Shown here one piece after another: positions 1-64,000 of a DNA stretch of 64,000 bases (the stretch's first letter is position 1; every line of letters starts with the position of its first letter). Location of the stretch: positions 32,001-96,000 of IMG/VR virus record IMGVR_UViG_3300042878_001497. One strand, written 5' to 3'. The stretch is from a virus. Below the pieces are notes generated by a model. That model ran no database searches. It was not told the DNA's origin and saw nothing but the letters and a program-made list of their open reading frames with translations. The position numbers and the translations under genes were made by a program.

Positions 1-993
1 AGCGTTAAGTTCAAAGAGCAGAGATGGATTCCTCTATCTAAAGCTTTCCAGGACATCACTTCGATTCCTGGCATCCCTCAAGGTCACATCACGCTTTTGC
101 GAGGTCATAGTGATACTGGAAAGACTACCGCTTTGCTAGAAGCTGCAGTAGCAGCCCAGAAGATGGGAGTACTTCCAGTATTCATTATCACGGAGATGAA
201 GTGGAGCTGGGAGCATGCCCGGGAGATGGGTCTGCAGTTCCAAGAGGTTGTTGATAAGGACACCGGAGAGATCATTGACTTCGAAGGTTTCTTCCTTTAC
301 GTAGACCGAGGCAACATCAATACTATCGAAGACGTATCAACGTTTATTCTCGATCTAATTGATGAGCAGAAGAAAGGAGAACTACCCCATAACCTTTTGT
401 TCCTGTGGGATTCAATCGGTTCGGTACCATGTGAGCTATCAGTTCGTTCTAACAAGAACAACAACGAGTGGAATGCCGGCGCTATGAGCACCCAGTTCGG
501 TAATAACGTCAACCAGAAAATCCTCCTATCTAGGAAGGAAGGTCAACCTTACACCAACACTCTAGTTGCTATCAACAAGGTTTGGACTATGAAACCCGGC
601 ATGCCGATGGAACAGCCCAAGCTTCAGAACAAGGGCGGTATGGCGATGTGGTATGATGCTACTTTGGTAATCACTTTTGGTAACATCACCAACTCCGGCA
701 CCAGCAAGATCAAGGCTATCAAAGGAGGTAAGCAGGTAGAATTTGCCAAGCGTACTAAGATCCAGGTAGATAAGAACCACATCAACGGTATCACTACCCG
801 AGGTGCGATCGTCATGACTACTCACGGCTTCTTAGAAGACGAAAAAAAAGCAATCGATAATTATAAAAAGGAACATTCCGACTACTGGCTCACGACCCTC
901 GGTTCAACCGATTTTGTGCTGGTAGAGGAAGGCAGTATGGAAGAGGACATCCGAGACATCGGAATAGAGTTCGGCCTTAACATGGAAGTGTAA
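1..993 (+). CDS. recA: RecA/UvsX-like recombinase (5'-truncated by window edge)
   Basis: Frame is open from base 1; Walker A GHSDTGKT, Walker B LFLWDSIG, C-terminal KNH motif. Confidence 0.85.
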   Translation, partial: SVKFKEQRWIPLSKAFQDITSIPGIPQGHITLLRGHSDTGKTTALLEAAVAAQKMGVLPVFIITEMKWSWEHAREMGLQFQEVVDKDTGEIIDFEGFFLYVDRGNINTIEDVSTFILDLIDEQKKGELPHNLLFLWDSIGSVPCELSVRSNKNNNEWNAGAMSTQFGNNVNQKILLSRKEGQPYTNTLVAINKVWTMKPGMPMEQPKLQNKGGMAMWYDATLVITFGNITNSGTSKIKAIKGGKQVEFAKRTKIQVDKNHINGITTRGAIVMTTHGFLEDEKKAIDNYKKEHSDYWLTTLGSTDFVLVEEGSMEEDIRDIGIEFGLNMEV

Positions 994-2012
994 TGGGTAA
1001 GTACGACGATATACTGGCTAAGATCCAGGTATCGGAACCCAGAAGACTTAATGATAACATCCTAGTTATCGACGCGATGAATACCTTTATAAGGAATTTC
1101 ACGATGATTAATCTTATGAATCCGCAAGGCTCCCATGTCGGGGGTCTTGTTGGGTTCCTTAAGAGCTTAGGATTTCTAGTTAGGACTTTTGATCCCACCC
1201 GGATTATAATTGTCTTTGACGGACCCGGCTCTACAGCCGCCCGGAAGCTAGTCAACTCAGACTATAAAGCCAACCGGAACCTTAGTCGGATCACCAACTG
1301 GGAGATGTACGACAACAAGGATCAGGAGTACGCTTCTATGTCCGCACAGATCGAGCGACTGGTCGAATACCTGCATATGCTACCGGTAGACCTGCTTGCG
1401 ATCAACAAGGTAGAGGCTGATGACGTGATTGCTTTTATAGCTAAGGAATTTAGTCAGAGCAAGGTCACGATCGTATCTTCGGATAAGGACTTCATGCAGG
1501 TTGTCAATGATAACGTCCGGGTCCACTCCCCTATAAAGAAGAAAAACTACGGACCTGCAGAGGTGCTAGAGGAGCAGGGTGTTCTCCCAAGCAATTACTT
1601 GATTGTAAAATCATTGCTAGGAGATAATTCCGATAACCTACAAGGTGTTAAGGGGCTAGGAATAAAGGGTGTCCTCAAACATTTCCCGAACCTCGCCACT
1701 ATCCCTAACACCGACCTAGACTATGTTTACGAGGTGTGTGAAGAGGGTGTGCAGAAGACTAAAATCCTTGCAAAGATCCTAGAACGTAAGCACGTAGTAG
1801 ATCAAAACTACGGACTGATGAATCTCATGGAGCCACAGTTGTCAGACACCCAGATTAGTATTATATTAGATGTCCTAGGATCGCCCTGCCAGCAGTTAAA
1901 TGCAACAGCATTTATGTTAATGCTCCAGCAAGACAACATCCAACATGGGATTACGAAAAACACAGAAAGTTGGTTAGAAACCTTCAGATACATCTTAACA
2001 GTTAAAAAGTGA
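993..2012 (+). CDS. 5'-3' exonuclease / flap endonuclease (T4 RNase H-like)
   Basis: IDAMN, VFDG, YKANR, EADDVIA, SSDKD, GDNSDN motifs. Confidence 0.92.
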   Translation: MGKYDDILAKIQVSEPRRLNDNILVIDAMNTFIRNFTMINLMNPQGSHVGGLVGFLKSLGFLVRTFDPTRIIIVFDGPGSTAARKLVNSDYKANRNLSRITNWEMYDNKDQEYASMSAQIERLVEYLHMLPVDLLAINKVEADDVIAFIAKEFSQSKVTIVSSDKDFMQVVNDNVRVHSPIKKKNYGPAEVLEEQGVLPSNYLIVKSLLGDNSDNLQGVKGLGIKGVLKHFPNLATIPNTDLDYVYEVCEEGVQKTKILAKILERKHVVDQNYGLMNLMEPQLSDTQISIILDVLGSPCQQLNATAFMLMLQQDNIQHGITKNTESWLETFRYILTVKK

Positions 2013-3373
2013 CACTACAAAAACTCAGTCAATACGGTAAAGGTTTTCAGATTAAAGTACTGGGTTCACTACTTACTGATAAAACATTCCTACTCAATGT
2101 TAGGGATACTATTATCGAAGAATACTTTGATGCTGATTCCCATAAATGGATCATCAAGAATACTTTATCGTATTTCGATAAGTACCATACTACTATCTCG
2201 CTAGATGTTCTAAGGATCGAACTTCAGAAAGTTGAAAACGATGTCCTTAAGACTGCTATCAAGGAAGAGCTTCGAAACTCTTACCAAGCCTCCCAAGAAG
2301 ACCTAAAGTACGTCCAGGAAGAGTTTAATACCTTCTGCAAAAATCAGAAGCTTAAGCAAGCACTTATGGATAGCGCCGATCTGCTTAATGCAGGTGACTA
2401 CGACTCTATCCGAGGAATGATTGAGGCTGCTTTAAAAGCAGGTATGGATAAAAATATCGGTCATGAGTACCTTAAGGATATCGAGAGCCGATACCGAGAA
2501 GACTACCGACCGACTGTCTCCACCCCCTGGGCTACCATCAACCAAGCCATACAAGGGGGGTGGGGACCCGGAGACCTCGCTATCATCTTCGGTAACCCGG
2601 GTGGCGGTAAATCTTGGATGATGGTTGCTGCTGGTGCTCATGCAGTCCAGCAAGGCTTCAACGTCGTCTACTATACCCTAGAGCTAGGAGAAGACTATGT
2701 AGGTAAGAGGTTTGACTGCTACTTCACCGGCTACAGTATCGACGAAGTCAATAAGCATAGACCCGAAGTAGAGAAGATCGTTAATGGCTTGAAAGGAAAG
2801 CTTATAGTTAAGGAGTATGCTCCTAAAGCAGCTACCGTTACTACTATCAAGTCCCATCTTCAGAAATGTACTGATATGGGTCATAAGCCTGATCTAGTGA
2901 TAATCGACTACGTTGACTATCTCCGAGCTCCCTCCCGGAAGTACGCTGAACGTAAAGACGAAATCGATGACGTATTTGTTGCCGTAAAAGGGTTGGCTAA
3001 GGAGCTAAAAATTCCTATCTTAACACCATCACAGGTTAACAGAATGGGTGCTAAAGACGACGTTATTGAAGGCGATAAGGCTGCCGGATCTTACGACAAG
3101 ATGATGGTTGCAGATATTGCAATCTCGCTTTCACGTAAGAAAGAGGATAAGGTCAACGGTACCGGCCGGGTACATATCATGAAAAACCGCTACGGTATGG
3201 ATGGTATGACTTACGGTGCTAAGGTCAACACCAATAACGGACACATCGACATCTCAGAAGATATACATCTCGAAGAAATGCCAACTGCCGCACCTACCTC
3301 AGTTAGCGGAGTTGATACCCTGGACCGTAAACTTTTAGCAAATAAATTTTTCGAACTACAGGCAAAAATATAG
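2009..3373 (+). CDS. dnaB: DnaB-like replicative helicase
   Basis: GNPGGGKS Walker A, TLEL, IIDYVDYL, SQVNR, KNRYG. Confidence 0.92.
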   Translation: MTLQKLSQYGKGFQIKVLGSLLTDKTFLLNVRDTIIEEYFDADSHKWIIKNTLSYFDKYHTTISLDVLRIELQKVENDVLKTAIKEELRNSYQASQEDLKYVQEEFNTFCKNQKLKQALMDSADLLNAGDYDSIRGMIEAALKAGMDKNIGHEYLKDIESRYREDYRPTVSTPWATINQAIQGGWGPGDLAIIFGNPGGGKSWMMVAAGAHAVQQGFNVVYYTLELGEDYVGKRFDCYFTGYSIDEVNKHRPEVEKIVNGLKGKLIVKEYAPKAATVTTIKSHLQKCTDMGHKPDLVIIDYVDYLRAPSRKYAERKDEIDDVFVAVKGLAKELKIPILTPSQVNRMGAKDDVIEGDKAAGSYDKMMVADIAISLSRKKEDKVNGTGRVHIMKNRYGMDGMTYGAKVNTNNGHIDISEDIHLEEMPTAAPTSVSGVDTLDRKLLANKFFELQAKI

Positions 3374-3458
3374 CCCCGAGCCGTATTTATAACACACGGC
3401 CCGAGGGATGAACCCCGAGGGCTGTTTTTGTCTAACCATCTATCAAATATATAAAGAT

Positions 3459-4442
3459 ATGAGCATCCTTCAAGAGCGTATCGTCTACAAACCCTTCGAA
3501 TATCCCCAGGCCTACGAGTACTGGTTAAAGCAACAGCAAGCCCACTGGCTGCACACCGAAGTACCCATTGCCAACGATATCACTGACTGGAAGTCAAACT
3601 TAAAGGATCACGAAAAGAATGTAATAGGAGGAATCCTAAAAGGCTTCGCCCAGACCGAGACTGTGGTAAACGATTACTGGACCGGACTTGTTACTAAGTG
3701 GTTCCGCAAGCCCGAGATCATTATGATGGCAACTACGTTCGGATCATTCGAAACTATCCATGCCGAGGCTTACTCTCTATTAAACGAGGAGTTAGGTTTA
3801 GATAACTTTGCCGAATTTATGGAGGACGAAGCTACTAAGAATAAGATCGAATCGCTAATGAAAGTTCGTGATGGTCACAACGGAGCTATCGACTATACCG
3901 AAGTTGCAAGATCTTTAGCCATCTTCTCAGCATTCACCGAAGGAGTAAATCTATTCAGCTCTTTCGCCGTACTGCTTTCTTTTAAGATGAGAAACAAGCT
4001 AAAGGGTGTTGGTCAGATCGTTGAATGGTCAGTACGTGATGAATCTCTTCATTCGGAAGCCGGGTGCTGGTTATTCCGTCAGCTGATCAAAGAGCATCCT
4101 GAGCTTAAGACTCCGGAGCTTGTTAGCGAGATCGAAAAAGCTGCTTTGATGGCTTTGGATCTAGAGTTTAAGTTTATCGATAAGATCTTTGAGATGGGTG
4201 ATCTAGAGAACTTAAGCAAAGACGAGCTTAAGAACTTCATCAAGCACCGGGTAAATACCAAGATGGGTGACCTGGGATTAAAGCCTCTTATTCCTTCTTC
4301 AGAGATTGACAAGGGAGCACTGAAGACTATGAAGTGGTTTGATATGGTTATCGCCGGCAAGCAGCACACAGACTTCTTTGCTAGCAGAGTAACAAACTAC
4401 TCAAAAGGTCATATGGAGTGGGATTCAAGCTCTATCTTCTAA
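3459..4442 (+). CDS. nrdB: Ribonucleotide reductase class I beta subunit
   Basis: ETIHAEAYS, EGVNLFSSF, RDESLH di-iron motifs; C-terminal DFF..RVTNYSK; start taken at ATG 3459. Confidence 0.95.
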   Translation: MSILQERIVYKPFEYPQAYEYWLKQQQAHWLHTEVPIANDITDWKSNLKDHEKNVIGGILKGFAQTETVVNDYWTGLVTKWFRKPEIIMMATTFGSFETIHAEAYSLLNEELGLDNFAEFMEDEATKNKIESLMKVRDGHNGAIDYTEVARSLAIFSAFTEGVNLFSSFAVLLSFKMRNKLKGVGQIVEWSVRDESLHSEAGCWLFRQLIKEHPELKTPELVSEIEKAALMALDLEFKFIDKIFEMGDLENLSKDELKNFIKHRVNTKMGDLGLKPLIPSSEIDKGALKTMKWFDMVIAGKQHTDFFASRVTNYSKGHMEWDSSSIF

Positions 4443-4443
4443 G

Positions 4444-4965
4444 ATGGCTTCTCACAGTACTTTATTAGTTCCTTTAATTAAGGAGATGCTTGTCAAAGAA
4501 ATTGGAGAAGCAAACATTCAACCTCTGAAGTGGACTCAAGTAGCCCTAACTAGGTACAAATTCCTAGTAGATGTAGGTGACTTTACTGAAGTAGTAACGG
4601 TAGATTTCGACAAACTTATAGAACCCGAGACTAAACAGTTTTACCTACCTCAGAAATACAGAGACCTAGAAGATGTATACAACGTAGGATATGCTGTATC
4701 GGGAACTGAACTTCAACTAGCTAAATCTGATTTAAAGACTTTACTTACAATCTTATCAACAGTTGTAGATATCGTAAAGGACTTTCTAGATAAGAACGAT
4801 GTAGACGGGTTATACATAAGAGGTACAGCTAAGGATACAGACAGTAAAGATACTTCTCAAAAATCTAACCTGTATCAAGCTTTTATCAAAAAACAGTTGC
4901 AACAGATTATCGATTTCGGGTTTGATACTTACAGAAACGGTTTTATATTAGTTAAAAGAAAATAA
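4444..4965 (+). CDS. Hypothetical protein between nrdB and nrdA
   Basis: 173-aa ORF tightly packed between RNR genes; no recognisable motif. Confidence 0.7.
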   Translation: MASHSTLLVPLIKEMLVKEIGEANIQPLKWTQVALTRYKFLVDVGDFTEVVTVDFDKLIEPETKQFYLPQKYRDLEDVYNVGYAVSGTELQLAKSDLKTLLTILSTVVDIVKDFLDKNDVDGLYIRGTAKDTDSKDTSQKSNLYQAFIKKQLQQIIDFGFDTYRNGFILVKRK

Positions 4966-4966
4966 G

Positions 4967-6682
4967 ATGAATAATAGCATTTACGTAGACTCCTCTCAGT
5001 GGGAGGCAGGGAAGGATTTTCCCGAATGGATGAACGATATGTCTCTAGCAACTATCTCGAAAGGATACTTGCTGCCAGGCGAAACCCCGAAGAAAGCCTA
5101 CCAGCGTGTTGCTAACGCTGTAGCGGCTAGACTTAAGAGACCGGACCTAGCTCCGAAGTTCTTTAAATATATGTGGAAGGGATGGTTAAATCTAGCTTCT
5201 CCCGTGCTTTCAAACACAGGAACAGAAAGAGGTCTACCTATCTCATGCTTTGGTATCGATACACCCGATAGCATTAGAGGAATCGGGCTTACAAATGCAG
5301 AGCTAATGCGACTCTCCTCACTGGGTGGTGGTGTAGGTATCGGATTATCTCGTGTTAGAGAAAGAGGAACACCTATCACCGGCAACGGCTACTCAGAAGG
5401 AATCGTGCCCTGGGCTAAAATCTACGATTCAACTATTATCGCCACTAACCAAGGAGCCGTTCGCAGAGGAGCTGCTTCGGTAAACCTAGACATTAATCAT
5501 GGAGATATTAAAGAATTCCTCCAAATTAGGAGACCTAAAGGAGATCCCAACCGTCAATGTCTCAACCTACATCAATGCGTGGTTGTCGATGACGAGTTTA
5601 TGCGCAAACTTGAAAGACGAAACCCAGAAGCAGTCGAACTCTGGGTCGAAATCCTTAAGTCAAGAGTAGAGACGGGAGAACCTTATATCATGTTTAAGGA
5701 TAATGTCAACAACGACAATCCTACAGCCTACGTTAAGAACAACTTAGAGGTATCGATGACTAACATCTGTACCGAAATTACTCTTCATACCGATGAAGAA
5801 CACTCGTTTATCTGCTGCTTATCTTCGGTAAACCTAGCCAAGTACGAGGAATGGAAAGATACAGACTTGATTGAGACTGCAATCTACTTCCTGGACGGAG
5901 TAATGGAAGAGTTTCTTCACAAGACCGACGGAAAGGATTCGCTGATCCGTTCACATCGTTCAGCTAAGAAAGGACGTGCAATCGGACTAGGGGTACTAGG
6001 CTGGCATACTTTCTTACAGCAAAAAGGCTTACCATTCAACTCAATCGCTTCAACGGGCTGGACCAATACAATCTTCTCACAAATCAGAACTCAGGCCGAA
6101 GCAGCTTCGAGAAAATTAGCCATCGAATATGGAGAACCCGAATGGTGCAAAGGCACGGGAATGCGCAACACGCACCTGCTTGCGATTGCGCCGACTGTTT
6201 CTAATAGTACTATTTCCGGAGGTGTATCTGCTGGTATTGAGCCGATACCTGCCAACATTTATACGTTCAACAGCGGCAAGGGTACGTTCATTCGTAAGAA
6301 CCCGGTGCTGGAAGCGTACCTAGAGGAGAGAGGTCACAACACCGAAGAGGTATGGGATCAGATTATCAGAGATAGAGGTTCTGTAGCAGGTCTACCGGAC
6401 GATATTATTTCAGCTTACGATAAGGAGATCTTCTATACTTTTACCGAGATCAATCAGCTAGCATTAGTAGAGCAGGCTGCTATCCGTCAGAAGTATATTG
6501 ACCAGACTCAATCACTGAATCTGTCATTCGATCCTACCGATTCTCCTAAGTTTATTAACCTGGTACACCAGACAGCTTGGAAGCTTGGCATCAAGACTCT
6601 TTACTACCTACGTACCGACTCAGTTATTAACGGGGATATTGGTAGCCGTACTTCAGAAGATTGCCTTTCTTGTGACGGCTAG
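4967..6682 (+). CDS. nrdA: Ribonucleotide reductase class I alpha subunit (short, no obvious ATP cone)
   Basis: SPVLSN, ISCF, NICTEI, CCLSSVN, APTVSNS, KTLYY, C-terminal CLSC. Confidence 0.95.
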   Translation: MNNSIYVDSSQWEAGKDFPEWMNDMSLATISKGYLLPGETPKKAYQRVANAVAARLKRPDLAPKFFKYMWKGWLNLASPVLSNTGTERGLPISCFGIDTPDSIRGIGLTNAELMRLSSLGGGVGIGLSRVRERGTPITGNGYSEGIVPWAKIYDSTIIATNQGAVRRGAASVNLDINHGDIKEFLQIRRPKGDPNRQCLNLHQCVVVDDEFMRKLERRNPEAVELWVEILKSRVETGEPYIMFKDNVNNDNPTAYVKNNLEVSMTNICTEITLHTDEEHSFICCLSSVNLAKYEEWKDTDLIETAIYFLDGVMEEFLHKTDGKDSLIRSHRSAKKGRAIGLGVLGWHTFLQQKGLPFNSIASTGWTNTIFSQIRTQAEAASRKLAIEYGEPEWCKGTGMRNTHLLAIAPTVSNSTISGGVSAGIEPIPANIYTFNSGKGTFIRKNPVLEAYLEERGHNTEEVWDQIIRDRGSVAGLPDDIISAYDKEIFYTFTEINQLALVEQAAIRQKYIDQTQSLNLSFDPTDSPKFINLVHQTAWKLGIKTLYYLRTDSVINGDIGSRTSEDCLSCDG

Positions 6683-6706
6683 TCTATTTATAATAAATCT
6701 TTTCGT

Positions 6707-7075
6707 ATGAAATTAAGCGATATCATCCTAACAGAAGGAGTTAACCCTAGGGAATTAGACAAGTACATCGAAGAACTTGTAGAACTCCTTAAAGACGGTA
6801 AAGAAGTTCAAGTACCGGCCCCAGGCGGTTCCGTAAACGTCTTGAAGCAAGATAGAGTGCTACGAATGTTTCTATTCGATAGAATTAATACTTATGTAAA
6901 AGAAAAAGGCGATGCCCTTGCAGGTATTGAAGGAATCAAAACAGATTCTATGACAAAAGCACCTTACCTCGCTTTTAAACTTTCAGATAAAGAATTAGAA
7001 GCTCGAAAAGATCGCGATCAGGGAATGCGAGATTACATAGCCGGCGAACGAGAAGCCGGACGCTCAATAGATTAA
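6707..7075 (+). CDS. Hypothetical protein
   Basis: 122-aa ORF downstream of a TATTTATA motif and followed by a terminator. Confidence 0.7.
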   Translation: MKLSDIILTEGVNPRELDKYIEELVELLKDGKEVQVPAPGGSVNVLKQDRVLRMFLFDRINTYVKEKGDALAGIEGIKTDSMTKAPYLAFKLSDKELEARKDRDQGMRDYIAGEREAGRSID

Positions 7076-7080
7076 AAGAG

Positions 7081-7103
7081 AAGGGCCTTGCGGCCCTTTT
7101 TTT
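7081..7103 (+). terminator. Intrinsic terminator (probably bidirectional)
   Basis: AAGGGCC-TTGC-GGCCCTT followed by T run, between convergent ORFs. Confidence 0.85.
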
Positions 7104-7311
7104 ATTTCTGTTTATTCTGATCATTTAAAGCTACCATTTGAGCATATTGCTCTCTGGTAAGCTCCCTGGAAGTTACAATCACCACTTTATCATCATAGAT
7201 GTAGGCGACACGGGTATGGCTTGGCTTTTGAGTGCCAACTGAGACTGCTCGTGGGGTTGAACATGACACCATCAAGGTCAACCCTGAAAGGAAAAGGAGT
7301 ACTTTTTTCAT
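7102..7311 (-). CDS. Small lipoprotein
   Basis: MKK, hydrophobic core, lipobox-like MVSC; only convincing minus-strand gene. Confidence 0.65.
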   Translation of the reverse strand: MKKVLLFLSGLTLMVSCSTPRAVSVGTQKPSHTRVAYIYDDKVVIVTSRELTREQYAQMVALNDQNKQK

Positions 7312-7412
7312 GGGTCTTAATATTATATTAATATATAGTTAAACTTCTCTTAAACTTGGAGAAGTTGTATATTAAGTTTTTTCTTCTTATCTTTATCGAA
7401 ATAAAAATGGTT

Positions 7413-7607
7413 ATGACTAGAAAAGAACTTTTAGAGTACACCCGATCTGAAAAGCTTGATAAGCTCTTCATACTGGCAAGTCAAATGGATACTCTCGCTT
7501 TTAAGAGTGTTGAACAGCTTGAGAGCCTGATAGCTCAAAAGGCTGAACTAGAGCGAGAACTCGGTCGATTGGACGAGCGTCTGGCTAAGTTAAACGAAGA
7601 AAAATAA
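7413..7607 (+). CDS. Hypothetical coiled-coil protein
   Basis: ATG downstream of promoter motif 7365-7395. Confidence 0.6.
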   Translation: MTRKELLEYTRSEKLDKLFILASQMDTLAFKSVEQLESLIAQKAELERELGRLDERLAKLNEEK

Positions 7608-7609
7608 TC

Positions 7610-8167
7610 ATGTTTTACATCTACGACAAAAACCAACTTCAGTTTAAGAAACTGCTGCGTACTAAAGTAGGCGTTACTTTAGGAATGATACTGGGATTAT
7701 CTCTAGCAATCTCATACGGCATCGGACGATTTACTTGGATTAATAATTTGTCCGAATACGAGAAGAACATTCTTCTTATTAATATGAAACAAACTCCCTT
7801 CACTGAGGACGAACTAGTTGCTCTCATGAAGGATTTAGGAATTAAGTTTCCTCACATTGTACTGGCTCAATCCAAGCTTGAGACCAATAACTTCCAGTCG
7901 GGTATCTTCCGGGAGAATCACAACCTGTTCGGAATGAAAGAAGCTCGGGCTCGAATCAGTACTGCCCGCGGTACCAACCGCAATCATGCTTACTACGACA
8001 CTTGGGAGAGTTCGGTCTACGACTATGCTTTCTACCAATGCCGATACCTAAGTGCTATTGGAACAGAAGCTCAGTACTACAGCTACCTGTCCGGCAGCTA
8101 TGCCGAAGATCCTCACTACGTAGCTAAAGTAAGAAAGTTAGCTGAAAAGTTGAAAGAGAAGTTTTAA
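7610..8167 (+). CDS. Membrane-anchored glucosaminidase (GH73/FlgJ-like peptidoglycan hydrolase)
   Basis: TM helix, then AQSKLET, NLFGMK, YAEDPHY. Confidence 0.85.
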   Translation: MFYIYDKNQLQFKKLLRTKVGVTLGMILGLSLAISYGIGRFTWINNLSEYEKNILLINMKQTPFTEDELVALMKDLGIKFPHIVLAQSKLETNNFQSGIFRENHNLFGMKEARARISTARGTNRNHAYYDTWESSVYDYAFYQCRYLSAIGTEAQYYSYLSGSYAEDPHYVAKVRKLAEKLKEKF

Positions 8168-8198
8168 GTTCGTATCTTTATAAAGTTAAATCAAGGTT

Positions 8199-8615
8199 AT
8201 GCAACATAAATTAAAACGTTTTACCCAGCGAGTAGGCATCGGCCTATTCCGTTTGATAGACCCTTCTAAGTACCAGGCTCCTAAGAATGAGTACGAGGTA
8301 GAAGCTCTAGCAATTTGCAAGCGACTAGCTTGTAGAAAGTCCAGTACTTTACTAATGTCTCCGATTTCAGGCAAGCGCTACATCCGCAGTAAGGATAATC
8401 AGATCCACGTTATTATCGAAGGACATTTGATTACTATCGTAAATCACTCCTATAGTTACGTTATCCCGGTAGAGGGTAAATCTCATGAACGTCTTATCCG
8501 GATGTTTGATATGGAGGTAGAGGCTCGCCGCAATGTAATGGAAGCTGAAATTCGAGCTAACATCAAACACTCACTGTCTAATATTTACCAGGCCCTGATC
8601 AATGAACAAGTTTAA
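8199..8615 (+). CDS. Hypothetical protein
   Basis: 138-aa ORF after promoter motif 8150-8180. Confidence 0.65.
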   Translation: MQHKLKRFTQRVGIGLFRLIDPSKYQAPKNEYEVEALAICKRLACRKSSTLLMSPISGKRYIRSKDNQIHVIIEGHLITIVNHSYSYVIPVEGKSHERLIRMFDMEVEARRNVMEAEIRANIKHSLSNIYQALINEQV

Positions 8616-8910
8616 ACGTTTACAACTGACCGGTACTTTGGTACTAGCCTCACCGGCTATCTTAGTATCCTTAGCAGTGATGGCTTTTTACTTTCCTAGC
8701 TATCCTCAAGAAGATCTTGCAGAATCTATCGAAGCATCAGCTCCAGAGGCTGTTAAAGCAGATACCGTGATCGTAGTTAAGGAAGTAGAGAAAGTAGCAC
8801 CACCGGCCCCGGTAGTCAAGAAACCGGTTGCAGTTCCACCGCCTCCTCCTCCTCCAGTCGTCAAAGACACGGTAAAGAAAGTTACCGCAGAGTTGGATAC
8901 AGCTAAATAA
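8602..8910 (+). CDS. Membrane-anchored Pro-rich protein
   Basis: N-terminal TM segment, poly-Pro tract. Confidence 0.6.
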   Translation: MNKFKRLQLTGTLVLASPAILVSLAVMAFYFPSYPQEDLAESIEASAPEAVKADTVIVVKEVEKVAPPAPVVKKPVAVPPPPPPPVVKDTVKKVTAELDTAK

Positions 8911-9015
8911 GTTTATATCTTTAAGTATTATTAAAAAAAAATATGTTTGCACTAGGAATAATCGTAATTGTACTTCTACTAGCTATTTTAGGGAAGATGC
9001 CTAAGACTAAGTAAA

Positions 9016-9702
9016 ATGAAAATCACATTCATCAGCGACACTCACACTAAACACAGGGAAATCAATAAAGATCTTCCTGGTGGTGACTTGATCATTCACG
9101 CTGGTGATTTTATGAATTCAGGTTATGAGTCACAAGACGTAGCTGATTTTGTTAACTGGTATAGTTCATTGCTTACAATGGATTACAAACACCGAGTGTT
9201 TATTGCTGGTAATCACGATCGAATGTTTGAAGATTATCCTAATTTAGCTAAAGAGTTGATGGATGCCTACAGTGGTGGATTGATTTACTTAAAAGATCAA
9301 ACTCACGTTATTGATGGGGTAAAAATTTATGGTTCACCTTGGCAACCAGAATTTTGCGATTGGGCTTTTAATTTACCTCGTAATGGTGTTGAATTGCAAG
9401 AAAAATGGAATGCAATTCCAAACGACACTGATATTTTAATAACTCATGGTCCTCCATTTGGACATTGTGATGTTACCCCTTCGGGTAACCTAAATGTAGG
9501 CTGTGAGTTACTCAGGGTTCGAGTAGATGAAATCAAACCTAAAATTCACGTGTTTGGACATATCCATTCAGGTTATGGTTACAAATTCCATAATGATACC
9601 CACTTTATCAACGCTGCTGTGTTAAATGAGCGTTACAAATACGCAAATAAACCTGTTACTATTGACTGGGATCCTGAAACAAACGAATTAGAATTTATTT
9701 AG
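9016..9702 (+). CDS. Calcineurin-like metallophosphoesterase
   Basis: SDTH, AGD, GNHD, THGPP, GHIH motifs. Confidence 0.92.
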   Translation: MKITFISDTHTKHREINKDLPGGDLIIHAGDFMNSGYESQDVADFVNWYSSLLTMDYKHRVFIAGNHDRMFEDYPNLAKELMDAYSGGLIYLKDQTHVIDGVKIYGSPWQPEFCDWAFNLPRNGVELQEKWNAIPNDTDILITHGPPFGHCDVTPSGNLNVGCELLRVRVDEIKPKIHVFGHIHSGYGYKFHNDTHFINAAVLNERYKYANKPVTIDWDPETNELEFI

Positions 9703-9704
9703 TT

Positions 9705-10289
9705 ATGAGTCAATTTGAATTTTTAAAAATACTTAACTCCCCGTTTAAGATACCTCGAGTTAAGTTTTATATTGGTAAGGTAGCTATTGGTACACCATAT
9801 TTTCATCCACGCAAATTGGTTAAACCAACCCCTAAAATGGCTATGGATGAAGCTATAAGGGAATTAGCACGTAGGGAGAAGTGGAATAACGCAAATCCCG
9901 ATGTTCAATTTAAACAAGATATCAAACCACTTGATGAAATGTATAAAGAAAAACTACGTTACCGATTCCCAGTTCCTAAAAAGATTGGATTTGATTTCGT
10001 AGGATTGGGCTATAAAACTAAATGGAGTGAAACCGATTACAGACACGAATGGAATCCTATTTGGTCTTTTGTATTTTTTAAATACCAAATTGCTCTAGTA
10101 TTTACTTCTCCAGAACGTGAGTGTGTCTCTCAATACTGGGAGGCTTGGTTGTACTATCAGTACCATACTAAAGGAAGTAAGCAAGAACGTATTAAACAGT
10201 GTAAGAAAGATTACCCCCAAAAATATACTATCAATAACATTGATGGTGGTATTAAAAAGGTTGATTACTATGATATTATTTTAAAATAA
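9705..10289 (+). CDS. Hypothetical protein
   Basis: 194-aa ORF in operon arrangement. Confidence 0.7.
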   Translation: MSQFEFLKILNSPFKIPRVKFYIGKVAIGTPYFHPRKLVKPTPKMAMDEAIRELARREKWNNANPDVQFKQDIKPLDEMYKEKLRYRFPVPKKIGFDFVGLGYKTKWSETDYRHEWNPIWSFVFFKYQIALVFTSPERECVSQYWEAWLYYQYHTKGSKQERIKQCKKDYPQKYTINNIDGGIKKVDYYDIILK

Positions 10290-10291
10290 AA

Positions 10292-10438
10292 ATGCCTAAA
10301 TATCTTAAAACCGCATTTGTGAGAGAACTAGAACAACAGGTTAGAAGAGGTGAACTTTCACACACCCGAATGCTTGACTTAATCCAAGATGAGGTAATTA
10401 AAAATTATACCGAAACCTTTAACACCAACGAGAAATGA
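10292..10438 (+). CDS. Small hypothetical protein ending ETFNTNEK
   Basis: 48-aa ORF read manually; ATGA overlap with next gene. Confidence 0.55.
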   Translation: MPKYLKTAFVRELEQQVRRGELSHTRMLDLIQDEVIKNYTETFNTNEK

Positions 10439-10678
10439 AAACACTAACATTTGTAATTGCAGACCGCCTAGACGAATTAGCTGGAGAGTGGTCTAAACAC
10501 ACCGCACAGTGCGAGGCATTGATGATGGCAGCGAAAGAGGTTGCGACATTTGAACAAGAGGAAAAAGATCGAATGGTTGACTTTGCCTACAAGTATGGAA
10601 ACTTGACCCTTCAACAGATTTCTGATGCTTTTGACAATGAATATAAAAACGAGAATCTTTGACACCAACGAGAAATGA
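10417..10678 (+). repeat. 22-nt direct repeat at gene junctions (10417-10438, 10657-10678)
   Basis: CTTT(A/G)ACACCAACGAGAAATGA, 21/22 identical; each copy contains the next start codon. Confidence 0.85.
10435..10662 (+). CDS. Hypothetical protein
   Basis: 75-aa ORF flanked by the junction repeats. Confidence 0.6.
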   Translation: MKTLTFVIADRLDELAGEWSKHTAQCEALMMAAKEVATFEQEEKDRMVDFAYKYGNLTLQQISDAFDNEYKNENL

Positions 10679-11028
10679 GCAAACTCAAACAAACTAAAAT
10701 TCCAATGACATTAGAAGATAATGTTATGAAGGTTGCTCTTGAACAAAATGTAATTGAAAACGAATTCAATTGGAAATTAGTTCGTGAACGAGACGGACTA
10801 ACCAATCAATCTAAAGAAGTAATGTGGGTTGAGTGGAATGAAGATAGAACATTTAAAGCCCGACACGATAAACCAGCAATTGGTTATTCATTGATTATGT
10901 CTCCATTCAACCAGTTTTTTACTTGGCAAACAACTCCCATTACAGAGGTGTTGGAAAAACGAGAAAATTTTCTTAAATTTAAGACTAAGAACTCAGTATA
11001 CGAATTGTGGAAAAAAGGAAACGATTAA
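10675..11028 (+). CDS. Hypothetical protein
   Basis: 117-aa ORF. Confidence 0.65.
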   Translation: MSKLKQTKIPMTLEDNVMKVALEQNVIENEFNWKLVRERDGLTNQSKEVMWVEWNEDRTFKARHDKPAIGYSLIMSPFNQFFTWQTTPITEVLEKRENFLKFKTKNSVYELWKKGND

Positions 11029-11318
11029 CTCGAGAACAAAAAAAAGACAAAGCAATCATTGATCTAATCAATCAAATGTTTATTATTGCTGGTCATAATG
11101 TTACCTATGATGATATTGTAGGTGTAAAGGATTGGTTTAGAGAATACACAATGACTGTTGAACAGGGTGAAGAATTTAAAAAATGGGGTAAAAAATACCT
11201 TATGAAGGAATTACGCGAATCAGCTAAATCAGCAGAACGTGAAATGTCGTGGTTTAATCTACAATGGGGTTTGACTTACAGTAACTGGGAAGATTATCAT
11301 AAACTAGATAAAAAATGA
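11007..11318 (+). CDS. Hypothetical protein
   Basis: 103-aa ORF, GTG start. Confidence 0.6.
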   Translation: MEKRKRLTREQKKDKAIIDLINQMFIIAGHNVTYDDIVGVKDWFREYTMTVEQGEEFKKWGKKYLMKELRESAKSAEREMSWFNLQWGLTYSNWEDYHKLDKK

Positions 11319-11464
11319 AAATCGAACGCTACCATCAATCCTACGAGTTTTTTATAACTCCTACAATCAAATACACTTACGATAAGATACTATTTGGTTT
11401 TAAATGTGTAGATTTTATTTGGGGACGTAAAGGTTTTTCCGTATCTTGGGGACATAAGAAATAA
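11315..11464 (+). CDS. Small hypothetical protein
   Basis: 49-aa ORF with ATGA overlap, read manually. Confidence 0.5.
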   Translation: MKIERYHQSYEFFITPTIKYTYDKILFGFKCVDFIWGRKGFSVSWGHKK

Positions 11465-11468
11465 TGTT

Positions 11469-11720
11469 ATGACAGAGGAAATTTTTGAAAAATTGGGTTT
11501 TGAACGTGTTGATGTGTCTGCTGAAGAAGCAGGAGATGAACGTGGGTTTTACTACTACTCTATAGATATTGGTGACATCTGTATTATGTCAAATTCAGAT
11601 GACGAAGCAGCTAAGGATGGTTGGGAATGTTCTATCTTTGATTCAATGACTCTTAAAATTAAAGGTTCAGGTGATTTAGAGGATTTGGTTCGTATCATTC
11701 GAAACAATACCAATGGTTAA
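11469..11720 (+). CDS. Hypothetical protein
   Basis: 83-aa acidic ORF. Confidence 0.6.
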   Translation: MTEEIFEKLGFERVDVSAEEAGDERGFYYYSIDIGDICIMSNSDDEAAKDGWECSIFDSMTLKIKGSGDLEDLVRIIRNNTNG

Positions 11721-11883
11721 GAAAAAACAGGTAGCAGAAAAGTGGGTTGTGATTGATTCAGACGATCACATCTACCACTACCCTACTTTCCTAGCTGCAC
11801 TAAAGCACCCAGGCAGTAGAGTAAGCATAATGACAGACGAGTATTATGAAACAGCTTATAGAGAAATTACAGCTAAGACATGA
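11713..11883 (+). CDS. Small hypothetical protein
   Basis: 56-aa ORF filling the gap, overlaps both neighbours. Confidence 0.5.
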   Translation: MVKKKQVAEKWVVIDSDDHIYHYPTFLAALKHPGSRVSIMTDEYYETAYREITAKT

Positions 11884-12164
11884 AAGAACCAGCAAAGCCG
11901 GTATCAGGATTCACGGATACATTTTTATCTAAACTAAAAGAGCAATCTTTCACCATAGTCCTTATGATAGGTATTATTTGGTATCAAGGTAAACTGATGG
12001 AAGAAAGAGTTAATTATTGGCAAAAGCTATATGAGGACCAGAAAGCTTATATAGAGCAAACAGCAAAAGATAATAAACAACTTATGTTAGACCGGATTGA
12101 ATATCTTCAACAGCAAAACGACAAGTATGCTGAAGATGCAATTAACGAATTAAAAACAAAATAA
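11880..12164 (+). CDS. Membrane protein with coiled coil
   Basis: One TM segment followed by heptad pattern. Confidence 0.6.
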   Translation: MKEPAKPVSGFTDTFLSKLKEQSFTIVLMIGIIWYQGKLMEERVNYWQKLYEDQKAYIEQTAKDNKQLMLDRIEYLQQQNDKYAEDAINELKTK

Positions 12165-12241
12165 ATTATGGAATGGTTAAAAGCAGGATTTCTTATTTTA
12201 TTTGCATTATTCTTTTTAGCAAATATTTTTCATCACTTTAG

Positions 12242-12508
12242 TTGGGACTTAGGATAATGGACGAAAATAAATGGCATTACGTAATCATGTACCTAACATT
12301 CTTTAGCTTAGGTATGATAACAACTGCAATAGCAATCACACAAGGATTCTTCCAAGAGTTTATTTTTGTACTGCTTGCAGGAGTACTCTTCTTAGTATTC
12401 TCTCTAGCCTACCACTACGTTAGAGGAATTGACTACATGGAGGAATTCCATCCAGACTACAAAGGAGAGGATATGTACGATGAAGGAGAAACTAAATCCA
12501 AACTTTAA
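12242..12508 (+). CDS. Two-TM membrane protein
   Basis: Two hydrophobic helices; true start may be the internal ATG. Confidence 0.55.
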   Translation: MGLRIMDENKWHYVIMYLTFFSLGMITTAIAITQGFFQEFIFVLLAGVLFLVFSLAYHYVRGIDYMEEFHPDYKGEDMYDEGETKSKL

Positions 12509-12725
12509 GTTCAGATCCGGCAAATACGCCGGCTGGACCATTAGGGATGTATTTGATACAGCACCCGGGTACCTAAACTGGATATACCAAAACAAACCCG
12601 AAATGCTTAAAGGTGCAGAAATTAAATCAGCACCCAAGCCTGAACCCAAAGTTGCAGATTCGGAAAAAGGTAATTATCTTTACAACAAGAACATTAGACC
12701 GGCCACCTACGACGAAGCATTTTAA
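12480..12725 (+). CDS. Hypothetical protein, DUF3820/ExoX C-terminal-like
   Basis: F-x-x-GKYAG...PGYLNW motif. Confidence 0.55.
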   Translation: MKEKLNPNFKFRSGKYAGWTIRDVFDTAPGYLNWIYQNKPEMLKGAEIKSAPKPEPKVADSEKGNYLYNKNIRPATYDEAF

Positions 12726-12979
12726 GAATGGTTGAAGTTATTAAACATACCCTAGGCTTTTGCGGTGAGCACTGGCACCTAAATCTATTTAATATTATAG
12801 CAACGGGTGTTGGCTCCTTGCCGGTTATTTCGTATATTAAGTATAACTTAAAAAGGATATGGAAGCACTAGTTTATTTACTCCAAGGCATGGCTGCTACT
12901 GCTGGCGGACTTCTCGTATTTTACGTAGTGAAGTTTCTAGTTGAGGTAGCTCAAGGTAAGCACAGAAGTTAAGATTTAT

Positions 12980-13012
12980 AGGGTTTGCCTATACCCTTAT
13001 AATACCTGGCAG
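12980..13012 (+). promoter_or_regulatory. H-type pseudoknot candidate in queC leader
   Basis: P1 AGGGT/ACCCT; loop TTGCC pairs with downstream GGCAG; ends 18 nt before queC ATG. Confidence 0.5.
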
Positions 13013-13030
13013 TTATAAATTATATTTAAA

Positions 13031-13906
13031 ATGGCAAAACACGTTGTAGTTTCGTTATCTGGAGGAATGGATTCCTCAACACTCTTGCTTAGAGCATTGA
13101 GTGAATTTGATACTGTAACAGCAGTATCGTTTGACTACGGTCAAAAACACCGAGTAGAGCTTGAACGAGCTCAAGACCTGGTTAACTATTTGAATCTTAG
13201 AGCTGATGAGACTAAGTATAAAAGCGATGTAGCTGAAGTTATTATGCATCACTTTCCTAAAGTTAACTACCAGTTAATTAAACTTGACGGCTTGAGTCAA
13301 CTACTAAACTCGGCTCTAGTAACTGGAGGTGATGAAGTACCGGAAGGTCACTATGCTGCCGAGAACATGAAAGCTACCGTAGTACCTAACCGAAATAAAA
13401 TCTTCAGTTCAATCACCCAGGCAATCGCTTTATCTATCGCAAATGAAACAAAAGAAGAATGCTCCATCGCTCTCGGTATCCATGCCGGAGACCATGACAT
13501 CTACCCAGACTGCCGACAGGAGTTCCGCGACGCCGACGATCATGCGTTTCGTATGGGTAACTGGGATAACGATCGGGTATCTTATTGGACTCCTTACCTG
13601 GAAGGTAATAAGTTTACTATCTTAGAAGATGGAGAGAAGTTATGTGAGGAACTAGGACTTGAATTTGATGAAGTCTATAAGCGCACTAATACCTCTTATA
13701 AACCCATTAAGTGGTACAGTCGCAAAGAAACCAATGCATACGAATGGTACTCAGACTACAAATCAGCTTCTTCAGTAGAACGAGTTGAAGCATTTATCAA
13801 GCTAGGGCGTCCTGATCCTGCACCTTATGCTGACGAGACTGGCCCTGTGACCTGGGAGCACGTTGTGACCGAAGTATCTAAAGTACTTGAATCGCATACA
13901 AAGTAA
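13031..13906 (+). CDS. queC: 7-cyano-7-deazaguanine synthase
   Basis: SGGMDS PP-loop, FDYGQKH, VPNRN, YPDCR. Confidence 0.95.
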   Translation: MAKHVVVSLSGGMDSSTLLLRALSEFDTVTAVSFDYGQKHRVELERAQDLVNYLNLRADETKYKSDVAEVIMHHFPKVNYQLIKLDGLSQLLNSALVTGGDEVPEGHYAAENMKATVVPNRNKIFSSITQAIALSIANETKEECSIALGIHAGDHDIYPDCRQEFRDADDHAFRMGNWDNDRVSYWTPYLEGNKFTILEDGEKLCEELGLEFDEVYKRTNTSYKPIKWYSRKETNAYEWYSDYKSASSVERVEAFIKLGRPDPAPYADETGPVTWEHVVTEVSKVLESHTK

Positions 13907-13930
13907 AAGGTAGTAATATCTAAGAAGGAG

Positions 13931-13950
13931 GAGGGCATTTGCCCTCTTTC
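13931..13950 (+). terminator. Intrinsic terminator after queC
   Basis: GAGGGC-ATTT-GCCCTC-TTT. Confidence 0.7.
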
Positions 13951-13967
13951 CTATTTATATATAAGTT

Positions 13968-14243
13968 ATGGCAGATAAACTACTAAAGTTACTACAGCAG
14001 CAGGAAGCTCGCCTAGGAGGTTCTCCTAAGCCACGCTACCTAGAAGCTATGGTAGCAACCCGTGGTACGGTAGCAGATGTTGTATTCATGCGACAGCTCG
14101 AACCAGTATCTAGTGTCTTCCAAACTTATAATGTCGCTGTTAACGGAACTAATCTTATACCAAGAACCGTTTACAGCGGTACTCCAGAACGCTACCTGTT
14201 TATAGATTATCTAGAAGAAGATTATTTAGATCCGCAATTTTAA
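13968..14243 (+). CDS. Hypothetical protein, likely virion module
   Basis: Follows TATTTATA motif; leads the fibre operon. Confidence 0.6.
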   Translation: MADKLLKLLQQQEARLGGSPKPRYLEAMVATRGTVADVVFMRQLEPVSSVFQTYNVAVNGTNLIPRTVYSGTPERYLFIDYLEEDYLDPQF

Positions 14244-14254
14244 CTAAGTAAAGA

Positions 14255-17200
14255 ATGGCTATCATATTAAGGCAAAATACTGCTACAAATACCGGTAAAG
14301 GAAGTAGGCTTACCTTTACTGAAATGGATAGCAATCTAGAATCTTTCTATATTTCTAGTTCTTTTGCGAATAACACGCTCATACTTTACACCACCGGTAG
14401 CGTTAGTCATTCCGTAGACTTAAGCTCTTTCGGAGGAAATGTAGATTCAGGCTCATTTATGGCATCGGCATCCGCTGCCGGAGGTGTAATTACTTTTGAA
14501 AAAGTAGATGGAAGTACATTCGATGTTACTGTTACTAATGTAGCATCTGCTTCTAAAGTCAATATTACAAATACTAGTAGCAGCCAGGGTTACTACTTAG
14601 TTTTTGCAGAAGCTACTTCAGGTCACCAAGATCTTAGAGCAGATTCCTCTATTGTATATAATCCGGATTCAAACACTCTGCAGACAGCAAACCTAATACT
14701 TACAGGAGACCTTACAGTACAGGGAACTAGAACAGAGCTTCAGGTTACTGAACTTAATGTAGAGGATAAGCTCATCACAGTCGCCTCAGGATCTACTACC
14801 TCAGCTCAAGCAGACGGAGCCGGTATTCAAATCGCCGGCGCAAATCAATCTGTTACTTGGGATCATACTAATTCACGTTTAAAAACTTCCACTGATTTAG
14901 GAGTTACAGGTACCCTGAACGTCTCTACAGTAGCAACAGATAACGCACTTACAGACTTTGTTGTACTTGCCGGAGACGGAACTTTAAAGAAAAGAACTTC
15001 TATAGTAGGAGCTCAGGGCGTACAGGGTACAACAGGTACTCAAGGTATTCAAGGAATAACCGGCACCCAGGGAACCCAGGGTACTCAAGGTACTCAGGGC
15101 ACCGATGGCTTACAGGGCATTCAAGGTATAACAGGTACCCAGGGTACTCAAGGTATAACAGGTACCCAGGGTACTCAAGGTACCCAGGGAACTCAAGGTA
15201 TCCAAGGAATTCAAGGAATAACCGGCACCCAGGGGGTACAAGGTACAACAGGTACTCAGGGCACTGACGGCTTACAAGGTATCCAAGGTATAACAGGCAC
15301 CCAGGGGGTACAAGGTATTACAGGCATCCAGGGAACTCAAGGAACTCAAGGCACCCAAGGAACTCAAGGAGCCCAGGGTATAACAGGTACTCAAGGCATT
15401 CAAGGTGTTACCGGAGTACAGGGTACAGACGGACTACAGGGTACTCAAGGTATTCAAGGTATTACAGGCACACAGGGTACTCAAGGTATACAAGGTACTT
15501 ACGGCGTACAGGGCGTTCAAGGTGTACAAGGTACCGACGGTTCTTTTGGTGGAGCTACCTTTGACTACACTTTCGACTCCACTACTACTTCAGGAGATCC
15601 AGGGCAAGGAAAAATTAGACTAAGTAATTCTAACGAAAATACATCTACGCAGATGTATATTGATGATTTGGATGATTTTGGAAATGATATTTCCTCATTC
15701 ATGCAAACCATTGACAGCGTAACCTCTACAGTTAAAGGTTATGCTAGAATAGCTAATCGTACCGACGCTACTCAATATCTATTATTTCAGATTTCAAACC
15801 TGACAGACAATACAGGTTGGTGGACTATAGACATTACAAACCAGGCTTCTTCAGCTACCTCTCCATTCACCAATCTGGAAGATATAACAATATCATTTAT
15901 AACTACCGGAGATAAAGGTGACACAGGTCCTCAAGGTGTTCAGGGAACTACCGGCACCCAGGGCACCAACGGTACTCAAGGTATTCAAGGTATTACTGGA
16001 GCTCAAGGTATTCAAGGCACGACAGGTACTCAAGGTACTGATGGAACTCAAGGTATACAGGGTATTACTGGTACAGGCTTACAAGGTATTCAAGGTACTC
16101 AAGGTACTAACGGTACTCAAGGCATACAAGGTATTACCGGAGCAGGTACTCAAGGTATTCAGGGTACAACAGGTACTCAGGGTAACAACGGTACTCAAGG
16201 TATCCAGGGTATTACCGGAGCCGGAACCCAAGGCATCCAAGGAATAACCGGAGCACAAGGTACCGATGGTACCCAAGGTATTCAAGGTATTACCGGAGCT
16301 GGAACTCAAGGAACACAAGGTACTACCGGAACTGCTACACAAGGCATCCAAGGTACTCAGGGAACGACAGGTTCAGCAACCCAGGGTATTCAAGGTATTG
16401 ATGGTAACCAAGGCATTCAAGGTACTACAGGAACTGCTACACAAGGTATTCAAGGAACACAAGGTACCACTGGAACTGCTACACAAGGTATTCAAGGTAC
16501 TACTGGAACTGCTACACAAGGTATTCAAGGAACACAAGGTACCACTGGAACTGCTACACAAGGTATTCAAGGTACTACTGGAACTGCTACACAGGGCATA
16601 CAGGGAACACAAGGTACCACTGGAACTGCTACACAAGGTATTCAAGGAACACAAGGTACCACTGGAACTGCTACTCAAGGCATCCAGGGCATTATTGGAA
16701 GCCAGGGTATACAAGGTACTACTGGTTCCGCTACTCAAGGCATTCAAGGAACACAAGGTACCACTGGAACTGCAACTCAAGGTACACAAGGTACCCAGGG
16801 CACAACAGGAACTGCAACTCAAGGAATACAAGGTACTACTGGTTCCGCTACTCAAGGTATTCAGGGAACACAAGGCACTACCGGAACTGCCACACAAGGT
16901 ATACAAGGCATTCAAGGTACTATCGGAACTGCTACTCAAGGCATTCAAGGAACACAGGGCACTACCGGAACTGCTACACAGGGCATACAGGGAATAACAG
17001 GCACTCAAGGAACCGACGGTACTCAAGGAATCCAGGGTATTACCGGAGGTCAGGGTACACAAGGTACCACTGGAACTGCAACTCAAGGTATTCAAGGTAT
17101 AACAGGTATTCAAGGTACTCAAGGAATTCAAGGTCCTTCAAACCCAAATGCTATAAGCGTAGATATAGCTAATGCTACAGGGGATGTTGAGTATAGAAGT

Positions 17201-18688
17201 CTATTAATTGATGCCTCGGGAAATACAGGTGAAACATTATATGCTACCAGCTCTTTTATTTATAATCCAACCTTAAATAGATTATCTATTGGGGATGATC
17301 CTAATAGACAAATTTACCTTTGGGGAGGTTCTCCCATTGTAACGGGCAGTACTGCCCTAGGTTTCTTTACTTTAGGAGACAATTCAGGCAATTATAATAC
17401 AGCTGTAGGATATTTTTCTCAAAGAACAAACTACGGTAGAGAAAATACTACTTTAGGCGCTTTTACTTTAGAGCTCCCAGCCGCTGGTGAAAGTGTAGAA
17501 AGTATTAAAAATACTGTAGTAGGATATGGTGCTTTGCGAAATACTGGGGATAGTACAAATACTCTAGCTGTAGCTATAGGATATAATGCATTAGGAACTG
17601 GGGGATCTAATAAAGATATTGCTATTGGTAACAGTGCTTTAATTGCAGGAAATACTGTCCCAGCAGGTACTGGTAAAAATATAGCCATTGGAGATAATGC
17701 AATGGCTGGAGGAATTGCAAGTGATGGTGGTAATAATATTGCTATAGGAACTAGCACTCTCAGTACTCTTTTAGGCAACGTATCTAATAATATAGCTATA
17801 GGTAATTTAGCCGGTAGTAGTGTATCTAGTGGAGCCGATAATGTTTTCTTAGGTGCGGATGCAGGCAGAACTGTATCTACTGGAACTCATAATACTTTTT
17901 TAGGTACTGAAGCGGGGGAACTTGTGACTACAGGTATTACGAATACTTTTGTAGGTAGGAGCGCCGGAGTTTCTTTTACAACAGGTAATAATAATGTTGT
18001 AATTGGTGGGTTTGGTGGAGCTGCTACAGGATATGTTTCACAAAATTCAAATATTTTTATATCAGATGGAGCTGGTCAAGTAAGAATTTTTGCTACAGGT
18101 TCTACAGGTAATATTGGTATTGATACATTTACTCCAGCTTTTAAGGTAGATGTAAACGGTACTTTAGGAGCTGAATTATCTAGTACTTCTGATAATTCTA
18201 ATATAGTATCTTGGAATAGTGCTACAGATGAAGTACAGTACATTCCCAAAATAAGCGTAGATACTAACGCATATAATCCTAGTGGGAGCGGTGGAGTTAG
18301 TGATAAGACTTATCTGGTATTAAATGACGGATACAGTATTGATAACGAGATAGAGTACGGATATTTCGCCCGCTCGTCACTGGTTAACTCTCCTCCTACA
18401 ACCTATACAGTTCTCACTGTCCCTCAAACCACATACCACTCAGTAGTAATAGACTACACAACCTCAGATTCATCTTATGCGTTTACTAGATCGCAAAGGT
18501 TTATTTGTCATTGGGATAACGGTAGTGGTATTTTCTATACTAATTCTGGAGCTCCAGATTTGGGATCTATAAATGCCTCTCATATACTAACTGGTGTTAT
18601 CTCTGCCGGTAATATTCAAATAAGGTTAACTAATTACCTTTCAGGTGGTAGAATTATAGGAGATTATAAGCTCTTTAAGAAAATATAA
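14255..18688 (+). CDS. Collagen-like tail fibre / adhesin protein
   Basis: Two long G-X-Q triplet blocks; YadA-head-like NxAIG repeats; N-terminus resembles that of ORF 46637. Confidence 0.85.
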   Translation: MAIILRQNTATNTGKGSRLTFTEMDSNLESFYISSSFANNTLILYTTGSVSHSVDLSSFGGNVDSGSFMASASAAGGVITFEKVDGSTFDVTVTNVASASKVNITNTSSSQGYYLVFAEATSGHQDLRADSSIVYNPDSNTLQTANLILTGDLTVQGTRTELQVTELNVEDKLITVASGSTTSAQADGAGIQIAGANQSVTWDHTNSRLKTSTDLGVTGTLNVSTVATDNALTDFVVLAGDGTLKKRTSIVGAQGVQGTTGTQGIQGITGTQGTQGTQGTQGTDGLQGIQGITGTQGTQGITGTQGTQGTQGTQGIQGIQGITGTQGVQGTTGTQGTDGLQGIQGITGTQGVQGITGIQGTQGTQGTQGTQGAQGITGTQGIQGVTGVQGTDGLQGTQGIQGITGTQGTQGIQGTYGVQGVQGVQGTDGSFGGATFDYTFDSTTTSGDPGQGKIRLSNSNENTSTQMYIDDLDDFGNDISSFMQTIDSVTSTVKGYARIANRTDATQYLLFQISNLTDNTGWWTIDITNQASSATSPFTNLEDITISFITTGDKGDTGPQGVQGTTGTQGTNGTQGIQGITGAQGIQGTTGTQGTDGTQGIQGITGTGLQGIQGTQGTNGTQGIQGITGAGTQGIQGTTGTQGNNGTQGIQGITGAGTQGIQGITGAQGTDGTQGIQGITGAGTQGTQGTTGTATQGIQGTQGTTGSATQGIQGIDGNQGIQGTTGTATQGIQGTQGTTGTATQGIQGTTGTATQGIQGTQGTTGTATQGIQGTTGTATQGIQGTQGTTGTATQGIQGTQGTTGTATQGIQGIIGSQGIQGTTGSATQGIQGTQGTTGTATQGTQGTQGTTGTATQGIQGTTGSATQGIQGTQGTTGTATQGIQGIQGTIGTATQGIQGTQGTTGTATQGIQGITGTQGTDGTQGIQGITGGQGTQGTTGTATQGIQGITGIQGTQGIQGPSNPNAISVDIANATGDVEYRSLLIDASGNTGETLYATSSFIYNPTLNRLSIGDDPNRQIYLWGGSPIVTGSTALGFFTLGDNSGNYNTAVGYFSQRTNYGRENTTLGAFTLELPAAGESVESIKNTVVGYGALRNTGDSTNTLAVAIGYNALGTGGSNKDIAIGNSALIAGNTVPAGTGKNIAIGDNAMAGGIASDGGNNIAIGTSTLSTLLGNVSNNIAIGNLAGSSVSSGADNVFLGADAGRTVSTGTHNTFLGTEAGELVTTGITNTFVGRSAGVSFTTGNNNVVIGGFGGAATGYVSQNSNIFISDGAGQVRIFATGSTGNIGIDTFTPAFKVDVNGTLGAELSSTSDNSNIVSWNSATDEVQYIPKISVDTNAYNPSGSGGVSDKTYLVLNDGYSIDNEIEYGYFARSSLVNSPPTTYTVLTVPQTTYHSVVIDYTTSDSSYAFTRSQRFICHWDNGSGIFYTNSGAPDLGSINASHILTGVISAGNIQIRLTNYLSGGRIIGDYKLFKKI
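15007..17135 (+). repeat. Coding 9-nt (Gly-X-Gln) tandem repeats in two blocks (~15007-15540, ~15910-17135)
   Basis: GGTACTCAA/GGTATTCAA-type units; GTQ/GIQ/GTT/ATQ peptides. Confidence 0.9.
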
Positions 18689-18699
18689 TATAAAACAAC

Positions 18700-19386
18700 A
18701 TGGGTAAATTTCAAGCAACAGAAGGTATAACATCTATAGGAGCTGCTGAGTTTTCTTCTAGCCTGGCAACTACTACAACCGGAACTAGTATCTTTAATAA
18801 CGATACTTTTCTAAGAGATAATACATACTTCTCAGGTTCTACTTTTATAGGTCCGGCTGCTGCTTCTTATATGTCTAGTACAGACTGGGATAACCTAGCA
18901 GGGACAGTACTAGGAACTACAACAGGAGGTAGAATAGGGTTTATGTACCCTTTTAACATATTTTCAGGTGGCAGACGAATTTATTTAGGAGCAGGAAACC
19001 AAGTTATAGGAAGTACTTCAGGATTAGGTTGGGATAGGTTAAACGGAGGATTGTGGGAGTTTTATATCAATAGCGTGAGCACCACAATAGACTTAGATAC
19101 TACAACCTTAGCTACAGCAGGTATGAACTTTGCTAGCTTTACATTCATTACTACCCAGCAAAATCCAGTAGGTCTTAGAGCTAGAGCGGTTTGGGCAAGT
19201 GGTGCTGCATGGACTACTCGTTGGACCGGGACAGTTTCTACTGCTAACTATGCCTACGAGAACACTGTAACTATGACATCTAACGTATATGCTTCGGATA
19301 AATACCCAGACTACACAGGAATTACTCACGTAATTGTAGACTCCTCAGATAGAAGAATTACACTACACTCAACTAACTGGTCTTAA
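18700..19386 (+). CDS. Putative virion/fibre-associated protein
   Basis: Ser/Thr/Gly-rich, directly after the fibre gene. Confidence 0.6.
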   Translation: MGKFQATEGITSIGAAEFSSSLATTTTGTSIFNNDTFLRDNTYFSGSTFIGPAAASYMSSTDWDNLAGTVLGTTTGGRIGFMYPFNIFSGGRRIYLGAGNQVIGSTSGLGWDRLNGGLWEFYINSVSTTIDLDTTTLATAGMNFASFTFITTQQNPVGLRARAVWASGAAWTTRWTGTVSTANYAYENTVTMTSNVYASDKYPDYTGITHVIVDSSDRRITLHSTNWS

Positions 19387-19397
19387 ATAATCAAGCT

Positions 19398-19586
19398 ATG
19401 TCAACTAATACGATATACCAACTAAGTTTAAAAGATTGGCCAATAGGATCAGATGGTCAAATCAATAAAAATCACACAGATATAGTCACCTTTTCTTCTA
19501 TAGAAGAAGCTAATGCTTTTATTGAAGCTAGCGGTTCAGAAGGAACATATAATATACAGGCCTTTATAGTAAAAACAGCCGAATAG
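19398..19586 (+). CDS. Small hypothetical protein
   Basis: 62-aa ORF closing the fibre module. Confidence 0.55.
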   Translation: MSTNTIYQLSLKDWPIGSDGQINKNHTDIVTFSSIEEANAFIEASGSEGTYNIQAFIVKTAE

Positions 19587-19619
19587 TTGTAGATTCAACT
19601 ATTTATTCTTATATTGTAT

Positions 19620-19650
19620 AGGTGTCGTAGCACCACCTTAAAAAAACACT
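19620..19650 (+). promoter_or_regulatory. preQ1 class I riboswitch-like aptamer (copy 1)
   Basis: AGGTG-TCGTAGCAC-CACCT-TAAAAAAA-CACT, between promoter and ATG of the ORF-queD-queE operon. Confidence 0.7.
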
Positions 19651-19653
19651 AAT

Positions 19654-19929
19654 ATGGCAAAAAAGCAGTTATTGACTGAACCGGTCCTTCCTAAGGACAG
19701 TATTATCAATCCCGAACTCTACCACAAGGTAAAAGGGACCAATTCTAAGATTGATACCAAGTTTAAGCACTTGGAGAAGATGCCTGATCAAAAATGGCAT
19801 CAAATTATTTCTTTTATTAAATCTGGCGTTCGAATTGTAGGCTACGGAATCATTCCTTTTGATTTGGTAGCAGCTGCAATCGTTCTTATATTTAGTGAAG
19901 TAATCGGTATTATTGAAGAATTAGTATGA
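19654..19929 (+). CDS. Small membrane protein heading the queD-queE operon
   Basis: C-terminal hydrophobic hairpin; ATGA overlap with queD. Confidence 0.65.
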   Translation: MAKKQLLTEPVLPKDSIINPELYHKVKGTNSKIDTKFKHLEKMPDQKWHQIISFIKSGVRIVGYGIIPFDLVAAAIVLIFSEVIGIIEELV

Positions 19930-20390
19930 GCACATTTAGATCAACAAAAGTATTTGATGGTTACTCAACAGTATTCCGTCAATGGAAAGCCGAAGGAACA
20001 CACTGCAGATTCCTTCACGGCTATGGAGTAAGTTTAAAAGTATGGTTCGAAGGTGAACTTGACGAACGTAACTGGGTATGGGATTTCGGAGGTATGAAAC
20101 GTGCTACTGGAACTATTGACGGTATGAATCCTAAAGCATGGATGGATCATATGCTCGACCATACTACAATTATTGCAGAAGATGATCCGTATCTTTCTTA
20201 CTTCCAGAATATGTACACAGAAGGTATGATTCAATTACGAGTTATTCCAGCTACTGGAGCAGAGCGTTTTGCAGAGTATTTCTACAATAAACTGAATACA
20301 TTTATTCAAGAAGAAACAGATAATCGTGTTAAAGTAGTTCAAGTTGAATTTCGTGAGCACGAAAAGAACACAGCATTTTATAAAGGTTAA
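19926..20390 (+). CDS. queD: 6-carboxytetrahydropterin synthase
   Basis: HCRFLHGY, DFGG, LDH, AERFA, E..N.A motifs. Confidence 0.92.
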   Translation: MSTFRSTKVFDGYSTVFRQWKAEGTHCRFLHGYGVSLKVWFEGELDERNWVWDFGGMKRATGTIDGMNPKAWMDHMLDHTTIIAEDDPYLSYFQNMYTEGMIQLRVIPATGAERFAEYFYNKLNTFIQEETDNRVKVVQVEFREHEKNTAFYKG

Positions 20391-20392
20391 TT

Positions 20393-21175
20393 ATGCCATT
20401 AGGAAGAATAGAAGATTATAGTAAAGTTCTACCGATTGTAGAGCTTTACACTTGCATCCAGTCAGAAGGCAGCCGTGCCGGCCGTCCTACTGTTGCAGTC
20501 CGTACTACAGGCTGTACCCACCGCTGCTACTTCGGAGAAGGCGGATGGTGTGATAGCTGGTACACTTCAATCCATCCGGAGAAAGGTAAATACACTTTCC
20601 AGGATATTATCAACATTTACGATCAGAATCCTGAAATTAAGGAGATGATGCTGACGGGCGGTTCACCGACCATGCACCCTAAGCTTGTAAATGAACTAAC
20701 TCACTTTGCAAATGAAAGGCAAATTATCATCACAATCGAAACAGAAGGGTCTGCTTTCCTCGAAACAGATCATCCTATTGGGCTTATATCTTTCAGCCCT
20801 AAATTTAGCAACAGCGTGCCTGTACTTGGGACTACTACACCTCTTGGGGATATTGTAGACGAGAAACTTATCAAGACTCACAACCGTTACCGTCTCAATA
20901 AAGAGTCGATTGCTAAGTCAATGACTTACCATTCGGACTACCATATGAAGGTAGTAGTAAACCCAGTGGAGGACCCTCAGACATGGGCAGAGATTAAGTC
21001 TTTCCTAGATGAACTACAGGTACCTAAGCATAAGATTTGGATCATGCCTCCGGGGGATAATCGTCAGGAACTTATCCGAGTTTACCCAGCGGTAATTCAA
21101 TGGTGTACAGACAATATGTACAACTTCACCGGCCGTGAACACATCATTGCTTTTGATACTAAAAGAGAAGTTTAA
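20393..21175 (+). CDS. queE: 7-carboxy-7-deazaguanine synthase (radical SAM)
   Basis: IQSEG, RTTGC..RC......CDS, TGGSP, IETEG, SPK. Confidence 0.92.
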   Translation: MPLGRIEDYSKVLPIVELYTCIQSEGSRAGRPTVAVRTTGCTHRCYFGEGGWCDSWYTSIHPEKGKYTFQDIINIYDQNPEIKEMMLTGGSPTMHPKLVNELTHFANERQIIITIETEGSAFLETDHPIGLISFSPKFSNSVPVLGTTTPLGDIVDEKLIKTHNRYRLNKESIAKSMTYHSDYHMKVVVNPVEDPQTWAEIKSFLDELQVPKHKIWIMPPGDNRQELIRVYPAVIQWCTDNMYNFTGREHIIAFDTKREV

Positions 21176-21529
21176 TGTCTTTCGTCATTCTTAAGCATAC
21201 TAGCATCCAAGGAACCCCTCGTACTATCATCGTGAATGATAGCGAGGGTATTGCTATGGAATTTGAATCTGCAGATGCTGCTTTGAAACTAGCAGAGATC
21301 TTTCAAGCCAATACTACCTCAGGAAATATTTACGAAGTAAAACAGTTAAAATAATGCCACACGGATATCTAGCAAACCTACATCAGTTGTGGGCTCTTGG
21401 CGTTCTTGAGCCAGCAGGCGTTATCGCCGCTATACATCCTTACGGGTACAAACTAAACTACCTTACCTTAAATGGGATCGGAGTAGGAAAAGAAAACGAA
21501 AGGTTTGAGTTCAAGTACAGAGAATAGTA

Positions 21530-21721
21530 ATGACATTAGGACAGGTTATAACAGTAGGAGATGATTGGTACCAGGTTATTAGAACAGTTAGAGAAGGTCG
21601 TGAATGGGATGTTGAACTTCTTAAACAGTACTGGTTTTGTTCGCATACCTTCCGTAAGGATGGTTTACTCTATTTTTGCCGAGCGATTGAAAAAGTTGAA
21701 TTTGAAGAAATAACAGAGTGA
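21530..21721 (+). CDS. Small hypothetical protein
   Basis: 63-aa ORF. Confidence 0.55.
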   Translation: MTLGQVITVGDDWYQVIRTVREGREWDVELLKQYWFCSHTFRKDGLLYFCRAIEKVEFEEITE

Positions 21722-22392
21722 TTGCAATACTAGGAGGAACAGGGTTGCTGGGAAAAGAGTTACAAAAGCTAGATTCTTCCTTAGTCTGTACGGGCCGGGA
21801 AATTGATATTACTAACTTTAAAGAAGTCTTCTACTACCTTAATAAAGTAAACCCGGATACTGTAGTCAACGCAGCTGCAATAACAAATTCCATAGAGGTT
21901 TCTGAGAATCCTATTCCTGCTATAGACGTTAATATTATAGGTGCTGCTAATATAGCTAAGTACTGTCAGCAATATGGTAAGAGATTGGTATATATTAGCA
22001 CAGACTACGTCTATCCCGGAACTGGTAACCATGTAGAGGATGATGCTCTATACCCAAATAACGAATATGCGTGGACTAAATTAGGGGGAGAATGTTCTTC
22101 TAGATTGGTGAAAGATCATTGTATAATTCGTACTAGTTTTGGAAGTAGAAAATTTCCTTATCCTGCTGCATATATAAATTTATTTACAAGTAAAGAATAC
22201 GTAGGTGTGCTTGCTCCTCAAATCTTAAAAATTATACAGAGTAAACTTAACGGAATTGTAAATGTAGGAGGTTACAGAAAAAGTTCATATATTTACGCAT
22301 CACAGTACAGCAAGGTTGACAAAATTCAATTAGAACATAGTAAAGATTTTAGCCTAAACACAGCAAAATATAATGAGAATTTCCCAGAGTGA
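21718..22392 (+). CDS. RmlD-like NDP-4-keto-sugar reductase (SDR)
   Basis: GGTGLLG, NAAA, ISTDYV, YAWTKLGGE. Confidence 0.85.
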   Translation: MIAILGGTGLLGKELQKLDSSLVCTGREIDITNFKEVFYYLNKVNPDTVVNAAAITNSIEVSENPIPAIDVNIIGAANIAKYCQQYGKRLVYISTDYVYPGTGNHVEDDALYPNNEYAWTKLGGECSSRLVKDHCIIRTSFGSRKFPYPAAYINLFTSKEYVGVLAPQILKIIQSKLNGIVNVGGYRKSSYIYASQYSKVDKIQLEHSKDFSLNTAKYNENFPE

Positions 22393-23605
22393 TTCATGCC
22401 CGATAACCGGAACTTCAGAAAGACTTAAGTACTTTTCTCTAGGCGAAATGCCGCTTGTTAATAATCTTGCCGATACTTTAGAAGAATCTTTAACCTGCAA
22501 AAAGATTCCTTTAGAACTAAACTATTTTGCAGAATCAAAACTTACTGCTTTAACTACTTTTGTAGACAGTCAGTCTTTGTTTAGTAACTACCTTTACAAG
22601 TCTGGAGTTAACACTCCCTACATTTCTCATAGTAGAAAAATGTTCAAAGATGTACGGAAGCTCTTACAACTTAAAGACCAGGACCTTATTGTAGACATTG
22701 GAGGTAATGATGGAACACTTCTTAAAACTTTTCGAGAAACTTCTAAAACATCCCTACAGTACCTAAATATTGATGGTTCTGAAAACATCACACAGTACTC
22801 TAAAGAACAGGGAATTAATACACTCTGCGAGTTTTTTAATGAAGATACCCCTACCCGAGTTAAAACTTTAGCCAAAGTTGTTGTATCCACAAATGTTTTT
22901 CAACATTTACAGGATACTAATTCTTTTGTTAGAGGGGTAAAAAAACTTCTACAATCAGACGGTGTATGGGTACTAGAATTTCCGTACTGGCTTCATGATA
23001 TGAAGACCAAGCAATTTGACCAGGTGTACCATGAGCATATGTACTACTACACAGTTACTCCGCTAGTAGCAATGATGCAAAAACACGAGTTGGAAGTTTT
23101 ACGAGTAGTTCCTCAAAAAATACATGGAGGTACTTTGCGTCTAATCATAGGGCATTTAGGAGGTAATCAACACCTAAAAGATAGTAGTGTAGAAGTTTAC
23201 CTAAAGAGAGAATCTAAACTTACACCCAAGTTCTACCAGCAGTGGGGAGCAAAAATTAAACAGCATTTGGTATCCTGTGAGAGTGAACTAAAGTACCTAA
23301 AAGGTAAAGGTAAGACCCTGGTAGGATTTGCTGCAAGTGCTAAGGGATGTGTCTTTCTAAACAGTGCCGGGATAGATTGTAAAGTACTTGATTTCATTAT
23401 CGATGATACTGATATAAAACAAGGCAAATTTATGCCGGGTACCGGACTAGAAATTAAAGGGAGAGGAGATGTAGATTTTGAACAAATTGATTACATTCTT
23501 ATACTCTCTCATAATTTTAGTGATCATATCATAAAAAGTCTTAAAGACGAAGGATATGAAGGTAAGTTTGTTGTGTGTTTACCTTCTTATAAAGTACTAT
23601 CATGA
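22373..23605 (+). CDS. NDP-hexose C-methyltransferase-like SAM methyltransferase
   Basis: DIGGNDG, FDQVYHEH, HGGTLR, AASAKG, KQGKFMPG. Confidence 0.88.
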   Translation: MRISQSDSCPITGTSERLKYFSLGEMPLVNNLADTLEESLTCKKIPLELNYFAESKLTALTTFVDSQSLFSNYLYKSGVNTPYISHSRKMFKDVRKLLQLKDQDLIVDIGGNDGTLLKTFRETSKTSLQYLNIDGSENITQYSKEQGINTLCEFFNEDTPTRVKTLAKVVVSTNVFQHLQDTNSFVRGVKKLLQSDGVWVLEFPYWLHDMKTKQFDQVYHEHMYYYTVTPLVAMMQKHELEVLRVVPQKIHGGTLRLIIGHLGGNQHLKDSSVEVYLKRESKLTPKFYQQWGAKIKQHLVSCESELKYLKGKGKTLVGFAASAKGCVFLNSAGIDCKVLDFIIDDTDIKQGKFMPGTGLEIKGRGDVDFEQIDYILILSHNFSDHIIKSLKDEGYEGKFVVCLPSYKVLS

Positions 23606-24378
23606 ATTCAATCCCAGTAATAGGAACAGCAATTGTAAACACGCCCTACTGGCTATACCGGCTGATTGCTAGTGTAGACTACCCGGTGGATAACTTTGTT
23701 ATCTTTAATAACAACGGTCGAGGAGAAATCACAGAAGAGCTTGACAATCTAGCTAAACTCTCTCATAAGTTTATTAAGAAAATTACAGTATGCCACTTAC
23801 CTGCTAATCTAGGTGTGCCTGGAGCATTTAACCTTATTATAAAAAGTTATATAAATTCTCCTAGCTGGTTGATAGTAAACTACGATGTAGCTTTTGGACC
23901 AGGCTTCTTAAAAGAGATGGCAGAGAAAGCTTCTGACCCGGAAGTAGGAATGGTACATGGTAAAGCAGGTGATTTTGATTTACCGAGCTGGGATGTATTC
24001 CTAATTAAAGACTGGGTAGTACAGCAGTACGGACTCTTTGACGAAAACTTAACCCCAGCTTACTGCGAAGATGCAGATTATTTTATGAGATTTGTGCATA
24101 GGCCTATAAAAGTAGTAAAGCAGCTAGACAGTATTTATTACCACGGCCCTGGTGTAGATTACTACGAACACGGAAGTCAAACCAAAAAAGGAGAACCTGC
24201 ACTAGCAGCAAAATTAGATCAGGTTAACGAAATAAATTTTGAATATATGTTTAAAAAGTGGGGTGAAGGTTGGAGATGGGTAAACCCACTACCTACACCT
24301 TTTGATATAGAAGGAACTCCTATCTCAACAACTACTTTTGATTTAGAATTTGTACGCAAAAAACATTTAGGCTTTTAA
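23602..24378 (+). CDS. Glycosyltransferase (GT2-like)
   Basis: NLGV, VNYDV, GLFDEN..PAYCEDADY. Confidence 0.8.
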   Translation: MNSIPVIGTAIVNTPYWLYRLIASVDYPVDNFVIFNNNGRGEITEELDNLAKLSHKFIKKITVCHLPANLGVPGAFNLIIKSYINSPSWLIVNYDVAFGPGFLKEMAEKASDPEVGMVHGKAGDFDLPSWDVFLIKDWVVQQYGLFDENLTPAYCEDADYFMRFVHRPIKVVKQLDSIYYHGPGVDYYEHGSQTKKGEPALAAKLDQVNEINFEYMFKKWGEGWRWVNPLPTPFDIEGTPISTTTFDLEFVRKKHLGF

Positions 24379-24379
24379 T

Positions 24380-25054
24380 ATGGACGAATATACTTTATAC
24401 GACGCTGAACCGGATTCACAGTGGGGAATCATTACAGGAAATTTAGCACAACACAACCCTCAGCAGAATCCACGATTCTGGGTGGTTGATAATTTTTATA
24501 AGAATCCCGACCAAATTAGGGAGTACGGTCTCTCGCAAGTATACTTTGAGGGGGAAGGAGCAGTGGGTTGGAGAACCCGTAAGCAGTTCCTTTTTGATGG
24601 ACTCAAAGAGCAGTTTGAAAAAATTACAAACAAGAAGATTTTAGATCATACCCCGGAAGGAACCGGCTGGTACGATGTAGGTATTAACGGACGCTTCCAG
24701 GCCTGTGAAGCAGGAACTAAGACGGTATTTCACTGCGATAGCCAGCAATGGGCTGCAGTTCTCTATCTAACTCCAGATGCTCCTCCCCAGAGCGGTACTA
24801 GCTTCTACCGACATAAGGAGACTAAAGTTAGACATAGTTCTGAGATTGCTTGGGGTACCGGGGAAGAACTGGCCACATTTAATCAAAAGACCTTTGTTGA
24901 TCCTACTCCTTTTGAGAGAGTAGATACAGTTGGTAACGTTTATAACAGGCTTGTTATTTTTGATGGAAAGCTTATTCACTCCGGTAATGATTACTTTGGA
25001 TGGGATATTCCTTCTAGCAGGTTCTTTCAAATTTTCTTTTTTGATGTTGAGTAA
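24380..25054 (+). CDS. 2OG-Fe(II) oxygenase-like protein (DUF6445-like)
   Basis: VVDNFY, HCD, AVLYLTP, GTSFY, NRLVIFDG..IH, R..QIFF. Confidence 0.8.
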   Translation: MDEYTLYDAEPDSQWGIITGNLAQHNPQQNPRFWVVDNFYKNPDQIREYGLSQVYFEGEGAVGWRTRKQFLFDGLKEQFEKITNKKILDHTPEGTGWYDVGINGRFQACEAGTKTVFHCDSQQWAAVLYLTPDAPPQSGTSFYRHKETKVRHSSEIAWGTGEELATFNQKTFVDPTPFERVDTVGNVYNRLVIFDGKLIHSGNDYFGWDIPSSRFFQIFFFDVE

Positions 25055-25409
25055 AGTTTTTTTAATTGACATCGACGGTACAATCTGCGATGATATCAAG
25101 AACGAAGAAAGCCACCTGTACCCGGCCGCTAACCCTTTGCCCAATGCTAGGGATATTATCAATAAATGGTACGATGAAGGTAGCGTAATTACTTTCTTTA
25201 CTGCCCGAGAATCCAAAGATAGAGCAGTAACAGAGGAGTGGCTTCACCGCCACGGTTTCAAGTACCACGGGCTTGTAATGGACAAGCCTAGAATTAAAGA
25301 TGGACAGGAGTATGTCTGGATTGATAACAGGAAAGTTAGAGCAATCACCTATCTTGGTACTTGGTCCGAACTAACAGAAGTAGATGCAAGAATACAAACC
25401 TTTCAGTAA
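25044..25409 (+). CDS. HAD-superfamily phosphatase
   Basis: DIDGT, FTAR, KP, WIDN; start at ATG 25044. Confidence 0.85.
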   Translation: MLSKVFLIDIDGTICDDIKNEESHLYPAANPLPNARDIINKWYDEGSVITFFTARESKDRAVTEEWLHRHGFKYHGLVMDKPRIKDGQEYVWIDNRKVRAITYLGTWSELTEVDARIQTFQ

Positions 25410-26404
25410 TGAACAACTTAGATAAAGCATACCAGGCACTCCTACAGGACATCCTAGATAACGGAGTGAAAAAGGAAGACAGAACAGGTACTGGAACTAT
25501 CTCAGTATTTGGTCGTCAAATTAGACATAAAATGTCCGAAGGTTATCCTTTGCTTACTATCAAGAAAATGGCATTCAAGACTATGGTAACTGAGTTACTA
25601 TGGTTTTTGAAAGGAGATACCAATATCAAGTATTTGGTTGAGAATGGATGTAACATATGGACTGGGGATGCTTATAAGAATTATTCAAGTAAAGTTCAAC
25701 CATGGGAACCTCATTCAGATCTGAATCATTTCATTGAACGAATCAAAACTGATGATAAGTTTGCTAAGAAGTGGGGTGAATTAGGTCCAATTTACGGTAA
25801 GCAATGGAGAGCATTTGATGAAGAGGAATGGGGTGGTATAGACCAAATCCAAAACCTAATTAACGACCTCAAAACAAACCCAGACTCAAGACGATTAATG
25901 GTTACAGCTTGGAATCCATCCTATCAGCATCAAATGGTTCTTCCGCCTTGTCATTATGGATTTCAAGTCTATACTCGTGAATTACATTTGGATGAGCGAA
26001 TTGACATTTATAATGGTGATAGAATTCCCATGAATCAAAGTAGCGATTATTTTCACGAGCATATGGATGCTTACGGTATTCCTCGTAGAGCAATCTCTTT
26101 AATGTGGAATCAACGTTCAGTAGATACATTCTTAGGTTTACCTTTCAATATTGCCTCTTACGGACTATTGCTTGAAATGATTGCTAAAGAAGTAAACATG
26201 GTACCTGACGAATTGATTGGTAATTTAGGAGATGTTCATTTGTATTCAAATCACATTGAACAAGCAAAAGAACAAATCACTAGAAAGCCAATGACATTAC
26301 CTACAGTAGAGATAACAGAACTAAATTTGTTGGAAGGTAGTGTATCGGTAGAACTAAAAAATTATATTCACCACGACCCAATTAAAGCACCTTTATCAAA
26401 TTAA
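25409..26404 (+). CDS. thyA: Thymidylate synthase
   Basis: DRTGTGT, ELLWFL, GPIYGKQW, LPPCH, QRSVD, PFNIASY, HLYSNH. Confidence 0.97.
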   Translation: MNNLDKAYQALLQDILDNGVKKEDRTGTGTISVFGRQIRHKMSEGYPLLTIKKMAFKTMVTELLWFLKGDTNIKYLVENGCNIWTGDAYKNYSSKVQPWEPHSDLNHFIERIKTDDKFAKKWGELGPIYGKQWRAFDEEEWGGIDQIQNLINDLKTNPDSRRLMVTAWNPSYQHQMVLPPCHYGFQVYTRELHLDERIDIYNGDRIPMNQSSDYFHEHMDAYGIPRRAISLMWNQRSVDTFLGLPFNIASYGLLLEMIAKEVNMVPDELIGNLGDVHLYSNHIEQAKEQITRKPMTLPTVEITELNLLEGSVSVELKNYIHHDPIKAPLSN

Positions 26405-26406
26405 TT

Positions 26407-27000
26407 ATGAAAAAACTAATACTACTATTTTTATTTCCTATCTCGCTGTTTGGACAGCTCCGTGATAGTGTTTACTTTAATAACAACAATTTTATTGTTA
26501 ACTACTCCGAAACCCTAGAAGGACCTCGTTCGATACGTTATACAGTGCTTTGTCCGACCGGCACAGCTTCAAGATCGGGTATGGAGTTCTACAAGGAGAA
26601 AAAGATTCACACCTCAGATCACAAAGACTATGAAGCAAACGAATGGGATAAAGGGCACATGGCCCCCGCGGCATCTTTTAATTGCAATCGTGATATGCTA
26701 TACGGTACTTTCACCTATGTCAATTCTAGCCTTCAACAACAAAGTCTAAATAGAGGAGTTTGGAAAAAACTCGAAGTAAGAGAAAGAGAATTAGCTACAT
26801 CAGGACCAGTACGAGTTTTTATCCGAGTTGAATACCCTACTACTCCTGTTAGAGTTACAACCGGTGCTGCTATACCTTTAGGGTACTATAAGGAAATAAA
26901 AGTTGGAAATAAGAGAGAATGTTACTATTTTAAGAACGTAGCCCCGTCTACTTCGGACTTGGAGGCTTTTAAATGTACTTGCAAAAACGTTATCCAATGA
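26407..27000 (+). CDS. Secreted DNA/RNA non-specific endonuclease
   Basis: Signal peptide; DKGHMAPAA; LNRGVWKKLE. Confidence 0.88.
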   Translation: MKKLILLFLFPISLFGQLRDSVYFNNNNFIVNYSETLEGPRSIRYTVLCPTGTASRSGMEFYKEKKIHTSDHKDYEANEWDKGHMAPAASFNCNRDMLYGTFTYVNSSLQQQSLNRGVWKKLEVRERELATSGPVRVFIRVEYPTTPVRVTTGAAIPLGYYKEIKVGNKRECYYFKNVAPSTSDLEAFKCTCKNVIQ

Positions 27001-27905
27001 AAAAATTACTAATTCTACTAACCCTAGTATTAGGGTTTACCTCAAGTGCATCACACCTCCTAGGAGGCGGTATAGGAGTATTTCAAACCAGTAAAGATTC
27101 TACCTCTGTAGGAGTATGGCTGGTCTCGGATGCTCAAGGGTTTCCAATGCCAAACTCAATCAATGTTGAGAAGTGGGAGATGAACTCGGTAGGATGGTAC
27201 GTTCAAAACGGAGCTATCTCACTCTCTAAAACTACCTCTGCGACCTTCCAAGGACACATCCTTACCAACTATACTTCAGAGTACCTGGATCTAGATTCTA
27301 ATAAGTACCGGTTTATTTATAGGAACTGCTGCTGGGGCATGCTAAGTAATTCTACCAGTTCTATGAACTCAGAATTTATTATTTCAGCTGATTACTGGCA
27401 TATCGCACTTAACTCAACTCCGTACGTTAGACTGCCTTTTATTATTAACCAGCAGACAGGTACTCGCAATACAATGAAACCGATCTGGGGAACAAATGCA
27501 TTCTTAGTTAATCCTGATACCTGGGATAATACGTCCATTACGCAGACAGACCTGCATTCAGGTTATGCTAACGGAGTATTCGTACCTCAAATTCATACTG
27601 AGATTCCTATGTATGTAAGTAATGACAGCATTAGCTGGGTACCTGGTACTCTTGGCAGATACGCAACAGGGTTTGAAATTAAAGATATGCGAAATGGACA
27701 GGTCATTGGCATTCAACGAGCACAGTGGACTTTTCTGGTAGTTCCCTCTACTATAGGTATAGAAGAAAATATTAAAGATTCTCAGACACAGTACCTGGTA
27801 TATGATTGGTACGGCCGGATTGTAGGAGATAAGTCAGAAGGGTTGAAAGGACTTTACGTAGTAAGGTACAGTAACGGTGAAGTAGAAAAAGTACTGTGCA
27901 ACTAA
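26997..27905 (+). CDS. Secreted protein with degenerate T9SS-like C-terminus
   Basis: Signal peptide then SHLLGG; ends YDWYGR...GLYVVRYSNG..EKV. Confidence 0.7.
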   Translation: MKKLLILLTLVLGFTSSASHLLGGGIGVFQTSKDSTSVGVWLVSDAQGFPMPNSINVEKWEMNSVGWYVQNGAISLSKTTSATFQGHILTNYTSEYLDLDSNKYRFIYRNCCWGMLSNSTSSMNSEFIISADYWHIALNSTPYVRLPFIINQQTGTRNTMKPIWGTNAFLVNPDTWDNTSITQTDLHSGYANGVFVPQIHTEIPMYVSNDSISWVPGTLGRYATGFEIKDMRNGQVIGIQRAQWTFLVVPSTIGIEENIKDSQTQYLVYDWYGRIVGDKSEGLKGLYVVRYSNGEVEKVLCN

Positions 27906-28303
27906 TCAACACCCACCCGATCAAGAAATCAGACCTAGGCTTCCACGGAAATCTCTTCGGTGGAAAGCTTATGGCCTGGATCGATGCGGCAGCAGCCTCT
28001 TATGCAATGGAGGTGTGTCACAATCGCAGAATGGTTACCGTCTGCATTGATAAGTGTGTGTTTAAGAAGCCTGCAAAGGAAGGGTCTCTGCTAAAGATAT
28101 ACGGGGATACCCTACATATCGGCACTACTAGCGTAACGCTTTACCTGGAAGGAAGAAGCTTTAACGTCTACACCCACGGTGAGGATGTAGTGCTGAGTAC
28201 CAACATTACCTTTGTCCGCATTGACGAAGAAGGAAGTGCTATTCCAATTTCAGATACAGTAAGAGAAAATTTAAAAAAGTATTTAGATGCAAAGTCTATT
28301 TGA
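27896..28303 (+). CDS. Acyl-CoA thioesterase (hotdog fold, YciA-like)
   Basis: HGNLFGGKLMAWID, VTV, FKKP, TFV. Confidence 0.88.
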   Translation: MQLINTHPIKKSDLGFHGNLFGGKLMAWIDAAAASYAMEVCHNRRMVTVCIDKCVFKKPAKEGSLLKIYGDTLHIGTTSVTLYLEGRSFNVYTHGEDVVLSTNITFVRIDEEGSAIPISDTVRENLKKYLDAKSI

Positions 28304-28799
28304 TATTAAAGAGATCGAAATCCAGACTAAAATCCTTGCCAAGAAGATTTCAGCTGAACACCAAGGAGACAAAACTCCCGTTGTAATGGTAGGACTGTTG
28401 AACGGAGCATTTATGTTCTATGCAGACCTGGTACGCAATATGGGCATTGATGTGGAATGTGACTTCATGAGAGTTAAAAGCTACACAGCCCAGTTCAAGC
28501 AAGGAGATATTAAGATTATTAAAGATCTCGAGACTCCTATCAGAGGAAAGCACGTGTACCTGGTAGACGATATCTACGATACCGGCTCTACTATGAAAGC
28601 ATTAATTGAGTACCTAGAGGTAAAAAAGCCCGCCTCTATCTCAATTGTAACTCTACTCCGTAGAGAAACCTCTCCAATCCCGGATCAAGCCTTCTACAAG
28701 TACCATGCATTCACCATCAAGGATGAATGGGTAGTAGGATTTGGAATGGATGACGAAAAAGGTTATTCAAGAAATCTCAATGGAGTATTTGCTCTGTAA
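28287..28799 (+). CDS. hpt: Hypoxanthine/guanine phosphoribosyltransferase
   Basis: LNGAFMF, LVDDIYDTGST, WVVGFGMD. Confidence 0.9.
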   Translation: MQSLFDIKEIEIQTKILAKKISAEHQGDKTPVVMVGLLNGAFMFYADLVRNMGIDVECDFMRVKSYTAQFKQGDIKIIKDLETPIRGKHVYLVDDIYDTGSTMKALIEYLEVKKPASISIVTLLRRETSPIPDQAFYKYHAFTIKDEWVVGFGMDDEKGYSRNLNGVFAL

Positions 28800-28822
28800 G
28801 AGAAGTTTTCGTATATTAAACA

Positions 28823-28855
28823 AAGGTGTTCGAAGCACCACCTTAAAAAAACAAT
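28823..28855 (+). promoter_or_regulatory. preQ1 class I riboswitch-like aptamer (copy 2)
   Basis: AAGGTG-TTCGAAGCAC-CACCTT-AAAAAAA-CAAT, between promoter and folE ATG. Confidence 0.72.
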
Positions 28856-28858
28856 TAT

Positions 28859-29569
28859 ATGGCAGATAAAAAACGTTATGATGTAGAGTTAGCTCAAGCC
28901 GGCTTTGCCAACGGTATTTCCTCTCAACTGGCAGAGAAATTTAACATGCATAAGATGAACGATATCTCTCTTACCGAACAAGAGAAATACGTTATTATTG
29001 AAAGAGCAGCTAAAGCATTCGGTGAGTTTCTCGATGCATTAGGAGTTGATTGGAAGAACGATCCTAACTCTTCAGATACTCCACGTCGTGTAGCAAAAGC
29101 TTATGTAAACGATTTATGGTACGGCCGATTCAATCCTATGCCTGCTATCACAGCCTTCCCTTCAGATGGTTACGACGGCATTGTATTTGAAGGAAATATT
29201 CCTTTGACTTCGATGTGTTCACATCACCATCAGACCATTACCGGTCGAGTTCATATCGGCTACATCCCCTCTAAGGACGGAAAGGTAATCGGGCTTTCTA
29301 AACTGAATCGTATTGTAGAGCATTTCGGCCGTCGAGGAGCTATTCAGGAGCAGCTTACTGTTGCTATCCATAACGCAGTTGATACTGTGTGTGAAGGTAA
29401 CCTTGGAGTAGCTGTAATGATTGAGGCAGGTCATAACTGTGTATCATGCCGAGGCACCAAGCACGCCGGTGCATCAATGAAAACATCAAAGCTTTCAGGC
29501 AGCTTCCTTGAAGAAGATTCAGCCCGTGCAGAGTTTTATGAATTTGTAAAAGGATACGCATGCAAGTAA
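28859..29569 (+). CDS. folE: GTP cyclohydrolase I
   Basis: DTPRRVAK, SMCSHH, GLSKLNR, IQEQLT, HNCVSCRG. Confidence 0.95.
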   Translation: MADKKRYDVELAQAGFANGISSQLAEKFNMHKMNDISLTEQEKYVIIERAAKAFGEFLDALGVDWKNDPNSSDTPRRVAKAYVNDLWYGRFNPMPAITAFPSDGYDGIVFEGNIPLTSMCSHHHQTITGRVHIGYIPSKDGKVIGLSKLNRIVEHFGRRGAIQEQLTVAIHNAVDTVCEGNLGVAVMIEAGHNCVSCRGTKHAGASMKTSKLSGSFLEEDSARAEFYEFVKGYACK

Positions 29570-30054
29570 AATTTGTTGACGAAGTAGAACTATTTAATTC
29601 TACCTTCGGTAAGCCGAATAACTACACCCCTATCATTCCTAATGATAAGAAGCTTACAGACTTTGTTGTTAACTTTATTAAAGAAGAAACCGATGAACTC
29701 GCCGAAGCAATCGAAAATAAAGACATCGTGGAAGTGTTGGATGCTATTTGTGATCTCCTGTATGTTGCCGTGGGCAATGCTACTATGGTCTTTGGCCTCA
29801 AAGATAAGTTAGAGGCAGCTTACGCTGAGGTACAGGCATCGAATATGTCTAAGAGCTGTGAGACCTACGATGAAGCAATGGAAACTATCGATGCTCATTA
29901 TAAAGACCATGGTACTTGTTACACTCGCCAGGTGGGAGATCGATGGGTTGTATACCGTGAATCGGACGATAAGGTAATGAAGTCAATCAATTACTTTGCT
30001 CCTAACCTAGAGCAATTTTTTACCGAAGAAGAAATTAAAAACTCCAAGCAATGA
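29560..30054 (+). CDS. MazG-like all-alpha NTP pyrophosphohydrolase
   Basis: EETDEL...EVLDAICDLLYV...EVQASNMSK...KVMK. Confidence 0.85.
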   Translation: MQVKFVDEVELFNSTFGKPNNYTPIIPNDKKLTDFVVNFIKEETDELAEAIENKDIVEVLDAICDLLYVAVGNATMVFGLKDKLEAAYAEVQASNMSKSCETYDEAMETIDAHYKDHGTCYTRQVGDRWVVYRESDDKVMKSINYFAPNLEQFFTEEEIKNSKQ

Positions 30055-30239
30055 CACCCCAGCAGCTAATCGATCAAAATAAAACCTTCTCAGAAGAGTT
30101 GCAGCAATGGATTGTACCTCTTATCTTTGTAGACGAAGCTCTTCAGATGAAAACTGCCCAGGATGTAGATGCTAGTATGAAGAGACTTGAAGAAGTAATG
30201 CAAGACCTCAACACAGTAATTAGCAAGATAAATGATTAA
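30051..30239 (+). CDS. Small hypothetical protein
   Basis: 62-aa ORF overlapping both neighbours. Confidence 0.6.
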   Translation: MTPQQLIDQNKTFSEELQQWIVPLIFVDEALQMKTAQDVDASMKRLEEVMQDLNTVISKIND

Positions 30240-31062
30240 AATTGCCCATGAGTCTCCAAAAGCTATTTTTAAAGAGATTCAAGAACTTACCGACTACGAC
30301 TACGCTCTAGTTCACCTCTTTGAAGAGGATCCTGAATACCTTCAGAAGTTTAAGGATGCTCTGGCAGCCGGCCGAGAAGTTATTCTAGATAATTCTATTT
30401 TTGAGTTAGAAGAAGCTTTTGATGCTAATCGTTTTGCTTACTGGATTAACGAACTTAAGCCAACCTGGTACATCGTTCCTGACTCGTTAGAGAATGTAGA
30501 GAAGACTATGTCTAATATGGCAGAATGGAATATACACTATGCTGATAAAGTTCCTGCAGAATGTAAGAAGATTGGAGTAGTACAGGGAAAGACTTACTCT
30601 CAGATAGTCAATTGCTACGAATACATGGTCAGTATAGCCGAAGTAGATATGGTGGCAATCTCTTTCGATTACAGTTATTTCCAAGAGAAATTCCCTCATC
30701 CTAACAAATACGTTAGCTGGATGCTAGGCCGGGTACAGTTGCTAGGTCGAATGCTTAAAGACGGAGTTATTAATCCTGACGTACCTCACCACCTTTTAGG
30801 TTGCGGACTACCTCAAGAGTTTCAATTCTACCGAGAGGCTAAGTACGATTGGATTTACTCCCTAGATACTTCCAATCCTGTGGTTCACGGACTGAAGGAG
30901 ATTTACTACAAAGACCAAGGACTGTGGAATAAAGAATCTCAGAAGCTCTTTACCATGATTAACTCCGAAGTTACGGAGAAGCAAATGGAGGTCATTCGTC
31001 ATAATGTTTCACGCTTTAGATGGTTTGCAAATGGAAACGCGCCCGTGGGTAACATTCTTTAG
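30232..31062 (+). CDS. TGT-fold 7-deazaguanine insertion enzyme (DpdA3-like)
   Basis: ILDNSIFE, IVPD, GVVQG, HLLG, SLDTS match TGT/DpdA barrel motifs; lies inside the que cluster. Confidence 0.75.
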   Translation: MIKIAHESPKAIFKEIQELTDYDYALVHLFEEDPEYLQKFKDALAAGREVILDNSIFELEEAFDANRFAYWINELKPTWYIVPDSLENVEKTMSNMAEWNIHYADKVPAECKKIGVVQGKTYSQIVNCYEYMVSIAEVDMVAISFDYSYFQEKFPHPNKYVSWMLGRVQLLGRMLKDGVINPDVPHHLLGCGLPQEFQFYREAKYDWIYSLDTSNPVVHGLKEIYYKDQGLWNKESQKLFTMINSEVTEKQMEVIRHNVSRFRWFANGNAPVGNIL

Positions 31063-31567
31063 TCAGACAGGTTCTGAGATCGTTCAGATCTCGGAAGCTC
31101 TAGGGCGGTGGCCGGATATGATTATTAGTAATCGCCGACCGACTGATGCTAGAATTATTAGTCCTGCTCTTCCTAAAGATCGTCTGTACTTTACCTCCAA
31201 TAAGCCAGAAGCTTACGAATACTTACATTATCTCCGTCAGGCAAAAGATCCGATTGTAACTCTACACGGATGGCTTAGAGTACTTCCTGAAGAGGTTTGT
31301 GACAGTTACGAAGTTTACAACGGTCATCCAGGTTTGATTACCCGCTACCCTGAACTGAAGGGTAAAGATCCTCAGATGCGAGCTTTTGAAGGAGATTATA
31401 ATACTGGTGGTTGCGTGATTCATAAAGTAACTCCCGGAGTAGACGAAGGAGAGATTCTAATGGAAAAAGAAATTAGCATTAGACTGTTGGATCTTGACGG
31501 ACTATTCCGTACATTACATAAGACTTCAGTCAATATGTGGATTGAATTCCTTAAAGAACGTCTATGA
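31031..31567 (+). CDS. PurN-like formyltransferase (DpdN-like, preQ1 formylation)
   Basis: SQTGS, LHGWLRVL, NGHPGL..YP..KG, GCVIHKV...VDEGEI. Confidence 0.8.
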   Translation: METRPWVTFFSQTGSEIVQISEALGRWPDMIISNRRPTDARIISPALPKDRLYFTSNKPEAYEYLHYLRQAKDPIVTLHGWLRVLPEEVCDSYEVYNGHPGLITRYPELKGKDPQMRAFEGDYNTGGCVIHKVTPGVDEGEILMEKEISIRLLDLDGLFRTLHKTSVNMWIEFLKERL

Positions 31568-32082
31568 TTAAAAGAGTTGCATTAGTAGGAGCTAGTAGTA
31601 CCGGTAAGACGACTGTGTATGAGCTTCTTAAGAATCAGTTCCCGAAGTGGGAGTTTGTAAATGAGAGTACTCGTTCGGTAGCTCGTTACGGCTTTCCTAT
31701 CAATGAACTAGGTACTACAGAAACTCAGTTAGCTATCTCAAGCTTTCATTTAGAGGCATTGCTTAAACCTTATAATCTTATTCTGGATCGTTGTTACTTA
31801 GATCTAATAGTTTACTCTCGTCATATGCCGGGACTATCTCAATCAGGCTTAGATTTTATCGAAGCTACCTGGCAGCGAGTTCAAGACGAATATACTCATT
31901 ATATCTACTTTCCTATCGAATTCGATGCAGTCGATGACGGAGAAAGAAGTGTTGATGAAGATTGGAGAAAAATTATCGACGAAGAGTTCAAGTATCAATT
32001 AGACCTAACAGACAGGCATTACCTGACTGTAACCGGTTCACCTATGCAAAGAGTAAATCAAATCCTTAAATACATTAAATAA
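31564..32082 (+). CDS. P-loop nucleotide kinase (NadR/AAA_28-like)
   Basis: GASSTGKTT, E..R, ILDRC.LD, DDGER. Confidence 0.8.
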   Translation: MIKRVALVGASSTGKTTVYELLKNQFPKWEFVNESTRSVARYGFPINELGTTETQLAISSFHLEALLKPYNLILDRCYLDLIVYSRHMPGLSQSGLDFIEATWQRVQDEYTHYIYFPIEFDAVDDGERSVDEDWRKIIDEEFKYQLDLTDRHYLTVTGSPMQRVNQILKYIK

Positions 32083-32996
32083 TGGACGCTAACAAGAATC
32101 AAAGCGCAGTTGTAGAGATTGCAAGTAAACACCTCGGACAGGTAGGTGGTGCAGGCTACTCAGACAAATACGATCCCTCACTGCTAGTAGCAGTACCTCG
32201 TTACCTCAACCGAGAGGCTTACGGCATCAAAGAAGACAGCCTACCTTTCGTAGGAGTTGATTCATGGAATGCCTACGAAGTATCAGCAATCACAGAGAAG
32301 GGACGTCCGGTAGCAGGCATGCTTAAGATTGTATGCCCGGCCGATTCACCATTCCACGTTGAGTCAAAGTCAATCAAGCTTTACCTCAACTCATTCAATA
32401 TGACTCCTTTTGGCAAGACAGCCAAAGAGTGTATCAAGTTTATCGAAACTCAAGTAGCTAAGGACCTTACCGAGCTTCTGCAAGGGGATGTTATTTGTAC
32501 CTTCTTCGGTAACGATTACGGAGTTGAGTTTCAATTCGATGGCTACCAAGACCTAGCCGGTCTAGTAAACCTAGATGAAGTAGAATTTACTTCATTCCAC
32601 TCAGATGCTTCTCAATTGAAGGTCTGGGAGGTAAAAGAAGAAAACGTTGTTAAAGAGATTCATTCAGACCTTCTACGTTCTAACTGCCGGGTAACTAATC
32701 AGCCGGACTGGGGTGATGTTTACATCCGTATGGAAGGTAAGAACGTAGCTGATGAAGCATCACTAGCACAGTACATTGTATCTCACCGCCAGGTCTCTCA
32801 CTTCCACGAAGAGATCTGTGAGATGATATTTACTCATCTCATGCAAGCTTATCAGCCTGAAAAACTGATGGTTGCATGTCTTTATACGCGACGTGGAGGA
32901 ATTGATATTAATCCTATTCGAGCCACTCATGCCGAATTGATCCCGGGATGGTTTAAGGATTCGAATAAACGGATGAAAAAAACTTTACGTCAATAA
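32082..32996 (+). CDS. queF: NADPH-dependent 7-cyano-7-deazaguanine reductase (bimodular)
   Basis: WNAYEVS, VESKSIKLYLNSF, LRSNCRVTNQPDWG, FHEEICE, YTRRGGIDINP. Confidence 0.95.
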   Translation: MDANKNQSAVVEIASKHLGQVGGAGYSDKYDPSLLVAVPRYLNREAYGIKEDSLPFVGVDSWNAYEVSAITEKGRPVAGMLKIVCPADSPFHVESKSIKLYLNSFNMTPFGKTAKECIKFIETQVAKDLTELLQGDVICTFFGNDYGVEFQFDGYQDLAGLVNLDEVEFTSFHSDASQLKVWEVKEENVVKEIHSDLLRSNCRVTNQPDWGDVYIRMEGKNVADEASLAQYIVSHRQVSHFHEEICEMIFTHLMQAYQPEKLMVACLYTRRGGIDINPIRATHAELIPGWFKDSNKRMKKTLRQ

Positions 32997-32999
32997 GTT

Positions 33000-33020
33000 G
33001 GAGCCTACGGGCTCCTTTCT
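33000..33020 (+). terminator. Hairpin/terminator within promoter spacer
   Basis: GGAGCC-TACG-GGCTCC-TTTCT. Confidence 0.6.
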
Positions 33021-33033
33021 TATTTTTAGATAT

Positions 33034-35367
33034 ATGGCTATAGAAAAAAAGTACTACCTGGTTACAGACAAAGAGACTGTTAACCTACTTATTCAACACA
33101 TCCAAGAATCAAAGGTTATCGCTTATGATACCGAGACTGACTCCCTCAACATGAGGAAAGGTCAGATTATAGGATTCTCCGTATCGGGGGATATCGGGAT
33201 GGGGTTCTACCTCCCTACTATGGCCTGGAACCACCAGACCGGTACCCTAGATGAACTTAATATTGAAGGGGTACCTTGCCACTCTATAGCAAAAAAAATC
33301 TTACCTATGCTTATCGGCAAGAGGCTTGTGATGCACAACGCATCGTTTGACTGCCGGTTTACTAAAAACTTCTACGGGGTGGACCTCCTAGAGAGTTTAT
33401 GGGTAGATACTGCCTTACTAGTCCACACCGTCCAAGAGGAGGGTGCAGGGATGGGGGTATTCGGTCTTAAGTCCCTAGCAATATCAGTACAAAATGAAAT
33501 CGGACTCGACGTCGAAAAAGCTGCTAACGAAGAGCAGGTCCTTCTCAAGGAATCTATTAAAGCCAACGGAGGTTCAGCTACTAAGGAAAACTACGAGATT
33601 TATAAAGCCGACATGGGGCTCCTGGGTAAGTATGCTGCTGCTGATACCGACCTTACTCTTCGTCTGTGCAGTCATTTTATGGACGTCCTTCAACGAGAGG
33701 GTCTTGAGAAATTCTTCTTCGAAGATGAAGTAATGCCCCTTTACAAGGAGGTTACTATCCCGATGGAGGAGATGGGTGTTGATTTGAATATAGATTTGCT
33801 GCTTGAGACCAGGGATGAGATTTTAAAAGACTTAGCTGAGAATAAGCAGATCGTTCTTAAATCTTTGATAGGTACTAAGGCCGGCCAGGAATGGGTGGTA
33901 GACACTGCTCTAAATGAGTTCCCGCCCTCTAACAAAGGTACATGGGCACAGACACTAGCCGAGCGATACTCCCTCTCTCTGCCTAAATCTGATAAGACTG
34001 GTAAGTTCTCTATTACTAAAAAGACTTTAGAGGAGCTGGAAGATTCTCCTGCTAAGGAGTACCTACTGACCGGGGACCTAAACCTCTTAGATACTATGGA
34101 GGCTATGAAGATCTCGATGTCTTTATGGAAGCAAAAGAACGACGGTGACTATGTTAACATCCAGTCTAAAAAACACCTAGGAGAGATAGCATTCAAGTAT
34201 ATGAATATCCGGGCTAGATCTCAGACCGCTAAAGGTCAGGATCAGTTCGATATGGATATGCTAGAGGACTTATCTAAGACTCATTCCTGGGCTGAGAACC
34301 TCCGGGTTTATAATAAGCTTCTTAAGATTAAGTCCACTTACATCGATCGGTTTGTTGATAATGCCGAAGATGGGAAGTACTTCTTCTACTTCAAGCAGCA
34401 CGGTACGGTTTCTGGCCGATACGGCTCCGATGCCCAGCAGCTACCCAAACCCAAGGAAGAGGGTGAGGACGTTCCAATTATCGTTAAGTACAATAACGCC
34501 GTCAGGGCTTTCTTGATAGCGGGAGAAGGAAGGAAGATTATCGATGCTGACTATGAGTCACTGGAACCTCACTGCTTTGCTTCAGTATCCGGGGATAGAG
34601 GTCTGCAAGATATCTTTAATAACGGGTGGGACTTTTACTCTACAGTCGCTATTAAGGCCGAAAAGCTTGAACAGGATACAGTCAACTACCCTAATGGAGT
34701 TAGTCCGGATAAAAAATCTCCGGTCTACCTTAAGAAGATCGATCCCGTTAAAAGGAATAAAGCCAAGGCTTACTCGCTAGGAATAGCTTACGGAATGGAG
34801 GCTTACGCGTTAGGAAAATCTTTGGACATAGATCAGAAAGCAGCCCAGATCCTAGTTGACGGCTACTTGGATGGGTTCCCCGAACTTAAAGCCTGGAGGA
34901 TCAACTCCCGTCAGCACGTCAAAGAGCACGGCTCTATCAAAAATAAAGTAGGCCGGATAAGGCACCTGCCTAAAGTCCAGAGACTCTACCAGAAGTACGG
35001 AGATCAGATCATGGACTGGAGATATAGGAATGAGCTCGCTAATACCTACGGCAAGGAACAGGTCATGAGTATGTATAGGGATTATCGCAACGGACTTAAT
35101 AACTGCTTGAACTATCAGCTGCAATCACTAGCAGCGGCTGTTGTTAACCGGGCTGCTATCCAGATCAATCGTAAGTTAAAAGAGATGGGGATTGACGGCC
35201 GGGTTCAGGCTCAGGTCCATGACCAGCTTATAATTAACGTCCCTGAACATCAAGCCGAGTTAGTAGCACCTATCGTAAAAGAGATCATGGAAAACACCAC
35301 CCAGCTAGAAGGAGTAACTCTAAAAGCACCTCCTGAGATTACAAACAATTGGAGAGATGGGCACTAA
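33034..35367 (+). CDS. polA: DNA polymerase family A with 3'-5' exonuclease
   Basis: DTET, HNASFD, YAAAD exonuclease motifs; SGRYGS, DYESLE, RNKAKAYSLGIAYG, VHDQL polymerase motifs. Confidence 0.93.
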   Translation: MAIEKKYYLVTDKETVNLLIQHIQESKVIAYDTETDSLNMRKGQIIGFSVSGDIGMGFYLPTMAWNHQTGTLDELNIEGVPCHSIAKKILPMLIGKRLVMHNASFDCRFTKNFYGVDLLESLWVDTALLVHTVQEEGAGMGVFGLKSLAISVQNEIGLDVEKAANEEQVLLKESIKANGGSATKENYEIYKADMGLLGKYAAADTDLTLRLCSHFMDVLQREGLEKFFFEDEVMPLYKEVTIPMEEMGVDLNIDLLLETRDEILKDLAENKQIVLKSLIGTKAGQEWVVDTALNEFPPSNKGTWAQTLAERYSLSLPKSDKTGKFSITKKTLEELEDSPAKEYLLTGDLNLLDTMEAMKISMSLWKQKNDGDYVNIQSKKHLGEIAFKYMNIRARSQTAKGQDQFDMDMLEDLSKTHSWAENLRVYNKLLKIKSTYIDRFVDNAEDGKYFFYFKQHGTVSGRYGSDAQQLPKPKEEGEDVPIIVKYNNAVRAFLIAGEGRKIIDADYESLEPHCFASVSGDRGLQDIFNNGWDFYSTVAIKAEKLEQDTVNYPNGVSPDKKSPVYLKKIDPVKRNKAKAYSLGIAYGMEAYALGKSLDIDQKAAQILVDGYLDGFPELKAWRINSRQHVKEHGSIKNKVGRIRHLPKVQRLYQKYGDQIMDWRYRNELANTYGKEQVMSMYRDYRNGLNNCLNYQLQSLAAAVVNRAAIQINRKLKEMGIDGRVQAQVHDQLIINVPEHQAELVAPIVKEIMENTTQLEGVTLKAPPEITNNWRDGH

Positions 35368-35475
35368 AATAAAAAGTTTATATATTTATATAAAAGAGCA
35401 GGGGACCGCTCTAAATGGCTTACCGATTGGGAGCCGGGTTATACTAATTTATTAATAAAAATAGATCTAAGGACT

Positions 35476-35916
35476 ATGACACACATCAAGTACACTCCGT
35501 GGACTGCAGACTATACGTCATCCACATTCGACATCCTATTCAAGGATTTCTTTAACACGAACTCAACGTTCGTATCACCGATCGACCAAAAGATCGGACA
35601 TCCAGTAGACATTTATGAAACCGAAAAAGGGTTATTCTTCGAGATCGCCGCAACGGGGCTATCGAAGCAAGATATCAAAATCTCAATTGAAGGTGAAATC
35701 CTTCGAATTATTCACGATAAAGTGGAAGAACAGGTCGATAAGACTAAAGTTCGTTATTACAACAAAGGACTTAGTAGACGATCATTCAATCTAGGTTATA
35801 AAATTGCTCGTAGGTTTGACCTCAGCACAATTGACGCCCAGATGAAAGACGGATTGCTTAAGATCTTCTTACCTCACACCGAGGAACATAAACCTCAAGA
35901 AGTAAAGATTAAGTAA
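35476..35916 (+). CDS. Small heat-shock protein (Hsp20)
   Basis: PVDIYET, GLSKQDI, RSF, AQMKDGLLKI. Confidence 0.93.
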   Translation: MTHIKYTPWTADYTSSTFDILFKDFFNTNSTFVSPIDQKIGHPVDIYETEKGLFFEIAATGLSKQDIKISIEGEILRIIHDKVEEQVDKTKVRYYNKGLSRRSFNLGYKIARRFDLSTIDAQMKDGLLKIFLPHTEEHKPQEVKIK

Positions 35917-35974
35917 AGTTACATTTGGTCCCCTGCGATTTTTTTCGTATCTTTAAGTATTAATCAAAACAGTT

Positions 35975-36256
35975 ATGGCAAGAGGTAAAAAAGTTGGCCA
36001 CGTAAAGCCGCAAGTCACTATTAAAGATGACTCTATCACTCCCTACTATATTAGTATGGACGAGAATCAATTCACCGTTCAGGTGGAAGGTTCCACTCTC
36101 CCGCTAGGCTACTACAGTAGGTTAGATGGAGCTGTAAAACGTATTGCAAAATACAAAGTACTGGAGAATCTTAATCAATCTACAGTTGACCTGACGGACT
36201 TTTTAAAGGCTTACGATAAAGTATTAACGCAAATTAATGACCGAATTCCGGTATGA
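35975..36256 (+). CDS. Hypothetical protein
   Basis: 93-aa ORF after promoter 35925-35955. Confidence 0.65.
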   Translation: MARGKKVGHVKPQVTIKDDSITPYYISMDENQFTVQVEGSTLPLGYYSRLDGAVKRIAKYKVLENLNQSTVDLTDFLKAYDKVLTQINDRIPV

Positions 36257-36552
36257 AGAAACTAATTCCACTTAACGACCGTATTGTGGTAAAGCCGATC
36301 GAAGAGGTCGAGCAGACTTACGGTAACATCATTATTGCCGATATGGGCAGAGAGCGCCCAGAGATGGGCGAAGTAATCGCAGTAGGACCTGGACGTATGT
36401 CAGAATACGGCAAGTTTGTTCCAGTGAACGTAAACGTTGGCGATATTGTACTCCTTCCTAAAATTGGTACCATCCGAGTTGAATTCGATGGTGAAGAGTA
36501 TTATATTGGTCAAGCAAGAGAAATCCTTTGTAAAGTAATCGAAAATGAGTAA
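36253..36552 (+). CDS. groES: Co-chaperonin GroES
   Basis: PLNDRIVV, GEVIAVGPG, VGDIVL. Confidence 0.95.
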   Translation: MKKLIPLNDRIVVKPIEEVEQTYGNIIIADMGRERPEMGEVIAVGPGRMSEYGKFVPVNVNVGDIVLLPKIGTIRVEFDGEEYYIGQAREILCKVIENE

Positions 36553-38179
36553 GAAGATTGAATTTTCAAATCAAGCCCGCGAACAGCTCCTTGCTGGAGT
36601 TGAGAAGCTTGCTAACGCAGTAGCTTCCACCCTCGGTCCTAACGGCCGGAATGTTATTATCGAACAGCAGATGGGTAATCCGGTCTCAACCAAGGATGGT
36701 GTTACGGTAGCCAAAGCAATCGAGCTAGAAGACACTATCGAGAATATGGGTGCCCAGCTTGTGAAGCAGGCCTCAATCAAGACTGCAGACGGAGCCGGTG
36801 ATGGTACTACTACCTCAACTCTCCTTGCATACGAAATTTACAAAGAAGGTTTGAAGCATCTGGATAAGCACAACGCAGTAGACATTAGCCGAGGTGTGGC
36901 TAAGGCTACCAAAGAGGTTGTAGCTTACCTAGAGCAACAAGCCCGAGAAATTACCGACGAAAATCAACTTCGTCAGGTAGCAACTATCTCAGCTAATAAC
37001 GACCCTGAGGTGGGAGAGCTAATCGCTGCAGCTATGGACAAGGTGGGGCGTGACGGCGTAGTGACTATCGAAGAATCTCGCACAGGCGAGACCTACCTAG
37101 AGACGGTAGAGGGTATGCAGTTTAATCGTGGATATAAATCAATTTACTTTGTAACTGATAATAACACGATGACGGCTGCATTGAGCAACCCACTGGTTTT
37201 AATTGCAGATAAAAAGATCACTGCCGCCAAAGAGCTTCTTCCAATCCTGGAAGCATGTTCAGCTCAGAACAAAGCTCTGTTAATCATTGCCGATGATATC
37301 GATGGCGAGGCTCTCTCCACCCTGGTCGTAAATAAGATGCGAGGAATCTTGCAAGTAGTAGCAGTTAAGGCTCCAGAATTTGGAGATCGTAAAAAAGCTA
37401 TGCTAGAAGATATCGCTACGCTGACCGGTGGTCAAGTTGTATCAACTGAGAAAGGAATGCGACTGGATAAGTTCAATCCTGATTGGTTAGGTTCAGCCCG
37501 CAAAGTTACCATCGGTAAAGAAGAAACCACGATTGTGGATGGCAAAGGAGCTTCTGAAGCTATTGAAACCCGGGTAGATGAGATCAAAGCTCTGATCGAT
37601 AATGCTAAATCTCCTTTCGAAAAAGAGACTCTCCAGGATCGATTAGGACGATTGATTGGCGGTGTAGCGATTGTTTACGTCGGAGGTCAATCAGAACTTG
37701 AGATGAAAGAGAAGAAAGATCGAGTAGAGGATGCATTGCATGCTACTAAGGCAGCCCTTCAAGAAGGTATTCTGCCAGGTGGTGGTACCGCTCTTTTAAA
37801 TGCAGCTGAATACCTGCATGCTAACAAGACACTAGTACCGTTTGCAAATACTTCTGCAGAACTCGGCTATACAATCCTTCTACAGGCTATCAACAAACCT
37901 TTCTTTAAGATTTTATCCAATGCCGGATACGAACAAGGATACTCAGAAGATATTATGAATGAGGTCCTTAATTCAGATAATTTCTGGCAAGGATTTAATC
38001 TACGTACCGAAGAGTATGTTGATATGTTTGAGGAAGGTATTATCGACCCTGCCAAGGTAACACGCCTGGCGCTAGAAAATGCAGCTTCGATTGCAGGTAC
38101 TATGCTAACAACCGAATGTGTTGTAAGCAACCTAAAAGAGAAGAGCAGCGATCCTATGGATTTTAATTCAATGATGTAA
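36545..38179 (+). CDS. groEL: Chaperonin GroEL
   Basis: TLGPNGRNV, TKDGVTVAK, AGDGTTT, EGMQF, KAPEFGDR, IIDPAKV. Confidence 0.98.
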   Translation: MSKKIEFSNQAREQLLAGVEKLANAVASTLGPNGRNVIIEQQMGNPVSTKDGVTVAKAIELEDTIENMGAQLVKQASIKTADGAGDGTTTSTLLAYEIYKEGLKHLDKHNAVDISRGVAKATKEVVAYLEQQAREITDENQLRQVATISANNDPEVGELIAAAMDKVGRDGVVTIEESRTGETYLETVEGMQFNRGYKSIYFVTDNNTMTAALSNPLVLIADKKITAAKELLPILEACSAQNKALLIIADDIDGEALSTLVVNKMRGILQVVAVKAPEFGDRKKAMLEDIATLTGGQVVSTEKGMRLDKFNPDWLGSARKVTIGKEETTIVDGKGASEAIETRVDEIKALIDNAKSPFEKETLQDRLGRLIGGVAIVYVGGQSELEMKEKKDRVEDALHATKAALQEGILPGGGTALLNAAEYLHANKTLVPFANTSAELGYTILLQAINKPFFKILSNAGYEQGYSEDIMNEVLNSDNFWQGFNLRTEEYVDMFEEGIIDPAKVTRLALENAASIAGTMLTTECVVSNLKEKSSDPMDFNSMM

Positions 38180-38496
38180 TGAGTAAAGTTTCAAGCAAAG
38201 CCCGTTACGAGGCGTTTATGGAATGGCACAAGTGGGCTTCAGCTCACTACTCTTCGATGAAAAGAAAAAAGAGAGCCAATTCAGAGTCCCACGGTAACGA
38301 CTTTAAAACCCAAGAGTAATGAAATTTCAACTAGGCGATACTGTCAAGCTGTTGGATTCTCGTATTACAACCTTACCGTGTACGGTGATGGAGATTAAAG
38401 GAAGTATTATCTTAGTTGAAGATGCTTCCGGAATCATTCACGAGGTCTTTGCCGAGCAGTTACACAAGCAGATGCTATTTGGATAAAGCCGAAGGG

Positions 38497-38542
38497 GCGG
38501 GAGAGGGGGCGTGATCTCCTCCCCGCACCGAAGGTGCCACGC
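38497..38542 (+). ncRNA. GC-rich pseudoknotted element of unknown class
   Basis: 11-bp bulged stem; loop GCGTG pairs with CACGC; internal ACC-GAA-GGT hairpin. Confidence 0.45.
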
Positions 38543-38839
38543 GCATTTTCTATAAAAGTTCCTACCGGGCCTTGGACCCCGGGCTATTTATTAGGGTATT
38601 ATCTCTAGTTTAATTTTGGTGTTATTAACAATGGATGCAAATCGTGTCGAGGAATTAGGTTTTTTGGCTCACAAGGAAGGATTCTTCCCACAATGGCAAG
38701 ACACGGCTTCAAGATACCTTAAGGAGGAAGAGTACCAAGATAAGACATTAGCATACGAAAGAGCTTACGCAAAATACTCCCAAACAGTTGGATCTAATTA
38801 AAGGAGTTACTTTATCTAAGATTTAATAAAAATAGTGCT

Positions 38840-39172
38840 ATGGAACAAAGTACAGGATTTCAAAAACTTTTAATCTCTATGATGACAAGAAGGTGGTTAA
38901 TCACCTTGATTGTATTGATTACTTTTATGTTTACTACCTTCGGGATTCTGATCTCCATTCACGTAGAAACGGCTGTAGGTCAGGAGTGGAAAGAACTTTT
39001 ACTTTTACTCTTAGGAGCTTTCATCGGTTCCTACGGTAAAATTATCGACTACTGGTTCTCGGATACTGATAAAGATAAAATGCTTGTACAAAAAATGGAC
39101 GAAGAAGACGGTGTAGCTCTTTCCAATACAGGAGGCTCAGTCGAACCTTTAAACAGTAGCGAGGAAGAGTAA
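38840..39172 (+). CDS. Membrane protein (two TM, holin-like)
   Basis: Two hydrophobic helices and acidic tail. Confidence 0.6.
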   Translation: MEQSTGFQKLLISMMTRRWLITLIVLITFMFTTFGILISIHVETAVGQEWKELLLLLLGAFIGSYGKIIDYWFSDTDKDKMLVQKMDEEDGVALSNTGGSVEPLNSSEEE

Positions 39173-39378
39173 TGTCTTCAATGCCATGCCCTGCCTGTAG
39201 ACATCCATTAGGGTTGACTTTAGAGTTTATATCCAAGCACCCAATGTCAATGTGCCCCAATTGCCAGACTATGTTTAATTTTGAAGTCGGTGATGAAATT
39301 AAAGAATCACTAGCTAGCGCGTTATCTGATATAAATAAAATTAAAAAACAATATAAAGGTACGGTTAAGTTTAAATAA
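39172..39378 (+). CDS. Zinc-ribbon protein
   Basis: CPAC...CPNC. Confidence 0.7.
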   Translation: MSSMPCPACRHPLGLTLEFISKHPMSMCPNCQTMFNFEVGDEIKESLASALSDINKIKKQYKGTVKFK

Positions 39379-39467
39379 ATTTAACAACTTTACTATTGTT
39401 TGATACTAGTTATATACAAACAAACGGTTACAGGAGAAATAAATAACAATATAAAAAAATAAAAAGT

Positions 39468-40073
39468 ATGGCTTCAGATATCTCAGCCCAATTTACCGGT
39501 TTACCAATAGAGGATTTAATTGTATCTCCTATCATCGGAATGGCAAAGGGGCAAGCAAAATTAAACGATGTAACATGGCAGTACATCAACCAAGTCGCAT
39601 TCGTAACTGACGAAAAAACAAAGGCTGTGACAGCCCGTTCTTTGGATGTACAGATGCAAAGAGTAATGACTGATCCTGATACTGGAGCGCAGGAATTAAA
39701 GACACTGTACTCTAAAGTACCAATGCTACCATTAGTACCGCTTCCAGCTCTAGCTATCACATCAGCTGACATTGAATTTACTATGGAAGTAAAAACTTCT
39801 GAAGTAAACAAAGATTCAGTAGATGCTAAGTCTAGCTTTGAAGCAACAGTCGGCGGCGGGTTCTGGGGTATGAAATACTCTGCTACAATGGCAGGTAGTG
39901 TTGCAACTCACAAAGAAAACACTCGCTCAAGCGATAACTCAGCTAAGTACAATGTAAAGGTTCACGCCGAGCAGTTGCCACCAACTGAAGGTATGTTGAA
40001 GCTATCTGACTACCTAACTCAGATGCTAGAGCCATCTTTGATTCCATTCGGAGAAGGTACTGCAGCTAAGTAA
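39468..40073 (+). CDS. DUF2589-family protein
   Basis: FTGLPIEDLI.SP....A..Q..L, VPMLPLVPLP.L.I....IEF.MEV, DNSAKY.V.VHA...P..EG. Confidence 0.75.
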   Translation: MASDISAQFTGLPIEDLIVSPIIGMAKGQAKLNDVTWQYINQVAFVTDEKTKAVTARSLDVQMQRVMTDPDTGAQELKTLYSKVPMLPLVPLPALAITSADIEFTMEVKTSEVNKDSVDAKSSFEATVGGGFWGMKYSATMAGSVATHKENTRSSDNSAKYNVKVHAEQLPPTEGMLKLSDYLTQMLEPSLIPFGEGTAAK

Positions 40074-40098
40074 TAAGTAAAACAAAAGAGGTTATAAA

Positions 40099-40563
40099 AT
40101 GTCAAGATTAAATGTAGAGGAACTAGTTGGCGGTCTATTAGAGGCCGCCATGGTTTCTCAAGGAATAAGTGAAAGACAGCATATTAATGCTCTCCGGAAC
40201 TATTTCAATGAAGACGGTACACCCAAAACCACCACCTTTACTGTAGGTGAGAAGGAATTGGTTGTACCTCTTTATATTTTAGCAGACCACTCATCTATTG
40301 GATTAGAAGAATTAGATATTGAGTTCTCTTGTAGGCTTATATTTGGTGATGAAGAAAGAGAGGTTTCCAATCTTAAAAAGTCTCTACTAGGGTTATTTAA
40401 GAAAAAAGGATACGAGCACAATATCAAAGGTATTGAAGTTGACTCTGGGTTTAATCCAAATGAAACGGGGGTAGCTAAAATAAAGGTTAAGTTCAAGGCC
40501 GATGAAAAGCCCGAAGCGGTTAGTAGATTGGTTGACGAGTACATAAAATTGCTAGCTAGCTAA
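40099..40563 (+). CDS. Second DUF2589-like protein
   Basis: VPLYILADHSSIGLEELDIEF and PEAV, paralleling the upstream gene. Confidence 0.65.
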   Translation: MSRLNVEELVGGLLEAAMVSQGISERQHINALRNYFNEDGTPKTTTFTVGEKELVVPLYILADHSSIGLEELDIEFSCRLIFGDEEREVSNLKKSLLGLFKKKGYEHNIKGIEVDSGFNPNETGVAKIKVKFKADEKPEAVSRLVDEYIKLLAS

Positions 40564-40873
40564 AAGAATAATTAACCAGATGAATGATTTTAGATTTCTG
40601 TATTGGGATAATTATGAAGCGCCAAAGAGAGACACAGCAGGAGAGAGCTCTAGCACAGCTTATTCGCCGGAAGATGATTCAACGGGATCACGGGGCGGCA
40701 AAGACAAGCTATAGGCGCGATAAAAGTTGGATGCGCTATGAGTTGGAATGATGAATATGATAATTGGTCACCCGACGCTTCTATCCACGGGCATACAATC
40801 TACCGAGAAGAAGAAGAGGAATAGTTGCTAGATCGAAAGATCGTTCGTATATTTAGGTATAAGAAAAAAGGTT

Positions 40874-41047
40874 ATGAATGATAGTGATGCTTGTCGTTAT
40901 TTGTTTAGTCTGTACATGGCACAGGCTGAAAGTCTGAATCTGGAGATTGAATTTCTAGACAAATTAAATGAAATTTTTGTGGAAGCTCCTGAGTACGAGC
41001 TGTGGGATGCCATACAGGGCGCAGCCTTTGACTGTGATATGGTCTAG
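40874..41047 (+). CDS. Small hypothetical protein
   Basis: 57-aa ORF after promoter 40825-40855. Confidence 0.5.
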   Translation: MNDSDACRYLFSLYMAQAESLNLEIEFLDKLNEIFVEAPEYELWDAIQGAAFDCDMV

Positions 41048-41057
41048 GAGCAGGAAC

Positions 41058-41142
41058 GCACCAGTGATGAAATGGTAGACATGAGGGACTTAAAATCCCT
41101 TGGGCAGGAATGCCCGTGCCGGTTCGAGTCCGGCCTGGTGTA
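41058..41142 (+). tRNA. tRNA-Leu(TAA)
   Basis: GCACCAG/CTGGTGT acceptor; AGGGA-CTTAAAA-TCCCT; long variable arm; GGTTCGAGTCC. Confidence 0.93.
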
Positions 41143-41229
41143 CAGAAGAAGGGTTGGAGGTAAGAAAAAAAATTCGTATCTTTAATCTATAGAACAAAGA
41201 GGTTCTTTGACTTGTTGGCGGTATAGAAT

Positions 41230-41312
41230 GCCGAGGTGGTGGAATGGTAGACACGCTGGTCTTAGGAACCAGTGCTTTACGCGTGCGGGTTCGAGTCCCG
41301 CCCTCGGTACCA
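41230..41312 (+). tRNA. tRNA-Leu(TAG)
   Basis: GCCGAGG/CCTCGGT; CTGGT-CTTAGGA-ACCAG; encoded CCA. Confidence 0.95.
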
Positions 41313-41318
41313 TAATAT

Positions 41319-41392
41319 GGTCCGGTAGCTCAGCTGGATAGAGCATCGCACTTCTAATGCGACGGTCTCAGGTTCGAATCCTGATCGGATCA
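41319..41392 (+). tRNA. tRNA-Arg(TCT)
   Basis: GGTCCGG/TCGGATC; TCGCA-CTTCTAA-TGCGA. Confidence 0.93.
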
Positions 41393-41486
41393 CTACGCAG
41401 TCAAGTGTTCGAGGTTTCTTTGTTCCTAGGGAAAAACAAAGTGGAGCTACAGTGGCAGGTTGCGGTTGTCCTACAACAACCGAGTT

Positions 41487-41559
41487 AGGGGAGTAGCGCA
41501 GGTGGTAGCGCAGCTGGTTTGGGACCAGCGGGTCGCAGGTTCGAGTCCTGTCTTCCCTA
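41487..41559 (+). tRNA. tRNA-Pro(TGG)
   Basis: AGGGGAG/CTTCCCT; GCTGG-TTTGGGA-CCAGC. Confidence 0.9.
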
Positions 41560-41581
41560 CTAACTTTTAAATATCTAAACT

Positions 41582-41773
41582 ATGTCAAAAGCAGAGAAAC
41601 TTCTCTATGGGGTTATGTACGTCCTGTTTACCCTCGGGATTATTCTTGCAATTGCCCGTAATGATTACGGAACTGCAATTTGGACTATTGTGGGTGGAAT
41701 GTGGATGCACACTTCATTCATGCATCGACGTGAAGTAATTGACCTTCTAAAAGAGTTGGAAAATACGAAGTAA
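41582..41773 (+). CDS. Small membrane protein
   Basis: Two hydrophobic segments. Confidence 0.6.
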   Translation: MSKAEKLLYGVMYVLFTLGIILAIARNDYGTAIWTIVGGMWMHTSFMHRREVIDLLKELENTK

Positions 41774-41839
41774 GTTCGTATATTTATCCTATAACGATCC
41801 CAGGCGTGTACACTAATTGTTTAATTTAAATTTTCTAAT

Positions 41840-42004
41840 ATGAAGAAGATTCTTGCAATGATTGCCTTTGCTACTTTGGTAGCAGCTTGCAACAATGCTA
41901 CTGAAGAAGCTGTAGTAGAGGAAGTAGTAGTTGATTCTACTGCTATCGACACCACAGTTACTGAAGAAGTAGCAGCAGAAGGCGAAGAGGCAGCAGCCGA
42001 ATAA
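41840..42004 (+). CDS. Small acidic lipoprotein
   Basis: MKKILAMIAFATLVAA-C lipobox then Glu-rich tail (54 aa, read manually). Confidence 0.7.
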   Translation: MKKILAMIAFATLVAACNNATEEAVVEEVVVDSTAIDTTVTEEVAAEGEEAAAE

Positions 42005-42115
42005 TACTGAGTCTAGCCAAAAAATCCTGTTGCACTCGAACAGGTTGACTTCGGGGAAAAGATTAAAAGGGGGAGTACGTGAACCGATAGCGTCTTAGAA
42101 TAAACCTCCCTGTAA

Positions 42116-42188
42116 GCCTCCTTAGCTCAGTTGGTAGAGCCACTGATTTGTAATCAGTAGGTCGTTGGTTCGAGTCCGACAGGAGGCT
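42116..42188 (+). tRNA. tRNA-Thr(TGT)
   Basis: GCCTCCT/AGGAGGC; ACTGA-TTTGTAA-TCAGT. Confidence 0.93.
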
Positions 42189-42279
42189 CTAACAGTACTC
42201 GCCACGCTTCTCGTCAGATCAGCGCACCCGGGCGAGTCTTTTACGAGGGTAGGTAGTTGCAAATGCTTACCCTCAACAT

Positions 42280-42402
42280 AGTCAGGTGGCGGAATAGTAG
42301 ACGCATCAAATTAGGTTACTGCGTGAAATACTTACTAATTTGATTATACAGTGCAGCAGTTTTAATAACTGAGTATTGCTGGTTCAAATCCAGCCCTGAC
42401 TA
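42280..42402 (+). ncRNA. tRNA-like RNA with expanded, non-canonical anticodon/variable region
   Basis: AGTCAGG/CCTGACT acceptor, D-arm, GCTGG-TTCAAAT-CCAGC T-arm; 10-bp stem with 20-nt loop replaces the anticodon arm. Confidence 0.65.
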
Positions 42403-42407
42403 CATAC

Positions 42408-42490
42408 TGGAAGGTGGGTGAGTGGTTAAAACCGGCAGACTGTAAATCTGCTCCCTTACGGGTACAGCAGTTCGAATCTGTTCCTTCCAA
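42408..42490 (+). tRNA. tRNA-Tyr(GTA)
   Basis: TGGAAGG/CCTTCCA; GCAGA-CTGTAAA-TCTGC; long variable arm. Confidence 0.9.
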
Positions 42491-42494
42491 CTAC

Positions 42495-42617
42495 AGAAAC
42501 AGAGGAAGCGTAGAACAACTAGCTGGGAGAGCAGCGACGCAAGGGTACACACTTAGTAGCTCTCTTATTGGTGTGTTAAGCATTTGTTAGATTCCTGATA
42601 AAGTTGTTCCTGTTTCT
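42495..42617 (+). ncRNA. Structured ncRNA candidate between tRNA-Tyr and tRNA-Ser
   Basis: AGAAACAG/CTGTTTCT and GAACAACT/AGTTGTTC closing stems; GAGAGC/GCTCTC stem with ACACAC/GTGTGT pseudoknot. Confidence 0.55.
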
Positions 42618-42625
42618 TTTACAAT

Positions 42626-42713
42626 GGAGGTTTGGCAGAGTGGTCGATTGCGGTAGTCTTGAAAACTATTGACTGTAACAGGTCCCGGGGTTCGAATCCC
42701 TGAGCCTCCGCCA
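42626..42713 (+). tRNA. tRNA-Ser(TGA)
   Basis: GGAGGTT/AGCCTCC; GTAGT-CTTGAAA-ACTAT; encoded CCA. Confidence 0.93.
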
Positions 42714-42715
42714 TC

Positions 42716-42789
42716 GGGCCTGTAGCTCAGTCGGTTAGAGCGAGGGACTCATAATCCCCAGGTCCCAGGTTCGAGCCCTGGCAGGCCCA
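42716..42789 (+). tRNA. tRNA with CAT anticodon (Ile2 or elongator Met)
   Basis: GGGCCTG/CAGGCCC; CTCATAA loop; G1-C72 pair argues against initiator. Confidence 0.88.
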
Positions 42790-42878
42790 CTTAGGTTTCT
42801 TAATAAAGGCTTAATACTGATCTAAACTCGGTAGCCTATCTTAAACGTAGTTATTAATAAACAATTACGTTTACATTT

Positions 42879-44429
42879 ATGAAACACTTATTTACCCTTG
42901 TAGCTCTTTCGGCAGTTACGTTATTCGGCCAGACCTCTTTCTGGACCCCAACAAGTTATAGAGGTGCTTTTGCACCAGCTCCTACCACCCAATGGACTGA
43001 CGGATGGACTAACTGGGATGCTCAAAACACAGTCTACCCGATCCACACCCAGACAGTTTCAGGAGAACTACTTAGTAGTCTAACTTGGACAAGCAGCAAT
43101 GTTTACTTAGTTCAAGGTCCGGTATACTTGAAGAGCTCGCTTACTATCCAACCCGGTACAGTAATTCTTTTTGATAAGAACACTGCAGGATCGGCTCTGA
43201 TTGTAACTAAGCAGGGAACATTATATGCTGAAGGTACAGCTACTCAACCAATCGTATTTACTTCTAGTGCAGTTCCTGGCCAACGAACAATCGGTGACTG
43301 GGGAGGAATTGTTATTCTAGGAGAGGCTGTTAATAACATCCCACCCAACACAGCAGCAGGATCTAATGCAGGCATCGGTAACATCGAAGGCTTACCTACT
43401 TCAGCTAATACTGAGTATGGAGGTAATAACGACCAGGATAGCTCAGGTGTTTTAAAATACGTTAGAATCGAGTTCGGCGGATATGCTTACATGCCTGACA
43501 AAGAGATTAATGGATTAACTTTCGGTTCAGTAGGAAGTAAGACAGTAGTTGATTATGTTCAAGTTTCATTTACTAATGATGACGCTTTTGAATGGTTTGG
43601 TGGTACTGTGAATTGTAAGCACTTGGTATCGTACCGCAACCTGGATGATGACATGGACTGCGATTTTGGATACCGAGGTAAAGTTCAATTTGCTTTAATT
43701 GTTAGAGATCCTTTTATTGCTGACCAGTCATCAGGCTCAACCTCAGAAGGGTTTGAATGTGATAATGACGGCGCCGGTTCTAACAACGGACCTAAGACAG
43801 CTGCCACATTCTCTAACGTAACTGCTATCGGACCACTAAGAGGTAACCTACAGGCTACAGTCGATCCTAAGTTTAGAAGAGCTTTGAGACTTCGCCGGAA
43901 CAGTGAAATGAAAATCTTCAACTCAGTCTTTACAGACTTTAAAGACGGTATTCATATTGACGGAACTTCTACAGAAACAAATGCACTACAGAATAGGTTA
44001 GTATTCCAAAATAATCTGATTGCTGGCTGCAGCGGCAAATTCATCCTCAGAGGAACTAATCCTTCTTTTAATGCCGGTGCTTGGTATTTTACTTCCAATG
44101 ATACTCTAGCAGCTTCTACTGGATTGTTTACCACTCCTTACAGCTACCTACAGCCTGACTATCGTCCATCAGCTACTAGCGGACTAGACACAGGAGCTAG
44201 CTTTAACGACACAAACCTAATCGGCAATACTATCTCAGTTGCAGAATTTAACTCACCAATCAGCCTATACCCTAACCCGGTTGCTGATCAGCTCTACTCT
44301 CAAGAGCAAGCTCTGATCTTTGACAACACCGGTAGAGTAGTTGGCAAGCTTGAAAAAGGCTGGAACGATTTAGGATACCTTCCTAAGGGAGTTTATACAG
44401 TTAAAAATATAAGAGTTATTAAACAATAG
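42879..44429 (+). CDS. Secreted beta-helix-like protein with T9SS type A sorting domain
   Basis: Signal peptide; DWGGIVILG, YVRIEFGG, EINGLT, DDAFEWFGG; C-terminal YPNP...LPKGVY. Confidence 0.8.
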   Translation: MKHLFTLVALSAVTLFGQTSFWTPTSYRGAFAPAPTTQWTDGWTNWDAQNTVYPIHTQTVSGELLSSLTWTSSNVYLVQGPVYLKSSLTIQPGTVILFDKNTAGSALIVTKQGTLYAEGTATQPIVFTSSAVPGQRTIGDWGGIVILGEAVNNIPPNTAAGSNAGIGNIEGLPTSANTEYGGNNDQDSSGVLKYVRIEFGGYAYMPDKEINGLTFGSVGSKTVVDYVQVSFTNDDAFEWFGGTVNCKHLVSYRNLDDDMDCDFGYRGKVQFALIVRDPFIADQSSGSTSEGFECDNDGAGSNNGPKTAATFSNVTAIGPLRGNLQATVDPKFRRALRLRRNSEMKIFNSVFTDFKDGIHIDGTSTETNALQNRLVFQNNLIAGCSGKFILRGTNPSFNAGAWYFTSNDTLAASTGLFTTPYSYLQPDYRPSATSGLDTGASFNDTNLIGNTISVAEFNSPISLYPNPVADQLYSQEQALIFDNTGRVVGKLEKGWNDLGYLPKGVYTVKNIRVIKQ

Positions 44430-44451
44430 TAAAATTTCTGAGTAAATGTTT

Positions 44452-44471
44452 GGAGCCCCGAAAGGGGCTTC
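44452..44471 (+). terminator. Hairpin/terminator within promoter spacer
   Basis: GAGCCCC-GAAA-GGGGCTT. Confidence 0.65.
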
Positions 44472-44485
44472 TTATATTTATTACT

Positions 44486-46051
44486 ATGAAAAAGTTGTAC
44501 GTTGTTTTAGCGTTGTTGATGAGCTTTGTCTCAACAGCATCGCACTTAGCGGGTGGTGATATACAATACCGCTACATTGGAGATTCTACCGGAATCGCCC
44601 GTCATTATAAAATCATTCTGAGAGTCTATAGAGATGTTACCGGTATAGCAATGCCCACTACTGAGACAGTAACAATATCCTCAGGATGTTATTCTAACAC
44701 CAACGTTACTGTCAACCTAACAGCCGGAAGCGGGGTTGTATCCCCAACCCTATTTGATTGCGTAAACCCGGGACCTGGTGTGAAGACTCTGGAAGTTTAC
44801 CGGTACACCGGGTATGTAGTACTGCCGGGCAACTGCGGTGACTTTGTATTCTGGTATTCAAATTGCTGCCGTCCTCCTGGAGTAACTAATATCTCAAACT
44901 CAAATGGAACTGGAACCGACGGCTTCTACTTTGATGCTCTACTCAATAACCTTAATGGACAGAACTCATCTCCGATCTTTGTATCGGAGCCTGTTCGGGC
45001 ATTCTGTGTAGCTAATCCTTTCAACTGGAAGCAAAGCTCGGTCGAGTACGATGGAGACTCGGTGGCATACTCTCTGATCAATTGCCGGGAAGGAGCTTAC
45101 CCAAACCAGACTAACATTCCGTTTGACTTTGGATTCAATAAGAATCAACCTGTATCCTCAACCTACTTCAATATCAATCCTCAGACCGGGCAGATCTCTT
45201 TCTATCCTACAACTCAGGAGGTTGATGCACTGTCGGTATTGATTGAAGAATACAGGTATGATTCGCTTTGGGGAGTATGGACTAAGGTAGGTTCAGCCTC
45301 AAGAGATATGATGATATCAATTGCATATAATTGCAATGCAGTAGCGATGCAAGGCGTAAAATACGACCCTACTCAATACCCGGTTGATACAATTACAGGA
45401 CTAAAATATAAAGAAGTAGCATGCGGGGATACAGCCTTTGGACTTAAGTTTCACATTGCCTTAGATGGGTATTCAATTAACGATGTTGATTTTAGAATGA
45501 CCCGGACACAGACCAGCCAACCTGTTGCAATCAAAAAAATCTGGTCTAATGTCGATGTCAATTACGAGACCGACTCAGTACGTATTGTAATGCTCATGCC
45601 CTTTAGTTACGCAGGAGAGTACTACCTCTACTCTAAGAAAGGAAACGATGGAAATACTTTAATGAATAAGTGCGGTATTGAGATGGACGAGTTTGATACA
45701 ATCCTAATCAAGGTAGGACCTTGTCCACCTCCACCACCTCCAGACCCTATCGGTCCAGTTGACGATATTAGGAACGGAGAAGAACCTATTGTTATCCCTA
45801 CGCAACCTATTCTTATCCCGAACGTAGTAACTCCGAACGGAGATAACAAAAACGATCTGTTTGTAATTAAGAACCTAAGCAATCACAGTCCTGCCAGTAT
45901 AAGTATTATGAATAGATGGGGGCAGATAGTCTACACCAATCCAGATTATAAGAATGATTGGGATGGAGGAAATGTAGCAGATGGAGTTTATTTTGGAGTA
46001 TTAGACACCCCAGATCAGTCTTACAGCTTTACAGTTACAGTCCTAAGATAA
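44486..46051 (+). CDS. Secreted protein with T9SS type B (gliding motility-associated) C-terminal domain
   Basis: Signal peptide then SHLAGGDI; PNVVTPNGDNKND, NRWG, WDG, GVYF, ends VLR. Confidence 0.85.
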   Translation: MKKLYVVLALLMSFVSTASHLAGGDIQYRYIGDSTGIARHYKIILRVYRDVTGIAMPTTETVTISSGCYSNTNVTVNLTAGSGVVSPTLFDCVNPGPGVKTLEVYRYTGYVVLPGNCGDFVFWYSNCCRPPGVTNISNSNGTGTDGFYFDALLNNLNGQNSSPIFVSEPVRAFCVANPFNWKQSSVEYDGDSVAYSLINCREGAYPNQTNIPFDFGFNKNQPVSSTYFNINPQTGQISFYPTTQEVDALSVLIEEYRYDSLWGVWTKVGSASRDMMISIAYNCNAVAMQGVKYDPTQYPVDTITGLKYKEVACGDTAFGLKFHIALDGYSINDVDFRMTRTQTSQPVAIKKIWSNVDVNYETDSVRIVMLMPFSYAGEYYLYSKKGNDGNTLMNKCGIEMDEFDTILIKVGPCPPPPPPDPIGPVDDIRNGEEPIVIPTQPILIPNVVTPNGDNKNDLFVIKNLSNHSPASISIMNRWGQIVYTNPDYKNDWDGGNVADGVYFGVLDTPDQSYSFTVTVLR

Positions 46052-46086
46052 GTTGCTTTTTTAAATAAAAGTTACTATCTTTAGGT

Positions 46087-46590
46087 ATGTTAGATCTATG
46101 TCCGTTTAAGCCCGTTCACTCGGTAGAGTGGTTGGAGAGTTACTTTGCTGAGAACTGCTACAAGAAGCCTTACGATCGTTTTATGTGGTGGAGAGGTTAT
46201 GTAGCTAAGAAGAAGCCTTTGTTTCCTCAAGCTCATTTCAAGGAGAAGGTTATGAACGGTGACTTTGACTTTCCTCATTATAAGTACGAGGCCGAGTTAG
46301 TAGAGCATAAACTCCGTCATGCCTATATAAATAAAGTTGATATCGTTGGATTTAATGAATCTCAGAGTCTGAATATGGCTCGGTGGAAACGCCTGCTTGA
46401 AGATCATACTAAAGAAGAAGCCAAGCGGTTGGAAGGTATATATAAGGAGTGTAAAAAGAACTACGGCTTATCTCGAGAAAAAGTAGAAGAAGAGATTATG
46501 AACCTGGATGGCGATAGTGTAAAGGAGCTTTACCTAGTACTTGAAAAGAAGTACGGGTACAAGCAAGTAAGCGTTCCTAAGTTCAAATAG
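46087..46590 (+). CDS. Hypothetical protein
   Basis: 167-aa ORF after promoter 46053-46083. Confidence 0.65.
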   Translation: MLDLCPFKPVHSVEWLESYFAENCYKKPYDRFMWWRGYVAKKKPLFPQAHFKEKVMNGDFDFPHYKYEAELVEHKLRHAYINKVDIVGFNESQSLNMARWKRLLEDHTKEEAKRLEGIYKECKKNYGLSREKVEEEIMNLDGDSVKELYLVLEKKYGYKQVSVPKFK

Positions 46591-46636
46591 GTACTCTGCT
46601 ACGAAGGTGCTATTTATATGTAAAACCTCTCGTAGT

Positions 46637-47659
46637 ATGCCACTAACTCTAAGACTTGTTAAAGGTTCTGAACTAACCTACTCAGAACTTGATGGCAACT
46701 TTACATACCTGTCCAGCAGCCTTAACTCACTTATAGCAACAGGTTCCGTCTCCAGTAACGTGCTTACGTTTACTAAGGGGGATGGTAGCACATTTAACTT
46801 AACCGTCAATACAGGTTCAGGCGGTGGCGTCGGTGGTGGAACTACTCTAGTTCAAAATTTAACTTCAAACCAGACAGTAGGAGGGGTCTCCCCAGGTGAC
46901 TTATTTACTGCCGGCTCCACTATTGAAGCTCTACTAAGATCAATGCTGATAACTTACATAGAGCCTACTATTAGTAGCTTACTGATTAAACTTGACGGTA
47001 CTACTAGATCAACAGCCACTAGAGATGTAGGTAACTCTTTTACCTGTAACTCAGCTTCATTCCTAGCAACCGTGGATAGCCCAGATGGAAACTATCCAGT
47101 ATCTGCTAGCATTACAGGTTCTGGAGCAGATTCAGGACTACTCCAGGCGTATTTTTCTAACACTCTTTCAGGAACTAACGCCTTTACATTAGGATCTGCT
47201 CTGACGATTAATAGAGCAACTACAGCGGGCAATGTTACGTTTATTGTCAATACTAAGAGTCAGACTACTGCCGATACTCAATCTACAAATACAGGCTTTG
47301 CTTTCTACTGGAGAAACTATTTAGCTGCTAGCTCTACTCCAATTACAGATAACGCCTCAGCTCAGAGTGTTATCAACTCTGATACTGTGACTAGTACCCT
47401 CACCACAACTAAAGCCTGGACTCCAACCTGTGATGCTAATAATAACGACCCTACTAAATACACTTACATAATCTACCCAGCGTCTTATGGTGATTTATCA
47501 AATGTAATTAAAGATGGGGCATTATCGGTAATAACAGCATTCGATAAAGTAGGAGACTTTACCGTGGCAAACGCTTATAGTTCCTCAACTTCATTTAGAG
47601 TATATCAATCAAAACAAAAAGGTGCATTTGGTTCAGGAGTAACATTAACAATATCTTAA
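46637..47659 (+). CDS. Putative virion structural/fibre protein
   Basis: N-terminus LRLVKGSELTYSELDGNF resembles ORF 14255; follows TATTTATA. Confidence 0.65.
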   Translation: MPLTLRLVKGSELTYSELDGNFTYLSSSLNSLIATGSVSSNVLTFTKGDGSTFNLTVNTGSGGGVGGGTTLVQNLTSNQTVGGVSPGDLFTAGSTIEALLRSMLITYIEPTISSLLIKLDGTTRSTATRDVGNSFTCNSASFLATVDSPDGNYPVSASITGSGADSGLLQAYFSNTLSGTNAFTLGSALTINRATTAGNVTFIVNTKSQTTADTQSTNTGFAFYWRNYLAASSTPITDNASAQSVINSDTVTSTLTTTKAWTPTCDANNNDPTKYTYIIYPASYGDLSNVIKDGALSVITAFDKVGDFTVANAYSSSTSFRVYQSKQKGAFGSGVTLTIS

Positions 47660-47663
47660 GATC

Positions 47664-49454
47664 ATGGCTATATTTTTTCCTGACATTCTAGAAAATAACA
47701 ACACTAACTACCCGTTAGTTGATGCTACTTCTTTAAAAGGAACTGCATACCCTCTAGCTTCTATTAACAATACTGGAAGTATACCTTCCGATAAGAGGAA
47801 TGTGGGTACGATAGTATTTGATTCTGGATCCGGTAAGTTTTACGGGTTTAAAGGAAGCAGTGTATCTAACTGGAATACTGGTTCTAACTGGATAGAGTTT
47901 GGAAGTGGAAGCGGTGGCGGCACTACTGTAAATCATTTATTTGATAGATGTATTGTTAACGGCTTTACGTACGATGGATACAACGCAGGTATTCTTAATC
48001 TCCAATTTGTTCCTACAGGCAGTACTTTAAATGGCCTGTTCGGTGAAAATCTAGCCTACAAAGTTGGAGATAAAATGATAGTCTACGTAGATGATAAAAA
48101 CTATATTAAGGGTACAGTTAACCAAGTTCCAGGAGGCTTTGGAGTAGGTTCAATTAACGTATTGGTTAACGCAGTTATTGGAACTACTGCGTCTGATGAC
48201 TACTGTATAACATTAGATTTAACTAGAGATTCCTACGTTTATGCTACCCAAACAGGTTCATTCCTATACAGCGGTTCTTACAACAGTACAACTTCCGCAT
48301 TAACATTACATAGTAGTACCAATACCTACAACCTAGACCTATCCGGACTTGCCGGAGGTGGTGGTGGTGGTTTCGCTATCACAGCATCTAATGAAGGTAC
48401 TGTGTTAACTGAGAATGCAAGAACCTTTGATTTCGTAGGTAATGCTGTTACTGCTACTAACGTAGGGTCAGCCGTAACTGTTACAATCAATACAGGATCT
48501 ACATCAGCAACAGACATTACAGCTCTTAACAACTTTACAGGCTCAGCTCAAACAAGCATTACCGGATTAAATACTTTCTCAGGCTCAGCTCAAACAAGCA
48601 TTACCGGATTAAATATTTTCTCAGGCTCAGCTCAAATAAGTATTAATGCATTAAATAGCTTCTCAGGCTCAGCCAACACTAGACTTGGTAGCTTAGAAGC
48701 TGCTACAGGTTCTTACGTTACAAATGCTAGGACAGGTTCATTCTACTACTCGTCTTCAATAAGCAGCAACGTCATTACTTTCAACCAAGGAGACGGAACT
48801 ACAGAAAGTATTACTCTAGTATCTGTACCTAGTGCTTCGTTTGCTCCTAATTTATATAATTCAGACGGTACTTTAACAGCAGCAAGAGAAGTTAACCTTA
48901 GTACTAATGCTCTAAAATTTAATAATACTAACGCTTTCTTTACTGTTAGTGGATCTGATAGAGTAACTTTTAATAACCTCAGTGAAGCTAATTATGGGTA
49001 TGTTGCAGGGTATGACTTAACCGGTATTTCAGGCACACAAGGTCTATTAGGTTACGTAACTGCTTCAAAACTTACAGTAGCTAGTGCTTCACATGCTCCT
49101 AACCTCTACAATTCAAACGGAACATTAACAGGAGATAGAGTTATCACACTCGGAGCTAATAATGAGCTTAGAATACAGCCTGGAACAGGTGCAAGTGAGT
49201 TTAGAATCTCAGACGGTCCTTCAGGTGGACCATTTATCTACGAAGTAGTTGTTAACGGAGCTGGATCGCTTAGAGTTAATAGCCCGGATAGTGCTAGCTT
49301 TGCAACTGATATATTCATAACCTTAGGAAAGGTACTTACACTTCAGCCAACTTCTGTACTTCCGATAGGAGCACCTGTAGGCTCATTTGCAGTATCCAGC
49401 AGTGTTCCTCCTAGACCTTATATGTGGGATGGAACTACTTGGTATGCTCTTTAA
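47664..49454 (+). CDS. Putative tail fibre protein
   Basis: Ser/Gly/Thr-rich; 14-aa repeats; duplicated APNLYNS.GTLT module. Confidence 0.65.
   Translation: MAIFFPDILENNNTNYPLVDATSLKGTAYPLASINNTGSIPSDKRNVGTIVFDSGSGKFYGFKGSSVSNWNTGSNWIEFGSGSGGGTTVNHLFDRCIVNGFTYDGYNAGILNLQFVPTGSTLNGLFGENLAYKVGDKMIVYVDDKNYIKGTVNQVPGGFGVGSINVLVNAVIGTTASDDYCITLDLTRDSYVYATQTGSFLYSGSYNSTTSALTLHSSTNTYNLDLSGLAGGGGGGFAITASNEGTVLTENARTFDFVGNAVTATNVGSAVTVTINTGSTSATDITALNNFTGSAQTSITGLNTFSGSAQTSITGLNIFSGSAQISINALNSFSGSANTRLGSLEAATGSYVTNARTGSFYYSSSISSNVITFNQGDGTTESITLVSVPSASFAPNLYNSDGTLTAAREVNLSTNALKFNNTNAFFTVSGSDRVTFNNLSEANYGYVAGYDLTGISGTQGLLGYVTASKLTVASASHAPNLYNSNGTLTGDRVITLGANNELRIQPGTGASEFRISDGPSGGPFIYEVVVNGAGSLRVNSPDSASFATDIFITLGKVLTLQPTSVLPIGAPVGSFAVSSSVPPRPYMWDGTTWYAL
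48538..48672 (+). repeat. 42-nt coding tandem repeat (~3 copies)
   Basis: CAGGCTCAGCTCAAACAAGCATTACCGGATTAAATA.TTTCT units encoding GSAQTSITGLN.FS. Confidence 0.85.
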
Positions 49455-49514
49455 AAAAAAGTTTGAACGAAAAGTAAATCTTTATATATTTATATAAAAT
49501 AAAAAGTCAAAACT

Positions 49515-49811
49515 ATGTTAAAACGTTTTTGGAATTGGTTGTTAGGTAAGACTACTATTGACGAGAAGATTGTTGAGAAAGTCGAGCAAGTTCAAGAGAG
49601 AGTTGAAAGAGTAAAGGAAGAAGTAAAAGATGTAGTTGCCGCTGCAAAAGAGGTAGCTAAACAAGCTTCTGACGTTGCTGAAGCTGCTGCAGGTAAGCCA
49701 CGCCGTGGTCGTAAACCAGTTGCAAAAAAAAATGCTCCTGCAGAGACTGCAGCTGTAGCTAAGCCTGCTCCTAAGAGAACTGCTACTAAAGGTCGCAAAG
49801 CTAGTAAGTAG
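49515..49811 (+). CDS. Hypothetical protein with Lys/Ala-rich histone-like tail
   Basis: Coiled coil then KPRRGRKP...KPAPKR. Confidence 0.65.
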   Translation: MLKRFWNWLLGKTTIDEKIVEKVEQVQERVERVKEEVKDVVAAAKEVAKQASDVAEAAAGKPRRGRKPVAKKNAPAETAAVAKPAPKRTATKGRKASK

Positions 49812-50053
49812 TGAATCAGAACTTAAATGTAAGTCTGGATCAAACCCTTCCGGTAGAGTGTGAGAAGTGCGGAGGTATTTACTTCGAGCAGGCACTACAC
49901 ATCCGCAAGGTATCAGGGCTACTAACCGGCACAGGTCAAACATCCTACCTCCCAATCCCAGTCTTTGCATGCAAGTCATGCGGACACGTCAATACAGAGT
50001 TCTTGCCTAAAGAACTAAAAGACCTGGGGGGAGATGAAAGCAGTACAGATTAG
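49811..50053 (+). CDS. Zinc-ribbon protein
   Basis: CEKC...CKSCGH. Confidence 0.7.
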   Translation: MNQNLNVSLDQTLPVECEKCGGIYFEQALHIRKVSGLLTGTGQTSYLPIPVFACKSCGHVNTEFLPKELKDLGGDESSTD

Positions 50054-50156
50054 CGTTCACTTCAACGAGCCGGTATGGATGTACGATGGAATGCAAGAAT
50101 CCATCTACAACGACCACTCTGAAGAAGAAGAGTAAGCGTAAGGTATACTTTAATTA

Positions 50157-50182
50157 GGAAAGGGACTTCTGGTCCCTCTTCC
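50157..50182 (+). terminator. Intrinsic terminator-like hairpin
   Basis: GGAAAGGGAC-TTCTG-GTCCCTCTTCC. Confidence 0.6.
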
Positions 50183-50251
50183 TGTTTATATTTATAATGG
50201 AATTGTTGTAGGTAATTGTTTTTGGAATTTAAACATAACTTACGACCCTCT

Positions 50252-52186
50252 ATGAAAAAAATCTTTGTAGTACTCGCTGCAATTTTAGGATTAACAGCTC
50301 AAGCACAGAATGGTGCTAATGAGATCCTACCAGCTCCTAACTCATCTACTCCTTACATTCTAGTAGATACTTTGTTTACTCTGGCTAATCACCCGGCCAC
50401 CTACACCGATATCTACGTACACTTTGCTAACCCAACTGCAACACCAGTTAAAGCTGTCCAGTTTAGATTGTTTTACGACAATACTAAATTCTCTGGAGCT
50501 ACCATGTTCTGGGGTCCAACAGCACAGTCGGTATCAGATAAGTACGGATCTTACTTCGATGTAAATGCTAGCGGGTATATCAACGTTGTAGCAACTTACA
50601 CCGGTACCAATACTTCCTATGACTGGAATGATGGTGCGATGTTTAAGTTAAGACTTAATCACGGATCTAACTACAAAGGAGTTACTAACTCAATGGCCAT
50701 CACAGGAGCCAGCTCCTACACCAACCTTGCAACAGTTGGTAGCGGTACCGACGTTACTCTAACCTTATTCAACTACGGAGGTGCATTCCAAATGACTCCG
50801 ATGACTTTCCCAGTCAGAGCTAAGAACGCAGACGGATCACCAGCTCAAGGAGTTTGGTTCTCAGCTGCAAAGAGACTCAAGTCAACTCCTCTTGCAACTT
50901 GGCAGCCAATCTCTTCTGATTCAACTAATGCAGCAGGTCTAGTAGAGTTTACTCACCCTCTTGATACAAACTACTGGCATCTTAAGATCGCTGCTCAGAC
51001 TGACTCAATGTCTGACGGTGGTGCAATCTCAATCACAGACGCCTATAAATTAGCCAACCACGTTACCGGCCAAGATACTTTAGCAGGTATAGAGTGGTAC
51101 GAAGGTGATATCAACCAATCACAGACAGTAACTATCTCTGACGGCTTTGCCGTATTCAATAGATTAGCTCTTCAGTCAACTACCTGGAGTGGATTATTTA
51201 CAGGAGTAAACAACGTTGCAACATTATGGCCTGGTGAGTACGATCCTGCAACTCTAGCTACCGGAGCTCCTAACTGGGCTACTACTCCTAGAAGATACGC
51301 AATCGATACTATTGTTAATAGTCTAGACTCAATCAATCCTTACATCTACGTAGTTGGTGACGCTACAACAACCGGCTACAACAATCCAGCAACAATCCTT
51401 GCTAAGATCAACCCAGCCGGAGGCGGTATCACAGAATACGTTCTAGACCCAGCAGTCTATATGTCAAACAAGCCTGACACAGTTCAGTTTAGATTCCCTA
51501 AGCTAGTACTTACTGCAGACAACTTCGTTGACGTTCCAGTTACTATGTACACATTCGGTAACAAGATTGGAGCAGCTCAGATGGGCTTTGAATACGACAC
51601 CAACATCTTTGAGTTCATCTCAATCGAAGCAGGACCAGTAGCAGCTAAATGGACCAGTCTTATTAGTGTAGAGAAAGGCAGAGTGTTCTGGGCCGGTCAC
51701 GAAGATAAGATGAACCCTGCAGTGCTAGAAGCAATGAGCAATGCATTTACATTCCGCTTTAGAGTTAAATCAATCCTAGGATGGACTTCAGCTCCTCTAA
51801 GAATCTTCGACAAAGCAGCTGGTAACGAAAAAGCAGATGACCTATCAGTTAAGCCTTCTCTTAACGATGGTTCGATCATCAACGGAAGAGCTACTCTAGA
51901 TCCTATTACAACGGAGAAGATCTACGGCTTCCACGTATACCCTAACCCAGTATCGGATATGACCGGTGGATGGGCTATAGCAGAATTCTACACAGAAGAT
52001 AAGCAGCCTCTAACTATGGTGATTGCAAACATGCAAGGTCAAATCCTAAAGGCTGAAAAAATTAATCAAACAGATCTAGGCTTCCAATACAAAGGAATCT
52101 ACCTGGGTGATTTACCAAAAGGTACTTACTTCGTAAGACTGGTTATGAACGACAGAGATAAAGTTTACAAATTAATTAAATTCTAA
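50252..52186 (+). CDS. Secreted cohesin-like/dockerin-like protein with T9SS type A sorting domain
   Basis: Signal peptide; cohesin-like AVQFRLFYDNTKF and VDVPV...AAQMGFEYDTNIFEF; dockerin-like GDINQSQTVTISD; YPNP...LPKGTYFVRL. Confidence 0.72.
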   Translation: MKKIFVVLAAILGLTAQAQNGANEILPAPNSSTPYILVDTLFTLANHPATYTDIYVHFANPTATPVKAVQFRLFYDNTKFSGATMFWGPTAQSVSDKYGSYFDVNASGYINVVATYTGTNTSYDWNDGAMFKLRLNHGSNYKGVTNSMAITGASSYTNLATVGSGTDVTLTLFNYGGAFQMTPMTFPVRAKNADGSPAQGVWFSAAKRLKSTPLATWQPISSDSTNAAGLVEFTHPLDTNYWHLKIAAQTDSMSDGGAISITDAYKLANHVTGQDTLAGIEWYEGDINQSQTVTISDGFAVFNRLALQSTTWSGLFTGVNNVATLWPGEYDPATLATGAPNWATTPRRYAIDTIVNSLDSINPYIYVVGDATTTGYNNPATILAKINPAGGGITEYVLDPAVYMSNKPDTVQFRFPKLVLTADNFVDVPVTMYTFGNKIGAAQMGFEYDTNIFEFISIEAGPVAAKWTSLISVEKGRVFWAGHEDKMNPAVLEAMSNAFTFRFRVKSILGWTSAPLRIFDKAAGNEKADDLSVKPSLNDGSIINGRATLDPITTEKIYGFHVYPNPVSDMTGGWAIAEFYTEDKQPLTMVIANMQGQILKAEKINQTDLGFQYKGIYLGDLPKGTYFVRLVMNDRDKVYKLIKF

Positions 52187-52191
52187 AAGTC

Positions 52192-52572
52192 ATGAGTGAA
52201 GAACAAGAAGGCGGAATGTCTAGCGTAAAGAAGACAGTCCTAGGAGTATTAGGTACAGCTGTAACAGGTATTGGTATCTGGGCTACTACTCACATTAATA
52301 GCTTGTTAGGTATTGAGGATGAAGAGGAGACTAAAACTGAGCAGGTAGCTCCTGCCCCGGCTCCAGTTATCGTTAACCTTGAGAACAACAATACCCAGCA
52401 GCAGAACAACTCCGGTGGTGGTACTACTATCATCAAAGAGACTGTTCGTGAAGTACCAGCTCAAGCAGCAGCACCAGCTCCAGCAGCTCCAGCTGAAGAG
52501 AAGAAAGAAACTCCAGCCGAAAGAATGGCTCGCCTTAAAAAGCAGAGAGAAGACCAGAACGCCGGTAAGTAA
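52192..52572 (+). CDS. Single-TM membrane protein with low-complexity linker
   Basis: TM helix followed by N/Q/P/A-rich region. Confidence 0.65.
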   Translation: MSEEQEGGMSSVKKTVLGVLGTAVTGIGIWATTHINSLLGIEDEEETKTEQVAPAPAPVIVNLENNNTQQQNNSGGGTTIIKETVREVPAQAAAPAPAAPAEEKKETPAERMARLKKQREDQNAGK

Positions 52573-53312
52573 TGAGAACTAGAAGAGACGAGATTATGGA
52601 AAAGATTTTCGCTCCTATAGGGGTACTTCTGGTTGTAGGTGGAATGTTAGTTGTAGGTACGTTAGCGACCTCATGTAAATCTTCTGTAGGTGTACAACAG
52701 TATACAGCCGAGTTTGAGAAAGCAGAAGCTCTAAATACTCTTCCAGCCTTTACCGGTCAGAAGCAGGTAGTGCAGCTATCTAAGCTTAATGTCAATAAAG
52801 AGCTTTGGGATATGTTCCCTGAGTTAAGAGACAAGAGAGTGGGTATGGGTGTATCGAATAGAATCATTGAGAACTTCGAACAGACCGGTCGCTTTACTTA
52901 CGCTGAAGAGAAAGAAGCAATTCAGAATCAGATGCTTGATGCTTGGGAGACTGAACTAAACGGACTTTCAAATGGCAAGACTCAACTTACAATGGAAGGC
53001 ATTGCCGTTCCTAAGTATGTTGTGTATGCTGAGATCTATGACTTCTCTGTATCATATGCTGAGACTTACGATAAAGGTAAAACAAATAAGACCAATACTA
53101 CTATCATCGGCATTCAGATCCGAATGGTAAATGTGGATAACGGACAGTATATTGTGGCTTCAGGTCAAGGAACTTCAACCCAAGTTGGTGAGGGCTTCTT
53201 TAAGAATCCTCAGATGGGGTTTGATGGTTCAACAGTTGGCGTTGCTACACAACGTGCGTTAGAGGTTGCGACTGTAAACCTCGTCAAGCGCATGGAGCAG
53301 TATGGATGGTAA
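52572..53312 (+). CDS. CsgG/HfaB-like outer-membrane lipoprotein
   Basis: Lipobox-like ATSC; GMGV...TGRF..; IQIRMVNVDNGQYIVASGQG; ATQRALE. Confidence 0.72.
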   Translation: MRTRRDEIMEKIFAPIGVLLVVGGMLVVGTLATSCKSSVGVQQYTAEFEKAEALNTLPAFTGQKQVVQLSKLNVNKELWDMFPELRDKRVGMGVSNRIIENFEQTGRFTYAEEKEAIQNQMLDAWETELNGLSNGKTQLTMEGIAVPKYVVYAEIYDFSVSYAETYDKGKTNKTNTTIIGIQIRMVNVDNGQYIVASGQGTSTQVGEGFFKNPQMGFDGSTVGVATQRALEVATVNLVKRMEQYGW

Positions 53313-54849
53313 ATGGAAAATAGCGTTAATATTTCTAATTGCATGGTTCAAAGGGTATAGTCAGTATATCTATACCTACACCGATCCTTGCACAGGAATA
53401 CTTAACTCTGTTACCATTACCCAGCCATCAGGCTCTGTAACGCTCTTTTATGCCGGACAATACAATACTTTTACAGCAGCCCAGCTACAGGCCGGAGCCT
53501 TCGAGCTTTGGGTACAAAGTGTTAATGCAAGTGTGCCTGCAGGAAGTAACCCCTGCGCTGGAGGCGGGGGTACTATCACAACAGGATCAAATGCAGCTAT
53601 TGGCACTAATACGGTCAATAACGTATCAGGCATAGTTAGTATCGCCGCCAGTCTAGGCGGGAACATAGGATCATCCGCTATTCCGGGCGGAGGTGTAGCA
53701 GGTGGTGGAACTTCAAATACAAATAATAATGACAATGGTTCGAATTCTTCTGGTAGCAGCTCTAGTAGTTCTGGGAATGGCGGTAGTAGTTCTGGGTCTA
53801 GCTCCGGTAGCTCCGGAACAGGCTCTACAGGCAGTGGAGGGAGCACTGGTGGGAGTGGCGGTAGCGGTAGTACTGGTGGCGGTGGCTCTGGCTCGGGTTC
53901 TGGCGGAGGTTCCGGAGGAGGTTCAGGAACTGGAGGCTCTGGTTCTTCAGGCGGCTCAGGCTCAGGCGGTTCGGGATCGGGTGGTTCGGGATCAGGTCAA
54001 CCTTCCTCCGGTCAGGGTGAAGGCGGAGGAGGATCTATTCCATCTTCAGGAGGAGGAGGCTCGACTGAGGGCGGTGGTACGGAATCAGGAGCAGTCGGTG
54101 GGCAAGAAAACACAACCTCAGCATCAGGTGGGGAGTCTGAAAGCTCGTCAAATGGCAATGGTGGTGGTAAAAGCGGCGGCGGAGGTCAAAAGCAAAAAAG
54201 CAGGCAAGAGAAAGTAGGTAGAGGAGCTCTCATAGGCTCCGGTGACTTTGTCGCCATCAGAAACTCCGGCAACATCAGGGACACGGGTCAGGATAATTTT
54301 AGGTTCAACTCCTCCATCACCCATGTCAATACCAAGCAAAACTTTATCAAAGGAGTTAATCTGAATTACACTACCGGTGAGAATGTTCTGAATACTACTC
54401 TATATGGTTCTTATAAAGCTAAAGGGTTTATGGGGGTATTCTCCAATTCGGTGATGACTAACTTTAAGACCGATTGGTTTAATACAACCACAGCTCTAGC
54501 AGCTCAAAAAGCAGGACCTGCTACAATGATGTTGGGTACTAATTTTACTGCCGGGCAGCTGGGGAAGAGCTGGTTCCGGAACTGGTCCATAGTCGGAGGA
54601 GGATTTACAAACTTTAAAGGAGGAAAATCAATAGGTGGAAACGTAATGCTGTTGGGCGTATATTCACCTTATATCTTCTACTACCAAGGTCAGTGGTACA
54701 GTTCAGGAATGCTACTAGTACCTCTAGCTAACATAGATTTTAAATTAACTGATAAGTTCAAATGGAGTATTTCATTCTCAGGAGCTTATCAATGGAATGC
54801 AGAAATACTTAATTACCAGATATCAACAGGAACAAAAATACTGTTATGA
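53302..54849 (+). CDS. Secreted protein with long Gly/Ser linker and C-terminal beta-barrel-like domain
   Basis: Signal peptide; ~170-aa G/S tract; amphipathic beta strands to the C-terminus. Confidence 0.65.
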   Translation: MDGKWKIALIFLIAWFKGYSQYIYTYTDPCTGILNSVTITQPSGSVTLFYAGQYNTFTAAQLQAGAFELWVQSVNASVPAGSNPCAGGGGTITTGSNAAIGTNTVNNVSGIVSIAASLGGNIGSSAIPGGGVAGGGTSNTNNNDNGSNSSGSSSSSSGNGGSSSGSSSGSSGTGSTGSGGSTGGSGGSGSTGGGGSGSGSGGGSGGGSGTGGSGSSGGSGSGGSGSGGSGSGQPSSGQGEGGGGSIPSSGGGGSTEGGGTESGAVGGQENTTSASGGESESSSNGNGGGKSGGGGQKQKSRQEKVGRGALIGSGDFVAIRNSGNIRDTGQDNFRFNSSITHVNTKQNFIKGVNLNYTTGENVLNTTLYGSYKAKGFMGVFSNSVMTNFKTDWFNTTTALAAQKAGPATMMLGTNFTAGQLGKSWFRNWSIVGGGFTNFKGGKSIGGNVMLLGVYSPYIFYYQGQWYSSGMLLVPLANIDFKLTDKFKWSISFSGAYQWNAEILNYQISTGTKILL

Positions 54850-55664
54850 AAAAATTTTTACTACTCATCTTAATACCTTTCAATGTCTTTGCCCAGACTA
54901 CCCAAGAGGGCTCTGAATCAGTCTCGGAGTGGACTTCAATTCAGTACGTTGATCTTGATAACGACATCATTAGTAGTTCAAGCCTATCCTTCGGGTTCCT
55001 AGGTCAGTTTAGTATCTTCAGCTATAATCTCGCCTACCAGCTTAAGAATAAGAATCACACCAACGGGTTCTTCCTTTCAAGGACTCCTTCATTTAATTTT
55101 ACTAAGTTCGGCTACAACTACATCAGAGAGAAAGAATTCCCTAACGGCCTGCTTAGAACCAACACATACAGCCTCACGATAGGAGGGAGTGATGTAGGAG
55201 TGAATACAATTTCAGTTACTCCTTTCCTTAATCAGACTTACCAGAAGAGTAGCTACAAGCTAGGGTACACTTTGTTTGTGAAGGATAATAGCTGGGACGG
55301 GTTTCAATTCCTTGATACTTACATCCCGGCAGGCTTCCAGACTAAGTTCAGTGTCATGCTCTTAGGAATGAAAGAGTTTCAAGCAGGAAGATGGGTGGCA
55401 AGACCTGAGATCTTTATGTTGTCATCTCTTAGAACCCACTTTAAACATTTAGAGGACTCGGAAGATTATTTAGATATCTGGTTTTGGAATAGAACTAACT
55501 TGACTACTTACTTCGGTACTACTATTCAATACAATGTTACTGATGTATTTGCATTTGCTACGAAGTTTAGAACTAGTTATACTTATGATATATCTGATAT
55601 AGAGAATGGATACAGCAAAACCACGCCTTATATCGTTTCAATAGGCGCTAATTATGACTTCTAA
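54846..55664 (+). CDS. Putative outer-membrane beta-barrel protein
   Basis: Signal peptide; aromatic-rich strands; terminal GANYDF beta-signal-like motif. Confidence 0.65.
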   Translation: MKKFLLLILIPFNVFAQTTQEGSESVSEWTSIQYVDLDNDIISSSSLSFGFLGQFSIFSYNLAYQLKNKNHTNGFFLSRTPSFNFTKFGYNYIREKEFPNGLLRTNTYSLTIGGSDVGVNTISVTPFLNQTYQKSSYKLGYTLFVKDNSWDGFQFLDTYIPAGFQTKFSVMLLGMKEFQAGRWVARPEIFMLSSLRTHFKHLEDSEDYLDIWFWNRTNLTTYFGTTIQYNVTDVFAFATKFRTSYTYDISDIENGYSKTTPYIVSIGANYDF

Positions 55665-56649
55665 GGTTCTTATCACTTCAGCTTTTGTATTCCTGGTACA
55701 GTTACTAGGTCTCTCTCAGACCTTTACTCACTCGGGTGCTATAAGGACCGAAGGCAATATAGGAGTTCCAGGAGTAACAGTCAACCTTTATAAAAGAGTC
55801 ACCCCAGTCATTACAGGTTTTACAAATCAGCAGAACTACAACGGTCATTCCTACTACAGGTCAACAGGTTCAGCATTTTGGTCAGCAGCCAAAGCTGCCT
55901 GTGACAACATGGGTGGACATCTAGTAACAGTCACCACGCAGGCTGAAAATAACTTTATATTTGGGTTATGGCCATCGGGTTGGATAGGATTAACCGATGA
56001 AGTAAATGAAGGAGTATGGAGATGGGTTACCGGTGAAGCTTACTCTTACACTTCTTGGAACCCTGGAGAGCCAAACAACGCAGGTAATGAAGACTACGTT
56101 CAGTTTGTCGGTAATGGAAAATGGAATGACCTACCTAACAATGTAAACTTGCCCTATGTTTTAGAGTTTGAATACATAGTTACTACTACTGCCTGGACTA
56201 TTCAAGCCACATCAGTCACTAATTTAAATGGGCAGTATTCTTTCTCCCAACCCACCAATCCTTCCGTTGAGTGGTATATCGAAGTAGTAGTTCCTACTGT
56301 AACTTCTAATCTTACTTCTGCAGATTTTGAAGGAGTGGGTGATGTTGTAACTCAGAAAGTTACCTTAAGACCCTTCCACTATCACAAGTACGATTTAAAC
56401 CTTGAAGGAAAGATTACTACTGCCGATATTTGCATTATAGCTGATAGAATTAACGGAGCACCTTTTACTAAAAGCACATTGCTTTTTACAAATGCTCAAT
56501 GGACTAGCCTTAATAGCGGTTCTTCAAACCTAATGGGTTCAATACCTGGCTTGCAATCTAACTTTACCTTTACTCCTACTTCAGGAGGTATAAGCAACTT
56601 CTATTTATTATCGCCTGGATACTCTAACCAAGCCACGTTACAATACTAA
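55654..56649 (+). CDS. Secreted C-type lectin protein with dockerin-like C-terminal region
   Basis: WSAAKAAC..MGGHL, WIGLTD...EG.W.W, W.PGEPNN, WNDL; YDLNLEGKITTAD. Confidence 0.8.
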   Translation: MTSKVLITSAFVFLVQLLGLSQTFTHSGAIRTEGNIGVPGVTVNLYKRVTPVITGFTNQQNYNGHSYYRSTGSAFWSAAKAACDNMGGHLVTVTTQAENNFIFGLWPSGWIGLTDEVNEGVWRWVTGEAYSYTSWNPGEPNNAGNEDYVQFVGNGKWNDLPNNVNLPYVLEFEYIVTTTAWTIQATSVTNLNGQYSFSQPTNPSVEWYIEVVVPTVTSNLTSADFEGVGDVVTQKVTLRPFHYHKYDLNLEGKITTADICIIADRINGAPFTKSTLLFTNAQWTSLNSGSSNLMGSIPGLQSNFTFTPTSGGISNFYLLSPGYSNQATLQY

Positions 56650-56658
56650 GTCAATATC

Positions 56659-57081
56659 ATGATCAATCCAATCCTTACTATGTGCTTTTACGTCGCTACG
56701 GTGACTTCAAATGCCAACCTTGCCGGTATCGACAATCAAAAATTTACTTTCGGACTAAGACAAATCACCGAGGACGTTCTCAATGAAAGAGGAAATCCTT
56801 TATGCCCGGAAAGCGATCTTAATGCAAGTCCGATCTACGTTACAGTAACTGAAATTAAAGCTCCTACTCAAGGAATTAGAATCGGACCTTTTGAATTCAA
56901 ACAAAAGAAAACAATCGTTGAGGTAGATATTGCAATCGGTTCATCAGTCTATCACGGAGTAGGAAAAGCTAATACAAACGTTGCTGCTACATTAATGCAG
57001 CTGCAAGATGAAAATCTTCCTTTCGAAAGAACAGAATTTTCAGTAGCTGTTAAAAAAGCTATTGTGGATGCCCTAGACTAG
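56659..57081 (+). CDS. Hypothetical protein (possible small CsgG-fold partner)
   Basis: FGLRQITEDVL...FSVAVKKAI helices flanking beta strands. Confidence 0.6.
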   Translation: MINPILTMCFYVATVTSNANLAGIDNQKFTFGLRQITEDVLNERGNPLCPESDLNASPIYVTVTEIKAPTQGIRIGPFEFKQKKTIVEVDIAIGSSVYHGVGKANTNVAATLMQLQDENLPFERTEFSVAVKKAIVDALD

Positions 57082-57158
57082 GTCTATTTATACCAAAGGG
57101 TTGCCGTCAATTGTTTTCTTAATCAGTTCTATAAGTTAAACTTTTTAAATAACAATTT

Positions 57159-57401
57159 ATGGCATTTTGGGACATTTTTAAAGATAAAAATGACTTCAAC
57201 GAGAAAACAATCGTTGGCTTTTTATCATTCTCGGTGATGGCTATCTTCGCTGGAGCTGACATCGTTACAGGTATTTTAGGTAACCAACTGGTAATCAGTG
57301 ATACTATCTTCAATTCATTTGTAATGATCACTCTAGGTGCATTTGGTATCGCCGAAGCAGGAAAGATCTTCGGAGGAAAGAAAGAAGAAAATAACGATTA
57401 A
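57159..57401 (+). CDS. Two-TM membrane protein (holin-like)
   Basis: Two TM helices, charged tail, upstream of endolysin. Confidence 0.6.
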   Translation: MAFWDIFKDKNDFNEKTIVGFLSFSVMAIFAGADIVTGILGNQLVISDTIFNSFVMITLGAFGIAEAGKIFGGKKEENND

Positions 57402-57411
57402 AAATTAAACT

Positions 57412-58023
57412 ATGAGCTTAAAAAGTTTACAAGAGAAGATGGGCATAGCCGCTGATGGCGCTTTTGGTCCCGGAACAATGAAGAAGGCAATGGAGTTTTA
57501 TAAGTTGACTCCAGTTAGAGCTGCACACTTCTTCGCTCAAACAGCCCACGAAACAGGAGGCTTTAAAGCATTTTCAGAGAACCTAAACTACTCCGCCCAA
57601 GGCCTGCAAGGTATCTTCGGCAAGTACTTCCCCGGTAACCTCGAAGAGTCTTACGCCCGCCAGCCTGAAAAGATTGCAAACCGAGTCTACGCCGACAGGA
57701 TGGGCAACGGAGCCGAAGCATCAGGGGATGGATACAAGTTCAGAGGCAGAGGAGCTCTTCAGTTGACTGGTAAAGCCAACTACGAAGCATTTGCAAAGTA
57801 CTTAGGCAATGACGAGGTCTTGACTAACCCTGATACGGTTGCTACTAAATACGCTTTTGAATCAGCTATGTTTTTCTTTGAAAGAAATAAGCTATGGACT
57901 ATCTGTGATAAGGGCATCAACGATGCAGCTATCCTGGAACTGACCAAGCGCATCAACGGCGGTACTCACGGACTTGAAGACAGAAATGCCAAGACTAAGA
58001 AGTACTACGAATACGTGAAGTAA
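57412..58023 (+). CDS. GH19 endolysin with short peptidoglycan-binding N-terminus
   Basis: DGAFGPGT; AQTAHETGG, ENLNYS, FRGRGALQLTG..NY, INGG.HGL.DR. Confidence 0.92.
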   Translation: MSLKSLQEKMGIAADGAFGPGTMKKAMEFYKLTPVRAAHFFAQTAHETGGFKAFSENLNYSAQGLQGIFGKYFPGNLEESYARQPEKIANRVYADRMGNGAEASGDGYKFRGRGALQLTGKANYEAFAKYLGNDEVLTNPDTVATKYAFESAMFFFERNKLWTICDKGINDAAILELTKRINGGTHGLEDRNAKTKKYYEYVK

Positions 58024-58439
58024 TGAAACCAACAGCCATATTTTTGTCTATCGCCACCACACTTTCATTCGGATGCTCTTATTTTCTAGAGCTGACAATG
58101 GGTAACTTTGAGCAGTACCTTGCTCTAATTGCTGTGGTGTTTGTAGATGGATTTTTTGGCATCATTGCTGGAATCAAGAGAGAAGGTTTTAAGACCTTTA
58201 AAGCTGTTAGAGTACTACAAAGAACAATAGTATGGGTAATGTTCCTAACTGTTATCCTGATGGTCGAAAGAGGCTTTGCAGGAACTAGTTGGTTATCTGA
58301 AACCATTATCGTACCTTTCATTCTACTTCAGCTTATAAGTGCTCTTAAGAACGCTTCGATGTCTGGCTTTATCCATATAGGGGACTTAAATAAGATCTTA
58401 GATCGAATAGATCCTCACAAAGGAGAAAGAAAAGAATAA
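58023..58439 (+). CDS. Holin-family membrane protein
   Basis: Multiple TMs, D...G motif, SALKNA; directly after endolysin. Confidence 0.7.
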   Translation: MKPTAIFLSIATTLSFGCSYFLELTMGNFEQYLALIAVVFVDGFFGIIAGIKREGFKTFKAVRVLQRTIVWVMFLTVILMVERGFAGTSWLSETIIVPFILLQLISALKNASMSGFIHIGDLNKILDRIDPHKGERKE

Positions 58440-58448
58440 AAAGTTTAA

Positions 58449-58476
58449 AGAGCCCTTGCTTCGCAGGGGCTTTTTT
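58449..58476 (+). terminator. Intrinsic terminator
   Basis: AGAGCCCTTGC-TTC-GCAGGGGCTTT followed by T run. Confidence 0.8.
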
Positions 58477-58490
58477 CGTATATTAAGGTT

Positions 58491-58850
58491 ATGAGCGAAG
58501 ATAAAAATATATACGAAAGAGGCGCAGTCGAGATCCTCAAGGAAGAATACCCGACTATCTACTACGGCTACATTCAGATTCAAGCAGAGCAGTTAGAGCT
58601 CTTTGCAAAGAAGCATTTAGATTACGGAATGCATAACATCACTGCAGGTACTCAACTTGCTAACGAAGATGAGATTGGCTTTGCATTGACCGGACTCTGG
58701 TACCGAATCTCAGATAAGGTTAACCGCTGGAAGAATCTGCTGATTAATCGACGTAGTGTACAGAATGAATCCTTAATGGATACTTATCAAGACCTGGCTA
58801 ACTACGGCATCATTGCTCAGTTAGTGGCTCGAGGTATGTGGAAGAAGTAA
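58491..58850 (+). CDS. Nucleotide-modification-associated domain 1 (DUF1599-like)
   Basis: KKHLDYG, RISDKVNR..NL, ESLMDT..DLANYGII. Confidence 0.8.
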   Translation: MSEDKNIYERGAVEILKEEYPTIYYGYIQIQAEQLELFAKKHLDYGMHNITAGTQLANEDEIGFALTGLWYRISDKVNRWKNLLINRRSVQNESLMDTYQDLANYGIIAQLVARGMWKK

Positions 58851-58851
58851 A

Positions 58852-59790
58852 ATGGCTAAGAAGAAACTCCCTAAGGAGGTAAGCCTGGTTCGTGAATACA
58901 AAGTAGAGAAGTACGACACAAAGGAGAACAAAAACATCTCCTACAGTCAATACTCAATCTACAGTACTTGTCCACATCAGTGGTATCTTTCGTATCCGAA
59001 AAAGCTAGCACCTTATACTCCTAGCATTCATACAGTCTTTGGAACTGCTCTACACGAGACAGCTCAGAACTGGTTGGATGTACTTTACAACCAATCGGTA
59101 AAGGCTGCTACTGAAATCGATCTATCAGAGTATCTGATTGACCGAATGAAGAAGACTTACAAGAAAGAAAGATTTAATAACGGACACAAAGACTTTACAA
59201 CTCCTCAGGAGCTTCAAGAGTTTCACAACGACGGAGTAGCCATAATGGACTACCTAAAAAAGAAACGTTCGATATACTTTAGCACAAAAGGAACTTACCT
59301 GGTAGGAGTAGAGGTGCCGCTGGTACAGCAGCTTAAGACTGGATTGTACTTCAAAGCCTATCTTGATCTGGTCTTCTACAATGAAGTTACAGGAAAGTAT
59401 TTGATCTTAGATATCAAGACTTCGACTAAGGGTTGGAGTGATTACGAAAAGAAAAGCGATACTAAGATCTCTCAGGTACTATTCTACAAAGAGTTCTTTG
59501 CCAAGCAATTCAATACCGATGTAGAGAACATCGATGTAGAATTCTTTATCGTACGTAGAAAGATTTACGAAGGAGGAGAGTTTGTACCCAAAAGAGTACA
59601 GCAATTCAGACCTGCTTCAGGAAAGATTAAGCGAGGTCAGGCGATGTCCGGCTTAAATAGATTTGTAGAAGAAGCATTTTCGGATACAGGAGAATATCTT
59701 GAGAAAGACTATAATAAGAATGCATCTAAAAACAACTGTAGATTCTGTCCGTTTAACAAAAGCCCTCTCTGTAGCGCAGCTATTTTATAA
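58852..59790 (+). CDS. PD-(D/E)XK RecB/Cas4-like exonuclease with Fe-S cysteines
   Basis: SYSQ...CP, FGTALHE, E...., D....DIKT, Q..FY, CRFCPF....C. Confidence 0.85.
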   Translation: MAKKKLPKEVSLVREYKVEKYDTKENKNISYSQYSIYSTCPHQWYLSYPKKLAPYTPSIHTVFGTALHETAQNWLDVLYNQSVKAATEIDLSEYLIDRMKKTYKKERFNNGHKDFTTPQELQEFHNDGVAIMDYLKKKRSIYFSTKGTYLVGVEVPLVQQLKTGLYFKAYLDLVFYNEVTGKYLILDIKTSTKGWSDYEKKSDTKISQVLFYKEFFAKQFNTDVENIDVEFFIVRRKIYEGGEFVPKRVQQFRPASGKIKRGQAMSGLNRFVEEAFSDTGEYLEKDYNKNASKNNCRFCPFNKSPLCSAAIL

Positions 59791-59830
59791 TTCCAAGCTA
59801 TTTATATATGTATATAAACATATAAAGGCT

Positions 59831-60013
59831 ATGGACAACAAAAAGCTGACAAGCGTTAGAGTAGAACAGCAGTTATTCGACGAGTTTAAAGTTCAATGCG
59901 TACGCTATAAATTTTCTTTTCAAAAGTTGGCAGATAGAGCTATTTTTTTCTATCTTACAGACGATACGTTTAGAGACAAGGTACATAATCAGAACGATAT
60001 AAACTTAAAATAA
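59831..60013 (+). CDS. Small ribbon-helix-helix-like DNA-binding protein
   Basis: LTSVRV then two helices; follows TATTTATA. Confidence 0.6.
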   Translation: MDNKKLTSVRVEQQLFDEFKVQCVRYKFSFQKLADRAIFFYLTDDTFRDKVHNQNDINLK

Positions 60014-61461
60014 TGCAAGACAAATTTCGTTATGTTGAGCAGAAAGATCGAAAAAAGATTCTTCTGCTGTGTGATGATATAAGACTCCATTCCGGAGTCG
60101 CTACTATGGCAAGAGAGATTGTAGTAGGCACATCACATCACTTCAATTGGGTAAACTTAGGAGGTGCTATGAAGCATCCCGATGAAAAGAAAGCCTTTGA
60201 TCTCTCAGAAGATGTTAACAAGCAGACCGGTATAACAGATGCTTCAGTGAAGCTATATGCAACATCAGGCTACGGCACTATTGAGGTTATAAGAGAGCTT
60301 CTAAGAGTTGAAAAGCCTGACGCTATCATGCTCTTTACCGATCCTAGATACTGGGCTTGGTTGTTTGATATCGAAAGAGAGCTTAGAACAACAATGCCTC
60401 TCCTGTACTTAAACATTTGGGACGATTACCCTACCCCTCTTTACAATAAAGCTTATTACGAGTGCTGTGATCTTCTTATGTCTATTTCAAAACAGACTAA
60501 GAATATTAACGAGCTTGTGCTAGAAGATGCTGCTAAAGGTAAGGTACTTACTTATGTACCTCACGGTATTAACGAAGAGCACTTCTTCCCTATTACACCT
60601 GAGTCTAAGAATTACGACAAGTACCAGGAGTTCAAAAAGAGCATCTTTGAAGGAAAAGATATTGAGTTTGTAGCGTTCTGGAACTCTAGAAACATCCGAC
60701 GTAAATCACCGGGTGATGTTATTCTAGCCTATAGACAGTTCTGTGATCAAGTAGGTCCAGAGAAAGCAAAGAAATGTGCTCTAATTATGCACACCCAGCC
60801 TGTAGATGAAAACGGAACAGATCTTTACGCAGTTAGAGAAGCTATTTGCGATCCGAGCTACGTTAATGTATTCTTCTCTCAGGACAGATTAGGTCACGAG
60901 CAGATGAACTGGCTGTACAACCTCGCAGATGTTACTATGCTCATCTCTTCTAATGAAGGATGGGGCTTAAGCTTGACTGAATCTATGATGGCAGGTACTA
61001 TGATCATTGGTAACGTTACCGGTGGTATGCAAGACCAGATGAGATTTGTAGATGATAAAGGTCAGTGGTATACTCCTTCGCTTGAAATACCTTCCAACCA
61101 CATGGGTACTTATCTAGAGCATGGAGAGTGGGCTATGCCTGTCTACCCTTCCAACATCTCACTAGTAGGTTCGGTACCTACTCCGTACATCCACGATGAC
61201 AGATGCGACTTCAGAGATGTAGCTGATGTCCTTGAAAGAATCTACATATTGTCTCCCGAAGAAAGAAAGCAGAAAGGACTTGCCGGACGTGAATGGGTAA
61301 CATCAGACGAAGCAATGATGTCTGCTAAGAATATGTCCAAGAATGTGATTCTATCTATCGATCAAACATTTGAAAACTTTACACCTCGTAGCCGATACGA
61401 TGTGATTAAGGTTGAAGATCTTCCTACTAAATATGTAAAACACCCAATGGTATATGAGTAA
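60013..61461 (+). CDS. Glycosyltransferase family 4 (GT-B)
   Basis: SGVA, PHGIN, RNIRRK, SNEGWGLSLTESM. Confidence 0.88.
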   Translation: MQDKFRYVEQKDRKKILLLCDDIRLHSGVATMAREIVVGTSHHFNWVNLGGAMKHPDEKKAFDLSEDVNKQTGITDASVKLYATSGYGTIEVIRELLRVEKPDAIMLFTDPRYWAWLFDIERELRTTMPLLYLNIWDDYPTPLYNKAYYECCDLLMSISKQTKNINELVLEDAAKGKVLTYVPHGINEEHFFPITPESKNYDKYQEFKKSIFEGKDIEFVAFWNSRNIRRKSPGDVILAYRQFCDQVGPEKAKKCALIMHTQPVDENGTDLYAVREAICDPSYVNVFFSQDRLGHEQMNWLYNLADVTMLISSNEGWGLSLTESMMAGTMIIGNVTGGMQDQMRFVDDKGQWYTPSLEIPSNHMGTYLEHGEWAMPVYPSNISLVGSVPTPYIHDDRCDFRDVADVLERIYILSPEERKQKGLAGREWVTSDEAMMSAKNMSKNVILSIDQTFENFTPRSRYDVIKVEDLPTKYVKHPMVYE

Positions 61462-62725
61462 GCCAACAGTTTTAGTTAGTTGTCCAATTGATACGTACTC
61501 TGGATACGGAGGCCGTTCTAGAGATTTTGTTAAAGCCTTAATTAGTACAGGTAAATATAATGTCTATATTCTATCTCAACGCTGGGGGAATACTCGGTTT
61601 GGATATCTAAAAGACCATTCAGAGCATGATCTAGCTTCAAAGATTGTACCAAACGTTACAGGTCAACCTGATATCTGGATTCAAATTACAGTACCTAATG
61701 AGTTCCAACCTATTGGAAAGTATAACATAGGAGTTACAGCCGGTATCGAAACTACAATCTGTGATCCAAGTTGGATTGAAGGCTGTAATAGAATGAACCT
61801 CACACTAGTATCCTCTCAGCATGCTAAAGAAACTTTTGAGAGAAGTAAGTTTGAAGTGCAAGATAAGGGTAAGACTACAGGTACAATTGAACTGCAGAAG
61901 CCTATTGAAGTATTATTTGAAGGATTGGATATTGAAAAATATAAACCTGTTACTAGTAGTACTTTTAACCTCTCTGCAGTAGAAGAATCTTTTGCTTACC
62001 TCTTTGTAGGACATTGGCTGCAAGGAGACTTTGGACAGGATAGAAAAAATGTAGGATACCTTGTAAAAGCTTTCTTAGAAAGTTTTAAGAATAAGAAAGA
62101 CGCTCCTGCTTTAATCTTAAAGACTCAATCTGCTAACGCTTCTATCTTGGATAGAAACCAAGTACTAAAAAAGATTGACGATATTAGAAAGAGTATTAAA
62201 GGTACTTTACCTAACATCTACCTACTTCACGGAGAGATGTCTGATGAAGAAGTTAATATGTTATACAATCATCCTAAAGTCAAAGCAATGGTTAGCTTTA
62301 CTAAAGGAGAAGGATTTGGCAGACCTCTTCTAGAATTCTCAGCTGTGAATAAACCTATCATAGCTTCAGGATGGTCAGGGCATATCGACTTCTTAGATAA
62401 GGAATTTACTTACCTTGTTGCCGGTACTCTGACTAACGTACATAAGAGTGCTGCAATAGATAAAATGCTATTAAAAGAAGCTCAATGGTTTACACCAGAC
62501 GATGCACAGACAGGAACTGCTTTGCGTATGGTATTTGACAACTATAAGAAGTATGCAGAGCTAGCTAAGAGACAGGGATATAAGTCTCGTACAAACTTTA
62601 GCTGGGAGAAGATGGCAGAGCAATTAGATCAAATTCTCTCAAGTAATCTTCCTGAGTTCCCTAAGCAAGTTGAACTTAAACTACCAACATTACAGCTACC
62701 TAAACTACAGAAAATAAATGGATAA
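61454..62725 (+). CDS. Glycosyltransferase family 4 (GT-B)
   Basis: SGYG, RKN, KGEGFGRPLLE, FSWE. Confidence 0.88.
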   Translation: MSKPTVLVSCPIDTYSGYGGRSRDFVKALISTGKYNVYILSQRWGNTRFGYLKDHSEHDLASKIVPNVTGQPDIWIQITVPNEFQPIGKYNIGVTAGIETTICDPSWIEGCNRMNLTLVSSQHAKETFERSKFEVQDKGKTTGTIELQKPIEVLFEGLDIEKYKPVTSSTFNLSAVEESFAYLFVGHWLQGDFGQDRKNVGYLVKAFLESFKNKKDAPALILKTQSANASILDRNQVLKKIDDIRKSIKGTLPNIYLLHGEMSDEEVNMLYNHPKVKAMVSFTKGEGFGRPLLEFSAVNKPIIASGWSGHIDFLDKEFTYLVAGTLTNVHKSAAIDKMLLKEAQWFTPDDAQTGTALRMVFDNYKKYAELAKRQGYKSRTNFSWEKMAEQLDQILSSNLPEFPKQVELKLPTLQLPKLQKING

Positions 62726-63155
62726 GTTAACCGATTGTAAAAGATGCGGCTCTAATGCCTGCTACGAACAGCACATCAACGAACAGCTAACAACCTGGTT
62801 ATGTATGGGATGTGGCTTTACAACCTCTACTGTTATGACAGAAGGAAGCCAGCCAGTCACTCAAGCCTTAGAATCCTCTCCAGAACTCTACAAAGACCTT
62901 CTTCATAAAGATCAAGACGATCATATATGGATGCCTGCTACGGTAACACTGCCTGGTAAAGGAATGGTGTTTATCGACGGCAGTACTAAAGAGAATTGGA
63001 GATGGGCAGCCGTTAAAGCTGTTGAGATTCTTAAAGAAGAACAGCACAAGTACCCTGAAGGGCAGACTCATAAAATGGATATGAAAGGAGCTCAAAACTT
63101 CGAACAGAGAGACTTTATGGACGCATTACAAGTAATTGGCTTTTACGAAATGTAA
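62718..63155 (+). CDS. Zinc-ribbon hypothetical protein
   Basis: CKRC...CMGCG. Confidence 0.65.
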   Translation: MDKLTDCKRCGSNACYEQHINEQLTTWLCMGCGFTTSTVMTEGSQPVTQALESSPELYKDLLHKDQDDHIWMPATVTLPGKGMVFIDGSTKENWRWAAVKAVEILKEEQHKYPEGQTHKMDMKGAQNFEQRDFMDALQVIGFYEM

Positions 63156-63781
63156 TGAAAATTAGTTACGCAGTAACGGTTTGTAATGAGCTTGTAGAGA
63201 TACAACGACTGCTTCCTTTCCTAATTCAGAACAAGAGGCAGGAGGATGAGATCATTATCTTTTACGATTCCAATAATGGAACTAAGGCAGTAGATGAGTA
63301 TCTAAGAAGTCTATCTACGAATACATTTGCTCCATTTCGGTACATTAGTTACCACTTCGACGGGCACTTTGCTAACATGAAGAATGCTTTGACTGAAGCT
63401 TGCTTGGGAGATTATATCTTTCAGATTGATGCTGATGAGATGCCTAGCAGTTTTCTAATGCAGCATCTCCCTGCTCTACTTGAAATGAATCAGGTAGATG
63501 TTATACTAGTACCTCGAATCAACACAGTAGAAGGACTAACCCTAGAGCATGTACAGAAGTGGAACTGGGCTATTAACGAAAAAGACTGGGTAAACTTTCC
63601 AGACTATCAATGGAGGATCTATAAAAGATCTTCAGATATTAAATGGGTAAGCAAGGTACATGAATACCTAGAAGGATTTAAAACCGCTTCCCCGCTTCCC
63701 CCTCAGGAAGAATGGTGCTTGTTCCATCCTAAAACAATCCAGCGTCAAGAAAAACAAAACGCTTACTACGATACTTTATGA
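63155..63781 (+). CDS. Glycosyltransferase family 2
   Basis: VCNE, FANMKN, FQIDADE, PDYQ.R, VHE. Confidence 0.88.
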   Translation: MKISYAVTVCNELVEIQRLLPFLIQNKRQEDEIIIFYDSNNGTKAVDEYLRSLSTNTFAPFRYISYHFDGHFANMKNALTEACLGDYIFQIDADEMPSSFLMQHLPALLEMNQVDVILVPRINTVEGLTLEHVQKWNWAINEKDWVNFPDYQWRIYKRSSDIKWVSKVHEYLEGFKTASPLPPQEEWCLFHPKTIQRQEKQNAYYDTL

Positions 63782-64000
63782 TAAAGATTCGGTTAGTACA
63801 ACCTGACCTACACCGCAATGAGATTGCTTTCCGTCCATATTGGAGAGCTAAAGACTTATTCAAAGAGGTAGGTATAGAGTTTACAACCGAGGATAGTTCA
63901 TACGATTTTGCTTTTATTGCTCAAGCAAGCTTCATAGATAAGCAAGCAAGCTTAGCCGAATCGGTTGAGAAAGGTATTGAGTTTGTATCAAAGTTTGGTA
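63778..64000 (+). CDS. Hypothetical protein (3'-truncated by window edge)
   Basis: ATGA overlap with the GT2 gene; frame open to the end. Confidence 0.6.
   Translation, partial: MIKIRLVQPDLHRNEIAFRPYWRAKDLFKEVGIEFTTEDSSYDFAFIAQASFIDKQASLAESVEKGIEFVSKFG

Follow-up and report, generated by a model that had tools for sequence, protein, structure and literature searches.

Within the window, by which we mean the whole 64,000-nt stretch of viral DNA analysed, two short leaders of nearly identical sequence precede genes of 7-deazaguanine synthesis. The locus raises the question whether these leaders are riboswitches of the preQ1 class I (preQ1-I) fold. Both were found at the sites given in the initial annotation. 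They are approximately 33 nt long (element 1, 19620-19650; element 2, 28823-28855) and have an identical 17-nt core. This 17-mer, CACCACCTTAAAAAAAC, has exactly two sites in the window with up to three mismatches allowed (0.32 expected). A covariance model built from relatives, R1, was used to scan the 173,415-bp viral genome and gave 56.3 bits for element 1 and 55.6 bits for element 2; the next best match reached 15.5 bits. The elements and the promoter-like sequences upstream of them are the following:

19584..19615, plus strand: promoter-like pair of element 1 as read from the sequence, consisting of TAGTTG (19584-89), a 20-nt spacer and TATATT (19610-15).
19620..19653, plus strand: element 1, a putative aptamer resembling type II preQ1-I that makes up the entire leader (R1 56.3 bits; Rfam PreQ1 10.2 bits). 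P1 pairs AGGTG (19620-24) with CACCT (19634-38) around the loop TCGTAGCAC (19625-33), which ends in the putative specificity C (19633). T and seven A (19639-46, the A-tract being 19640-46), the post-tract C (19647) and the spacer ACTAAT (19648-53) lead to the ATG at 19654.
28788..28817, plus strand: promoter-like pair of element 2, read likewise, consisting of TTTG (28788-91), a 20-nt spacer and TATATT (28812-17).
28823..28858, plus strand: element 2, a putative aptamer resembling type II preQ1-I (R1 55.6 bits; Rfam PreQ1 21.8 bits). P1 pairs AAGGTG (28823-28) with CACCTT (28839-44) around the loop TTCGAAGCAC (28829-38), which ends in the putative specificity C (28838). The A-tract of seven A (28845-51), the post-tract C (28852) and the spacer AATTAT (28853-58) lead to the ATG at 28859.

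A TTG-N20-TATATT promoter-like pair is present upstream of both elements. The promoter box of element 2, TTCGTATATTAA, was found again at other intergenic sites (repeat families D10 and D11), and in relatives an AGTTG...TTATATT arrangement lies upstream of nearly all 92 distinct element instances. At element 1 the end of TATATT is 5 nt from the GGTG core and 4 nt from the fifth pair (19620). Given this distance, transcription might begin at or within the stem.

The assigned gene context, ORF-queD-queE after element 1 and folE after element 2, was confirmed by matches to PF01242, PF04055 and PF01227. The genes considered here are:

13031..13906, plus strand: queC (PF06508, 126.6 bits).
19654..19929, plus strand: small ORF of 91 aa, directly following element 1; its C-terminal module is hydrophobic and ends in EELV.
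19926..20390, plus strand: queD, 6-pyruvoyl-tetrahydropterin synthase family (PTPS; PF01242, E = 8.5e-15).
20393..21175, plus strand: queE, radical SAM, 7-carboxy-7-deazaguanine synthase-like (PF04055 at its cut-off).
28859..29569, plus strand: folE, GTP cyclohydrolase I, step one of the pathway (PF01227, E = 9.2e-44).
30232-31062, plus strand: DpdA3-like gene (phrog_19058; gene order as for the immuto DpdA, PMC10516641).
31004-31567, plus strand: DpdN-like formyltransferase (PF00551; gene order as for the immuto formyltransferase, PMC10516641).
32082..32996, plus strand: queF, preQ0 reductase yielding preQ1 (PF14819 and PF14489).

We take the DpdA3-like gene and the DpdN-like formyltransferase to be the consumers of preQ1. 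The small ORF is the commonest gene directly after the element in relatives; it had no Pfam or PHROG match, and its protein atlas clusters are viral only. queC does not lie under the preQ1-like element and has a different conserved leader of its own (12980-13012), which recurs in 39 of 80 viral queC loci, shows covariation in its P1 and had no Rfam match.

In the cultured relative immuto all G is replaced with fdPreQ1 (PMC10516641). The gene set and the local gene order are shared with the window, and the DNA of queD-queE and of folE is about 72% identical. Immuto carries the element before folE, as does the window, but unlike the window it has no copy before queD. By analogy with immuto, the G in the DNA of this phage is probably swapped for a modified base, with formyl-dPreQ1 as the final base. 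The paper on the immuto pathway deals with its enzymes and with fdPreQ1 as the product, and mentions neither RNA regulation nor a riboswitch (PMC10516641).

The elements belong to a virus-specific family with more than 100 distinct instances in IMG/VR; 102 distinct viral instances were found, and at least 117 matching stretches. The element was not found in 151 Flavobacteriales genomes. Among species-representative genomes, scanned with a pattern in which most of the core sequence was fixed, one stem-complete match was found, and it lies on a 5.9-kb MAG contig. Five variants of P1 occur in the family (GGTG/CACC, GGAG/CTCC, AGTG/CACT, TGAG/CTCA and TGTG/CACA). In an alignment of 19 sequences two of the four core pairs covary and 0 of 76 cells are unpaired. 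The P1 5' strand was left unconstrained, and its exact complement was present in 81 of 84 viral contexts versus 4 of 33 chance bacterial matches, so that covariation of P1 in related phages, named beforehand as a check, was borne out. The initial description can be refined for P1: it is 5-6 bp long in the window, but only 4 bp are conserved across relatives, where a fifth pair is present in just 5 of 19 sequences.

The search patterns themselves produced part of the invariance described here; columns unconstrained by the detector show 99-100% conservation. Among the latter, the loop ends in ...AC in 99% of 85 instances (the single variant with UC is L031), the G-C closing pair of P1 is invariant, and the A after the post-tract C is 99% conserved. 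U directly follows P1 in 19/19 aligned sequences. In all instances 4-7 adenines and then C follow P1, a feature partly imposed by the search pattern. The loop sequence is much more conserved than the flanks.

An identifiable downstream gene was available for 99 instances, and all of these lie in 7-deazaguanine operons: 48 before smallORF(-queD-queE), 41 before folE, 3 before queD, 2 before queE, 1 before FolE2 (PF02649) and 4 in which a 197-aa ORF is inserted between the element and smallORF-queD-queE. FolE2 is non-homologous to FolE and catalyses the same reaction. An occurrence before unrelated genes, which would have spoken against the initial annotation, was not found among these 99. QueF is encoded in 23 of 25 element-bearing records versus 3 of 19 related folE-bearing records without an R1 match (Fisher p = 2.9e-7, the records not being independent). 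The exceptions are three element-free relatives with QueF and two element-bearing fragments without it.

In preQ1-I aptamers the specificity C sits 5' of the P1 3' strand and is preceded by A (type II) or U (type I), and the pocket comprises an L1 uridine, a G-C floor closing P1 and an A-rich L3 (PMC11625349). All of these named positions are present in the phage element, with the specificity C after A. At every class-defining position checked, the element by its sequence fits type II preQ1-I, as in Thermoanaerobacter tengcongensis and Bacillus subtilis, with the order P1, UCG-Y-AG..AC, P1', A-run and C. Aligned side by side with Firmicutes type II aptamers from leaders of queT, yhhQ and queF, it has the same layout. 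It also shares with type II the G-C closing pair, the tiny size, a presumed expression platform within the aptamer and the link to 7-deazaguanine genes, preQ1-I being located in leaders of genes for queuosine or 7-deazaguanine synthesis or transport. The phage element is smaller, with a P1 of 4-6 bp (4 conserved; 5-6 in the window), a loop of 9-10 nt versus 10-12 nt in the compared Firmicutes type II aptamers, and an L2 that is 1-3 nt shorter than in solved preQ1-I aptamers. In translational preQ1-I members P2 or the 3' tail sequesters all or part of a Shine-Dalgarno. In the phage element, unlike in type II, neither P2 nor the tail contains an AAGGAGG Shine-Dalgarno, and P2 is barely detectable; no SD-like purine run follows the element except in variant L031 (GGAG). 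The missing Shine-Dalgarno is expected for translation of the Bacteroidota type (PMC6847099). Type II preQ1-I serves tRNA queuosine synthesis or salvage, whereas the phage element is viral only and lies before genes that feed DNA modification.

The Rfam PreQ1 model (RF00522, gathering score 39 bits), which had been suggested as a check, did not recover the elements. Element 2 scored 21.8 bits (E = 0.011, search space 131 nt), element 1 scored 10.2 bits and other variants at most 15.2 bits; a hairpin at another site of this genome, unrelated to the elements, reached 19.8 bits. The element is unannotated because it scores 10-22 bits against a cut-off of 39. The model also misses genuine Tte-like type II aptamers, four of which, from Firmicutes (yhhQ, queT, queF), scored 29.7-37.5 bits. 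When a phage-only model was run on 36 kb of Firmicutes DNA, the two best matches were true riboswitches. Elements 1 and 2 had no Rfam match to preQ1-II or preQ1-III. These classes, found before queT, have the metabolite family, translational control and often a position before a small membrane protein in common with the phage element as proposed, but are unrelated HLout pseudoknots of ~70-100 nt restricted to Bacillota (PMC11625349).

In the window the A-tract occupies about -14 to -8; among 84 leaders, 79-96% have it at -12 to -9. Other genes of the same phage are also commonly preceded by A-rich tracts, at -14 to -10. In F. johnsoniae adenines at -14 to -11 raise translation, and their replacement by UCCC cut expression by 90% (PMC6847099). 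The position of the A-tract coincides with these Flavobacterium enhancer adenines and thus fits a ligand-driven translational off-switch independent of a Shine-Dalgarno, as had been proposed. The leader of the element is too short for a terminator.

We concluded, with a probability of roughly 0.7, that elements 1 and 2 are 7-deazaguanine riboswitches that have the preQ1-I fold in a miniature form related to type II and lack a Shine-Dalgarno, which suggests that the phage senses its own modified-base supply through RNA. Points against this reading are the low Rfam scores, the 4-bp conserved P1 and the short L2, the weak P2, the lack of G-U pairs in P1, the closeness of TATATT to the stem of element 1, the invariance that stems from the search patterns, and thermodynamic folding, which gave marginal hairpins with non-significant z-scores. 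In the following scheme we infer that a ligand is bound and which one, that P2 forms, and that control is of the off type and acts on translation. An accumulating free 7-deazaguanine base would pair with the last loop C and stack on the G-C closing pair of P1. The A-tract would then dock into the P1 minor groove, and the post-tract C would pair with the loop G. The folded pseudoknot, ending 5-12 nt from the AUG, would hide the adenines at about -14 to -8, the enhancer of SD-blind Bacteroidota ribosomes, and initiation on folE and smallORF-queD-queE would be reduced. The outcome would be feedback on three GTP-consuming entry steps.

The fold and the role could be as proposed with a sensed molecule other than preQ1, namely preQ0, another intermediate of the pathway or, should the free base be the substrate of DpdN, formyl-preQ1. 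In that case a remodelled pocket would explain why L2 is shortened and P1 has 4 bp. The loop length does differ from that of all solved preQ1-I aptamers, QueF and the element part company in the five records named above, and the window and immuto both encode a DpdN-like formyltransferase, the substrate of which may be the free base or DNA (PMC10516641). However, the distribution of QueF (23/25 with the element versus 3/19 without) favours a post-QueF ligand over preQ0 or CDG, and the element keeps the positions by which every class I type reads preQ1, namely the specificity C, L1 U, L3 A and G-C floor (PMC11625349). A ligand other than preQ1 is in our opinion unlikely.

The element could also be a pathway-specific operator for a phage protein, either an RNA hairpin for a translational repressor or an inverted-repeat DNA, and its preQ1-I likeness a coincidence of small size and AT-rich sequence. 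P1 has no G-U pairs across the variants, only Watson-Crick pairs as in a palindromic operator, so that covariation alone is compatible with such a DNA operator too. The element is located just downstream of a promoter-like box, and its sub-threshold Rfam scores are similar to that of the unrelated hairpin. P2 is weak: its key pair cannot covary, since neither the loop G nor the post-tract C ever changes, and the adjacent pair, between loop N9 and the third base beyond the post-tract C, is formed in 46 of 65 sequences, a count reached in 146 of 10,000 permutations, which supports it weakly; all five G9 variants pair. In the Tte aptamer only 2 of 4 P2 steps are canonical (PMC11625349). Against a protein operator, loop and tail are conserved in an asymmetric, strand-specific form, and the element keeps a narrow spacing to the ATG (5-12 nt) whereas its spacing to the promoter box is variable (5-17 nt), which fits a role at the start codon and not at the promoter. 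No candidate regulator gene accompanies the element, the small ORF being membrane-like and downstream. Matching every class I contact position together with the QueF association and the FolE2 placement would be a large coincidence, and we consider an operator improbable.

A conserved non-sensing leader, e.g. an mRNA-stabilising 5' hairpin plus A-rich translation enhancer inherited with the operons, would agree with the marginal hairpin stability and the A-rich tracts at -14 to -10 before other phage genes, but is very improbable, since the element is missing from other gene starts in the 173-kb genome, its loop is conserved far beyond the flanks, and it occurs before the non-homologous FolE2 and shifts among queD, queE and smallORF heads, and is thus not simply inherited with one gene.

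Returning to the riboswitch reading, a broader and rather doubtful extension of it would assign such phages two distinct virus-specific RNA sensors, the preQ1-I-like one on folE/folE2 and smallORF-queD-queE and an unrelated, undescribed pseudoknot on queC, perhaps reading different intermediates (preQ1/formyl-preQ1 versus preQ0/CDG). The small membrane protein would then be a new pathway component, and the element the first riboswitch to hide the A-rich S1-proximal enhancer of SD-blind Bacteroidota ribosomes.

Riboswitches are regarded as rare in phages, and a census from 2017 listed only c-di-GMP-I (C. difficile prophages) and glutamine aptamers (cyanophages) (PMC5473149). The phage element, as proposed, would likewise be a virus-encoded metabolite-sensing RNA. 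Those examples are rare and are canonical representatives of bacterial classes (PMC5473149), whereas the phage element is a variant specific to viruses, has more than 100 instances and is placed on the phage's own DNA-hypermodification pathway. In the literature searched, no DNA-modification pathway was described as being under riboswitch control, and no paper combined riboswitch, DpdA and phage, in line with the novelty initially claimed. Immuto with Flavobacterium sp. LMO8 is available as a cultured system for testing. If a 7-deazaguanine is bound, the element would be a fourth, smaller preQ1-I subtype that is missed by current Rfam thresholds, and a natural case of riboswitch control without Shine-Dalgarno, via the Bacteroidota A-rich enhancer. 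With more than 100 instances, it would also be a compact marker for preQ1-type DNA modification in viral metagenomes. For the phage itself, it would mean an RNA feedback that balances a GTP-consuming pathway at the scale of whole-genome G replacement.

The two leader elements that the initial annotation had placed ahead of deazaguanine biosynthesis genes were found in the window exactly as described. As read from the sequence, and with their start codons included, they are:

19620-19656, element heading the small ORF, queD and queE: AGGTG-TCGTAGCAC-CACCT-TAAAAAAA-C-ACTAAT-ATG
28823-28861, element heading folE: AAGGTG-TTCGAAGCAC-CACCTT-AAAAAAA-C-AATTAT-ATG

Pfam searches bore out the gene context as well, with an unknown 91-aa ORF (the small ORF, 19654-19929), QueD (PTPS) and QueE (radical SAM) after the first element and FolE after the second. 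An identical 17-mer is common to both and had no further copy in the window at up to 3 mismatches, and the stem pattern AGGTG-N5-14-CACCT matched once more in the window, without the loop. The source record, of which the window covers bases 32001-96000, is viral, comprises 173,415 bp and is rated complete; when this whole genome was searched with R1, a covariance model built from relatives of the two elements, the sole matches were the queD-queE and folE elements (56.3 and 55.6 bits), the next best reaching 15.5 bits. At gathering threshold, Rfam detected only tRNAs across the window. Extra Rfam matches at genome positions 119428 and 21808 were discarded, one being an unrelated hairpin with a 4-nt loop and the other a terminator-like hairpin. 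A pairing of the 5' half of the queD-queE aptamer with the start-codon region was likewise rejected, being not conserved and no better than in shuffled sequence. Thermodynamic folding gave no independent support.

A core-pattern scan of folE and queD loci from IMG/VR yielded 102 distinct instances, with the stem variants GGTG/CACC, GGAG/CTCC, AGTG/CACT, TGAG/CTCA and TGTG/CACA. The folE leader of the cultured relative Flavobacterium phage vB_FspM_immuto reads GGAG-TCGTAGAAC-CTCC-ATAAAAAC, a compensatory change with respect to the window stem. In an alignment of 19 sequences, two of the four core pairs of the stem (P1) covaried and none of the 76 cells was unpaired; the fifth P1 pair found in the window formed in only 5 of the 19. 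Because the detector demanded pairing, the pairing was retested with a pattern fixing the 3' strand alone. Of the 84 distinct viral contexts, 81 then had free 5' bases that were the exact complement; this was so in only 4 of the 33 matches from 596 Gb of bacterial genomes, where about 140 matches were expected by a hand estimate from the information content of the pattern. We regarded the bacterial matches as chance hits to the 3' half, bar one probable phage contig (L306). The sole complete element of the bacterial set lay on a 5.9-kb contig in a Verrucomicrobiales MAG, heading the small ORF. Among 50,697 GenBank phage records, BLAST of the short elements found them only in immuto isolates.

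On the host side, the leader was absent before the chromosomal folE in more than 20 loci of Flavobacteriales, where the encoded FolE shares 59-64% identity with that of the phage. R1 and the Rfam PreQ1 model (RF00522) gave no real match in 151 sampled Flavobacteriales genomes, only two weak ones inside coding regions. Thus, in the genomes searched, the element was not borrowed from the host clade.

A downstream gene could be identified for 99 instances.

Genes directly downstream of the element (99 instances)
Homolog of the window small ORF, then queD-queE where checked: 48
folE: 41
197-aa lipoprotein-like ORF inserted before small ORF-queD-queE: 4
queD: 3
queE: 2
FolE2 (PF02649), viral contig L262, 3067-4062, minus strand, aptamer in the GGAG form: 1

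Occurrence upstream of unrelated genes, which the initial annotation had named as counterevidence, was not seen: all 99 identifiable downstream genes lay in pathway operons. The FolE2 on L262 is a non-orthologous replacement of FolE that has kept the same leader. FolE2 performs the same reaction as FolE and is not homologous to it, so the element tracks the entry reactions of the pathway and not one gene lineage. The two-element layout of the window recurs, with different stems, on several contigs (L063, L068, L069 and L131). At 80 viral queC loci the element was found before none.

The gene most often found directly under the aptamer is the small ORF (48 of the 102 instances). Its family spans 65-107 aa; the N-terminus varies, and high conservation is seen in a C-terminal module made up of PDxKxHQ-xSFIKSGIRI, a hydrophobic stretch, SExVGIxEELV and the stop codon. 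It had no match in Pfam or PHROGs, and a protein atlas gave viral clusters only, of unknown function; the product may act in the pathway as a membrane protein.

The genome encodes the full route to free preQ1, with FolE, QueD, QueE and two further enzymes in the window:

13031-13906, QueC
32082-32996, QueF

QueF converts preQ0 to preQ1. It was present in 23 of 25 viral records bearing the aptamer, including all three complete ones (the two exceptions are fragments), and in only 3 of 19 related records that bear folE and gave no aptamer anywhere with R1 (Fisher's p = 2.9e-7, for records that are phylogenetically related and in many cases incomplete). The genome also carries a DpdA3-like gene and a gene for a PurN-like formyltransferase, arranged as they are in immuto, which is the closest cultured relative, the Cellulophaga phage group phiST being more distant. 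In immuto DNA all G is replaced by 7-(formylamino)methyl-7-deazaguanine, and the paper on this modification pathway makes no mention of riboswitches (PMC10516641). The phage phiST makes 7-deazaguanine (PMC10516641); it encodes no QueF and has no aptamer.

The initial annotation had likened the elements to preQ1 class I riboswitches and proposed a search with the Rfam PreQ1 model, which did not recognise them: the folE element scored 21.8 bits, the queD-queE element 10.2 and other variants at most 15.2, with the gathering score at 39. An unrelated hairpin of the same genome reached 19.8 bits, and a multi-locus Rfam scan by E-value covered so large a search space that matches of 20 bits would go unlisted. 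Applied to 151 sampled Bacillota genomes, the Rfam model found twelve sites, four of them below threshold at 29.7-37.5 bits. These four (L357, L358, L360 and L361) are Tte-like type II, are followed by AAGGAGG and head yhhQ (Vut_1), queT or queF; they are genuine preQ1-I aptamers. Since genuine Tte-like aptamers score below 39, the curated threshold under-calls type II, and the Rfam model is a poor judge of the subtype. The Firmicutes aptamer L358, CCGGG-UCGCAGCCAC-CCCGG-UUAAAAAAAAC-AAGGAGG, has the same layout as the queD-queE element written as RNA, AGGUG-UCGUAGCAC-CACCU-UAAAAAAAC-ACUAAU. A model built from phage sequences only, run on 36 kb of Firmicutes DNA, placed its two best matches exactly on true riboswitches, which it recognised weakly.

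According to a 2024 review, the determinants of class I are an H-type pseudoknot with the A-rich loop L3 in the minor groove of P1, a cytosine specificity base just 5' of the 3' strand of P1 (following an A in type II), a uridine in L1, an adenine in L3 that reads the ligand, and a G-C closing pair as the floor of the pocket (PMC11625349). Every one of these has a counterpart in the phage element, as judged from sequence, where the fold and the ligand contacts are putative. Columns left unconstrained by the detector were 99-100% conserved and the flanks were variable. In the proposed pseudoknot helix P2, the key pair would join the loop G to the C that follows the A-tract; neither base varies, so covariation is impossible for this pair. 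Of 65 sequences, 46 form the next candidate pair, a count reached by 146 of 10,000 permutations, and all five G variants of it are paired. The evidence for P2 is only suggestive, and P2 is the weak point of the preQ1-I assignment. One folE-leader variant (contig L031, 2946-2991) has a loop ending in UC (UCGAAGUUC), a type I-like signature, and its A-tract is followed at once by GGAG; the variant may belong to a phage of a Shine-Dalgarno-using host.

Upstream of nearly every instance we found AGTTG, a spacer of about 17-20 nt and TTATATT, an arrangement that matches the -33/-7 style of Bacteroidota promoters. The intergenic box TTCGTATATTAA recurs at 12810-12843, 35925-35958, 58456-58489 and other positions and often has a TTG some 20 nt before it; it also precedes both elements and looks like a promoter motif of the phage. 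The distance from the TTATATT box to P1 varies between 5 and 17 nt, and the ATG follows the post-tract C at a distance of only 5-12 nt. At the queD-queE element just 5 nt separate the end of the TATATT box from the GGTG core, so transcription could start at the edge of the stem. The leaders contain no Shine-Dalgarno sequence and are too short for a terminator.

It is a real possibility that the same fold and the same regulatory model hold with another ligand, e.g. formyl-preQ1 or preQ0. An operator bound by a protein would be compatible with the covariation alone, since no G-U pairs were seen, but fits poorly with the asymmetry of the conserved loop and tail, with a spacing that is tight to the ATG and loose to the promoter, with the match at every class I contact position, and with the QueF association and the FolE2 case. 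A leader without a sensing role fits the data worst.

We infer that, for a preQ1-I-like aptamer, ligand-driven translational shut-off is the simplest model. In Flavobacterium johnsoniae, whose mRNAs lack Shine-Dalgarno sequences, mRNA structure and adenines at -14 to -11, -6 and -3 modulate initiation; UCCC in place of -14 to -11 lowered expression by 90% (PMC6847099). Among 84 leaders, 79-96% have the A-tract of the aptamer at -12 to -9; in the two elements of the window it occupies -14 to -8. Ligand binding would dock L3 and close the pseudoknot, hiding the A-rich enhancer, and the compact fold placed beside the start codon would reduce translation of FolE and of small ORF-QueD-QueE.

The queC leader carries a different conserved element (12980-13012; queC ATG at 13031), given as AGCGU-UUGCCUAU-ACGCU-AAAAUACCU-GGCA and also as AGGGU-UUGCCUAU-ACCCU-UAUAAUACCU-GGCA. 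It was present at 39 of 80 viral queC loci, immuto included, and had no Rfam match. Its P1 is 99.4% paired, with compensatory changes in three of five pairs, and its P2 of three bases, GCC with GGC, hardly varies apart from a single compensatory variant. This pseudoknot candidate, unrelated to the folE and queD-queE elements, may give the pathway a second, different sensor. Other features of the window were:

14255-18688, ORF of 1477 aa, largely collagen-like triplet repeats (PF01391; many repeat families with a 9-nt period)
21718-25054, between queE and thyA, sugar-modification cassette (RmlD-like reductase, C-methyltransferase, GT2 glycosyltransferase, DUF6445), which could be part of another route that modifies DNA or the surface
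35476-38179, phage-encoded Hsp20-like protein and GroEL-like chaperonin
41058-42789, eight clustered tRNA genes

Riboswitches were rarely found in phages in a 2017 census, where the only examples given are c-di-GMP-I and glutamine (PMC5473149). The literature searched contained no paper joining riboswitch, DpdA and phage. Phage Dp-1, considered as a possible precedent with a preQ1 riboswitch, was set aside, its que leader having no Rfam match. Compared with preQ1-I riboswitches the putative phage aptamer is alike in the logic of its fold, but it is smaller, lacks a Shine-Dalgarno sequence, is specific to viruses, and is attached to genes of a DNA-hypermodification pathway.

Follow-up and report, generated by a model that had tools for sequence, protein, structure and literature searches.

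The question raised by this locus of an uncultured phage is whether a predicted complete replacement of guanine would take place on finished DNA or on free nucleotides before replication. The window that was analysed comprises 64,000 nt (positions 32,001 to 96,000 of the IMG/VR record IMGVR_UViG_3300042878_001497) of a genome of 173 kb. It contains a contiguous run of genes from HGPRT to PolA, and QueC, QueD, and QueE are encoded upstream. All genes that had been named in a first-pass annotation were confirmed, at the same coordinates and on the plus strand:

13031..13906, plus strand: QueC (preQ0 synthase); PF06508, E 6e-37
19926..20390, plus strand: QueD (CPH4 synthase, PTPS family); PF01242, E 8.5e-15
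20393..21175, plus strand: QueE (radical-SAM CDG synthase); PF04055, E 1e-6; position orthologous to immuto QueE
28287..28799, plus strand: HGPRT; PF00156, E 1e-23; TIGR01203, 150.7 bits (cut-off 150)
28859..29569, plus strand: FolE (GTP cyclohydrolase I; first step to 7-deazaguanines); PF01227, E 9e-44
29560..30054, plus strand: all-alpha NTP pyrophosphohydrolase (MazG/PRA-PH-like); PF01503, E 1e-12; PF03819, E 0.003
30051..30239, plus strand: small ORF, 62 aa; kept in the closest relatives
30232..31062, plus strand: DpdA3-type 7-deazaguanine transglycosylase (minimal TGT-fold TIM barrel), from identity to immuto DpdA and fold
31031..31567 (alternative start 31004), plus strand: DpdN (PurN-like formyltransferase); PF00551, E 7e-13
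31564..32082, plus strand: AAA_28 P-loop kinase, nucleoside/nucleotide-kinase-like; PF13521, E 3e-15
32082..32996, plus strand: QueF (preQ0 to preQ1 reductase, two-domain); PF14819, E 9e-33; PF14489, E 2e-20
33034..35367, plus strand: family A DNA polymerase (PolA) with 3'-5' exonuclease domain; PF00476, E 4e-59; PF01612, E 4e-13

QueF scored 260 bits against TIGR03138, which is under the cut-off of 293, and the 62-aa ORF had no family match among the Pfam and phrog profiles. The longest polA reading frame starts at 32998, and an alignment with the immuto PolA indicated that the ATG at 33034 is probably the true start. From folE to polA each gene overlaps or abuts the next, so that they look like a single operon. 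Because the identical gene order was found in phage immuto and in dozens of IMG/VR contigs, the arrangement is conserved and not due to chance. The phage also encodes NrdA and NrdB.

As judged from the sequence comparison, this gene set is already known as the fdPreQ1 guanine-replacement system of the Flavobacterium phage immuto, and the link to DpdA3, DpdN, and formyl-dPreQ1 that had been drawn earlier is thus correct. In immuto DNA dG is absent, and fdPreQ1 amounts to 345,000 per 10^6 nt. The order PRTase, FolE, MazG-like protein, small ORF, DpdA3, DpdN, AAA_28 kinase, QueF, PolA, and GroES/GroEL is common to both phages. The protein identities range from 54 to 72% (DpdA3 70.5%, with the immuto protein named "DNA guanine transglycosylase DpdA"; DpdN 58%, YP_010114479; PolA 72%, from M13; MazG-like protein 54%, gp208). 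A megablast search yielded no match, and the two are different phages. The HGPRT is full-length in the window, in contrast to a PRTase of 131 aa in immuto, and a cassette for sugar modification separates QueE from ThyA in the window but not in immuto. The immuto paper assigned a post-replicative mechanism; the kinase and the MazG-like gene go undiscussed in it.

The TGT-fold protein had no Pfam match. Its further relatives are found in the CP220 group of phages (37–40% identity) and in phiST (27%). The AF2 model had a pLDDT of 96, and the top Foldseek matches were all TGTs (TM 0.65). The invariant residues D53, D84, and D212 align with D95, D130, and D256 of DpdA, and thus the TIM-barrel TGT fold and the aspartates for general acid, base binding, and nucleophile are common to DpdA3, the bacterial DpdA (bDpdA), and the phage DpdA1. 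The bDpdA requires the DpdB ATPase, and its Ins8 has 128 residues and a Zn site, versus about 35 residues and no Zn site in DpdA3. These features do not discriminate between action on DNA and on nucleotides, because the DNA-acting DpdA1 of phage 9g is similarly compact and also devoid of the Zn motif. In DpdN the equivalents of the catalytic Asn, His, and Asp of PurN are invariant, and natural DpdA3::DpdN fusions were found. Its N-terminal loop FFSQTGSE resembles LISGNGSN of PurN, which binds the 5'-phosphate of GAR, and this resemblance is in line with action on the nucleotide pool.

The gene downstream of DpdN encodes what is, by profile and fold model, a small-molecule kinase with nucleoside kinases such as NadR-RNK and dGK as its nearest relatives. 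The profile search matched the NadR RNK and deoxynucleoside kinases, and Foldseek with the AF2 model (pLDDT 91) returned the NadR ribosylnicotinamide kinase (TM 0.78), followed by human dGK, dCK, and TMPK. The gene is single-copy, and neither a guanylate kinase, a thymidylate kinase, an NDK, an AAA_33 protein, nor a second kinase was found in the 173-kb genome. The pathway had been called complete in the first-pass annotation, which is overstated for a genome with one kinase. The kinase followed DpdA3 in all 61 close IMG/VR loci with enough downstream sequence, although these do not represent 61 independent events, because they come from closely related phages. Further away, gp057 beside the DpdA3 of CP220 is a homologue (30% identity, E 1e-22), an unrelated AAA_18/33 P-loop protein occupies the position in phiST, and in one lineage an AAA_28::FolE2 fusion adjoins a DpdA3. 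In a more distant sample, only 12 of the 30 non-redundant loci had the kinase adjacent to DpdA3; its slot was often filled by a DUF3310 ORF.

A second class of enzymes also travels with DpdA3. The MazG-like protein matched phrog_671 "nucleotide pyrophosphohydrolase" (E 6.5e-30), had no PF18909 match, and is predicted to convert dGTP to dGMP, including the specificity for dGTP. A MazG/PRA-PH protein lies beside DpdA3 here and in 43 of 73 close loci. In another lineage the arrangement is NUDIX, DpdA3, AAA_28, and in yet another MazG plus a MazZ-like domain of dATP/dGTP diphosphohydrolases, PF18909 (63 bits), immediately precede DpdA3, and PolA lies on its downstream side. Other lineages have a DCD/dUTPase-like protein and a T4-type DNMK nearby. 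Across lineages four unrelated types of dNTP pyrophosphatases (MazG, NUDIX, PF18909, and DCD/dUTPase) thus adjoin DpdA3. The 9g-type DpdA1, which yields partial replacement, served as a control, and no NTP pyrophosphatase and no nucleoside or nucleotide kinase was found near it in six loci with 69 ORFs and in the 9g record.

These travelling nucleotide enzymes suggest, without proving it, that the swap occurs on free nucleotides and not on finished DNA. The most likely explanation, with a probability of roughly 0.5, is that the cluster is an immuto-type fdPreQ1 system that acts on the nucleotide pool before replication. This idea had been put forward in the first-pass annotation, and it gained comparative support from the linkage of the kinase and of non-homologous pyrophosphatases to DpdA3, but not to DpdA1. 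[quoted passage not shown] The MazG-like enzyme would turn dGTP into dGMP, which would both remove dGTP and provide the acceptor. In the key step DpdA3, with its TGT/DpdA aspartates, would act not on DNA but on dGMP or deoxyguanosine and replace the guanine with either preQ1 or formyl-preQ1. With 10-formyl-THF as the donor, DpdN would formylate the aminomethyl group at the level of the base, of the nucleotide, or of DNA. The AAA_28 kinase would phosphorylate the modified nucleoside or nucleotide, host kinases would complete the triphosphate, and PolA would incorporate it. The released guanine would be recycled by HGPRT to GMP and GTP, again feeding FolE.

The polymerase had been regarded as dedicated to the modified base, a claim that was not upheld: it is adjacency that ties PolA to the base, and the polymerases of DpdA3 phages vary (PolA, Pol III alpha in phiST, T4-like in CP220). 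Its motif A is DYESLEPH and its motif C is QVHDQL. Family A polymerases accept 7-substituted 7-deaza-dGTPs.

Several points stand against action on the pool. To our knowledge, all characterised TGT/DpdA enzymes act on polynucleotides, including the tested relatives TGT, bDpdA, and phage DpdA1/2, and we know of none that uses a nucleoside or mononucleotide. Phage replication modules commonly carry NTP pyrophosphatases and kinases. About half of the more distant DpdA3 lineages lack the AAA_28 kinase, and neither it nor a DNMK was found in three complete DpdA3 genomes of 42–44 kb. Together with the catalytic Asp triad and the compact, Zn-free DpdA1 of 9g, these points favour the published model of the specialists who defined DpdA3 (PMC10516641). 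According to it, the genome is replicated with dGTP and DpdA3 then swaps every guanine of the DNA for preQ1, DpdN adds the formyl group either to dPreQ1 within the DNA or to preQ1 that has yet to be inserted, and the replication module carries the MazG-like enzyme, the kinase, and HGPRT as genes for housekeeping or general nucleotide metabolism. This model does not account for the presence of a nucleoside-kinase-like enzyme and four unrelated pyrophosphatase types, one with a dATP/dGTP diphosphohydrolase domain, beside DpdA3 and not DpdA1, and dGTP hydrolysis would counter a pathway in which dG must first enter the DNA. Replacement of 100% has been reported only for DpdA3 phages; such an exchange in every sequence context would be unprecedented, as DpdA enzymes reach 0.1–30%, and in an E. 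coli assay DpdA3 left the DNA unmodified. In favour of action on the pool, cells infected with CP220 contained the free ADG nucleoside, and a modified-dGTP route was already proposed for CP220 in 2019. Post-replicative exchange is therefore viewed as possible, but somewhat doubtful.

The HPRT had also been proposed to attach the base to the sugar phosphate. In such a ToyH-like route HGPRT would join preQ1 or preQ0 to PRPP, the kinase would form the diphosphate, the phage RNR would reduce it, and the dNTP would be incorporated, with DpdA3 being redundant or serving tRNA. The HGPRT gene directly upstream of folE and the presence of NrdA/NrdB are in line with this, as is toyocamycin biosynthesis, in which a PRTase forms a 7-deazapurine nucleotide from preQ0. 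However, the protein scores as a canonical equivalog by NCBIfam, and its best PDB relatives are HGPRTs (E 2e-29). DpdA3 is universal, whereas only 6 of the 80 related loci had HGPRT near it and 2 of the 5 large related genomes lack the gene; in immuto it is truncated, and no PRTase was seen in the DpdA3 neighbourhoods of CP220 and phiST. The route is thus very improbable, and HGPRT is probably accessory, a canonical enzyme that salvages guanine freed by base exchange.

Among known systems, the Campylobacter phage CP220 (dADG) and the Cellulophaga phage phiST (dDG) share with the window a DpdA3 homologue, complete replacement of G, and a P-loop kinase beside DpdA3, homologous in CP220 and non-homologous in phiST. 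Both have a phosphohydrolase nearby (HD domain in CP220, MazG in phiST), but they lack QueF and DpdN and differ in the final base and the polymerase. With the Z-genome pathway (PurZ, MazZ, DatZ, DpoZ) the proposed logic would be shared: a dNTP pyrophosphatase depletes one canonical dNTP and at the same time yields the dNMP from which a dedicated enzyme forms the new one, host kinases complete the phosphorylation, and PolA is often encoded next to these genes. The PF18909 domain beside DpdA3 in some lineages adds to the likeness, whereas PurA-like synthesis differs from TGT-fold base exchange, the enzymes are unrelated, and the MazG-like protein of the window lacks that domain. The hydroxymethyl-dC pathway of T4 (gp56 dCTPase, gp42, and the dNMP kinase gp1) likewise combines exclusion of the canonical dNTP with a kinase that specifically serves the modified dNMP, and one DpdA3 lineage has a T4-type DNMK close to DpdA3; in T4, however, a pyrimidine is modified by a thymidylate-synthase-like enzyme, without base exchange.

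The first-pass annotation had described a contiguous gene set from hpt to polA with queC, queD and queE upstream, and exactly this arrangement was found, with the cluster (28287-35367) located on the plus strand. Its genes are densely packed and many of them overlap.

Genes of the cluster and the upstream Que genes (window coordinates)
28287-28799, plus strand: HGPRT (Pfam-level domain search; TIGR01203)
28859-29569, plus strand: FolE (domain search)
29560-30054, plus strand: MazG/PRA-PH-like NTP pyrophosphohydrolase (PF01503, PF03819)
30051-30239, plus strand: ORF of 62 aa
30232-31062, plus strand: DpdA3-type protein of 276 aa, without Pfam match
31004-31567, plus strand: Formyl_trans_N protein (DpdN); homologues begin at the internal Met at 31031
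31564-32082, plus strand: AAA_28 P-loop kinase (PF13521)
32082-32996, plus strand: QueF (both Pfam QueF domains)
32998-35367, plus strand: family A polymerase (PolA); true start probably 33034
13031-13906, upstream of the cluster: QueC
19926-20390, upstream of the cluster: QueD
20393-21175, upstream of the cluster: QueE

The IMG/VR source record has 173,415 bp, is rated 100% complete and contains the window as its positions 32001-96000. A megablast search with the region against phage records yielded zero matches, and relatives became visible at the protein level only. The record of immuto, a Flavobacterium phage with formyl-preQ1 (fdPreQ1) at every guanine, has the identical order of PRTase, FolE, hydrolase, small ORF, DpdA, formyltransferase, "thymidylate kinase", QueF, PolA and GroES/GroEL. 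Identities to the immuto proteins are 54% for the MazG-like protein, 72% for PolA and 58% for the PurN-like formyltransferase (YP_010114479), so that the earlier likening of the latter to DpdN was borne out. As a gene set, the cluster adds one more uncultured representative to the known fdPreQ1 (DpdA3/DpdN) system. QueF reached 260 bits against TIGR03138 (cut-off 293), and both Pfam QueF domains passed. The likeness to immuto extends to the flanks: a hotdog-fold 4HBT thioesterase immediately 5′ of HGPRT (27896-28303) is kept there as gp221, and polA is followed in both phages by Hsp20, a GroES-sized ORF and GroEL (35476-38179). In contrast, a cassette between QueE and ThyA (21718-25409), comprising an RmlD-like reductase, a C-methyltransferase (PF08484), a GT2 glycosyltransferase, DUF6445 and a HAD phosphatase, was not present in the immuto stretch examined; for this sugar-modification cassette, a surface glycan and DNA or nucleotides are both conceivable substrates.

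Further features of the window are eight clustered tRNA genes (41058-42789) and a protein of 1477 aa with many collagen triple-helix repeats (14255-18688; PF01391, E 5e-55), which is probably a fibre. HGPRT and folE are separated by 59 nt, and this space is taken up by a riboswitch-like leader (28819-28860), which scored 21.8 bits against the preQ1-I riboswitch RF00522 and thus stayed below the Rfam gathering score of 39 (E 0.008, 101-nt search). A second preQ1-I candidate 5′ of the queD operon (19620-19647) scored 10.2 bits only, and no match to RF00522 at the gathering score was obtained in eight related loci.

The TGT-fold gene had been compared with DpdA3, the transglycosylase type of phages with complete guanine replacement, and tblastn searches confirmed the similarity to named DpdA3 proteins, with identities of 70.5% to immuto, 37–40% to the group of the Campylobacter phage CP220 and 27% to that of the Cellulophaga phage phiST. 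The family is very large, with 1425 clusters at 50% identity in aquatic metagenomes. An AF2 model from a 45-sequence alignment had a pLDDT of 96.3, and the best 50 PDB matches in Foldseek were all tRNA-guanine transglycosylases (E 4e-9, TM 0.65). In profile searches the Salmonella DpdA (7ui4) was the sole near-significant PDB match. The DpdA3 motif HLLG...S-x-D-T-S-x-P aligns with HLLG...SIDSTTP of that enzyme; once a 20-residue tag offset is allowed for, the aligned Asp corresponds to the nucleophile D256 and the second Leu to L236 (for the roles of the DpdA catalytic residues see PMC10164549). By motif spacing and without superposition, D53-N-S-x-F57 corresponds to D95/F99 and P83-D84 to D130. 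The catalytic aspartates (general acid, base-binding and nucleophile) are represented by D53, D84 and D212, which are invariant in 45/45 aligned sequences. Because D53/F57, D84 and D212 could be matched, the base-exchange active site of DpdA3 is predicted to be intact.

The motif CxCxxC...H of the structural zinc site, which TGT and bacterial DpdA share, is absent and the 45-sequence alignment has zero invariant Cys residues; in addition, the beta8/alpha8 insertion comprises about 35 residues versus 128 in DpdA. The argument that DpdA3 cannot bind DNA, drawn from the missing zinc site and the short insertion, was dropped, because the DNA-acting DpdA1 of phage 9g also lacks CxCxxC and exceeds DpdA3 in length by just about 40 aa. 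The zinc site is therefore not defining for the phage subfamilies. The median pI is about 5.6 in the DpdA3 and DpdA1 families alike, and thus pI and net charge are uninformative.

DpdN matched PF00551 with an E value of 7e-13, and its invariant residues N106, H108 and D147 align to the PurN motif NxHPS...D, so that the catalytic Asn, His and Asp are kept. An invariant loop, FFSQTGSE, resembles the loop with which PurN binds the phosphate of GAR. DpdN occurs with DpdA3 in 59 of 61 loci, and fusions of the two were found in the metagenomic proteins P0169 and P0227; it thus belongs to the formyltransferase group encoded alongside DpdA and the enzymes from FolE to QueF. For HGPRT the TIGR01203 score was 150.7 bits (cut-off 150), and the best PDB relatives were HGPRTs (E 2e-29). 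The MazG-like protein contains an all-alpha MazG-like NTP pyrophosphatase domain (PF01503 E 1e-12, PF03819 E 0.003). The PF18909 domain of MazZ-type dATP/dGTP diphosphohydrolases had no match in it, and was seen beside DpdA3 in the metagenomic loci L087 and L165 only.

Compared with the PDB, a kinase profile from a 34-sequence alignment retrieved NadR ribosylnicotinamide kinase (E 6e-6) and dNK (E 7e-5). In Foldseek the AF2 model (pLDDT 90.8) was also closest to the NadR ribosylnicotinamide kinase (TM 0.78), followed by human deoxyguanosine kinase, dCK, other dNKs and thymidylate kinases. All of these relatives phosphorylate small molecules, either nucleosides or nucleotides, and the AAA_28 protein, with its P-loop NMP-kinase fold, is a putative kinase of this type. 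Searches of the whole genome for Gmk, Tmk, Ndk and AAA_33 found none, and one AAA_28 gene is present. Neither a search of the window kinase against longer proteins nor a profile search revealed a fusion of DpdA3 with the kinase, and three further proteins (P0259, P0261, P0269) contained no kinase domain. The profile search did find AAA_28 fused to other domains. A fusion with FolE2, the type IB GTP cyclohydrolase (P0275, L192:2947-4455), adjoins DpdA3 (hhalign probability 99.9%). Another AAA_28 protein, with an extra C-terminal domain of 270 aa, sits between DpdN and QueF (P0273, L191:3499-4860). A complex prediction for DpdA3 and the kinase scored 0.01, which gives no verdict.

The linkage of these genes was followed in 80 IMG/VR loci with 50–88% DpdA3 identity. 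The kinase was present in all 61 loci with at least 1.5 kb downstream, mostly about 0.5 kb after DpdA3; the window-type MazG was found in 43 of the 73 loci with enough upstream sequence, and HGPRT in six only. As these 80 loci are closely related, the counts do not represent independent events. Independent lineages carry more weight. In CP220 an HD + AAA_33 protein is followed by DpdA3 and then by an AAA_28 kinase that is 30% identical to that of the window (E 1e-22); in phiST the order runs FolE, MazG, a hypothetical protein, an AAA_18/33 P-loop protein, DpdA3 and Pol III alpha. One metagenomic lineage carries NUDIX, DpdA3 and AAA_28, and another QueD, QueE, FolE, MazG, dGTP_diPhyd_N (PF18909, 63.4 bits), DpdA3 and PolA. 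In further lineages a DCD/dUTPase-like gene and a T4-type DNMK lie near DpdA3, or AAA_28 lies directly upstream of it. In a second clade a PRA-PH-like gene, mapped onto L057, is located within the cluster upstream of QueD. Among five large relatives, PRTase occurs in three and PRA-PH in four. As a control, the 9g record was inspected along with six DpdA1-type loci that comprise 69 ORFs; they contained Que genes and polymerases, and no NTP pyrophosphatase or nucleoside/nucleotide kinase.

A more distant sample comprised 30 non-redundant loci with flanks of ±3 kb. AAA_28 was adjacent in 12 of them, and in four MazG lay upstream and PolA downstream with no kinase, one of these having PF18909. In three complete DpdA3 genomes of 42–44.5 kb neither AAA_28 nor DNMK was found. 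The absence of the kinase from many loci and genomes indicates that a phage kinase, although common, is not essential; in Z-genome phages, too, the kinases of the host are sufficient. IMG/VR scans with the single proteins P0254 and P0220 gave no result. A recurrent partner is an ORF with DUF3310, which takes the place of the kinase between DpdN and QueF in about 10 of the 30 loci (e.g., L171:4264-4533), follows DpdA3 in L092 (6788-7051) and is fused to it in P0245. In the second clade, an ORF of 145 aa between FolE and DpdA3 (L057:7567-8004) was considered as MazG and rejected: it had no Pfam match, and its D..D-x-K..E pattern is suggestive of a PD-(D/E)xK nuclease. An NS-type endonuclease is encoded next to the DpdA3 module of the window (26407-27000), and in L171 an SNase homologue (2586-3005) immediately precedes DpdA3. 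Such recurrent nucleases may serve to break down unmodified DNA or as a source of dNMPs. A Vut_1 protein (PF02592; L111:1631-2299, L171:1935-2531), which we take to belong to the YhhQ family of preQ0/preQ1 transporters, is encoded by some DpdA3 phages; its presence suggests uptake of the free 7-deazaguanine base.

How guanine becomes replaced completely can be explained in different ways. We give a probability of about 0.5 to a pool route, i.e., to an exchange on free nucleosides or nucleotides before replication. That DpdA3 itself is a base-exchange enzyme for deoxyguanosine or dGMP and not for DNA, and that it cooperates with a dGTP pyrophosphatase and a dedicated kinase to make modified dGTP for the polymerase, is put forward tentatively, at slightly less than even odds. 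The free base preQ1 arises by established chemistry, and we infer the remaining steps. The MazG-like enzyme would convert dGTP to dGMP, DpdA3 would swap the base on dG or dGMP, and DpdN, with its intact PurN catalytic residues, would formylate it. The AAA_28 kinase, whose nearest folds are nucleoside kinases, would phosphorylate the nucleoside to the NMP or the NMP to the NDP, host enzymes would finish the dNTP, and the polymerase would incorporate it. HGPRT would return the released guanine to GTP, the precursor of the pathway itself. A route through a ToyH-like PRTase appears highly improbable; the window does encode a phosphoribosyltransferase, but the gene is kept in only a small part of the close relatives.

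The published model holds that DpdA3 exchanges the base in DNA after replication, which we regard as possible but less likely. In its favor, PMC10516641 treats all 7-deazaguanine modifications as post-replicative. The study names DpdA3 ("complete replacement") and DpdN and reports immuto DNA without dG and with 345,000 fdPreQ1 per 10^6 nt. However, it could not demonstrate an exchange of guanine and 7-deazaguanine in DNA by DpdA3 in E. coli tests and found free ADG nucleoside in CP220-infected cells; the kinase is undiscussed there, and MazG receives a passing mention for phiST only. A pre-replicative idea had been raised for CP220 in 2019 and was set aside in 2023, and no test of DpdA3 was found in the literature after 2023. 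For the pool route, the first-pass annotation had assumed a "dedicated" PolA. This was unsupported, since three polymerase families serve DpdA3 phages, and 7-deaza-dGTP analogues are good substrates of ordinary polymerases (cited in PMC10516641, PMC6884629). PolA of the window (33034-35367) has DYESLEPH as motif A, ...AKAYSLGIAYG as motif B with Leu in place of Klenow F762, and QVHDQL as motif C, in which Gln replaces E883 of the Klenow HDE; HDQ is kept in 33/36 related PolA genes.

The mechanism outweighs the gene set in importance. The comparative pattern, i.e., a nucleoside-kinase-like partner and dNTP pyrophosphatases that stand in for one another, a MazZ-like domain among them, with none of these at DpdA1 loci, makes the pre-replicative view concrete and testable. 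Four recombinant proteins and the culturable pair of immuto and Flavobacterium sp. LMO8 offer a test system. Confirmation would mean that non-canonical dNTPs can also arise by a new enzymatic route, and would explain the 100% replacement; DpdA3 would be the first TGT-fold enzyme that acts on mononucleotides, a new activity for this fold. In that case, immuto-, CP220- and phiST-type phages would carry out their complete guanine replacement before replication, a purine counterpart of the hmC strategy of T4 and of the Z-genome strategy.
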